Positions 1 to 36,549 of a stretch of 36,549 bases of DNA are shown here, piece by piece (position 1 is the stretch's first letter; the number at the start of each line of letters is the position of its first letter). The DNA lies in assembly GCA_014728245.1 (NCBI GenBank), contig WJLY01000224.1, positions 1 to 36,549 of the forward strand, written 5' to 3'. Source of the DNA: Candidatus Effluviviaceae Genus IV sp. GTDB taxonomy: Bacteria; Joyebacterota; Joyebacteria; Joyebacterales; Joyebacteraceae. The position numbers and the translations under genes were made by a program. The notes below the pieces were generated by a model. That model worked only from the letters and a program-made list of their open reading frames with translations. It searched no databases and was not told where the DNA came from.

Positions 1-1
1 A

Positions 2-208
2 GACCAGCACCGTTCCCACGGCGCCGGGAGCGGCGGGCGCGGCCGACGCGTCGGCCGCGAACCGGATGCCCCCGAAGCTCCCCGGAGCGCCGAGATCGGC
101 CATCTGCGGGAATGCCTCGCCGGGGAAGAGCGCCAGCAGCGCGGCGAGCGCGAGCGCCGGCAGCGCTGTGAGCCTCAGGGTGAGAGAGAAGCCGCGATGG
201 AAAGTCAT
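2..208 (-). CDS. 5' part of a putative secreted protein, running off the window edge
   Basis: Manual translation from ATG at 208: MTFHRGFSLTLRLTALPALALAALLALFPGEAFPQMADLG..., signal-peptide-like and open to the edge. GAGGTG RBS just upstream. Confidence 0.65.
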   Translation of the reverse strand, partial: MTFHRGFSLTLRLTALPALALAALLALFPGEAFPQMADLGAPGSFGGIRFAADASAAPAAPGAVGTVLV

Positions 209-257
209 GGTCACCTCGGGAAGCGGGCGGGCCGCGCCGGCCGGAGTCGGCCGCCGG

Positions 258-1547
258 TCACTCGTATCTGAGGGCGACGATCGGATCGAGCTTCGCCGCC
301 TTGGTCGCCGGAAAGAACCCGAAGAAGACGCCGACGCCTATCGAGACACCCAGGGCGAGGAGTATCGACCAGGGCTGAGGCGTGGCCGGAAGGGGCGTCG
401 CCTTCTCTATGGCAGCGCCTATGCCGAGCGCGGCGAGAAGCCCCAGGAGCCCGCCGATGCCCGACAGCACTCCCGCCTCGACGAGGAACTGCGCGGCCAC
501 GTCCCGCGATCTCGCTCCGACGGCCTTTCTTATGCCTATCTCCTTCGTGCGCTCGGTCACCGAGACCAGCATGATGTTCATGATCCCGACGCCACCGACG
601 ACGAGAGCTATCGCCGATATACCTATCATGACTATCCACGTCACCCTCGTCAAGTTCTCGTACATCTCGACGAGCTGCGATTGAGAGATGATCTCGAAGT
701 TGTTCGGATCGCCGGCCCTGAGCCCGCGGCGTCCCCTCATCACCCTCTCGACCTCCTCCATCGCCGGTTCGATCCTCTCGCCGCTCACGGTCTTGACCGA
801 CAGGCTCGAGCTCAGCCTGGAGCCGAACAGCTTGTTCAGGGTCCTGAAGGGAACCATTACGTAGTTGTCGAGACTCTGCCCGAACATCTCACCCTGCGGC
901 TCCATCACGCCCACCACGCGGAACCGGTGTCCTCCGATCAGCACGTTCTCGCCCACGGGATCATCGCCGGGAAAGAGCCGCTCCTCTACGGGCGCGCCCA
1001 GAACGACGACCTGCCTCCTCCTGTCCGCCTCGGGCCAGGCGAAGAAGCGGCCCCTCTCCACCGCGCTGTCGCTGACGTACTGGTATTCGGGCGACACGCC
1101 GACGATCCTTATCTCGGCTGTCGACTCCGACCCGCGTCGAACCCGTCTCGCCACCACACTCTGCGGCGACACGGCGAGGACCGACGGACACAGCTCCTCG
1201 ACAGCTTCCGCGTCGCGGAACGTGAAGTCGGGCCTCCTCAGATACTCCAGGTACTGCATGTAGTCCACGTTGGCGGCCGGCATCTTGGATACGACGAACG
1301 TGTTGGTGCCCATCTGCCTGAATACGTCCATCACGCTCTCGTTGACGCCCGAGATGAGCGACACCATCGCCACGACGTTCATAACGCCGATCATGATGCC
1401 GAGCGACGTGAGCAGTGAACGGACCTTGTTGGCGCGGATGGCCGCGAACGCCGCCAGGACGCTCTCGACCAGCCGGTTCGATGGAACGCCTCCAGGCTTC
1501 TGCGAGGTCCACTCCAGTGAGCCGGTTCTTCCGGAAGTCCCTGTCAT
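258..1547 (-). CDS. ABC transporter permease, MacB/FtsX family
   Basis: RSLLTSLGIMIGV first TM, periplasmic domain, GGVGIMNIMLVSVTERTKEIGIRKAVGA motif, ends LDPIVALRYE. Start overlaps the upstream stop (ATGA). Confidence 0.93.
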   Translation of the reverse strand: MTGTSGRTGSLEWTSQKPGGVPSNRLVESVLAAFAAIRANKVRSLLTSLGIMIGVMNVVAMVSLISGVNESVMDVFRQMGTNTFVVSKMPAANVDYMQYLEYLRRPDFTFRDAEAVEELCPSVLAVSPQSVVARRVRRGSESTAEIRIVGVSPEYQYVSDSAVERGRFFAWPEADRRRQVVVLGAPVEERLFPGDDPVGENVLIGGHRFRVVGVMEPQGEMFGQSLDNYVMVPFRTLNKLFGSRLSSSLSVKTVSGERIEPAMEEVERVMRGRRGLRAGDPNNFEIISQSQLVEMYENLTRVTWIVMIGISAIALVVGGVGIMNIMLVSVTERTKEIGIRKAVGARSRDVAAQFLVEAGVLSGIGGLLGLLAALGIGAAIEKATPLPATPQPWSILLALGVSIGVGVFFGFFPATKAAKLDPIVALRYE

Positions 1548-2755
1548 TCGTATCTCAGAGCCTCTATCGGGTTGAGCCTGCCCGCGCGGGAAGCCGGGTA
1601 GACGCCGAAGAGAAGGCCGGTCACGAGCGCGAAGGCGACCGCGAGAGCCACGGCGACCGGCGTCACGGCCGCGGGGAGCGGAGTCAGCCTCCGGACGAGG
1701 AGCCCGATGCCGGATCCCCCCAGAATGCCGATAATCCCACCAAGACAGGTCAGGAAGATCGACTCGACCAGGAACTGCGACGTGATGTCGAAGCGTCTCG
1801 CGCCGATCGCCTTGCGCACGCCTATCTCCCTGGTCCTCTCGGCGACGGAGACGAGCATCACGTTCATGACGCCGATACCGCCGACAAGGAGCGATAGCGC
1901 GACGATGCCGAGCATGGCCATGTAGAGCGCACCGGTGATCTGCCTGTAGAAGGACGCCAGATCGTCCTGAGTGTTCACAGCGAAGTCGTCCGGCTCGCCC
2001 CTCGGCACCTTCCTGCGGATGCGCATGATCTGCCGGATGTCCTCGACCGTCCTGTCCATCGGCATCCCCGGCGCGGGCTGACAGTCGATCACGACCGAGC
2101 GCCTGTGGCCGAACAGCTTCTCGAACGTGGAGAACGGCACGATCACGAGGTCGTCCAGACTGCTACCGAGTATGTCGCCCTTCTCCTCCAGCAGGCCCAC
2201 GACCGTGAAGCTGTGGCCCCCTATGCGCACCTTCTTCTCGAGGGGATCGGTGAACTCGAAGAGCTCGCGGGCCACGTCGGTCCCCAACACCGCCGCGCTC
2301 CTGCGGCGTTCCACGTCGAACTCCGTGATGAACCGCCCCTCCCGCACGGAGAAGTTGTCTATCGTCTCGTACTCGGGGGTCGTGCCCGTTATGAGCGTGC
2401 CGCGCACGTTGCTCCCCTCGTGCGTCACGTTGCGCCTTGTGTGGATGTTGGGAGCGACCAGTCCGACGGAATCCAGAAGCTCGACGGCCTCCGCGTCCTC
2501 CTCCGTGATGTCGGCCCGGTTCCGGTACTCCTCGGTGTCCCCCATCTGCACCCAGGGGTACTTGCTCACGGATACGATGTCCGTCCCGACGGACTGGAAC
2601 TGAGCCGCGACGGCGGCGTTCAGCCCCGCCACGAGCGACATCACGGCCACCAGCGCGCCCGTCCCGATGACGATGCCGAGCATCGTGAGCGCCGAGCGCA
2701 GCTTGTGCGACCAGAGGGTACGAAAGGAAGACTTGAGGGTCTCTCCGAACTCCAT
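1544..2755 (-). CDS. ABC transporter permease, MacB/FtsX family (second paralog)
   Basis: RSALTMLGIVIG, GGIGVMNVMLVSVAERTREIGVRKAIGA, ends LNPIEALRYE. Confidence 0.93.
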   Translation of the reverse strand: MEFGETLKSSFRTLWSHKLRSALTMLGIVIGTGALVAVMSLVAGLNAAVAAQFQSVGTDIVSVSKYPWVQMGDTEEYRNRADITEEDAEAVELLDSVGLVAPNIHTRRNVTHEGSNVRGTLITGTTPEYETIDNFSVREGRFITEFDVERRRSAAVLGTDVARELFEFTDPLEKKVRIGGHSFTVVGLLEEKGDILGSSLDDLVIVPFSTFEKLFGHRRSVVIDCQPAPGMPMDRTVEDIRQIMRIRRKVPRGEPDDFAVNTQDDLASFYRQITGALYMAMLGIVALSLLVGGIGVMNVMLVSVAERTREIGVRKAIGARRFDITSQFLVESIFLTCLGGIIGILGGSGIGLLVRRLTPLPAAVTPVAVALAVAFALVTGLLFGVYPASRAGRLNPIEALRYE

Positions 2756-2789
2756 GGGACGTTTCTCCCGGGCGGGGAAGCGTCCGGAA

Positions 2790-3467
2790 TCAGGACGCGC
2801 TGTCGCTGGCGACCATGCCGTCGCGGAGTTTGACGATGCGTTTCGCGTGTTCGGCTATGTACTGCTCATGCGTGACGAGGATGATCGTGTTGCCCGCCCT
2901 GTTCAGCTTTCCGAAGACCTGCATGATCTCCTCGCCCGTGTTGGAGTCCAGGTTCCCGGTGGGCTCGTCGGCCAGTATGATGGAGGGCCCGTTGATCAGA
3001 GCGCGCGCGATCGCCACGCGCTGCCTCTGCCCTCCGGAAAGCTCGTTCGGCCTGTGATTGGCCCGTTCCCGCAGCCCCACGGCGTCCAGCACCTGCCAGA
3101 CCCGATCGGCGCGCTCCGCTCTCGGGGCGTGTCCGTAGATGAGCGGGAGCTCGACATTCTGGAACGTCGTCATCCGCGGCAGAAGATTGAACGTCTGGAA
3201 CACGAACCCTATCTCGGAGCTCCTTATCTCCGCCAGCTCGTCGTCGTCGAGCCTGGACACCTCGCGCTCCTTCAACACATAGGACCCCGAACTCGGCGTG
3301 TCGAGGCACCCGATGATGTTCATGAGAGTCGACTTGCCGGACCCCGAGGGGCCCATGATCGCGAGGTACTCGCGCTCGGGCACCGAAAGGCTGATACTGC
3401 GAACAGCGGGGACCTCCTCAGCCCCCACGGTGTAGATCTTCGAGATCTCGTGCAGCTTGATGAGCAA
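2790..3467 (-). CDS. ABC transporter ATP-binding protein, MacB/LolD type
   Basis: Walker [20 protein letters not shown], signature LSGGQRQR, Walker [15 protein letters not shown] switch. TTG start. Confidence 0.95.
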
Positions 3468-3559
3468 GCTCTTATCCCCGTCTGAGCGGTCCGATGTGGC
3501 CGGCGGCGGCGCTTCCGCCGGTCGCCCGCGTCGCGCGGCGTCCCTCGTGCGAAAGGCGG

Positions 3560-4816
3560 CTACTCGTCGGCTTCTCCCGATTCCGCTCCCGACTCCGCCG
3601 CGGCGTTGTCCTCCACCTCGAGGGCCTGCCCGTTCTTGAGCGTCCTCAGCACCCTGTAGGGACCCGACATCACCCGCTGCCCTTCGGTCAGCTCTCCCTC
3701 AACCTCGATCGAGAGCTCGTCCGCGATCCCCGCGACGACCGGCACGAACAGGGCCTCGTCGTCCTCGGTGACGACGAAGACCCCCTCGATCTCTTCTTCC
3801 TCCTCGCGCTCGCTCCGACCGCCCCTGGGCTCCTCGGCCGCCTCCGTTTCCTCCTCCGATTCCTCGCTGAGCTCAGACGGCTTCCTTGAGACCACCGACT
3901 GGATGGGCACGTTGAGCGCGTCCTCGTGCGTTGCGGTTATGATGTCGACGGTCGCCGTCATGCCCGGCTTGAGACCGGGATGCACGTCCCTGAGCAGCAC
4001 GACCACGAGGAAGTTCGTGATCTCCTGCTCCGTTCCCGCCATGGCCGTTATCCCGGAGTTCCCCACCTCGGTTACTCGTCCCGTGAGGAGCGTGTCGGCG
4101 AGCGCCTCGACGTCGACCTCGGCCCTCTGCCCGACCTCGACGTCGACGATGTCGGTCTCGTCGATCTCGGTCGCGACCTCCATGTCGGACATGTCGGAGA
4201 TGGTCATGATGACGGTTCCGGGCTGGTTCATTGTGCCGGTAACGACGTTCTCGCCCTCTTCGACGTTCAGCCGCGTGATCACTCCGTCTATCGGAGCGTG
4301 AAAGACCGTCTTCTCCAGCTGGTCCTCCGCCGCGCGGAGCGACGCCCGCGCCTCCTCGACCGCCTGGCGGTAAGTAGATGCGCGCGTGACGACGTCCTCG
4401 TACTCGGCTTCGGAGATGTGGTTCTGCGGGTACTGCTCCTCGGCGATCGCCAGGTCCCGCTCCGCCGTCCGAAGCTCCGCCCTGGCGCGCTCCAGCCTGG
4501 CGCCCGCCTGCTCGACCTGGGAGCGGTACCAGACGTCCTCGAGCCTGAGCAGGAGATCGCCGCGCCGGACGTGGTCGCCCTCGTCGACCGCCAGCTCGAC
4601 GATCCGTCCCATGAGGCTGGAGCTGATCTGGACCTTCGTCTCGGCCCTTACACGTCCGGGGCCGGAGACCCTGGCTACGATGGTCCCCCGCTCGACCTCG
4701 TCGACCGTGACGTCTATCGTGTCCCTGCGCTCGATCCCCTGGCTGACGATCAGAGAGATCGCGACTATCACCGCCAGCCCCAGGAGTATTAGAGCGTTCC
4801 TCCGCTTCTTGACCAT
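3560..4816 (-). CDS. Periplasmic adaptor / membrane fusion protein, MacA/HlyD family
   Basis: Start reassigned to MVKKRRN (ATG 4816, GGGGAG RBS). Single [15 protein letters not shown] and APIDGVI hybrid half-motifs flanking a coiled coil, LKPGMTA. Confidence 0.92.
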
Positions 4817-4862
4817 GGACGGCTCCCCCGAATGTCTGCTCCCGCCTGCCGCGAGCACCCTT

Positions 4863-6143
4863 TCACAGGCCGAGCGCGAGTTTGAGCTCCGCCTTCGCGA
4901 CCTCGTGATCGTACCTGGCCTCCACGAGGTCGGCCCTCGCACGCGAGTAGGCGACGCGAGCGTCGATGAGCTCGAGCATGCTGGCCGCCCGCAGTCTGAA
5001 GCGCTCCTCCGAGACCCTGAGGTCCTCCTCGGCCTGCGCCACGGCCTGTTGCGTTACGGCCACTCGTTCCTTCTGCTCGCGCACAAAGAGGCGCGCCGTC
5101 TCTATCTCGTACTCCGCCTGCTGCCTCAGGTCCAGAAGCGAGAGTTCGTAAGTCCTGAGGGTCGCCTCCCACCGGTCGACCGACGCCTTGGTGGACATGC
5201 CGTTGAAGATCGGGACCGAGAGCGACAGGCTCATCGTCCGAGTGTAGTCGTCCCGAACGTCTTCGAAGAGCTCCCCGAAGTCGTCGCGGCTCCTCGAATA
5301 CGACATCGAGAACCCGAGCGACGGCAGACGGTCGGAGCGCGCGGAGAAGAGCGAGCGACGCGCGGCCGTAAGCTGCTCCTCGGCCGAACGGATGTCCGGC
5401 CTGCGCGCAAGCGCCTCCTCCAGATCGTACGCCTCTAGATCCTCCGCGGCCGCCTGTTCGGGCGGATCGGCCGCCTCGAGGTCGGTGGTCACGTCTATGC
5501 CCATGGAAAGACAGAGCGCGGCGCGGCTCGTCTCGGCCGTCCGCTCCGCGGTAATGAGCTGCAGCTCGGCCTGGCCCACCTGAACCTGCGCCTTCAGGAG
5601 ATCGGATCTGGAGGCCGAACCCAGCTCGAAGAGGCTCTCCGTCTTCCGGAGCTGCTCCTTCGCGAGTTCGACCGCCTCCATCTGAACGTCGCGCAGCGCC
5701 TCGGCCTTCAGAAGCCCGTAGTAGGCCTCCCTGACCCCGAACACTACCTGGCGCAACGTCGACTCGAGCGAGTTGCGCTCCGCGTCCCGGCCGTGCAGAG
5801 CCGCCGAGATGGACGCGAACGTCGACGCGTCGAAGACCGTCTGCGAGACGGTGATCCCGCCGGAGGCGCTCTCCGCCGTAGTGCTTGCGCCGCCTGCGAC
5901 CGACATCGTGCTGCCGGTAGAGAGCGACCCCGAGACTCTGGGGAGCACGCCCGACCAGCTCGACAACACGTCGGCGTCCGCTCCGGCGACGCCCTGTCTC
6001 GCCTGGGCGAGCGCTATGTTCTCTGCGAGAGCGATCTCAATGCATTCGTCGAGCTCATAGACCCGGGCCCGAGCCGGCGCGGCGGCCGTCGCGGCCGCGA
6101 GAAGCGCCGCGAGAAGAGAAACAAACACTGCGCTCCGAAGCAA
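4863..6143 (-). CDS. TolC-family outer membrane efflux channel
   Basis: Signal peptide, LDECIEIALAEN, VREAYYGLL, LSLSVPIFNG, two-repeat OEP pattern, adjacent to the adaptor gene. Confidence 0.9.
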   Translation of the reverse strand: MLRSAVFVSLLAALLAAATAAAPARARVYELDECIEIALAENIALAQARQGVAGADADVLSSWSGVLPRVSGSLSTGSTMSVAGGASTTAESASGGITVSQTVFDASTFASISAALHGRDAERNSLESTLRQVVFGVREAYYGLLKAEALRDVQMEAVELAKEQLRKTESLFELGSASRSDLLKAQVQVGQAELQLITAERTAETSRAALCLSMGIDVTTDLEAADPPEQAAAEDLEAYDLEEALARRPDIRSAEEQLTAARRSLFSARSDRLPSLGFSMSYSRSRDDFGELFEDVRDDYTRTMSLSLSVPIFNGMSTKASVDRWEATLRTYELSLLDLRQQAEYEIETARLFVREQKERVAVTQQAVAQAEEDLRVSEERFRLRAASMLELIDARVAYSRARADLVEARYDHEVAKAELKLALGL

Positions 6144-6144
6144 G

Positions 6145-6918
6145 CTAGCCTCCTCCCTGCTGGAACATGCCTACGAGGGAATACAGGAGCCAGATGATGA
6201 CCGCCGCCGTGAAGCCCTTCGCCTTCGACGTCCGGTAGACGACGGCGGCGCCTATGCCCAGAACCGCCAGCCACCAGAGGGTGAAGACGTCGAACCCCGT
6301 GAAGAGGAAGCCGTAGAGCCGGTCGGACGGCTCCAGGTTCTGGAAGAAGATCACCGGCCCGGTCTCGACGAAGAGCGACTCCTTTGCCATCATGAAGGGG
6401 ACCTTGATGGCGCTCCCCAGCGCCGTGATGAGCATGCTGTAGGCCGTGACCGCCCTCGCGCCTCGGAACGAGGCCTTGCCGCCCATTAGCTTCATGAGAA
6501 GGTGCAGTATGCCGGCCACGATGAACAACATGGCGACGGACTGGAGCACGCCGCCGAGTATCGAGAAGGGCATTATGAACGGCGCGCTCTGTTCGACGAG
6601 CCGCTGCACGTCCGCCTCGGTACCGCCGCCCTCCATGATCGACTGCCGGATACCCTCCTCCGCGGCCGGGCCGGCCACGTAGGGCACGACGACCAGCGCG
6701 ACCGTCACGACGGACACGACGATCAGGATCAGGAGCGGAATCCACCACATTGTGTTGTCGCGGGTCTTCGACGGGTCGGTCGGGTGCGGGACCGACGTCC
6801 TCGCCGCGACAGACTCGAACGTCGCTTTCGGATCGACGAACACCCCGCCCAACAACGAGGTGACGCCCCCCGAAGGCTCCGGCTCCCTCTGTGCGGTACC
6901 GGTTCTCATCTCTTCCAT
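6145..6918 (-). CDS. Yip1-family membrane protein (YknW-like)
   Basis: GVFVDPKATFE start motif, about 5 TM helices, MKLMGGKASFR and DVFTLWW motifs; first gene of the exporter cluster. Confidence 0.75.
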   Translation of the reverse strand: MEEMRTGTAQREPEPSGGVTSLLGGVFVDPKATFESVAARTSVPHPTDPSKTRDNTMWWIPLLILIVVSVVTVALVVVPYVAGPAAEEGIRQSIMEGGGTEADVQRLVEQSAPFIMPFSILGGVLQSVAMLFIVAGILHLLMKLMGGKASFRGARAVTAYSMLITALGSAIKVPFMMAKESLFVETGPVIFFQNLEPSDRLYGFLFTGFDVFTLWWLAVLGIGAAVVYRTSKAKGFTAAVIIWLLYSLVGMFQQGGG

Positions 6919-6988
6919 TTCATCCTCCCGCTACCTGCGGCGCCACGCGCGCGGCGCCCGGCCGACCGGTTACACGGGCTCACAAGAG

Positions 6989-7022
6989 CAAAGGGCAGCG
7001 TCAAGGCCCGCGCTGCCCTTTG
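6989..7022 (-). terminator. Hairpin downstream of tonB, possible intrinsic terminator
   Basis: Perfect 12-bp inverted repeat CAAAGGGCAGCG/CGCTGCCCTTTG with a 10-nt loop; only a weak U-rich tail on the minus strand. Confidence 0.5.
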
Positions 7023-7114
7023 TGACACATCTATTCACTGATCTGTTGAGGCGCATTCCGCACTCGCGGCGACCGGGGCCCAACGCCCACGCCAAACGCC
7101 GTCCTAATCGGCTC

Positions 7115-7747
7115 CTAGCCGCGGAGCGTGAACCTGATCGGTATCACGATCTGCGCCTTGACCGGCACGTCGCGCTGCTTCGCGGGCGTGAACCTCCACT
7201 GAAGCGCGGCGTCGATCGCCGCCTGGTTCAGGCCCGGAACGCCCTTCACCACGGTCGCCTCGACCACGTCGCCGAACTCGTTGATCCGCACCCGCACCAA
7301 CACCACGCCCTCGAGCTCGGACTGCCTGGCCATCTCGGGGTACTCGGGCAGAACCTGCTGAACGACCTGCGGCGCTTCGTCGAACGCGGTGAAGAACTCG
7401 GGCCGCGCCGGCGCCGGAGGAAGCTCAGGGGGAGCGTCTACGTCGAATACCGTCGACTCGATCGTCTCCTCGACGTCCGCCTCCTCGCTGGGAGCGATGT
7501 CGACCGGGACCTGGGGCTTCGCCTCTTCCTTCGGAGGAGGCGGCACCTTGATCTGATCCGGAATCTCGATCGCCTCTACCTGCCGTTCCTCGCGGAGCTG
7601 GTAGGGTTGTACCTCGATTTCCGGGATCAGAAGGAACATGAGCGCGTGGAGGACTATGGCTCCCAGGAAAGCCAGCCGGAAGAACCTGGGGTAGTTGTTC
7701 TTGAGCTCCTGCTCCGCGGTCATGTGCATCGTCAGGTAAGGACTCAT
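7115..7747 (-). CDS. tonB: Energy transducer TonB
   Basis: TM helix with His (AIVLHAL), Pro-rich linker (PPPPKEE), TonB C-terminal domain (PEYPEMAR...EGVVLV...QWRFTPA), next to exbBD. Confidence 0.92.
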   Translation of the reverse strand: MSPYLTMHMTAEQELKNNYPRFFRLAFLGAIVLHALMFLLIPEIEVQPYQLREERQVEAIEIPDQIKVPPPPKEEAKPQVPVDIAPSEEADVEETIESTVFDVDAPPELPPAPARPEFFTAFDEAPQVVQQVLPEYPEMARQSELEGVVLVRVRINEFGDVVEATVVKGVPGLNQAAIDAALQWRFTPAKQRDVPVKAQIVIPIRFTLRG

Positions 7748-7802
7748 CGAACCTGCCTCTTGTTGCCGTGCCGCCGCGGCGTCCGCCGCGGGGCGTTCGC
7801 CG

Positions 7803-8210
7803 CTATTGGCCCTCCGGCATCGTCGTGAAGGAGACGCGGAGAGCGTTCGCTCGTTTCAGCCGATCCATCGCCTGGTTGACCACCCTGTATCTGGCGGCGT
7901 CGTCCGTGTTGAACGCGATGATGAGCGCCGGGTTCTCGCGGATCTTCGCGGTGACCATCGGCTCGATGTCGTCGAGGCCGACGACCAGGTCGTCGATCAG
8001 GATCGTGCTGCGCTCGTCTATCCAGACGTGCGCGATCCGCTCCCTGGGTATCTTCTCGCCCGCCTCGGAGCGCGGCAGCGTTATCGCCAGTCCCTGCTCG
8101 AGCTTGAAGATCGTGGTGACCATGAAGAAGACGATGAGCAGGAACGCGATGTCCGCCATGGACGACATCGGTATCTTGGCTCCGGTCCTGGCTTTCCTTC
8201 TAAGCTCCAA
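7803..8210 (-). CDS. exbD: Biopolymer transport protein ExbD/TolR
   Basis: SMADIAFLLIVFFMV TM with the essential Asp; periplasmic D-x-x-A-x-Y motif. Confidence 0.9.
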   Translation of the reverse strand: MELRRKARTGAKIPMSSMADIAFLLIVFFMVTTIFKLEQGLAITLPRSEAGEKIPRERIAHVWIDERSTILIDDLVVGLDDIEPMVTAKIRENPALIIAFNTDDAARYRVVNQAMDRLKRANALRVSFTTMPEGQ

Positions 8211-8230
8211 TTCGTATACCTCCGCCCCTG

Positions 8231-8677
8231 CTACTCGACGTCAAGCATCTTCAGTGAGATTCGTCGATCGCGGCTCACGCCTTCCTGCTGGAGCTCACTG
8301 TAACTCAGCATGACCTCGTCCAGAGCGTCGATCATCCGTCCGTAGGGTGCGTCGGGGTGAGACTCGAGCGAGATGATCAGCCTCTCGTTCTCGGTGAGCC
8401 TCTCCTTCACCCTCCCCTTGATCTGCCGGATGGAAGTGGGAGTCTCTTCCGTGCCGACGAAGTAGGCGCCCGTCCGCGCGGTGATGATCTGCATCACGTT
8501 CTGGCGGGCGACCTCCTTGACCTCACCGGCCTTGCTCGGAAGGATCAGGGTCAGACCGATCTCCGGAAACGTCGTGCTTACGATGAAGAATATGAGCAGC
8601 AGGAAGGCCACGTCCGACATCGACGACTCCCCGACTATCCCGGGGTTTATCTTCGTCCTTTGTCCGAATCTGGCCAT
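8231..8677 (-). CDS. exbD: Biopolymer transport protein ExbD/TolR (second paralog)
   Basis: SMSDVAFLLLIFFIV TM; HPDAPYGRMIDALDE. Confidence 0.88.
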   Translation of the reverse strand: MARFGQRTKINPGIVGESSMSDVAFLLLIFFIVSTTFPEIGLTLILPSKAGEVKEVARQNVMQIITARTGAYFVGTEETPTSIRQIKGRVKERLTENERLIISLESHPDAPYGRMIDALDEVMLSYSELQQEGVSRDRRISLKMLDVE

Positions 8678-8743
8678 CTTCGTGCCTTCCCCGGCCGGAG
8701 CGGCCGTGCCGCCCGCGGCCTGCTAGTACCAGAAGCCCGTCGT

Positions 8744-9580
8744 CTACTGCTCAAGCGAAGCCAGCGTGTCTATCAGCTCGGCGGCGCTGTCCTCCATCTC
8801 GACAACGAACCTGTCGATCCGCTGGACGAACAGGTTGTGAGCCACCTGCGTGGGGATCGCGATCATAAGACCGGACATGGTCGTGATCAGGGCCTCCGAG
8901 ATACCGCTCGCCACGAGCTTGGCGCTGACCTGCTCAGCCTGCGCGATCGCCTCGAACGCCGAGACCATTCCGGAGACCGTGCCCAGGAACCCGAGGAGCG
9001 GCGCCACGTTCGCCACCGTCGCCAGGATGATGAGGCCCCTCTCCAGGAACGACATCTCGATGATGCCGGCCGTCTCGATCGCCTTCTCGACGGCGGCCGT
9101 ACCCTTCTTCGCCTGCCTCAGGCCGGCGTGCAGGATCTGAGGAATGGGACCGCGCGTCTCCGCGCAGATGTCGAGAGCCTCGTCCATCTTGCCCTTCTTA
9201 AGGGCGCCGACGACCCTCTCCATGAGGCTCCGCACGTCGGCTCTCGCCTTCTGCAACGTGATCGCCCGCTCGATTATCACTGCCACGCCTATGATGGACA
9301 GGGCCAGAAGACCCCACATGAAGTTTCCGCCCTTGTTGAAGAACTCGACGAGGCCGCTCTGGGCGAACCCACCGCCCGGGGCTTCAGGCTCCGCCGGTTC
9401 TTCTTCCGCCATCGCGGCGAGCGTATCTACGGCCGCCGTATCCACGGCCGCCGTGTCGATCATGCCGGTCTCGGGCATCGCAGGCTCGGTCTCCTCCATC
9501 TGACTCATGACGGGACTCACCGCCCCGGCAACCATGAGCACTGCGAGCACGATCGGGGCTGCAAACAGGACACGTCTCAT
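8744..9580 (-). CDS. exbB: ExbB/TolQ/MotA proton channel protein with N-terminal extension
   Basis: APLLGFLGTVSGM and GISEALITT motifs. Start reassigned to MRRVLF (ATG 9580, GGGAGGAG RBS). Confidence 0.92.
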   Translation of the reverse strand: MRRVLFAAPIVLAVLMVAGAVSPVMSQMEETEPAMPETGMIDTAAVDTAAVDTLAAMAEEEPAEPEAPGGGFAQSGLVEFFNKGGNFMWGLLALSIIGVAVIIERAITLQKARADVRSLMERVVGALKKGKMDEALDICAETRGPIPQILHAGLRQAKKGTAAVEKAIETAGIIEMSFLERGLIILATVANVAPLLGFLGTVSGMVSAFEAIAQAEQVSAKLVASGISEALITTMSGLMIAIPTQVAHNLFVQRIDRFVVEMEDSAAELIDTLASLEQ

Positions 9581-9832
9581 TACTCTGGTTCTCCTCCCGT
9601 GCAACGTCCGGACGCCTCTCTCCGCGCTCCGGACATGCCTACGGCCACGTCTGCCGAATACACGTCTGAAACACTAGGGCCAAAGGTTCGCTCGCGCCTA
9701 CCTCCTGAGTTTCGTTCTTCCTTGAACAGCTTTACGGGGGGATGAGATCACGCAAGGCGCCCCGCGTGCCTGGCCGACCGGGACGTGAGACGTCCGGGGG
9801 TCGCCCTGCAATCCAACCTGTTCAGAGGAGGG

Positions 9833-9861
9833 AGTCTACACACACCAGTCTACACTGTCAA
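9833..9861 (-). promoter_or_regulatory. Sigma70-type promoter for exbB-exbD-exbD-tonB
   Basis: Minus strand TTGACA (9861-9856), 17-nt spacer, TAGACT (9838-9833). Confidence 0.7.
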
Positions 9862-9936
9862 CCGCTTTTCGTGCAAGCTCAAGCTAGCACGCCGGTTGCG
9901 CACGCGCAAGTACCCATTTCACAGGGCCTTTTTGTG

Positions 9937-9964
9937 TTGACAGTCTGTGGCCCCGGGGTATAAT
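9937..9964 (+). promoter_or_regulatory. Sigma70-type promoter for the lipoprotein pair
   Basis: TTGACA (9937-9942), 16-nt spacer, TATAAT (9959-9964): both hexamers are perfect consensus in a GC-rich background. Confidence 0.8.
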
Positions 9965-10118
9965 GAGAGGTGGACCCCCTTGAGAGGATCGCACGAGGAT
10001 CGCTCTCAGTACACGGGGGTCTTGGAACATCCGGTCCCGGCAGAAGCTCGATGCCTCGTGCACCCCCCACCGGCGAATGGTGCAGTATATCTCTTGTGAA
10101 CCTGGAGGAAACACCGAA

Positions 10119-11579
10119 ATGATGTCGCTCAGGAGATTTGCAGCCACCGCGCTGGCCCTGGTCCTGGCCGGCCTCGCGCTCGCAGCGCTCTTGTTCACCT
10201 CGGGCTGCAGGAAGGAAGAGACCCTGTTCCTGGACACCAATCTCTCCCCCGAAACCGAGCTGACCAGCGCTCCCGGCCCCAAGGAGCAGGCCAACTACAG
10301 GGTGCACCTCTACTGGAACGGCAGCGACCCCGACGGCTACATCAGCGGCTACTTCTTCGCGTGGGACGACACGGCCGACGCCGACTGGGTATTCACGACG
10401 AAGAGCGACAGTCTCTTCAAGGTCAGCATCGACGGAGTCGGCGGCACTCAGAACCACACCTTCTTCGTGCGGTCGGTCGACAACGAGGGCAAGGTCGACC
10501 CGTCTCCGGCGGAGATTCGCTTCGAGGCCGAGACCGACGTCCCGCTCATCAACACGCTGTTCAGAGTCGACGGCCCCAACGACCCCGACAGCCCGATCTA
10601 CGACCCGGACTACGATTCCGACAGCCAGCAGTACGTCTACGGCACGGGCGAGGACACCGTGCTCATGGGAACGCCCTGCGCGTTCGTGTGGGACGGCGAA
10701 GACCCGGACGGGATGGGCGCGCCGGTCTACTACGCCTACTCCATCGGTTCGAACCCGTATTCCGCGTTCGAACCGGACACCACGGTCACGGTCAATGACA
10801 TCGACAGTTCGCCGGCGACCAAGCTCAACGTGCTGGCCAAGGACGAGACCGGCGCGGTCAGCCCGGACTACGAGTACCCCTTCGTAATGAACTACGAGCC
10901 CGACAGCCAGATAGTGGAACCTGAGGAGGAGACGGGCACGCTGACCGTTCCCGACAAGACGCGGCTTATCTTCCACTGGGACGTCAGGGACAAGGAGGAG
11001 CTTGAAGGGCTGCCCGGCGGCATCCAGGACGTATGGATCGAGATGGACGGAGAGGTCCTCGAGACCTTCACGGTCGGCGAGGAAGGCTACCAGGAGCACT
11101 GGATGCTCACCTCAGACACGTTCGACGTGAACAGCACGCACTACGTTCCAAGCAGGAACTACCCGACGGGCGGCAACAAGTCCCACCTGTTCACGATCTA
11201 CGCCCGCGACGTGGAGGGCAAGTTCGAGGTACCGAAGCAGAGACCCGAGGACCGCGAGATCTACGAGTTCTCGTACAATATCCCCCCCACAACCGCGATA
11301 ACCGAACCGGCGGACGGCGACACGCTCTGTCCCGAGTTCACCATCTGCTGGGAGGGAACCGACGTCGACGGCTCGATCGAGGCGTACCAGTACGTGCTCG
11401 ATCCGACCGAGAGCAGTTGGAAGACGTCGGAAGACACATGTTTCGAGGCGTCACTCATCGACACGGCCGGCGTGGTCGACACCGGCTGGCACGAATTCCG
11501 CGTGAGGGCGCGCGACAACTCCGGCTGCTGGGAGACGAGCTACAAGTCGATACTCGTATACGTCGAGGAGTGTGAGTAG
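10119..11579 (+). CDS. Acidic lipoprotein with about four Ig/FN3-like repeats
   Basis: GGAGG RBS, ATG 10119, lipobox FTSG-C. Repeated W-x-G-x-D-x-D-G ... H-x-F-x-V-R-A/S-x-D-x-x-G units. Confidence 0.8.
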   Translation: MMSLRRFAATALALVLAGLALAALLFTSGCRKEETLFLDTNLSPETELTSAPGPKEQANYRVHLYWNGSDPDGYISGYFFAWDDTADADWVFTTKSDSLFKVSIDGVGGTQNHTFFVRSVDNEGKVDPSPAEIRFEAETDVPLINTLFRVDGPNDPDSPIYDPDYDSDSQQYVYGTGEDTVLMGTPCAFVWDGEDPDGMGAPVYYAYSIGSNPYSAFEPDTTVTVNDIDSSPATKLNVLAKDETGAVSPDYEYPFVMNYEPDSQIVEPEEETGTLTVPDKTRLIFHWDVRDKEELEGLPGGIQDVWIEMDGEVLETFTVGEEGYQEHWMLTSDTFDVNSTHYVPSRNYPTGGNKSHLFTIYARDVEGKFEVPKQRPEDREIYEFSYNIPPTTAITEPADGDTLCPEFTICWEGTDVDGSIEAYQYVLDPTESSWKTSEDTCFEASLIDTAGVVDTGWHEFRVRARDNSGCWETSYKSILVYVEECE

Positions 11580-11639
11580 CGGGATCACCGCCGCTCCGCA
11601 CGCTCGAAGAGACCCGTATCACTGGAGGAACGACTGGCT

Positions 11640-13613
11640 ATGCTTTGGACTAGACGGCTGATTGGTGCAACGGTTGTGACCCTCGCTCTTCTCGCCCTCG
11701 TTCTGGTCGGGTGCGAGAAGGACATGGGGGAGCTGAAGCCCAATCTCGCGCCTGAGACGACGCTCTCCTTCTCTCCCGAACAGGGGGACACGTCCAATTA
11801 CCGGGTGAGGATGAACTGGTTCGGGTGGGATCCTGACGGCGACGTGGAGTACTTCCTCACCAAGTGGGACACGATGGACTGGAGGAAGGTGATCAGCACG
11901 GACAGCGTCTTCTTCGTCTCCGCCGCGGCAGGCGGGATCACCGATCAGTTCGGCTACGAGTATCACTCGTTCAGGGTGAAGGCGGTCGACAACGAGGGTC
12001 TCGAGGACGCGACGCCGGAGAGCGTGGCGTTCACGGCCTTCACATTCGTGCCGGAGACCGCGTTCCTCCAGGTGGGAGGCGGCCCGACCGGCGTCACGGG
12101 TCCGAAAGTCACGTTCAGGTGGCAGGCGACCGACCAGGACGGCGTGATCGAGTACTACGATTACCATCTGGAGGAATGGAACTCGACGGCGGAGGAATGG
12201 GAGCAGGTCATCCCGCCGCAGGCTGAAGGCGAGTGGGTGCGCGTCGGGAGCGACACGACGACGTGGAGCAACGAGGTTCCGCTCGACGGGAGGCACCGTT
12301 TCCAGGTGCGCGCGATCGATGACGCTGGCGCCATAGACCAGACTCCGGCCTCGAGGGTGTTCACGTCGGTGTTCGGGCTGGCCGGTCCCAGGCTCTACAT
12401 AAGGTGCAACGTCTTCGACATTGAGAATTCCCCGTTCCGCGGTCCGGTCTGGCCGGATGACGCGAACGACGCGATCCCGATCTTCGCCGGGGAGCGACTG
12501 CGGTTCGACTGGGTGGCCGACGCGCAGGACTACGGCGGCCAGGTCGTCGGCTACCGGCACGCCTGGGACGACACCTCGACGTGGCCGCAGTGGTCGGTCT
12601 TCGACACCAGGTTCGAGGTGGCACCCACACCGGGCGGACACAATCTCTATGTCAGCGCGCTCGACAACTCGAACGTGCAGACCAGAGCCAGGATCCGGCT
12701 GGATGTGGTCGAAGCGTCGCTCGATGAGTACATTCTGGTCGTCGACGACTGGGACTGGCGGGAGAACTTCCCGGAGCAGGCGGGCTGGGGCACCGACGAG
12801 CAGAGGACCGGCTTCTACGACGAGCTTCTGGCAGGTTATGTGCGCGACAGGGTGGAGTGGGACGCGGCCCTCGAAGACTACCAGCCGCCCGACGTGACCA
12901 CCCTCAGGGGCGCTTCGACCGTCGTGTGGTACTGCGACGGGCAGGCAGGCTGGCAGGGTGATCCTATGCTCAAGGCGCTCTTCCAGGTCGGGGGCGGAGC
13001 TCAGTACAACACCCTGGCCGGATACGTCAGAGTCGGAGGTAATCTGCTTCTCTGCGGCAGAGGCAACATGGCGATCATTCTGGACGACACGACCTACCCG
13101 CTGACCGTCAGTGCGACCGACAGCACGCAGTCGCAGGAGTTCGTTAGAGAGTTTCTCCACATCGGCTATACCGACAACTCCGGCTCCAACCAGAACGCCA
13201 GCGCGCCGTGGAACTACGGGCTGGTTTTCCACGGAGCCAACCCGTCGCCCGCGTGGGAGGACGAGTTCTCACCGGTCTATCTGGACAGCGTCGGGCCCGA
13301 GGGCTATCCCGATGAGGGCAAGTGGCCGCTCTACGTGAGCCCCGCCAACCCCAATCTCGACAGGTGCGGGATAGACGGGGTCGAATCCGTCTACTCGTTC
13401 CAGGCGACCGGTGAGGAGTTCCTGCTCATGGACTCGCACTTGAACCCCAACTTCGAGGGCGAGTCGTGCGGCGTCCTCTACCTGTCCGGAGACAACCACG
13501 GCAACAGCTGCTACCTCGGCTTCCCGCTGTACTACTGCCAGTACGAGCACGTGCAGCTCTTCATGGACAAGCTGATGGAGCTCTTCGGAGAGGAGAAGAT
13601 CCAGACTCCCTGA
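11640..13613 (+). CDS. Acidic lipoprotein with about three Ig/FN3-like repeats and a C-terminal alpha/beta domain
   Basis: GGAGG RBS, lipobox LVG-C, N-terminus paralogous to the upstream gene (NLAPET...NYRV..W.G.DPDG...DS.F). C-terminal ILVVDD ... YVRVGGNLLLCG domain. Confidence 0.8.
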   Translation: MLWTRRLIGATVVTLALLALVLVGCEKDMGELKPNLAPETTLSFSPEQGDTSNYRVRMNWFGWDPDGDVEYFLTKWDTMDWRKVISTDSVFFVSAAAGGITDQFGYEYHSFRVKAVDNEGLEDATPESVAFTAFTFVPETAFLQVGGGPTGVTGPKVTFRWQATDQDGVIEYYDYHLEEWNSTAEEWEQVIPPQAEGEWVRVGSDTTTWSNEVPLDGRHRFQVRAIDDAGAIDQTPASRVFTSVFGLAGPRLYIRCNVFDIENSPFRGPVWPDDANDAIPIFAGERLRFDWVADAQDYGGQVVGYRHAWDDTSTWPQWSVFDTRFEVAPTPGGHNLYVSALDNSNVQTRARIRLDVVEASLDEYILVVDDWDWRENFPEQAGWGTDEQRTGFYDELLAGYVRDRVEWDAALEDYQPPDVTTLRGASTVVWYCDGQAGWQGDPMLKALFQVGGGAQYNTLAGYVRVGGNLLLCGRGNMAIILDDTTYPLTVSATDSTQSQEFVREFLHIGYTDNSGSNQNASAPWNYGLVFHGANPSPAWEDEFSPVYLDSVGPEGYPDEGKWPLYVSPANPNLDRCGIDGVESVYSFQATGEEFLLMDSHLNPNFEGESCGVLYLSGDNHGNSCYLGFPLYYCQYEHVQLFMDKLMELFGEEKIQTP

Positions 13614-13649
13614 TCCGGGGAGAAGCCAGGCGGCAACGAGAGAAGAAAG

Positions 13650-13692
13650 AACGCCCGGAGCAGGTCTCCCCCGCTCCGGGCGTTTGTGTTTC
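13650..13692. terminator. Probable bidirectional intrinsic terminator between convergent genes
   Basis: 12-bp inverted repeat AACGCCCGGAGC/GCTCCGGGCGTT, T-rich on the right and A-rich on the left. Confidence 0.75.
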
Positions 13693-13725
13693 TCCGGCTT
13701 CTCGCGCCGGTCTGCGCTCTACTTC

Positions 13726-14709
13726 CTAGAAGAACAGGGCCACCGACACGCGCTGGATGTAGTCGAGCGTGCCCATGTCGACGTAGGCGTAGTCGATGCG
13801 GATGTCCGACTCTTTGCTACTGGGGAACTGGACCCCGCCGCCCAGCGTCAGACCTTCCTCGTCGTACCCCAGCCTGTATCCCGCTCTCCCGTAGACGAAC
13901 AGGGGACCACGGTTGAAGGTATACTCGGTACCCAGGCTCGCGCGATTGGCGCCGAACGACGTGCGCTTGAACTCACCGGCCAGCACGACCCGGTGGGTGA
14001 CGACGTCGAACACCCGCACGGAGGCCCCGGCCCTGTAGGTCGTCGGCATCGAGTAGCTCTCGCCGAAACCGGTCTCGCTTCCCACACCCGACCACCGGTT
14101 GGAGGGACCGACGTTGTTCACCGAGGCGCCCAGCCTGAGGTTACGGAAGGGCGTATCGTAGAGAACGCCCACGTCGCCGCAGACGCCCTCGGCGAAGGCG
14201 TCGGCCATGTTGAGGTGATACCACCTGATCGTGGCGCCGACGGACAGGTAGTCCGTGAATGCCCAGGCGTACGAACCGCCCCAGGCCATGTCACCGGCGT
14301 CCACGTTCTCCAGCGTACCGACGTCAAACTCGCTGTCCGGGTCGTAGTACTCCGTCTTCTCCCTGAAAGGCGGCATCTGCATGATCGTCCAGCTGATCCC
14401 GAAGTAGCCCGGGATCGAGCTGTGGGTGAAGCCGTAGCTCAGGTGCTGGTAGGAGATGTCGGCGATCCAGTCGGAAGCCGACATGTGCACCTCGCTGCCC
14501 TCGAGGAACCTGAGGCCCGCAGGATTGTAGAAGACGCACATCGCATCGTCCGACACGCCGGTGAAAGCGCCGCCCATCCCGATCTGCCTCACTCCGCCGT
14601 CCACCTCGAGAAAGGCCGCGAGCCCGGTTCCCGGCGTCCCCGCCGCCGCAGGTCCGGCCGCCGCCAGAAGAAGCACAAACGCACCCAGGATAAGAACGTA
14701 ACCGCGCAA
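13726..14709 (-). CDS. PorV/PorQ-family outer membrane beta-barrel
   Basis: FLEVDGGVRQIGMGGAFTGVSDD...YNPAGL motif, amphipathic strands, DYAY, terminal Phe. Probable TTG start at 14709 after GGAGAG. Confidence 0.8.
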   Translation of the reverse strand: MRGYVLILGAFVLLLAAAGPAAAGTPGTGLAAFLEVDGGVRQIGMGGAFTGVSDDAMCVFYNPAGLRFLEGSEVHMSASDWIADISYQHLSYGFTHSSIPGYFGISWTIMQMPPFREKTEYYDPDSEFDVGTLENVDAGDMAWGGSYAWAFTDYLSVGATIRWYHLNMADAFAEGVCGDVGVLYDTPFRNLRLGASVNNVGPSNRWSGVGSETGFGESYSMPTTYRAGASVRVFDVVTHRVVLAGEFKRTSFGANRASLGTEYTFNRGPLFVYGRAGYRLGYDEEGLTLGGGVQFPSSKESDIRIDYAYVDMGTLDYIQRVSVALFF

Positions 14710-14793
14710 GTAAGCTCTCCTTTCGCCCCTCTCCCCGAGCGCGTCCAAGAGCCGCTCCCAGGGTCCATCAGAAGCCTGGTCGTGATCGACCTG

Positions 14794-15765
14794 CTAGAAC
14801 TGGAGACTCAGGCCGACCCTGTGGACGGCGCCAAGGTAACCGAAGTCCGAGTAGCTGTAGTCGACGCCAAGTCTGCCCAGCGCGCCGACCGTGACCCTGG
14901 CTCCGCCGCCGGCGGTGAAGGTCTCCTCGTCGTAGTTCAGCTTGTAACCGGCGCGGAGGAAGTACGTCCTGTTCAGACTGTACTCCGCTCCGACGTTTAT
15001 CTTCTCCGACGTGTCGGACGGGTGCTTGAACTCCGTCGCGACCTTCACGGTCTGGCCGGGCGTCTCGAAAACGTTCATCGAAACACCGAACTTGAACGTG
15101 GCCGGGACCGGAACCGACTCGTCTATGTAGGCCGCCTCCGCACCCATGTTCTGAATGCACAGTCCTATCCTGAGCGAACGGAAGCCCGTATTGTAGAGTG
15201 TGCCGAAGTCGCCGACGACCGTGTCAACGGAGTAGTCCGCCAGCCCGTACTCACCGAGCGTGGACAGGTCGCCCAGACTCGAGTGCACCCAACGGAGCGT
15301 GCCGCCGGCGGAGAATCTGTCGGTGAAAACCCGCGTGTAACTGACACCGACGGCGATGTCGCCGGGCTCGAACTCAACGCCCACTCCGTTCGGGTTCGTG
15401 GCGGTCCTGACAAGCATGGGATCCATGGACAGCGTCGTTACGCTCACCCCGACGATCCCCGGAATGAACCCGGGCTCCATAGCAACACCCACGAACTGGT
15501 GTGTTATGTCGGCCGGCCAGGTCCCGTAGCTGAACAGAGCTGTCGGGCCCGACAGATGCCTCAGGCCCGCCGGATTCCAGTAGAGCGACTCTATGCCCTC
15601 CGACGCCGCCACCATCGCCTCACCCATCGCAACACCACGAGGGCCCGCGCCGATCTCGAGGAACTGAAACCCCACCGTCCCCACCTTCTCGAATATCTCG
15701 GTAGACGACGCCTGCGGCGCCGAGAGAGCGAGGATCAGGAGCAGTAGCGGGAGCTTCTTCAGCAA
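14794..15765 (-). CDS. PorV/PorQ-family outer membrane beta-barrel (second paralog)
   Basis: FQFLEIGAGPRGVAMGEA...WNPAGL, LRAGYK, VDYSY, terminal Phe. Probable TTG start at 15765 after GAAGGAGG. Confidence 0.82.
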   Translation of the reverse strand: MLKKLPLLLLILALSAPQASSTEIFEKVGTVGFQFLEIGAGPRGVAMGEAMVAASEGIESLYWNPAGLRHLSGPTALFSYGTWPADITHQFVGVAMEPGFIPGIVGVSVTTLSMDPMLVRTATNPNGVGVEFEPGDIAVGVSYTRVFTDRFSAGGTLRWVHSSLGDLSTLGEYGLADYSVDTVVGDFGTLYNTGFRSLRIGLCIQNMGAEAAYIDESVPVPATFKFGVSMNVFETPGQTVKVATEFKHPSDTSEKINVGAEYSLNRTYFLRAGYKLNYDEETFTAGGGARVTVGALGRLGVDYSYSDFGYLGAVHRVGLSLQF

Positions 15766-15822
15766 GTGCGGTCCTCCTTCCACCTTCCGGTCGCGATACG
15801 GCCGGACCGTACGGCAACACGA

Positions 15823-18144
15823 CTACTTGATGATGACGAACTTGCCCACCTTCTCTCCGACGGGCGAGTCCACGTGGTAGAGATAGACTCCGCTTGTGAC
15901 GATCTGGTTGTTCCGCGAGATGAGGTTCCAGCACGCGTCTCCGCCGGTCTCCTCGGCCTCGGGGTAGAGCGTCTCGACCAGCTCCCCGCCCAGTGAGTAG
16001 ACCCTGACCACCGCGTCTCTCGGCAGGTTCATGAAACAGATCTTCTCGCCGGTCGGGTCTGCCTCGTCGGGCTCAAGGTTCCAGGCAGCGATGTACTCGT
16101 TGTCGACGTAGGGATTGGGCACGACCATCACGTCGTCGACGTCGGCCTGCACCGCGGAGTGCGGGACCACCCTGGTCATGTTCTGCGAATACTTGCCGAA
16201 GTGCTTCCCCTCCGCCGTGCTGTCGTAGGCTGTCACGGAGTAGAAGTAGGGAAACCCGTTCCTCACGAGCGAGTCCACGATGCTGTACTTGCCGACCCCT
16301 TCCAGGCCGGTGTCCCACTCGTCTATCTCCGCGTAGTTGTCGCTCCTGTCGATGTCGAGGATCAGCTCCCAATCCTGGTCCTTCGGCTCTGTGGAGGTCC
16401 TGTCCCAGCCGACCGCCTTCCAGACCTGGTAGCCGTACCAGTCGCGCACGCGCGTCAGCGGGTCCTCGATCTCCTCCGGGCTGTCGTCCCAGTCGATTCG
16501 TACGAAGTGGTCGCCGGCAGTGACCTCCTGCCTCGGCGGAGGAGGCGGGGTGTCGGCGACCCAGTGGATCAGCGTGCTCTCCGGGTCTCCCGTGCAGGTC
16601 GTCACCGGCTGGATGATCCCGTCGAAGATCTGCTGCGCCTTGGCCGCGTTCTCCAGCATGCCCGCGAGGCCCTGGCCGCAGACGAACGCGTACTGGAACT
16701 CGAGCGTGTCGCCCGGCGCCACCTCCTGGAAAGGCCCGGCTGAGAGCATGAAACGGTAGTCCTGCGGCGTCTGCGCGTTGCGGTCGATGTTGATACGCCA
16801 CTCGTCGTCGTCCTCGAGGTCTACAAGGCCGTCGAGATCGTTGTCCTGACCGTCGTACTCCGGGAAGTCCGGGCTCTCCGGACCGCCAGGACCATCCGGG
16901 TCCATGCCGCGCAGATAGCGGTAGCGGTCCCGGTCGTCGTCGGGGTCCTCCGTGCCGCTCGACCAGATCTCGAAGGCGTGCACGCGCACCTGGGTCGGAG
17001 CGTTGGGCAGGCCGTCGTCGCCGTAGTACTTCTGCACGAGCGACTCTGGCCAGTCCGGCTGGAGGACAGGAACGGTCGGATGACCCAGGAACATGCAACC
17101 GAAGTACCCCTTGGCTACGTTGCCGTCGGGGCCGAAGGGATCGTCATACATGTACGCGATGCTCATATTGAGCGTGTCCGACAGGTTCGGGTTGTTCGGG
17201 TTCACGCTCACGATCGTCGTGTCTACGAAGCCGCCGGCGTCGTCCGTGTACCACGGAACGTCGTCGGACTCCGGCCCCGCGTCCGCGTCGACCATGAAGC
17301 CGACGTAGACCATCTTCAGGACGTCCTCGCTGATGTTCACGACCTTGTAGTTTATACCCACGAAGTCATCGGTCAGCTCGCTCGTCCACTGGTAGCTCTC
17401 CTGGATGACCTTGAGTCCGAGCGCCGTGTGCTCGTCTCCGGGCTGCGCGTTCTCATTGACTTCCTCTTCGTAGATGTCGTAGTACTCCATCCGGAACATC
17501 TGCTGAGAGATCGCGGCGAAGTCCTCATCGACCAACCCGTCGCCGTCGTTGTCGATGCCGTCCAGCGGATCCTCGTCGACCCACAGGAAGGGATCGAAGC
17601 CCGGCAGGTCGGGATCGCAGTTGTGGTCCGCCCAATCGCCGTCATCGTCAAAGAGACGGCCGCTGTTGGCCGCGCCCTCCCACGTCTCGTAGATCCTCGC
17701 ATCGAGATCGTCCGGATCGGGATAGAACTCGATCTGGTAAACCGCGGCCGACACCAGCGTATCGGGATCGGCGGAGCTTCCGGTTATGGCTCCCACCCAG
17801 AGCCCGCCGGCGTACAGGTACTGGTTGTTGCTGCCCGCGGGCCACTCGGCCGACGGCGCGGTGAGGTCGGCGTCGAAGTCCCCGAAGAAGCCGTAGTTGG
17901 ATACGTGAAGAAGCAGCTGCCCCACGCTGTGATACCAGCCCGTGAACTGGATGATCCGCGAGGAGAGGTCCTCCTGCACGGCTTCATACCGTTCCCGGTC
18001 GGTAGTGCTCATCCTCGCGTCGGCCACGCTTGCGAGGGTCGCGACGACCAGCGCAACGCAGGCCGCGAGCACGAGACCTGCTAGAAGGCGCTCCGCTCGC
18101 CCGGGAGCGCCGCCGACTCTGCCACCGACGTTGCCAAGAATCAT
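15823..18144 (-). CDS. Secreted acidic protein with FN3-like domain and T9SS-type C-terminal sorting domain
   Basis: Signal peptide; SAEWPAGS..YLYAGGLWVG; Asp-rich DxDxDG motifs; PPPPP followed by an FN3-like domain; C-terminus VVPNPY...VYSLGGELV...WNL...SGVYLYHV...GKFVIIK. Confidence 0.78.
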   Translation of the reverse strand: MILGNVGGRVGGAPGRAERLLAGLVLAACVALVVATLASVADARMSTTDRERYEAVQEDLSSRIIQFTGWYHSVGQLLLHVSNYGFFGDFDADLTAPSAEWPAGSNNQYLYAGGLWVGAITGSSADPDTLVSAAVYQIEFYPDPDDLDARIYETWEGAANSGRLFDDDGDWADHNCDPDLPGFDPFLWVDEDPLDGIDNDGDGLVDEDFAAISQQMFRMEYYDIYEEEVNENAQPGDEHTALGLKVIQESYQWTSELTDDFVGINYKVVNISEDVLKMVYVGFMVDADAGPESDDVPWYTDDAGGFVDTTIVSVNPNNPNLSDTLNMSIAYMYDDPFGPDGNVAKGYFGCMFLGHPTVPVLQPDWPESLVQKYYGDDGLPNAPTQVRVHAFEIWSSGTEDPDDDRDRYRYLRGMDPDGPGGPESPDFPEYDGQDNDLDGLVDLEDDDEWRINIDRNAQTPQDYRFMLSAGPFQEVAPGDTLEFQYAFVCGQGLAGMLENAAKAQQIFDGIIQPVTTCTGDPESTLIHWVADTPPPPPRQEVTAGDHFVRIDWDDSPEEIEDPLTRVRDWYGYQVWKAVGWDRTSTEPKDQDWELILDIDRSDNYAEIDEWDTGLEGVGKYSIVDSLVRNGFPYFYSVTAYDSTAEGKHFGKYSQNMTRVVPHSAVQADVDDVMVVPNPYVDNEYIAAWNLEPDEADPTGEKICFMNLPRDAVVRVYSLGGELVETLYPEAEETGGDACWNLISRNNQIVTSGVYLYHVDSPVGEKVGKFVIIK

Positions 18145-18225
18145 CCACTACCTCCGTGGAGTGCTGCCATTGCACGTATCCTCCTGCCCCGGACACCGAA
18201 GAAGCGGCGTCCAAGGCGATTCCCG

Positions 18226-20985
18226 TTACCAGTCTATCGCTATACCCACTTTGATGAGACGACCCTCTCCGAAGACGGAAGGGTCTTGCAGAGGCTCGAG
18301 AACCTGGTTCTCACCCTGGGTCTCCAGATAGGCGCCGCCGAGGTTGCCCGTCTCGGTGTAGTACTCCGCGCCGTAGTAGCCGAGACGCCGGACGTTCTTC
18401 TTGTCGAACACGTTGAGCGCCTCGAAGAAGAGACGGAACTCCTGGCCGTACAGCTTGTACTTCTTCGTCCCCCTCAGGTTCAGGAGCTGGTGAGAGGGAA
18501 GCCTGCCCGAGTTGATCGTCTCCGGGGGAATGTCCTTCTGGCCGACGAATGTCGGAGTGTAGGGAGTACCGCTCCCGTAGTTGTAGTCGAAGGTCACCTC
18601 CCAGTTACCGGGATCGCTCACGAAGAGGAAACCGGTCACAGTATGGCGCTCATCCCAGTCGAGAGGGATCTCCTGCAGCGGCTGCTGCCAGCCCTCCGCC
18701 GCCGCCTGCGCGCCCTGGTTCGGGTCCGAGGACACCCCCGTGGCCTGCAGCCACGTGTAGGTCATGTTGCCCGAGAAGAAGTTCGAGAACCGCTTGGTCA
18801 GCTTGAACTCTATGCCCCGAACCGTGGCGTAGTCCTTGTTGACGTACAGGTACCACTCCGCCGTCGGGTCCTCCTCGGACGTATATGACTCGGTCGCAAG
18901 CAGGCCGAAGATGTCCTTGTAGAAACCGGTGACATCCATCGCCAGGTTCTGTGAGAACTGGTGCTCCGCGCCGAACTGGTACGAGACCGTCACCTCGGGC
19001 TCGAGCTCAGAGGACCCGATGATCCGTCCGACGGTGGCGCCCGTAAGCTCCTCGTTGGCCTCGTAGTACGCCGTCAGGTGAGGCATCTGATAGAAACGGC
19101 CGTAGTGGAAGTGCAGCGCGTCCCTGTCGGAGATCGGATGCGCGATGCCCAGCCTGGGAGAAAGAACCGCGCTGATCCGCTCCCTCCAGATCTGACGCTC
19201 TCCCACGCCGGACTTGGACCCCGGATCGGACCAGTCCAGCCTGAGCCCGGCGCGCACGATCATGCCCTCGTACCTCATCTTGTCCTGGAGGTACATTGCG
19301 CCGTGCGTCGGGAAGGCCTCGTAGATGTTGTGCTCGAACCTCTGATCGGTGTAGAGAGCCTCGTCCCAGTCGAAGAACTGGAACCCCTCCTCCTCGGCCT
19401 CGCCCTCGCTGGGAATGATGCTGCCGAGCGAGAGCTCGGTAACGTCGAGATGGTTGTAGACGAACTCGAGACCCGACTTGAGCTGGTGCGTGTCGTTGGG
19501 CTGATTGGTGACGTCCGCCTTGAAGGTGGTCGTCCTGGTGGTGCTCTCCGACCAGCCCAGATTGTCTCCCCACGTACGGTAGTAGCCGGGTTCCTGGTTC
19601 AGGTCGTTGTCGGAGTCGTGGTCGAGCGTGTTCTCGCGCCAGCCGCCCATGTACGGCTCCCACCAGTAGTCGTTCGGGTCTTCGTAGAGCCACCACTTCT
19701 CTTCCGACTCGAATTGCGCGAGCTTCAGCGTGTAGAACGTCGTCGGGCTGACGTTGTCTCTCCAGACGATCTTCTGCTGGGTGAAGCTGGTCCTCTGCGT
19801 CGGCGTGTGCTCCGCCGCGTTGTAGTACTGGTAGGTCGAGTCGAGACGGACGTGCGACCAGTCCTTGTACTCCGGCGACCAGTACCCCTCGCGCGAATAC
19901 GAGTGACTGTAGTTGTCCCTCACCGTCCGGGAATGCAGGAACTCGCCCGTGAGCTTCTGAGTCGGCGAAACGAAGTACGAGAGCTTCACCTGGCCCGAAC
20001 CCAGCATCGACTGGCGCTCCCGCGCATCGATGCTCAGAAGCTCGGTGTCGCCCACGGAGAGATCCCACGAGTGAATCGGCCTGTTCTCGTTGGTCCTCAG
20101 GTACGTGTCGCTGAAACGCCCCTCTCCCGACACGTAGTAACGCAGCTTGTCGGTGAAGAGCGGACCGCCCATGCCGAACGAGAGGTTGTCGTAGTTGTTA
20201 TAGGTCCGCTCGGGCGCGCCGTAGTCGTCGGTCATGTACTTCACTTCGCCCGAAAACTCGCGGCCTCCCTCCCTCGTCTGCAGGTTGATGACGCCCGACT
20301 GGACGTTCCCGTACTCGGCGTCGAACCCGCCTGACAGAAGCTCGAACTCGGAGAGCGATGAGAGGCTTACCTCGAGGTTCGACGTTCCGGTGGCCGCGTT
20401 GGTGACCGCCATGCCGTCGACGTACATCTTCACCTCGGAGGAACGACCGCCTCGGACGTGGATCTCGCCCTCGTGCAGAACGACGCCCGGCTGGGTCGCC
20501 ACCGCCTCCTGAACCGTGTTGATCGGGCGGACCTTCACCTCCTCCTCATCCATCCCTCGGCGGGTCGTCGTGTCCTCGGTCTCGATCATCGGCCTCTCGG
20601 CCTCGACGACGACCTCCTCGGCCACGATCGCCTCTTCCCTCAGGGCGAAGTCGACCTCTACGGTGCGGTCGGCCTCCACCACGACGTCCGTTATCTGTTG
20701 CTCGGCGTAGCTGATGAACGTCGCCTTCACAACGTATGTGCCGACCGGTACGAAGTCGATGGAGTAGTAACCCTGGGCGTTGGCCATCGCCCCGTAGGGA
20801 GTTCCCATCACAGTCACGTTGGTGTATCCGAGAGGCTCCCCGGTCGAAGCGTCGGTCACGCGACCCGCGATAGTCCCTGTGGCCTGGCCCATTGCGGGCG
20901 CGGCCGTCAGGAGAACCGCCAGAACGAGAAGCGAACCGAGTGCCACTGGGGCGCACTTCCGGGACTTCAGTCTCGGCGCATTCAT
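18226..20985 (-). CDS. TonB-dependent receptor with N-terminal carboxypeptidase-regulatory-like domain
   Basis: GTIAGRVTDASTGEPL N-domain, TonB-box-like EEVVVEA, plug (PGVV...HVRGGRSSE...VDG...SGGFDAEYG...SGVIN), SPRLG, LNVFD, terminal Trp. Confidence 0.92.
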   Translation of the reverse strand: MNAPRLKSRKCAPVALGSLLVLAVLLTAAPAMGQATGTIAGRVTDASTGEPLGYTNVTVMGTPYGAMANAQGYYSIDFVPVGTYVVKATFISYAEQQITDVVVEADRTVEVDFALREEAIVAEEVVVEAERPMIETEDTTTRRGMDEEEVKVRPINTVQEAVATQPGVVLHEGEIHVRGGRSSEVKMYVDGMAVTNAATGTSNLEVSLSSLSEFELLSGGFDAEYGNVQSGVINLQTREGGREFSGEVKYMTDDYGAPERTYNNYDNLSFGMGGPLFTDKLRYYVSGEGRFSDTYLRTNENRPIHSWDLSVGDTELLSIDARERQSMLGSGQVKLSYFVSPTQKLTGEFLHSRTVRDNYSHSYSREGYWSPEYKDWSHVRLDSTYQYYNAAEHTPTQRTSFTQQKIVWRDNVSPTTFYTLKLAQFESEEKWWLYEDPNDYWWEPYMGGWRENTLDHDSDNDLNQEPGYYRTWGDNLGWSESTTRTTTFKADVTNQPNDTHQLKSGLEFVYNHLDVTELSLGSIIPSEGEAEEEGFQFFDWDEALYTDQRFEHNIYEAFPTHGAMYLQDKMRYEGMIVRAGLRLDWSDPGSKSGVGERQIWRERISAVLSPRLGIAHPISDRDALHFHYGRFYQMPHLTAYYEANEELTGATVGRIIGSSELEPEVTVSYQFGAEHQFSQNLAMDVTGFYKDIFGLLATESYTSEEDPTAEWYLYVNKDYATVRGIEFKLTKRFSNFFSGNMTYTWLQATGVSSDPNQGAQAAAEGWQQPLQEIPLDWDERHTVTGFLFVSDPGNWEVTFDYNYGSGTPYTPTFVGQKDIPPETINSGRLPSHQLLNLRGTKKYKLYGQEFRLFFEALNVFDKKNVRRLGYYGAEYYTETGNLGGAYLETQGENQVLEPLQDPSVFGEGRLIKVGIAIDW

Positions 20986-21079
20986 AGTCTAAGTCTCCTC
21001 GGGGGTTGTCCGACGCAGAAATACATACAACATCGCCCGGGGGTCCGGACGAAGGACGATTCGTTCTCCTCTACTCTGC

Positions 21080-21108
21080 ATCCTACATCCCGACACATAG
21101 GCTGTCAA
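21080..21108 (-). promoter_or_regulatory. Sigma70-type promoter for the TonB-dependent receptor operon
   Basis: Minus strand TTGACA (21108-21103), 17-nt spacer, TAGGAT (21085-21080). Confidence 0.68.
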
Positions 21109-21130
21109 CTGGTTTTTACACACCGTAAGA

Positions 21131-21928
21131 TCAGACACAATAGTCACTTGCGATGCTCCGAGCGGCCTCTTCCTCTCCATCGCCCAGTTCGTCATGAACA
21201 AAAGCGATCCTCCACTCTCGTTCGAATCCCCGAGTCATGGCCTCCGCCACCTCGTCGAAACGCGGCCTGCGTCCAAGGAGGGTCTCGACGTCGGTCGTCG
21301 CCCTCTCCAGTGTCTCGCGAACACGCGCCCTCCGATCGTCCGGAATGCGCAGGAACTCGACGATCCGCGCGTGGGTTCCGTCCAGCAGCACCGAGCCGTG
21401 CTGGAGCACCGCGCCGGCAAGCCGCCGCTGGGCGCTGCCGACGAGCTTCCTGCCCCCGGCCAGGATCTCGTACCTGCCCGCGCTCGCGAAGCAGGGCGGG
21501 GCGGCCGCCTCGGGCCTCGGCCCGGACACCCCCCCGACCTTCTGAAGCTCCGCACGCACGCCGAGGGACTCCAGACCGGAGAGCAGGGCGCGGGAGACGG
21601 CCAGGTAGGTCTCCATGATCGTGCGGCCCAACGTCGCATCAGTTACTGAGCCGACAATCGAGTATGTCAGCTCGCCGGCGTGAAGCACGGCCCTCCCGCC
21701 GGTCGGCCGGCGCACGACGCCTATCCCGGCCCGCCTGCAGGCTTCAAGGTCCAGCTCGCGCTCCGGATCCTGGGAATGCCCGATCGATACGGTCGGGGGC
21801 CGCCAGCCGAAGACGCGAACCGTCGGCGGAGAGCCCTGGGACGCCACGCCTCTCAGGAGCACCTCGTCTATCGCCATGTTCAAGGGTCCCGCGCGGTGTC
21901 CGGTGTTGATTGCGCGCCAGGCACGCAT
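21131..21928 (-). CDS. Lipoate-protein ligase family protein, LipM-like octanoyltransferase
   Basis: Start reassigned to MRAWRAINTG. NMAIDEVLL, VSIG, RRPTGGRAVLH..ELTYS, CF...YE...GRKLVGSAQ...LQHGS; catalytic domain only. Confidence 0.88.
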   Translation of the reverse strand: MRAWRAINTGHRAGPLNMAIDEVLLRGVASQGSPPTVRVFGWRPPTVSIGHSQDPERELDLEACRRAGIGVVRRPTGGRAVLHAGELTYSIVGSVTDATLGRTIMETYLAVSRALLSGLESLGVRAELQKVGGVSGPRPEAAAPPCFASAGRYEILAGGRKLVGSAQRRLAGAVLQHGSVLLDGTHARIVEFLRIPDDRRARVRETLERATTDVETLLGRRPRFDEVAEAMTRGFEREWRIAFVHDELGDGEEEAARSIASDYCV

Positions 21929-22044
21929 CGTCCGTGTTCCTGCTTTCCGAGGGGGGAGATCGCGGCACGGGCGCCGGGAGAGCTGCGGCAGGGACCCGGT
22001 CCAGCCCGCCGCCGGAGAGCCGCGCCGTCCGTGCGAGCCGACGG

Positions 22045-22725
22045 CTACGGGATGATGTGCAGCCAGTCTGAAAGCAGGAACTGCATCCTGCCGATCAGGA
22101 GCGACACCCTTCCCATCACCGTGTAGCCGAACGACGCTCCGAAGGCCACCATCAGGAACCAGATGCCTAGCCTCGCGAACCCACCCAGCGCGCCCTTGTG
22201 CTCCTTCGAGAAGAAGAAGTAGGTCAACACGGCGAAGACGCCGATGATCGCGGACAGGTTCAGGATGATCGCTAACGGCCCTCCCTCGTTCAGGGGGGTC
22301 GTCATGGTCGCGTGGATCTGCCGCACGAAGTCGCCCTGCCCGAAGCCGGTGATGTTGATCGCGGAGTACATTCCGACGATGAACCCGAGCGACCAGCGGG
22401 AGAGCCAGGAGAGCTTCGGGAAGAACCGGAACAGCATGAAGATCGCGAGTATCCCGGGGAAGATCCTCAGCCACTGGACCGGGTCCTCTCCAGACATGAA
22501 GAGCGGCTCAATGAGCTTGGGGACGAGGGTCTCATGGTACAGGAGGCACAGCCAGTAGGCAGCGCCCAGGCCGACGAAGAGGCTCTCGCCGAACTTGTAG
22601 AGCGGGTTGTCCTTGTACAGGAAGCTGTAGATCGAGAGCGTGAGGATAGCCGCTACCCAGTAGCCCCATACGACCGATGCGGGCGTCCCGGGCGGACCAC
22701 TGAAGACGAGTTCCAACCAGCTCAT
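22045..22725 (-). CDS. Uncharacterised multi-pass membrane protein (cassette gene D, copy 2)
   Basis: LTLSIYSFLYKDNP and FLMVAFGASFGYTVM.R motifs shared with 25557..26402; about 6 TM helices. Confidence 0.85.
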   Translation of the reverse strand: MSWLELVFSGPPGTPASVVWGYWVAAILTLSIYSFLYKDNPLYKFGESLFVGLGAAYWLCLLYHETLVPKLIEPLFMSGEDPVQWLRIFPGILAIFMLFRFFPKLSWLSRWSLGFIVGMYSAINITGFGQGDFVRQIHATMTTPLNEGGPLAIILNLSAIIGVFAVLTYFFFSKEHKGALGGFARLGIWFLMVAFGASFGYTVMGRVSLLIGRMQFLLSDWLHIIP

Positions 22726-22735
22726 GCCACTCTCC

Positions 22736-23581
22736 CTACGCCGCTCTCTCCGAAGCCCTGCGCCGTCCGGAGATGAAGTACGCCAGGTTGCCGAGGAGTA
22801 TGAAGACGACGATCATGGCGTGCACGATCGACTGCGCGTCCATCCCGCTCGTGGCGTCGCCCGGCGCCCCGATCAGCGTCTCGTACTCCGCCGCTCCCTT
22901 GAGCCCGCCCAGCAGCCCCACGAGCTGCTTGCTCTGCACGTAGGGATAGAAGTTCGGCGCGCCCACCGCGGTCGTTCCCGAGCCAAGCGTCACCTGGAAG
23001 CGACTCTGCACCTGCTGGACCCACTCCCGCGTGCCGGGCGTCCCGGCGGAGACCTCCATCACCATCGCTATGTCGTCGAAGTTCCGCACATCCCGCATGA
23101 TCGGGAGTTCGCGCACCGGCGTGCCGCCGTAATCGGACGGGAACGTGTTGGGAATGCTCGCGCCCATACCCAGAAGCGTCACCGTACCGCCGGCCATGTA
23201 CCCGAGGTTGACGTAATCGACTCCGTAGTCCTTGCCGTACTCCTCTGCCAGCGGATTGAGCGCCGCCTCGACGAGCGGCGGCGATGCCGGCCACAGACAG
23301 GCGACGACCAGGCGGAGGTCCTTCTCGAAGGCGTGCCTGATGAACGTCTCCACCATCGGCTGCAGCTCCGGCATCGTGTCGGGGCTGTAGTCCCCGGCGA
23401 GCATCACGATCGAGCCCTCGGGAACCGCCTCCACGGCGTCGTAGATGCCCTGCACGGGCGGGGAAACGTCGATCGGCAGCCTCATCGGTTGTATGAGAGG
23501 CCACGCCACGGCCAGGAAGATCAGCGCGAAGATGATCCTGCGGTCGATCCTGCCGATGGCGGCGGTCTTCGACTTGGCCAT
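22736..23581 (-). CDS. Uncharacterised protein with two TM anchors around an alpha/beta domain (cassette gene C, copy 2)
   Basis: DRRIIF, DY.P.T.PEL.PM, YG.DYV.LG, GLLGG..GAAEYE, GMD.QS motifs shared with 26455..27297. Confidence 0.85.
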   Translation of the reverse strand: MAKSKTAAIGRIDRRIIFALIFLAVAWPLIQPMRLPIDVSPPVQGIYDAVEAVPEGSIVMLAGDYSPDTMPELQPMVETFIRHAFEKDLRLVVACLWPASPPLVEAALNPLAEEYGKDYGVDYVNLGYMAGGTVTLLGMGASIPNTFPSDYGGTPVRELPIMRDVRNFDDIAMVMEVSAGTPGTREWVQQVQSRFQVTLGSGTTAVGAPNFYPYVQSKQLVGLLGGLKGAAEYETLIGAPGDATSGMDAQSIVHAMIVVFILLGNLAYFISGRRRASERAA

Positions 23582-23595
23582 TGACCGGACTCCCC

Positions 23596-24240
23596 CTACT
23601 TCTCACCGCCGAGATACGAGCGCTCGATTCCGAGTATGATGCGGAGGCCCATTGCCATGACGCCCAGGGCTGCTCCCATGAGAATGCCGCGGAAGGCCGC
23701 CATATTCGGATAGCCCATGATCGTCTCCGTCAGCCACGGAAGTGTCGCCTTCTCCGGAAGGGTCCTCGTCATCCACTGGCCGATGGGGACACGCCCCAGC
23801 ATCACGATGATCGCCGCCACCAGCAGCAAGCCCGCCTCCGCCGACCGCAGCCTGAACGCCCTGTAGGCGGCCGACGCGATGAAGAAGGCCAGAAGCGAGA
23901 ACATCGTGGCCTGGAGCGGCACCTGCATGTTCATGAACATCCAGTTGAAGGGCGAGCCCTCCTCGATCGTACCCCACGGCCCACCGAAGCCGAACATCAC
24001 GGCCATCGCGATGAGGGTGACGATGCTGTATCCCCAACCCTCGCTCTTTCTGCGGATCTTATGGTAGTGGACACGCAGGAGATTGCCCCAGCCGAGCAGG
24101 ATCGACGCAGCAATGACGATCGTGCCCCACTGCTTCATCTCCTCGGCGAGGCCGGAGACCCTGTGATAGGGCACGAAGAAGTCGACCAGCATGAAGATGC
24201 CGATCAGGAAGGTGATTGCCAGCGGTATCTCTCGTCTCAT
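23596..24240 (-). CDS. Uncharacterised multi-pass membrane protein (cassette gene B, copy 2)
   Basis: ATMFSLLAFFIASAAYRAF, MLGRVP, PNMA..RGIL.G, GIER motifs shared with 27340..27969. Confidence 0.85.
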   Translation of the reverse strand: MRREIPLAITFLIGIFMLVDFFVPYHRVSGLAEEMKQWGTIVIAASILLGWGNLLRVHYHKIRRKSEGWGYSIVTLIAMAVMFGFGGPWGTIEEGSPFNWMFMNMQVPLQATMFSLLAFFIASAAYRAFRLRSAEAGLLLVAAIIVMLGRVPIGQWMTRTLPEKATLPWLTETIMGYPNMAAFRGILMGAALGVMAMGLRIILGIERSYLGGEK

Positions 24241-24253
24241 CTCCGGTCCTCAG

Positions 24254-25468
24254 CTACAGCGTTTCGAACCAACTCACAAACGCGTCCCAGCCCACCAGGT
24301 TGGCGACGACACCTGCGCCCATCAGCGCGATCGAAAGCGCCTTCATCCAGTCGGAGCCCTTGAGGCTGCCGAGGAGCTTCGGCTCCCTCGACAGGTAGGC
24401 GCTCGCCGCGTACAGCTCCTCGCCCATCAGAGTGAAGTCGCACGCAGTCACGAAAAACGGAAGCTGCGACACCATCGCCGTGCCGGCCACCTGTATGGCG
24501 CCGGCCTCGAAGCCGGTCTCGGCCAAAAGCAGCGACTCCGCCCAGAAGGCGCCCAAGTACAGGTTCGCCGCGGGCTTCTCCCTGAGCATGATGCCGTTCA
24601 CCGCCGCCGCGAAGGCGAACTGCGCGTCCGACAGGTAGCGGATGTTGTCCCGGTTGTACGCGTCCGGGTGGCCCGCCTCGGCGTAGGCCTCCTTGACGAC
24701 CTCCTCCGCCGCCGACATCACGACCGCCCTCGCGGTCGGGACGATGAGCGGCGTCTCGTAGCGGGCCGTGATCTTCGCCACGTGCGAGAGGATCGTCAGG
24801 CTCGCGATCGTCATGATGTTCTCTATCTCGCCGATGCCGGGAACGTACAGCACCGGCCTACCCATTTCGGTCGCCCTCCCCACCGCCTCCTCGATCGCGT
24901 TCAGTCCGGGTATGCGCCGCACGAAGAGCGACACGCCCTTCCGCGCGAGCCGGGTGAAGATGAGGACGAGAGCGAAGAACGTGGTCATGAGCACGAAGAC
25001 CGAGGTTCGCCTCGGTTGCCAGAAGCTCGCCCTCCCCCGGACGGGACCGGCCGTGGCCGGCTCAGACACATTGCCGGAGTCTATGGCGTACACCGAGTAG
25101 AAGTACGGTTCGCCGGGCTCCGCATCCCTGTCGACGTAGTAGTCCGTTCCGGCGGGGACGACGCCCACCGTATCGCCCGGGGCGCCGGCCGACTTCGATC
25201 TCATTATGACGTAGCTCAGCACGTCGGCTTCCCCCGCGCCGTCGTCCGCGGAGGGCGTCCATGAGAGCTGGATCTTGTTCCCGGAGTCATTGTCGCCTAT
25301 GTGGTCGCTTGCGGACGCCCGGGTGGGCGGCGCCGGCGGAACCGTATCAGCAGCGGCATCGGCGATCTCGAGAAGCTCCTCGACGTCGATGCCCGCGTCC
25401 TGCGCCGCCGCCATGCAGGTCGCCGCCGGAATAAGAAGCGTGGTGCAGAATGTAGTGAGGAGGTTCAT
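24254..25468 (-). CDS. Signal peptide + FN3 + TM + DUF6754-like domain protein (cassette gene A, copy 2)
   Basis: FN3-like (LSWTPS.DD...YVD...YFYSVYA), TM, RRIPGL..IEEAVGRATEMGRP, AESL.LAE, GEELYAASAYLS. DUF6754 assignment is from recall. Confidence 0.82.
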   Translation of the reverse strand: MNLLTTFCTTLLIPAATCMAAAQDAGIDVEELLEIADAAADTVPPAPPTRASASDHIGDNDSGNKIQLSWTPSADDGAGEADVLSYVIMRSKSAGAPGDTVGVVPAGTDYYVDRDAEPGEPYFYSVYAIDSGNVSEPATAGPVRGRASFWQPRRTSVFVLMTTFFALVLIFTRLARKGVSLFVRRIPGLNAIEEAVGRATEMGRPVLYVPGIGEIENIMTIASLTILSHVAKITARYETPLIVPTARAVVMSAAEEVVKEAYAEAGHPDAYNRDNIRYLSDAQFAFAAAVNGIMLREKPAANLYLGAFWAESLLLAETGFEAGAIQVAGTAMVSQLPFFVTACDFTLMGEELYAASAYLSREPKLLGSLKGSDWMKALSIALMGAGVVANLVGWDAFVSWFETL

Positions 25469-25556
25469 TGCCCGTCCGCGCTCCGGACTAGTTCATCGAA
25501 CCGGGGCCGACTCGCGCCTCGCGAGGTCGCAGAGCAGGCTCTGCCGCCCCGCCCCG

Positions 25557-26402
25557 TCAGTCCACGAGATGCAGCCAGTCGTGAAGAAGGAAGCCTACTC
25601 TGCCGATCAAGAGCGAAACGCGGGACATCACCGTGTATCCGAACGACGCCCCGAAACCAACCATCAGGAAGACGATGCCCACGCGGGCCAGCCCGCCCAG
25701 AAGTCCACGGTGCCGCATCGAGAAGAAGAAGTACGACAGAGTGCCCAGAAGACCGATCACGAGCAGCACGTTGGTCATCGTCACGACGCCCGCGCTGGTC
25801 AGAAGCGACAGCACGACGTAGCCGGCGTACGCTATCACCGCCGCGAGAACGACGGCGACGACGCGCAGGATCTTGTTCCCCGCTCCGATGCTGCGCTTCA
25901 CGACGAAGAGATAGGTCATGACGGCGAATATCACCACGCCGAGCGCCACGTTCGACATGTTCGCCATCGCCGCCGACTCATCCACGCCCGCCAGAGGAAG
26001 CCCGTTCGCGCCGAGCTGCCTGATCACGCGGGCCTGCATGACGGGCGATATCCCGAGTCCCGCGTATCCGCCGACGTATATTCCGAGCGGCCAGCGTCCC
26101 ACCCATGCGACCTTGGGGAAGAACCGCATGTAGAGAAGGAGCCCCAGGAGCCCCGGGACGAACGCCATCCACCACGCGCCGCTCAAAAAACCGATCGACT
26201 CGTCGCCGACTCTGAGAAGGAACACGGGAGCGACGACGTTCGGACTGATATAGTTCCAGTAGTAGATGACCAGATAGTAACCCGCGGAGACCCCGACGAC
26301 GAGATGCTCGGCGAACTTGTAGAACGGATTGTCCTTGTAGAGGAAGCTGTAGATGGACAGCGTCAGGATCGCCCCGATCGTTGTCCAGAAGAGCTCCGCC
26401 AT
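25557..26402 (-). CDS. Uncharacterised multi-pass membrane protein (cassette gene D, copy 1) with an extra TM hairpin
   Basis: Paralog of 22045..22725 with an insertion of about 60 aa. Confidence 0.85.
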   Translation of the reverse strand: MAELFWTTIGAILTLSIYSFLYKDNPFYKFAEHLVVGVSAGYYLVIYYWNYISPNVVAPVFLLRVGDESIGFLSGAWWMAFVPGLLGLLLYMRFFPKVAWVGRWPLGIYVGGYAGLGISPVMQARVIRQLGANGLPLAGVDESAAMANMSNVALGVVIFAVMTYLFVVKRSIGAGNKILRVVAVVLAAVIAYAGYVVLSLLTSAGVVTMTNVLLVIGLLGTLSYFFFSMRHRGLLGGLARVGIVFLMVGFGASFGYTVMSRVSLLIGRVGFLLHDWLHLVD

Positions 26403-26454
26403 CGATTCCTCCGCTCGATCTGCCTGAACTGCGGCCCGGCCGTCATCACCGGTC

Positions 26455-27297
26455 TCACGCAGTCTTCTTCTCGGATTTCCGCGTAGCGAAGTACGCCACG
26501 TTGCCGATCACGATGAGCAGGATGATCAGCATGTGGATGATCGACTGCGAGTCCATACCCCGCGTTCCCTGGTCCGGCTGCTCTATGAGCGCCTCGTATT
26601 CGGCCGCTCCACGCATACCGCCAAGGAGCCCCTCCAGCTGATCGGCGCCCAGATACGGATAGTAGTCCGTGGCCATGACGGCGGTCACGCCCGCGGCGAC
26701 CATCTGCCCGTAGGGCTCGTGGGCGTAGTAGATCCACGACTCGGCGTAGGCGGAGCCCGCCAAGGTTATCACAAGCGGGATGTCGTCGTAGTTGCGAACG
26801 CCGTCCATGACCGGAAGTCGGGTCAAGGCCGTTCCGTATGCGTCCTCGGGGAACGCGTTCCTTATGTTCACGCCCATGCTCAGGATGACCGCGGAGATCC
26901 CGGGCTGGAAGCCCAGGAAGACGTAGTCCTCGCCGTAGACGCGGTCGTACTCCTCGGCGGCCTGCAGGAGGGCCCGCTCGGCCAGCCCGTAGCCGGCCGG
27001 GTGAAGCGTGATGACGACGACATTGACGTCGTTCTCGAACGCGTGGCGCAGAAGCGCCAGCGTCATCGGTTCCAGTTCCGGAAGCGTCGCCGGCGCGTAG
27101 TCTACCGACAGCAGCAGCGGCTGCGAGTTTGCTGGCAGGCTGTCCATCTTCTCGTAGAGCCTCTGCACGGGAGAGGTCACCGTCACGGGCAGCCCCAGAG
27201 GCAAGATGAAAGGCACGACCACTGCGATGGCCACGAGCAGGAAGATCCACCTGCGGTCGACCCTGAGGATCTTGTCGAATATGGTGTTGCCTTCCAT
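26455..27297 (-). CDS. Uncharacterised protein with two TM anchors around an alpha/beta domain (cassette gene C, copy 1)
   Basis: Colinear paralog of 22736..23581; ATG 27297 after GGGAGAG. Confidence 0.85.
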   Translation of the reverse strand: MEGNTIFDKILRVDRRWIFLLVAIAVVVPFILPLGLPVTVTSPVQRLYEKMDSLPANSQPLLLSVDYAPATLPELEPMTLALLRHAFENDVNVVVITLHPAGYGLAERALLQAAEEYDRVYGEDYVFLGFQPGISAVILSMGVNIRNAFPEDAYGTALTRLPVMDGVRNYDDIPLVITLAGSAYAESWIYYAHEPYGQMVAAGVTAVMATDYYPYLGADQLEGLLGGMRGAAEYEALIEQPDQGTRGMDSQSIIHMLIILLIVIGNVAYFATRKSEKKTA

Positions 27298-27339
27298 CAA
27301 ACTCTCCCGAAGAGCGGGCCTGAGCGCCGCGCGGTCGAC

Positions 27340-27969
27340 CTAGTCGCGTCCGCCCATCCACGCCCGCTCGATACCGAGCACGATCTTGAGCGCCGTCGCC
27401 ATCATCCCTAATCCCACACCGATGAGTATCCCGCGCTTCGACGCCATGTTGGGCACCTCCAGGATCCACCGCGTCGCCACGGGTATCTGATCATGTATGA
27501 GTTCCCCAAGCGGCACGCGGCCCAGCATGACCACCGTCGCCGCCACGAGAAGCAGCGTGGCCTCGAGCGTCCTGGCCTTGAACGCGCGGAAGGCCGCGGA
27601 CGCGACGTAGAACGCCAGGAGCGAGAACATCGTCGCCTCGATCGGTACCTGAACGTTCTGGAACATCGCATCGAAGGGCGAGCCCGGGGAGTGGTGCGCC
27701 GGGTGGAAGAAACCCAGCCCGATCATTGCCGCAAGCCCGATGAGCGCGACGAAACTGTAGCCGCGGTCGTCCGCCCTGTTCCTGATCTTGTGATAGTGGA
27801 GCTTTATCAGACTGACAGTCCCCAGCAGGAACGCGAACGCCAGCAGAGTCATGAGCCACGAGAGCAACCGTTCCTGGAAGTCCTGCACGGCAGAGTGTGG
27901 GATGAAGTACTGGACCGCCGTGAAGACGCCGGCTATGAAGCAGAGCATGAGAGGGACCTGTCGGCGCAT
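27340..27969 (-). CDS. Uncharacterised multi-pass membrane protein (cassette gene B, copy 1)
   Basis: Colinear paralog of 23596..24240 (MRRQVPL vs MRREIPL; ATMFSLLAF; GIER). Confidence 0.85.
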   Translation of the reverse strand: MRRQVPLMLCFIAGVFTAVQYFIPHSAVQDFQERLLSWLMTLLAFAFLLGTVSLIKLHYHKIRNRADDRGYSFVALIGLAAMIGLGFFHPAHHSPGSPFDAMFQNVQVPIEATMFSLLAFYVASAAFRAFKARTLEATLLLVAATVVMLGRVPLGELIHDQIPVATRWILEVPNMASKRGILIGVGLGMMATALKIVLGIERAWMGGRD

Positions 27970-27992
27970 CTGCTCAATCCTCTATGCGAGAG

Positions 27993-29246
27993 CTAGCCCG
28001 TCATATAGAGAGGGGCCATGAAGTCTGAAGCTATGACGTCGGTCGCCGCGAGCGTGGCCACGATGAAGCCTATGATCAGGAGGACGCCCACGATGAACTT
28101 GGCCGTGTCCTGTCCCTTGAGCCCGCCGAGGAGCACCGGCTCCCTCGACAGGTAGGCGCTCGCCGCGTACAGCTCCTCGCCGATGATCGTGTAGTCGCAA
28201 GACGTGATGAAGAAAGGAAGCTGCGTCACCGCGTCCGTGCCCGCGATCTGAATCGAACCTACGGACGCGCCGGTCTCGGCCAGCACCAGCGACTCGGCGA
28301 AGAACATGCCCATGTAGAGAATCGTGGCCGGGCGCTGTCGGACCATGATGCCGTTCACGCCGGCCACGTATGCGAACTGGCTTCTCGTCAGGTAGAAGAC
28401 GTCGTCCTCGCTGTAGGCCTCGGGTCGTCCCACCTCCGCGTAGGCCTCACGCACGACCTCCTGCTCGACCGCCATGACGATCGGGTCGGCGCAGGGGACG
28501 ATCAGCCTCGTGTTGTACTCGGCCGTCTTCTTGGCAACCTCGCCAAGAATATTGATGGCCGCGATCGTGGCCACATCCGAGATCGACGACAGCCCGCTGA
28601 TGTAGAGGATCGGCTTCCCCATCTCTGTGGCGCGGCCCACCGCGTTCTCGAGCTCGTCGAGGCCTGCAAGGCGCCGGATGAAGAGCTCCTTGCCCGCGCG
28701 GGCCGAGTTCACGAAGTAGACGATCGCCGTCACGAAGATGATGACGCCGATCAGGACGTTAACCCGGTCGGTGTTAAACCACTGGGGGAACGACGAGGTC
28801 GGACCCGCGATCTCCGAGAACGCGTAGCTCTCCCCGTCTGTGGCGGCGACCCTGTGGTAGTACTCGAGATCGTTGTCGAGACCGGTGTCCCTGTACTCCG
28901 TGATACCGGGAGGCACTCTCCCCGCGAACGCGAACCCCGTGTCAGGATCGGTCGTCCGGTAGATCTCGTACGAGACGATCTCGCCCTCCGGCTCGTCTAC
29001 GGATGGCTCCCATGAGACCACCACGGCGCCGCCGCGGTCGTTCTCCGCGTCGACCGACACCAGGCCGGTCGGCGGAGCGAACGTCGGAGCCGCTACGGTG
29101 TCCGCCTTGACGTCCTCCACGTCGGCCTCGTCCTGGGCGAACACGCCCGCCGGACACAGAAAGAGGGCCGCGAGCGCCAGGAACAAGGCGAATACGGCCC
29201 AACCGGCGGATCTTGCAGGGGTCGAGCGCTCCCCGTCTGCGAACAT
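27993..29246 (-). CDS. Signal peptide + FN3 + TM + DUF6754-like domain protein (cassette gene A, copy 1)
   Basis: Paralog of 24254..25468; AVGRATEMGKP, GEELYAASAYLSREP; ATG 29246 after GAAAGGA. Confidence 0.82.
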   Translation of the reverse strand: MFADGERSTPARSAGWAVFALFLALAALFLCPAGVFAQDEADVEDVKADTVAAPTFAPPTGLVSVDAENDRGGAVVVSWEPSVDEPEGEIVSYEIYRTTDPDTGFAFAGRVPPGITEYRDTGLDNDLEYYHRVAATDGESYAFSEIAGPTSSFPQWFNTDRVNVLIGVIIFVTAIVYFVNSARAGKELFIRRLAGLDELENAVGRATEMGKPILYISGLSSISDVATIAAINILGEVAKKTAEYNTRLIVPCADPIVMAVEQEVVREAYAEVGRPEAYSEDDVFYLTRSQFAYVAGVNGIMVRQRPATILYMGMFFAESLVLAETGASVGSIQIAGTDAVTQLPFFITSCDYTIIGEELYAASAYLSREPVLLGGLKGQDTAKFIVGVLLIIGFIVATLAATDVIASDFMAPLYMTG

Positions 29247-29322
29247 CAACCATTCCTTTCGCTAGTCACGAACGGCGGGGGGCGCCGTTCCGCGGCTCGC
29301 GCGTTCCAGCAAGTGAAATCGG

Positions 29323-29351
29323 AAAGTAGCAGACTCCTTACCGACTGTCAA
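29323..29351 (-). promoter_or_regulatory. Sigma70-type promoter with extended -10 upstream of the duplicated cassette
   Basis: Minus strand TTGACA (29351-29346), 17-nt spacer ending TGC, TACTTT (29328-29323). Confidence 0.62.
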
Positions 29352-29421
29352 GCCATTTGTCGCCGTCCCGCCCGCCGAAACGCCCTCCGGGGGGCGACTC
29401 ATCCGCCGGCGGTCGCAACCG

Positions 29422-30549
29422 TCACCGCTCGATCATCTCCACGTTGGCGCGCGGCAGCAGCACCTCCTGTCCGTCGTCCAGCTTCACGGAGAGAACGCGC
29501 ACCATCGTCTCGGACTCCATCTTCCGGAGCTCGTTCGGCAGATCGACGACCTCGCCCAGGCTCCCGAAGTTCGGCTCGCGGATCACCCTGATCCTGCTCC
29601 CGACGTCGAGCCCCATCGAGGCGACGTGACCCTTCTCGACCTCCTCCTTCCGAACGCCCTCCAGTGGAACCACTATCTCGGGCCTGATGACTCCGGCTCT
29701 TATCTGGGTCGCGCCGTTGATCGACGCCTTGCGCCCCTCGCGCGACCTGAGAAGGTCGAACGTGGCCGGGGCCATGGACATCTCGCCGAAACCCTCTGTG
29801 AGGATCAGCGTTGAGCGAAGGTCCTCCTGCCCGGTTATGGCCACGCCGATGTCTTTCCCGAGAAGCTCCCGGAGATCGGGATCGTCGAATCCGCCGACCA
29901 CGACGCCCGACGCGCCGACCTCCATCGCTCTCTGCAGCGCATCCCACGTCACGTGAGATCCGCCGACGAGCACCTTGTCCTCGCACGAACCGTCGATTCG
30001 CGAGGCGTCGAGCGGATCGGCCGGCCCGTCAACGAGGACCTTGATCTCCCCGGTCCGCTCTCCGCCGACGCCGAAGATCCCCTGGATGAATGAGCCGACC
30101 GTCTCGACCACGACTCCCTCTTCCTCGATGATGTCCACCACCTTGCCGTCGATGTAGGCGTCAATCTCGATGGGGGTCGGAGGCTCGCGGAAGATCGCCT
30201 GCCCGGTGATCTTCGAGACGCTCTCGAGCGTACCATCGCACGGCGCCGGCACTCTCGACTTGAACAGCCCGAAGAATCCCTGCGTCTCCGCGACCGCCTC
30301 TCCCTTCCCCACCTTCTCCCCGTCCTCCTTCTTCATCACGGTCGGGAGATCCTCCGCGGGAATGCCGAGCTTGCTCGCAATATTGAGAAGCTGCACGTTG
30401 CCCGGAAGGTGCGTGCGGGCGACGACCGTGTCCGACCTGACATCGTCGCCCTTGTTGACTAGGACTTCTCCCTTGATGGGCAGCCTCCGGTCCTTCCTGA
30501 AGACCGTGAGCTCGGCCACCTTGAGTCCCGGTGTGTACGCGTGTGCCAT
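29422..30549 (-). CDS. Uncharacterised soluble protein with barrel-sandwich-hybrid-like repeats and a KOW/SH3-like C-terminus
   Basis: LVNKGDDVRSDTVVA, KEDGEKVGKGEAVAE...APCDGTL, AYIDGKVVDI half-motifs; LTEGFG; GSRIRVIREPNFGSLGEV. GAGGAG RBS. Confidence 0.78.
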   Translation of the reverse strand: MAHAYTPGLKVAELTVFRKDRRLPIKGEVLVNKGDDVRSDTVVARTHLPGNVQLLNIASKLGIPAEDLPTVMKKEDGEKVGKGEAVAETQGFFGLFKSRVPAPCDGTLESVSKITGQAIFREPPTPIEIDAYIDGKVVDIIEEEGVVVETVGSFIQGIFGVGGERTGEIKVLVDGPADPLDASRIDGSCEDKVLVGGSHVTWDALQRAMEVGASGVVVGGFDDPDLRELLGKDIGVAITGQEDLRSTLILTEGFGEMSMAPATFDLLRSREGRKASINGATQIRAGVIRPEIVVPLEGVRKEEVEKGHVASMGLDVGSRIRVIREPNFGSLGEVVDLPNELRKMESETMVRVLSVKLDDGQEVLLPRANVEMIER

Positions 30550-30621
30550 CTTCTACTCCTCGGTTCTTCCTCAGTCGGCGCCGCTCCACAGAGCCATGGT
30601 TTCTGCGTCCGGGAGGCCGCG

Positions 30622-32424
30622 CTACTCGGTCGGGTAAGCGTCGAACGCCTTCGCCCAGCGCTCCAGCCTGGCGATGCGCTCCTTCTCGTCGGTCGGGAGC
30701 TCGAACGGCCTGCCCCTCGTGTCGACCATGAGGCCCACGACTCCGCCCGACACGGTGCGTTCGACCGGCTTCGCCGGCCCGTCTCCCAGATCGAAGCCGC
30801 GCGCCGGCGAGAGCTTGATCTTCGCCTTCTCGTCGATACCCAGCGGGTAGGCCCGCATCTCGCCGTACGGGATCTCCTCACTGACGCTCGATCCGTCGGG
30901 CATCGTCGCCTCGATCTTGACACACGGCTTGCCCTCCTGTGACGTCCCCACCGGGGCGATCAGCGGTCCCAGATGTATCAGGCAGTCCTTCTCGAAGACC
31001 TCGGTGGCCGCCTTCTGGTGGACCTCGGCGAGCACGCCGAGCTGCGGCATCATGAAGATCGAGTCGACCGCCAGCCTGGTTATGCCCTCAGGCAGGAAAC
31101 CGTCGATCAGCATCATGGCCGCCTGCTGCCTCCTGGGCGCGTGCGAGAGGACCCCGCCGGACCCCACCAGGATGTCCAGGTCCATCATGTCGACGAGCGT
31201 AGCGCCGGACGACGACTGGTCGAAGGCCTCCGAGATCGTCCTCTCCTGCTGCACACCCTTCAGGCTCACCGCGAACGACTTGTGCTGCTCGAAAGCGAGC
31301 CTCAAGGCCTCCCTGGCAATCGCCTGCTCGAGCTTGAGGTCGCCGAGCGCCTGAGGAACGGTCGTCGGCCGGATCATCTTGTTCTTGATCCGGTTCCGGA
31401 CCTCCAGCTCGCCCAGACCGAACGGGACCCACCTCATCACGTTCTCGATCCCCGCCTCGGCCAGCACGTTCGAGACCGAGTAGCTCATGCCGAGGTTGGC
31501 GGAGACCGTCCTGTTGAACGTATCCTTGAAAACGGAGAATACGTCGGTCGTGGCGCCGCCGATGTCGACTCCGACCGCCTCGATCCCCTGCTGCTTGGCG
31601 ATCGTCTCTATGAGCGAGCCGACCGCGCCCGGAGTGGGCATGATGGGAGCGTCGGTCCAGCCCATCAGCTTGTCGTACCCCGGCGCCTGGGCCATCACGT
31701 GCTCCATGAAGAGATCGTGTATCTTGTCCCGCGCCGGCCCCAGGTTTTCGCGCTCGAGGACCGGCCGGAGGTTCTCCACGTTGTAGAGCACGGTCTTTTC
31801 CTCGAGGAGCTTCCCGACCTCCTCACCGGCGTCGACGTTGCCCGCGTAGATGACGGGCAGGTCGTAGCCCGTGCCGAGCCGCGGCTTCGGATCGGCGGCC
31901 GATATGATCTGCGCAAGCTCGACCACGTGGGTGATGGTGCCACCGTCGATGCCCCCGGAGAGGAGGATCATGTCGGGCCGGAGGTGGCGGATGCGCTCGA
32001 TCTGCTCGTGCGCCAGCCTCCCGTCGTTCGAGGCGAGCACGTCCATCACGATCGCACCTGCGCCGAGCGCCGCGCGCTGCGCGCTCTCGGCCGTCATGCT
32101 CATCACGACGCCCGCCACCATCATCTGCAGGCCGCCTCCCGCGCTCGAGGTCGAGACGTAGAGATCGACGCCCCGCTCTCCGTCGTTCGGGTGTATGATC
32201 TTCTCTCCCTCGAGGACCTCGTGTCCCGAGAGCTCCTCCACCTCCCGGATCGCGTTCAACACTCCTCGGGTCACGTCCTCGAAGGGCGCCTCCACCGTGG
32301 TGGGGGCCTCTCCCCTAACGATCAACCTGTACTCGCCGTCAACGAGCTTGATCAGGATCGCCTTCGTCGTTGTGCTGCCGCAGTCAGTGGCGACGATCGC
32401 TCTGACCTTGCCGTTCTCACTCAT
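30622..32424 (-). CDS. glmL: GlmL (glutamate mutase L)-like ASKHA/actin-fold ATPase with C-terminal extension
   Basis: DCGSTTTK (phosphate 1), TSSAGGGL, ALGAGA, PDMILLSGGIDGG, MPTP, VDIGGATTDVFS (phosphate 2), RTVSANLGMS, GSGGVL. ATG 32424 overlaps the upstream stop. Confidence 0.8.
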   Translation of the reverse strand: MSENGKVRAIVATDCGSTTTKAILIKLVDGEYRLIVRGEAPTTVEAPFEDVTRGVLNAIREVEELSGHEVLEGEKIIHPNDGERGVDLYVSTSSAGGGLQMMVAGVVMSMTAESAQRAALGAGAIVMDVLASNDGRLAHEQIERIRHLRPDMILLSGGIDGGTITHVVELAQIISAADPKPRLGTGYDLPVIYAGNVDAGEEVGKLLEEKTVLYNVENLRPVLERENLGPARDKIHDLFMEHVMAQAPGYDKLMGWTDAPIMPTPGAVGSLIETIAKQQGIEAVGVDIGGATTDVFSVFKDTFNRTVSANLGMSYSVSNVLAEAGIENVMRWVPFGLGELEVRNRIKNKMIRPTTVPQALGDLKLEQAIAREALRLAFEQHKSFAVSLKGVQQERTISEAFDQSSSGATLVDMMDLDILVGSGGVLSHAPRRQQAAMMLIDGFLPEGITRLAVDSIFMMPQLGVLAEVHQKAATEVFEKDCLIHLGPLIAPVGTSQEGKPCVKIEATMPDGSSVSEEIPYGEMRAYPLGIDEKAKIKLSPARGFDLGDGPAKPVERTVSGGVVGLMVDTRGRPFELPTDEKERIARLERWAKAFDAYPTE

Positions 32425-32800
32425 CCGCACCTTCCTTAAGCGCTTTCGCGGCGCGACGCTCCTCGCGCCTTCGTTTACGCTCCTCGCGCTCCTTCTTGCG
32501 GCGCTCGGACTCCACTTCCTCTATCTTCAGAAGGAGATACTCGATGTTCTCCCTTTCCTCAAGTATCTCGATGAACTCGTCGTAGGTCTTGAAGTTGAAG
32601 ATCGACTGCACGATCGGCTGGAAGAATATGAGCGCCTGGTTCCCGAGAAACGAGAGCGGCTTGGCCGACTCCAGGAACAGTATCGCGGGCGCCGTCATCC
32701 TCCATTCCACTATCCTGGCGGCGAAACGATCCATGATCTCCCGGTGCTCCGGGCGGGGGCGCTCCTCATTGCTCCTGTCCTTCATCGCCCACATCGGCAT
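32417..32800 (-). CDS. Small hypothetical protein
   Basis: Overlaps both neighbours; PAILFLESAKPLSFLGNQ core, LEERENIEYLL, charged tail. Start uncertain (32800 or 32785). Confidence 0.75.
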   Translation of the reverse strand: MPMWAMKDRSNEERPRPEHREIMDRFAARIVEWRMTAPAILFLESAKPLSFLGNQALIFFQPIVQSIFNFKTYDEFIEILEERENIEYLLLKIEEVESERRKKEREERKRRREERRAAKALKEGADE

Positions 32801-33212
32801 CGGTCTCTCTCCGCCTCTCCACCATCTTCCTCACGAACTCGATCACTTCTTCGCGGTTGTCGTGGAACTGCAGCGACAACCCTCTGAACCTGGCCAGCCT
32901 CGACGGCTCCTCGAACGGGGAGAGCAGCACTCCGTCCTCGTCGACCGAGTAGCTCCTGAAGTCGCTCCAGCGCTTCTCCCTCTTCGACACCACTCCCTTG
33001 ACCGACACCGTCTCCTCGGTCAGCTCATACCGGGTGGGGAGGAAGAACCCCGCCACCTGCCCCCAGACCAGAGCCACCGCGACGATCGTGAAATAGCCGG
33101 CGTTGAGCCAGGTCTGGAGGAACCACGCCGTCAGTACGACGAAACCTATCGCGACCGCCGCCCTGAGCGGGTGAAGCACCATCGGCCATGAGCGCCAGGA
33201 GAGCGGCTCCAC
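32766..33212 (-). CDS. Hypothetical membrane protein (2 TM plus a bacterial PH-like beta domain)
   Basis: Two hydrophobic helices, then FLPTRYELTEETV...KRWSDFRSY...VLLSPF; starts 3 nt after the gcvPB stop. Confidence 0.72.
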   Translation of the reverse strand: MEPLSWRSWPMVLHPLRAAVAIGFVVLTAWFLQTWLNAGYFTIVAVALVWGQVAGFFLPTRYELTEETVSVKGVVSKREKRWSDFRSYSVDEDGVLLSPFEEPSRLARFRGLSLQFHDNREEVIEFVRKMVERRRETDADVGDEGQEQ

Positions 33213-33215
33213 CGG

Positions 33216-34706
33216 CTACTCGTCCTCCCACACGACGTCCAGCTCCCTCGCCGCGCGGGCCTCGTCGAGACGGCCGACGGGCGTTTCGACGGGCGCTCCG
33301 GTCACCGCTTCGGGGTCCTCTCGTACCTCGTCGGCGATCCGTCGCATCGCCGCGATGAACCCGTCGAGCGACCGCCTGCTCTCCGTCTCCGTCGGCTCGA
33401 TCATGAGCGCCTCTTTCACGATCAGAGGGAAGTAGATCGTCGGCGCGTGCAGGCCCATGTCGAGCAGGCGCTTCGCCACGTCCAGGGCCCTGACGCCCTC
33501 TTCCTTCTGGCGCGAGACCGACAACACGAACTCATGCTGGCATCTGCCGCCGTACGGAAGCTCGTAGACGTCTCTCAGACTCTCCTGCAGATAGTTCGCG
33601 TTCAGAACGGCGTTCTCCGCAACGCGCCGGAGCCCCGAAGGACCGAGAGAGAGTATGTAGGCGTAGGCCTTGACCATCACCAGGAAGTTCCCGTACCACG
33701 AGTGCACCTTCCCGATCGATCTGGGCCTGTCGTAGTCCATGTAGTACTCGACGCCGCCCGTCCGTCGCTCGTCCCTCGCGGGAAGCGGTCCCGGCAGGTA
33801 GCCGGCGAGCGGGGACTTCACCCCGATCGGGCCTGAGCCGGGGCCGCCGCCCCCGTGCGGAGCCGAGAACGTCTTGTGCAGATTGAAGTGCATCACGTCG
33901 AAACCCAGGTCTCCGGGACGCACGACGCCCAGCGACGCGTTCAGGTTGGCGCCGTCGAGATATGCGAGGCCGCCCGCATCGTGGACGATCCCGGTCAGCT
34001 CGTCGACGCGTCGCTCGAACACGCCGAGCGTGTTGGGATTCGTGATCATCACGCCGGCCGTGTCCTCGTCCATGAGCTCGCGCAGGCGTTCGATGTCGAC
34101 CCTGCCGTCGGGCCCCGACGCCAGCTCGACGGGACTGAATCCCGAGAGCGCGAGGCTGGCGGGGTTGGTGCCGTGGGCCGAATCGGGCACGATCACCTTG
34201 GTCCGCCTCTCCCCTCTGTCGCGCATCACGGCGCGGAAGATGAGCATGCCCGCCAGCTCTCCCGAAGCGCCGGCGGGCGGTTGCAGGCTCACCGCGTCCA
34301 TGCCTGAGATCTCGCACAGATGCCGGGAGAGATCGTACATGAGGGCGATCGCCCCCTGGCACTCCGAGGGCTCCGTCTCGGGATGCAGCCGCGTGAAGCC
34401 TCGGAGCCCGGCCACCTCCTCGTTGATCTTGGGGTTGTACTTCATCGTGCACGACCCCAGCGGATAGATCGCCTTCTCGATGTGGTGGTTCATCTCGGCG
34501 AGCCTCATGAAGTGCCGGGCCACCTCGGGCTCGGTAAGTTCGGGGAGAGCGGGCGGGGCCCCTCGCAGGTTCTCCTCGCCGAACGCCTCGGCCGGATCGA
34601 TCGGCTCGACGTCCGGCTCGGGTAGTCGCCACTTCCCTCGCCCGGGCGAGCTGAGCTCGAAGACCGTGGGCTCCGGCGCCCGCTTCTCTCGCAAGAGAAC
34701 TGTCAC
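33216..34706 (-). CDS. gcvPB: Glycine dehydrogenase (decarboxylating) subunit 2
   Basis: YPLGSCTMKYNPK, SAHGTNPAS, TNPNTLG, PLP-lysine motif HFNLHKTFSAPHGGGGPG, MIEPTETES. Confidence 0.97.
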   Translation of the reverse strand: MTVLLREKRAPEPTVFELSSPGRGKWRLPEPDVEPIDPAEAFGEENLRGAPPALPELTEPEVARHFMRLAEMNHHIEKAIYPLGSCTMKYNPKINEEVAGLRGFTRLHPETEPSECQGAIALMYDLSRHLCEISGMDAVSLQPPAGASGELAGMLIFRAVMRDRGERRTKVIVPDSAHGTNPASLALSGFSPVELASGPDGRVDIERLRELMDEDTAGVMITNPNTLGVFERRVDELTGIVHDAGGLAYLDGANLNASLGVVRPGDLGFDVMHFNLHKTFSAPHGGGGPGSGPIGVKSPLAGYLPGPLPARDERRTGGVEYYMDYDRPRSIGKVHSWYGNFLVMVKAYAYILSLGPSGLRRVAENAVLNANYLQESLRDVYELPYGGRCQHEFVLSVSRQKEEGVRALDVAKRLLDMGLHAPTIYFPLIVKEALMIEPTETESRRSLDGFIAAMRRIADEVREDPEAVTGAPVETPVGRLDEARAARELDVVWEDE

Positions 34707-36058
34707 CTGCCGTCCCCCTGTTCCACGACCGCCCTTATCGCCGAGGTAAGCGTGTCAACGTCGTGTTTCCCGTGCGTCTCGGATACCGACACCAGGAGGC
34801 AGTCGTCGAGCCCCTCATAGTAACACCCGCAGGAGAGGCCCGGCCAGATCCCCGCCTCTGCGAGCTCAGCCTTCACGCGACGCGCGTCGAAGGGCAGCCT
34901 CACGGCGAACTCGCGGAAGAACGGCCGGGGGAACCTGAGCGAGACGCCGTCTATCCGCGACAGGGCCGCCGCCGCGTAATGCGCCGTCGACGATACGCGA
35001 AGCGCCAGCTCGCGGAGCCCGCGCGCCCCGAGGAGCGACATGTACACGGTCGCTCCCAGGGCGACGAGCGCCTGGTTCGTGCAGATGTTGGATGTCGCCT
35101 TCTCCCGTCTGATGTGCTGCTCGCGTGTCTGTAGCGTCATCACGTAGCCACGTCGGCCGTCGGCGTCCTCCGTCGCGCCGATTATCCTTCCGGGCATCTT
35201 CCTGAGGTACTTCCGGCGTGTCGCCATGAAGCCCAGGAGCGGACCGCCGTAGCCCATCGGCGCGCCGAGCGACTGCCCCTCGCCGACAGCGATGTCGGCG
35301 CCGTATTCGCCCGGCGGAGAGAGCAGAAGAAGCGATAGCGGATCGACCACGGCCACGAGCAGCGCGCCCGCGGAATCCGCCTGCCGCCCGAGCTCCTTCA
35401 TGGGCTCGAGCGACCCGAAGAAGTTCGGATGCTGAACGATCAGCGCCGCCGCCCCGCTCAGGGCCTCTGCCGCCGAGGCGGGATCGGTCGCTCCTTCTCC
35501 GACGGGAAGCTCCTCGATCTCGACGTCGAGCGAGGACACGTACGTCCTCAGCACGTCGCGGAACATCGGAGACAACGTGCCCGCAACCGCCAGCTTCCGC
35601 CTCTTCCTGACGTCGACCGCCATGAGCGCCGCCTCCGCCGTCGCAGTGGCGCCGTCGTAGAGCGACGCGTTGGCCACCTCCATGGCCGTGAGGCGCGCGA
35701 CCATCGTCTGGAACTCGTAGATCGCCTGGAGCGTGCCCTGGCTCGCCTCCGCCTGGTACGGAGTGTAGGCCGTGTAGAACTGGGGCATGCCGGTGATTCG
35801 GGAGACCGCGGCCGGGACGTACGTGTCGTAGACCCCACCTCCGAGGAAGGACAAGACGTCGTCGGCGGTCCGGTTCATGCTCGCGAGCTTCATCATGTGG
35901 CGATGAAGCTCCTGCTCCGAAAGAGGGCCCGGAACGTCGAGCGGGCGCCCGAGCCGTAGGTCTTCGGGAATGTCCTCGAAGAGCTCGCCCGGGTCCTTCG
36001 CCCCGATCCGACGGAGCATGTGCTCGCGGTCGCTGTCGGTGTTGGGAACGTACGGCAA
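34703..36058 (-). CDS. gcvPA: Glycine dehydrogenase (decarboxylating) subunit 1
   Basis: SFLGGG, TAYTPYQAEASQG.LQ, NASLYDGAT, LQTREQHIRREKATSNICTNQ. TTG start. Confidence 0.97.
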   Translation of the reverse strand: MPYVPNTDSDREHMLRRIGAKDPGELFEDIPEDLRLGRPLDVPGPLSEQELHRHMMKLASMNRTADDVLSFLGGGVYDTYVPAAVSRITGMPQFYTAYTPYQAEASQGTLQAIYEFQTMVARLTAMEVANASLYDGATATAEAALMAVDVRKRRKLAVAGTLSPMFRDVLRTYVSSLDVEIEELPVGEGATDPASAAEALSGAAALIVQHPNFFGSLEPMKELGRQADSAGALLVAVVDPLSLLLLSPPGEYGADIAVGEGQSLGAPMGYGGPLLGFMATRRKYLRKMPGRIIGATEDADGRRGYVMTLQTREQHIRREKATSNICTNQALVALGATVYMSLLGARGLRELALRVSSTAHYAAAALSRIDGVSLRFPRPFFREFAVRLPFDARRVKAELAEAGIWPGLSCGCYYEGLDDCLLVSVSETHGKHDVDTLTSAIRAVVEQGDGR

Positions 36059-36065
36059 GAGCGGC

Positions 36066-36437
36066 TTATCCCTTCGTGTATTCCTCGTACTCCGAGGCGG
36101 TCATCAGGCCGTCGAGCTCGCCTGGGTTCTCGAATTCGATTCGGAGGATCCAGCCGGCCCCCTGGGGGTCGCTGTTTATCGCGCCCGGCTCCTCCTCGAG
36201 GTTCTCGTTGACGGCCGAAACCTTCCCCGAGAGCGGCGCGTAGATCTCACTCACGCTCTTGACCGACTCGACCGTCGTCAGGCTCTCGCCCTGTGACACG
36301 TCGGTCCCGACCTCGGGCAGCTCGACGAACACGATGTCGCCCAACTCGCCCTGGGCGTAGTCGGAGAGCCCTACAGTCGCCTGATCGCCTTCGACCCTGA
36401 CCCACTCGTGCGTCTTAGCGAACTTGAGATCGTCCAT
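36066..36437 (-). CDS. gcvH: Glycine cleavage system H protein
   Basis: HEWV, GLSDYAQGELGDIVFVELP, lipoyl-lysine motif VESVKSVSE, INSDP..GW. Confidence 0.98.
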   Translation of the reverse strand: MDDLKFAKTHEWVRVEGDQATVGLSDYAQGELGDIVFVELPEVGTDVSQGESLTTVESVKSVSEIYAPLSGKVSAVNENLEEEPGAINSDPQGAGWILRIEFENPGELDGLMTASEYEEYTKG

Positions 36438-36513
36438 GGAACCCCCGTCTTGTGGATCCGCGGCCGTCCCGTCGCCCGTCCCGCTGGAGCCGCGGGCAGG
36501 GCCCGGCCGTCGG

Positions 36514-36549
36514 TCACTTCCTGCGCCTGACGCTGCCTTCCCGGTAGAA
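36514..36549 (-). CDS. gcvT: 3' end of an upstream gene, probably the aminomethyltransferase GcvT
   Basis: Reads ...FYREGSVRRRK-TGA. GcvT typically ends with (P)FY plus a basic tail and precedes gcvH. Only 12 codons are visible. Confidence 0.55.
   Translation of the reverse strand, partial: FYREGSVRRRK

Follow-up and report, generated by a model that had tools for sequence, protein, structure and literature searches.

The window analyzed here, a 36,549-nucleotide stretch of DNA from Candidatus Effluviviaceae Genus IV sp. (contig WJLY01000224.1, positions 1–36,549), encodes on its minus strand a GlmL-like ATPase of 600 amino acids (aa) (30622..32424; hereafter H). As judged by its sequence and by the genomes that encode it, H is not an accessory protein of glutamate mutase, but a member of a separate PF13941 subfamily that is untied to B12 mutases. 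Together with the product of the downstream gene, G (29422..30549, minus strand), H may constitute a two-protein cytoplasmic module in which it serves as the ATPase driving an undescribed membrane machine, a reading to which we give about an even chance.

The open reading frame (ORF) of H extends from 30622 to 32430 on the minus strand and would encode 602 aa if translation began at GTG 32430; residue numbers given below refer to this 602-aa frame. A Shine–Dalgarno sequence, AAGGAAGG, is located shortly 5′ of ATG 32424, and this start shares 8 nt, as ATGAGTGA, with the stop of a 127-aa ORF (32417..32800), in agreement with the original prediction that the start of H overlaps the upstream hypothetical gene. 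On these sequence features ATG 32424, giving 600 aa, is a better start than GTG 32430, and the 600-aa form is also present in a public protein collection (P0001). Hydropathy analysis revealed no hydrophobic stretches in H.

The anticipated GlmL-like ATPase of about 600 aa was readily recognized. Residues 12–483 (30982..32397, minus strand) matched the Pfam family PF13941 (MutL) over model positions 1–450 of 450, with 425 bits (E 4.4e-127) against a gathering cut-off of 27 bits. The phosphate-1 (TDCGSTTTK), phosphate-2 (DIGGATTD) and adenosine (GSGG) motifs were all intact; within them D16 was invariant, and D289, G291, T294 and T295 were conserved in at least 90% of the sequences. Phosphate motifs were degenerate in some lineages of the clade of long proteins to which H belongs (the long clade). 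An AlphaFold2 model of H (pLDDT 91, pTM 0.89) had a two-lobed fold, and whole-model fold searches, which covered residues 7–474, matched FtsA, HgdC, PilM, Hsp70 and sugar kinases at Z-scores of 11–15 (VIA). For the core, the VIA Z-scores were 15.2 for FtsA, 13–14 for HgdC-type activators, 13.1 for acetone carboxylase, 12.9 for PilM and 11.9 for DdrA. H thus combines the motifs and the two-lobed fold that define the ASKHA (actin-fold) ATPase superfamily, and by these motifs and its predicted fold it is an actin-fold ATPase. Sequence and profile searches of the PDB with H and with G detected no solved relative.

Within PF13941, H scored below the cut-offs of all three GlmL-related models, with 229.6 bits against 475 for GlmL (NF040745), 220.4 against 600 for Or-4 (NF040744, ornithine degradation) and 166.4 against 204.05 for the subfamily model glmL_fam (TIGR01319). 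The glmL_fam cut-off was exceeded by all four operon-verified GlmL proteins (417–891 bits) and by none of eight long or fused forms of the clade (75–172 bits); on NF040745 the operon-verified proteins scored 447.9–632.6 bits, three of the four lying above 475. Canonical GlmL has the same Pfam family, ASKHA core and three nucleotide-binding motifs as H, at 27–33% identity over H residues 2–483, but it is 461–467 aa long, stops at the point at which the H tail starts, and is encoded between glmS and glmE. It also carries a 15-residue insert after phosphate-2 that H lacks, whereas H has a 120-aa tail, a clade-specific RNxxxNKMIRPTTxP segment and the partner G, and occurs in genomes without GlmE. 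Or-4 has the same PF13941 core, but, apart from the low score of H on its model, the genome encoding H contains no B12 domain of the OraS/OraE type.

Phylogenetic analysis of the PF13941 ATPase core placed H apart from mutase-linked GlmL, as the original prediction implied. In the FastTree phylogeny, all 137 representatives of the long, fused or short kinds fell together on the same side of a branch that had a length of 0.99 and a support of 100, and in the IQ-TREE phylogeny 39 of 39 long or fused rows were separated from canonical GlmL by a branch with 100/100 support that was present in 100% of 200 bootstrap trees. A short Acetoanaerobium homologue, which carries no annotation and may be of the Or-4 kind, fell outside the long clade in both trees.

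Genome searches gave a concordant picture. Pfam analysis of the 29 ORFs in the window detected no mutase gene, which bore out the expectation that no mutase subunit lies near H. GlmE (PF06368) had no match in the genome encoding H (90.35% complete), in the 31 genomes of its phylum (including 20 of high quality) or in five carriers from other phyla, while the same search matched 3 of 3 control records with a known glmS–glmL–glmE operon. Lys-AminoMut_A (PF09043) likewise had no match in the genome, but it had none in the control genomes either. Four B12-binding domains were found in the genome, in a MetH-like protein, the small subunit of methylmalonyl-CoA mutase (MCM), a corrinoid protein and a B12 radical-SAM protein, and none was of the GlmS, OraE or KamE type. 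The genome encodes two large subunits and one small subunit of MCM, with MeaB on the same contig beside MCM. Neither a mutase nor glmS or glmE was among the recurrent neighbours of 80 related loci. Since the trees separate H from GlmL and GlmE is absent, the combination that would have told against a repurposed subfamily, namely clustering with GlmL and a cognate mutase elsewhere in the genome, was not observed. The separate subfamily foreseen in the original prediction is therefore upheld, but its other element, a different client, is not, as no client was identified.

The C-terminal part of H (residues 484–602; 30625..30981, minus strand) comprises a beta-rich domain followed by a C-terminal helix. 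AlphaFold2 modelled this extra domain confidently, with strands in 484–570, a helix at 582–596 and pLDDT 91–97 over the block, so that the beta-rich tail had been correctly anticipated; H does not end at DTRGRP as had been supposed, but continues for 27 further residues including the terminal helix. The tail of approximately 120 residues matched no Pfam family even at an E value of 10 and nothing in the PDB by sequence or profile search. D570 and R572 were invariant in 44 sequences, the motif D-x-R-G-R was invariant in 35 tails, and the wider pattern GGxxGxxxDxRGRP was conserved, although mean identity was lower in the tail than in the core (0.36 vs 0.53). A profile of the tail matched 77 of the 81 representatives of 560–760 aa, and on this sequence distribution the tail characterizes a large clade and is no peculiarity of H. 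A comparison of the tail with the domains of G ruled out that it is a copy of one of them (hhalign probability 0.1%).

By the number of its sequences, the clade of H is a very large branch of PF13941. Matches to H at E 1e-30 or better formed 812 clusters at 50% identity, and more than 574 of 185,579 species genomes encoded a relative. All 20 high-quality genomes of the phylum encoded a member of the clade, and the identity of H across phyla was 66–73%. Such identity is at the level found in core machinery. Public sources name proteins of this clade “methylaspartate mutase” or “glutamate mutase L”, and, apart from an unrelated paper on ThiC, the literature collection that was searched yielded nothing on the clade, DUF6754, PF13941 or TIGR01319.

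G, a 375-aa protein, was encoded immediately downstream of H in 68 of the 80 loci; four loci (L013, L043, L070 and L085) had room after H yet lacked G. A G-like part was fused after the H part in 41 of the 45 representatives longer than 760 aa. For example, the 995-aa protein P0130 consists of an H part (60% identity) and a full-length G part (46%), and P0128 is another such fusion. The AlphaFold2 model of G (pLDDT 84.9) contained a barrel-sandwich hybrid domain (residues ~49–123), a swivelling beta/beta/alpha domain (~152–297) with a TEGFG loop at 251–255, and a KOW/SH3-like barrel (~311–375); the N-terminal sequence AYTPGLK was conserved. The Pfam Biotin_lipoyl family matched G at an E value of 0.05, and no lysine was conserved in at least 90% of sequences within the hairpin region 72–119. 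Because the cluster is bordered by gcvH/gcvP and a lipoate ligase, we considered whether G might carry a lipoyl or biotinyl group, an idea that we set aside.

A model of the H–G complex scored 0.81, compared with 0.01 for the best of three controls; three runs agreed in 75% or more of their contacts, and the partner pLDDT was at least 84. Among solved complexes 116 of 157 attained the mark applied, as did 2 of 215 mismatched pairs; this calibration is rough here because our own alignments were used. Since neither H nor G has a solved relative by sequence, this result does not reflect memory of a solved complex. The modelled interface on H consists of residues 312–365 and 430–433 of the ATPase core, including the clade-specific helix–loop 341–365 (RNRIKNKMIRPTTVP), and the tail contributes residue 600 only. 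The original prediction had put forward docking of the tail onto the 29422..30549 protein as a possibility to be modelled, whereas in the model G binds the ATPase core. On G, the interface is made of the TEGFG loop, the TQIRAG stretch and the KOW barrel, which are its most conserved residues. Conservation was higher in the interface than elsewhere in both proteins (G, 0.79 vs 0.54; H, 0.58 vs 0.49). At the edge of the modelled interface lie both phosphate loops of H (at residues 19 and 293), together with the N-terminal stretch that is conserved in G. This position suggests that G could sense or control the nucleotide state of H.

All other genes of the operon are on the same strand. Upstream of H lie those of two small proteins, I (32417..32800, 127 aa), which combines a conserved hydrophobic core with a tail rich in Lys, Arg and Glu, and J (32766..33212, 148 aa), which by hydropathy begins with two hydrophobic helices and is soluble in its C-terminal part. 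I was found in 65 of the 80 loci, beside H or after G, and J in 36, always next to I. The H–G pair usually precedes one to three four-gene cassettes (F, E, D and C), of which this locus has two; the operon of the subfamily of H is composed of H–G, J and I, and one to three cassette copies. In cassette 1, F1 (27993..29249) has a signal anchor, an FN3 domain, a transmembrane helix and a DUF6754 domain (fn3 match; PF20539, 397.6 bits), E1 (27340..27969) is a 209-aa polytopic membrane protein with approximately six hydrophobic stretches, D1 (26455..27300, 281 aa) has N- and C-terminal transmembrane helices around a soluble domain of approximately 200 aa, and C1 (25557..26402) is a 281-aa polytopic membrane protein. 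Cassette 2 encodes their paralogues: F2 (24254..25468), with FN3 and DUF6754 domains (PF20539, 380.9 bits) and 47% identity to F1; E2 (23596..24240, 214 aa; 48% identity to E1); D2 (22736..23581, 281 aa; 46% identity to D1 over 264 aa); and C2 (22045..22725, 226 aa), which is shorter than C1 by an internal stretch and matched it in two in-frame tblastn pieces with 40% and 67% identity. E, D and C were conserved in 48, 45 and 42 of the 80 loci, respectively.

I, J, E, D, C and G matched no Pfam family above its cut-off in searches at E values up to 5 or 10. Across the PDB searches with F, D, E and C and those with H, G and the tail, the FN3 part of F alone was recovered, the other matches being short unrelated stretches with E values of 0.003 at best, and the ESM Atlas returned only DUF6754 clusters, and no model, for the DUF6754 part. 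With no recognizable relative of E, D, C or DUF6754, these searches do not indicate a role for the cassette. Paralogy between D and the DUF6754 domain of F (hhalign probability 2%) and between E and C (0.4%) was ruled out. PADLOC assigned no anti-phage defence family to any of the eight proteins (H, G, I, J, F, E, D and C).

Gene context and co-occurrence suggest a link between H–G and the membrane cassettes. Gene spacing in the operon was tight, and internal terminator-like sites were no more frequent than expected by chance. At least one DUF6754 gene was beside H–G in 49 of the 80 loci, across many phyla, and in the genome studied here both DUF6754 genes are within this operon. Of the 31 genomes of the phylum, 30 had DUF6754, and the lone genome without it also lacked an unfused H. 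Against such a link, at least eight loci (L019, L021, L023, L028, L033, L037, L047 and L051) had at least 3.5 kb after G and no cassette. In carriers without a cassette next to H–G, DUF6754 was encoded elsewhere in 5 of 5, as against 0 of 14 control genomes; these co-occurrence counts were drawn from related genomes and hence are not independent. Beyond the operon core, the neighbours varied by phylum and were mostly housekeeping genes. Glycine-cleavage genes adjoined the cluster in 13 of the 80 loci, of which five did not belong to the group of the window, and in two further loci gcvH did so. Sister genomes encode a fused H–G paralogue whose neighbours are rubrerythrin, RNase G, a radical-SAM protein, DUF4139 and MatE; as these are unrelated to the cassette, the H–G module can work away from it.

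We propose that G binds the ATPase core of H through the helix–loop 341–365, as modelled, and that ATP binding and hydrolysis in H–G would drive or gate membrane complexes formed by F, E, D and C. In this arrangement the beta-rich H tail or the barrel-sandwich domain in G, or both together, would remain available for docking to the cytoplasmic face of the cassette proteins, and the machine might in turn carry out transport or relay a conformational signal through the membrane to the FN3 and D domains, which face outward. In its more far-reaching form, this proposal makes H–G the motor of a kind of membrane machine not described before, in which an actin-fold ATPase, clamped by G with its barrel-sandwich, swivelling and KOW domains, powers one to six F–E–D–C units per genome; we regard this form as possible, but lean against it. 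To our knowledge, all known primary transporters and envelope machines are powered by ABC, AAA+, P-type or rotary ATPases, and it counts against the proposal that no ASKHA ATPase is known to drive a transporter or another membrane machine.

The nearest solved folds of H by aligned length are those of soluble ATP-dependent carboxylases and hydantoinases, an observation that runs against a membrane machine. The foremost alternative, although an unlikely one, is that H–G is a soluble ATP-dependent enzyme that phosphorylates or carboxylates a small metabolite, with the cassettes as transporters of its substrate or product. The best Foldseek matches of H were the ATP subunits of acetophenone and acetone carboxylases, N-methylhydantoinase and caprolactamase (E 3.6e-10 to 3.5e-6), and its longest VIA alignment was with acetone carboxylase (349 residues, Z 13.1, rmsd 6.5); yet TM-scores to the carboxylases were low (0.29–0.32), and those to the HyuA type as a whole (hydantoinase, oxoprolinase, acetone and acetophenone carboxylases) were about 0.3. 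Hydantoinase_A (PF01968) reached 23.3 bits against a cut-off of 22.9 over the whole protein, with no single stretch passing, and PF05378 reached 19.8 against 25.2. H lacks a HyuB-type catalytic partner, and since the HyuA alignments end at H residues 491–493, the tail of H does not correspond to the HyuA C-terminal domain. The middle domain of G folds like the phosphate-carrying domain of PEP-using enzymes (PTS enzyme I, Z 9.7, rmsd 2.6, 104 aligned residues; rifampin phosphotransferase, Z 8.9), but it had no Pfam match to PEP-utiliser families at E values up to 5, and the phosphate-carrying histidine is apparently replaced by Met259, judged by eye against the family consensus. Adjacency to glycine-cleavage genes would suit a metabolic role, whereas the variable, mostly housekeeping, neighbours outside the core argue against it, and the degenerate phosphate motifs of some lineages would be odd for an enzyme.

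Next in order is a chaperone or assembly factor, also unlikely in our estimate, which would correspond to the different client of the original prediction. Like a reactivase of B12 enzymes or an Hsp70, H–G would spend ATP on remodelling, assembling or repairing the F–E–D–C proteins or another enzyme, and would not itself be a permanent part of the machine. PMC4682846 describes the studied members of the PF13941 family, the only ones studied, as chaperone-like reactivases, and Hsp70s and DdrA were within the range of fold matches of H. According to PMC7674605, the alpha subunit of glycerol and diol dehydratase reactivases (DdrA/GdrA) combines an ATPase domain with a swivelling domain that holds an exchangeable partner. 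The ASKHA core of H resembles that of DdrA (Z 11.9, rmsd 5.7, 268 aligned residues), and the counterpart of the swivelling domain would be supplied by G, through the same fold that matches at Z 9.7. In H–G, however, this domain is on a separate or C-terminally fused protein that also carries the barrel-sandwich and KOW domains, DdrA was not among the fold matches listed for G, and neither a client-mimicking beta subunit nor a B12 enzyme was recognized with H–G. The fused paralogue without a cassette would suit a freely acting factor, but the operon showed no candidate for a client that bears a cofactor. Moreover, the conservation of H across phyla, which exceeds the 33–50% identity of the cassette proteins across loci, and the fixed operon order are commoner for a stoichiometric subunit than for a factor called on only now and then for repair.

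It is quite improbable that H is instead a membrane-tethered, actin-like scaffold that, in the manner of FtsA or PilM, binds short cytoplasmic peptides of the bitopic proteins, possibly polymerizes, and organizes rather than powers an assembly that spans the envelope. FtsA gave the highest VIA Z-score (rmsd 5.6, 273 aligned residues), J, F and D are by hydropathy bitopic with short cytoplasmic ends, and the very high conservation of H would fit such a role. However, the Z-scores of FtsA, the HgdC-type activators and the carboxylases are nearly tied, so that the fold does not pick FtsA, and no membrane-targeting helix is evident in H. H has no sequence-level relation to FtsA or PilM, from which it also differs by the GlmL-type inserted domain and the tail, and those systems have no counterpart of G. 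Finally, a classical reactivase of a B12 enzyme encoded elsewhere, either MCM or a mutase in the unassembled 10% of the genome, would accord with membership in PF13941, the presence of MCM and the lack of a working control for Lys-AminoMut_A, but it is very hard to credit given the GlmL and Or-4 scores, the two trees, the GlmE searches, the four B12-binding domains accounted for, the MeaB beside MCM and the absence of a mutase among recurrent neighbours.

The preferred reading, an H–G module driving the cassette membrane proteins, is now a defined hypothesis: a 1:1 module with an interface mapped on the model, and tied to DUF6754 cassettes. If H–G does drive these proteins, it would be a new way to couple ATP to a membrane process. 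As part of the motor proposal, the system may even be a core function of many uncultivated phyla, hidden under the name “glutamate mutase L”, although this too we think rather doubtful. Because of that name, a B12-dependent step of glutamate fermentation may have been assigned, in metabolic reconstructions, to Zixibacteria, Marinimicrobia/Fidelibacterota, Eisenbacteria, Methylomirabilota, Cloacimonetes and other groups in which it is absent.

The open reading frame of the GlmL-like ATPase, H, lies on the minus strand (30622..32430) and encodes 602 aa from a GTG codon; H residues are numbered in this frame. AAGGAAGG precedes an ATG at 32424, and the frame starting there overlaps the 127-aa upstream ORF (I) at its stop by 8 nt, thereby indicating that 30622–32424 (600 aa), as originally predicted, is the likely H gene. 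The 600-aa form is an exact entry in a public protein collection. Residues 12–483 matched Pfam PF13941 (MutL) at 425 bits, with weak matches to Hydantoinase_A and Hydant_A_N, and no Pfam family was detected in the last 119 residues, even at an E-value of 10. The AlphaFold2 model of H (44-sequence alignment; pLDDT 91.0, pTM 0.89) placed strands between residues 484 and 570 and a helix at 582–596 (block pLDDT 91–97), in line with the extra beta-rich tail noticed in the original prediction; the protein end given there, DTRGRP, was premature, and H extends 27 residues further. Conservation was weaker in the tail than in the core, with mean identities to the window protein of 0.36 and 0.53, respectively. 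Across 35 tails, L-G, P, several G and D-x-R-G-R were invariant; in the 44 sequences, D570 and R572 were invariant and R574 nearly so.

H scored below the cut-offs of the NCBIfam models GlmL (229.6 bits; cut-off 475), Or-4 (220.4 bits; cut-off 600) and the glmL_fam subfamily (166.4 bits; cut-off 204.05), and all eight other long or fused forms also fell below the glmL_fam cut-off (75–172 bits). Four canonical GlmL references from annotated glmS-glmL-glmE-mal operons all exceeded this cut-off (417–891 bits), and three of them exceeded the equivalog cut-off. An exhaustive search of cluster representatives detected 3149 proteins at E ≤ 0.001 and 812 at E ≤ 1e-30. Of 162 tree candidates (156 from the cluster-representative searches and six from the public collection), 136 with a match spanning core residues 25–470 were kept (81 of 560–760 aa, 45 longer and 10 shorter), and 26 fragments were left out. 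When these were analyzed together with H and six short reference sequences using FastTree, a branch (length 0.99, support 100) separated H and the 136 relatives (137/137) from a Fusobacterium homologue and the four canonical GlmLs in a tree unrooted by an outgroup, and an Acetoanaerobium homologue stood alone. IQ-TREE with 45 rows (the window protein, the six references and 38 random members of the 136) repeated the split with 100/100 support, present in 100% of 200 bootstrap trees, again with no outgroup root. In the alignment, canonical GlmL ends where the H tail starts; 15 residues inserted after phosphate-2 are found in canonical GlmL but not in the long clade, and an RNxxxNKMIRPTTxP segment is found in the long clade but not in canonical GlmL. 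H belongs to a distinct clade and has an intact ATPase core. Phosphate motifs were degenerate in a few long-clade lineages and intact in the window's own; because both phosphate-1 and phosphate-2 are degenerate in P0134, P0140 and P0255, lineages of these types may be pseudo-ATPases.

Pfam analysis of the 29 ORFs of the window revealed no B12 mutase, as the original prediction had claimed, and we extended the search to the source genome (2.75 Mb, 325 contigs, 90.35% complete). It contained one PF13941 gene and no GlmE. Its four B12-binding domains, assigned from translations and two of them also by NCBIfam, belonged to a MetH-like protein, a methylmalonyl-CoA mutase (MCM) small subunit (TIGR00640, 175.6 bits), a methyltransferase corrinoid protein and a B12 radical-SAM protein. 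The genome also encodes two MCM large subunits, one of which shares its contig with MeaB. Lys-AminoMut_A matched neither the source genome nor any control genome. GlmE was absent from all 31 genomes of the phylum, including the 20 of high quality, and from five carriers of H in other phyla, three of which are single-chromosome assemblies; the same search succeeded in all three records with an annotated glmS-glmL-glmE operon. It is very unlikely that H acts on a distant B12 client.

Scanning one genome per species gave at least 598 matching stretches, at least 574 of which encoded a relative. The best 80 loci were kept (H 66–91% identical to window H); they came from MAGs labelled Eisenbacteria, Zixibacteria, Neomarinimicrobiota/Marinimicrobia, Ignavibacteria, Methylomirabilota, Sumerlaeota/BRC1, Coatesbacteria, WOR-3 and Lentisphaeria, among others. 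Neighbours were called by tblastn with the window proteins (match to at least half of the query length), and gene orders were then read. Among these best 80 of at least 574 loci, the 375-aa protein G (29422..30549, minus strand, in the window) was encoded in 68, always after H on the same strand, the small proteins I and J (148 aa) in 65 and 36, respectively, and at least one DUF6754 protein in 49, typically within the four-gene membrane cassette F-E-D-C, repeated one to three times. G was missing from 12 loci. In eight of them, the sequence stops no more than about 600 bases past H; L013, L043, L070 and L085 extend at least 2.4 kb beyond H, yet no G was detected by tblastn. At least eight of the best 80 loci continue for at least 3.5 kb after G without a cassette. 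DUF6754 was found elsewhere in all five searched genomes of cassette-less loci (1–6 copies) and in none of 14 control genomes. In the phylum, H was present in 29 of 31 genomes (20/20 of high quality) and DUF6754 in 30 of 31, the exception, G011 (92% complete), having only a fused H paralogue. The two full cassettes of the window contain the sole DUF6754 genes of the source assembly. From gcvH (36437) to C2 (22045), the last gene of the second cassette, the genes are consecutive on the minus strand and at most 172 nt apart, and terminator-like sites in this stretch showed no excess over chance. The other genes recurring in the best 80 loci varied by lineage and were of housekeeping or transport type (CdsA, ribosomal proteins S6 and L9, peptidyl-tRNA hydrolase, ABC transporter parts and glycine-cleavage genes), and no mutase was among them. 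As a whole, H belongs to an operon that recurs across loci and includes orphan membrane proteins.

Several side observations were made on these loci. Most sister genomes carry a third DUF6754 gene, which lies on a different contig and near neither H-G nor the fused paralogue (for example, G028:C17:27787-28527 and G003:C14:43835-44578). In L045, L047, L018, L083, L052 and L054, which include several Zixibacteria- or Ignavibacteria-type loci, an extra 0.4–2 kb lies between H and G, and in L018 and L083 a cassette is upstream on the opposite strand. In the window, the cluster is flanked upstream by gcvH, gcvPA and gcvPB (33216-36437, minus strand) and downstream by a lipoate-protein ligase (LplA/B catalytic domain; 21131 to about 21880, minus strand), and looks as if it had been inserted into a glycine-cleavage/lipoylation operon. 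gcvPB adjoins I-H in 13 of the best 80 loci (of at least 574), five of them outside the window's own group, and gcvH does so in two more. The window also encodes a MacB-type tripartite efflux set (1544-6143, minus strand: FtsX/MacB_PCD permease, ABC ATPase, HlyD-type adaptor and outer-membrane efflux protein), a Yip1-domain protein (6145-6918), a TonB_C protein (7115-7747), five large ORFs of 462–773 aa with no Pfam family at E 1e-5 (8357-18144) and, after these, a TonB-dependent-receptor-like protein with CarboxypepD_reg and Plug domains (18226-20985).

G is a constant partner of H, either adjacent or fused. An ESM Atlas cluster of 995 aa, with PF13941 in all members, matched the G model at TM 0.89; P0130 (995 aa) consists of H (60% identity, residues 8–602) followed by full-length G (46%), and P0128 (1057 aa) of a zinc ribbon, H and a G-like part at 32% identity. 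Of the 45 representatives exceeding 760 aa, 41 were matched by the G profile, in each case behind the H part, as were two of the 81 representatives of 560–760 aa. The four long representatives without G are Bacillota-type proteins (P0121–P0124, 1304–1334 aa), H-like including the tail. P0122–P0124 carry an N-terminal peptidase M1 domain, followed in P0122, the one sequence read, by membrane-like segments; this type of architecture would tether the ATPase directly to the membrane. Most genomes of the phylum also encode a second, fused H-G paralogue (about 45% identity over the core; open frames of 695–1066 aa) with no F, E, D or C neighbours, such as L094 7946-10657 (minus strand; G003) and L095 8251-11031 (plus strand; G018); the window's own assembly yielded none.

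The H-G complex was modelled with a score of 0.81, vs 0.01 for the best of three controls, with at least 75% contact agreement across three runs and a partner pLDDT of at least 84. Of 157 solved complexes, 116 reached the mark for this score, as did two of 215 mismatched pairs; these counts are approximate because our own alignments were used. Since no solved relative of H or G was found by sequence, it is unlikely that the model simply reproduced a solved complex. The modelled interface comprises H residues 19, 129, 293, 312–324, 341–365, 430–433 and 600 and G residues 6, 158–159, 222–238, 253–255, 281–285, 323–328, 344–350 and 365–371, the tightest pairs being H 345–353 with G F254. Thus, the tail, which had been suggested to dock onto G, does not appear to be the docking site, save for residue 600; in the fusions, it sits between core and G. 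Conservation was higher at the interface than elsewhere for G (0.79 vs 0.54, a value not reached in 10,000 random draws) and H (0.58 vs 0.49, reached in about 3 of 100).

G had only sub-threshold Pfam matches (RnfC_N and Biotin_lipoyl). When its AlphaFold2 model (pLDDT 84.9) was compared with 48,161 chains using VIA-align, residues 152–297 resembled the phosphohistidine (swivelling) domain of PTS enzyme I (Z 9.7, rmsd 2.6, 104 aligned residues), rifampin phosphotransferase (Z 8.9), RraA (Z 8.4), the extra C-terminal domain of Bacillus pyruvate kinase (Z 8.3) and aconitase X (Z 7.9); residues 311–375 resembled KOW/SH3-like barrels (Z 8–9) and residues 49–123 NqrA (Z 7.5) and RnfC (Z 7.3). These middling values indicate fold, not function. 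For H, the top Foldseek matches were ATP subunits (of acetophenone carboxylase, acetone carboxylase and N-methylhydantoinase), followed by Hsp70s, FtsA and sugar kinases, with diol dehydratase reactivase at rank 50, and VIA-align gave FtsA (Z 15.2), HgdC/BcrAD-type activators (Z 13–14), acetone carboxylase (Z 13.1), PilM (Z 12.9) and DdrA (Z 11.9), all confined to residues 7–474. The model confirms an ASKHA ATPase fold, which does not pick among these functions. Glutamate mutase is named among the non-polymerising actin-fold families in a part of PMC5597319, and a passage of PMC7674605 divides the reactivase alpha subunit into ATPase, insert, linker and swivelling domains.

No paper on DUF6754, on PF13941 or TIGR01319, or on the long clade under the names tried was found in the literature searched. 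We postulate that H-G drives or gates the F-E-D-C complexes. Counting against this are some loci and a fused paralogue without a nearby cassette, and the nearest folds of H, which are enzymes. That H-G is a soluble enzyme, with the membrane cassettes as transporters, seems rather improbable to us. GlmL/MutL is termed a chaperone for reactivating glutamate mutase in a figure legend of PMC4682846, and an assembly-chaperone role for H-G is a doubtful alternative. That H is a scaffold is more doubtful still. We favour the reading in which H and G, through a putative contact with the cassette, would drive or gate the F-E-D-C membrane complexes.
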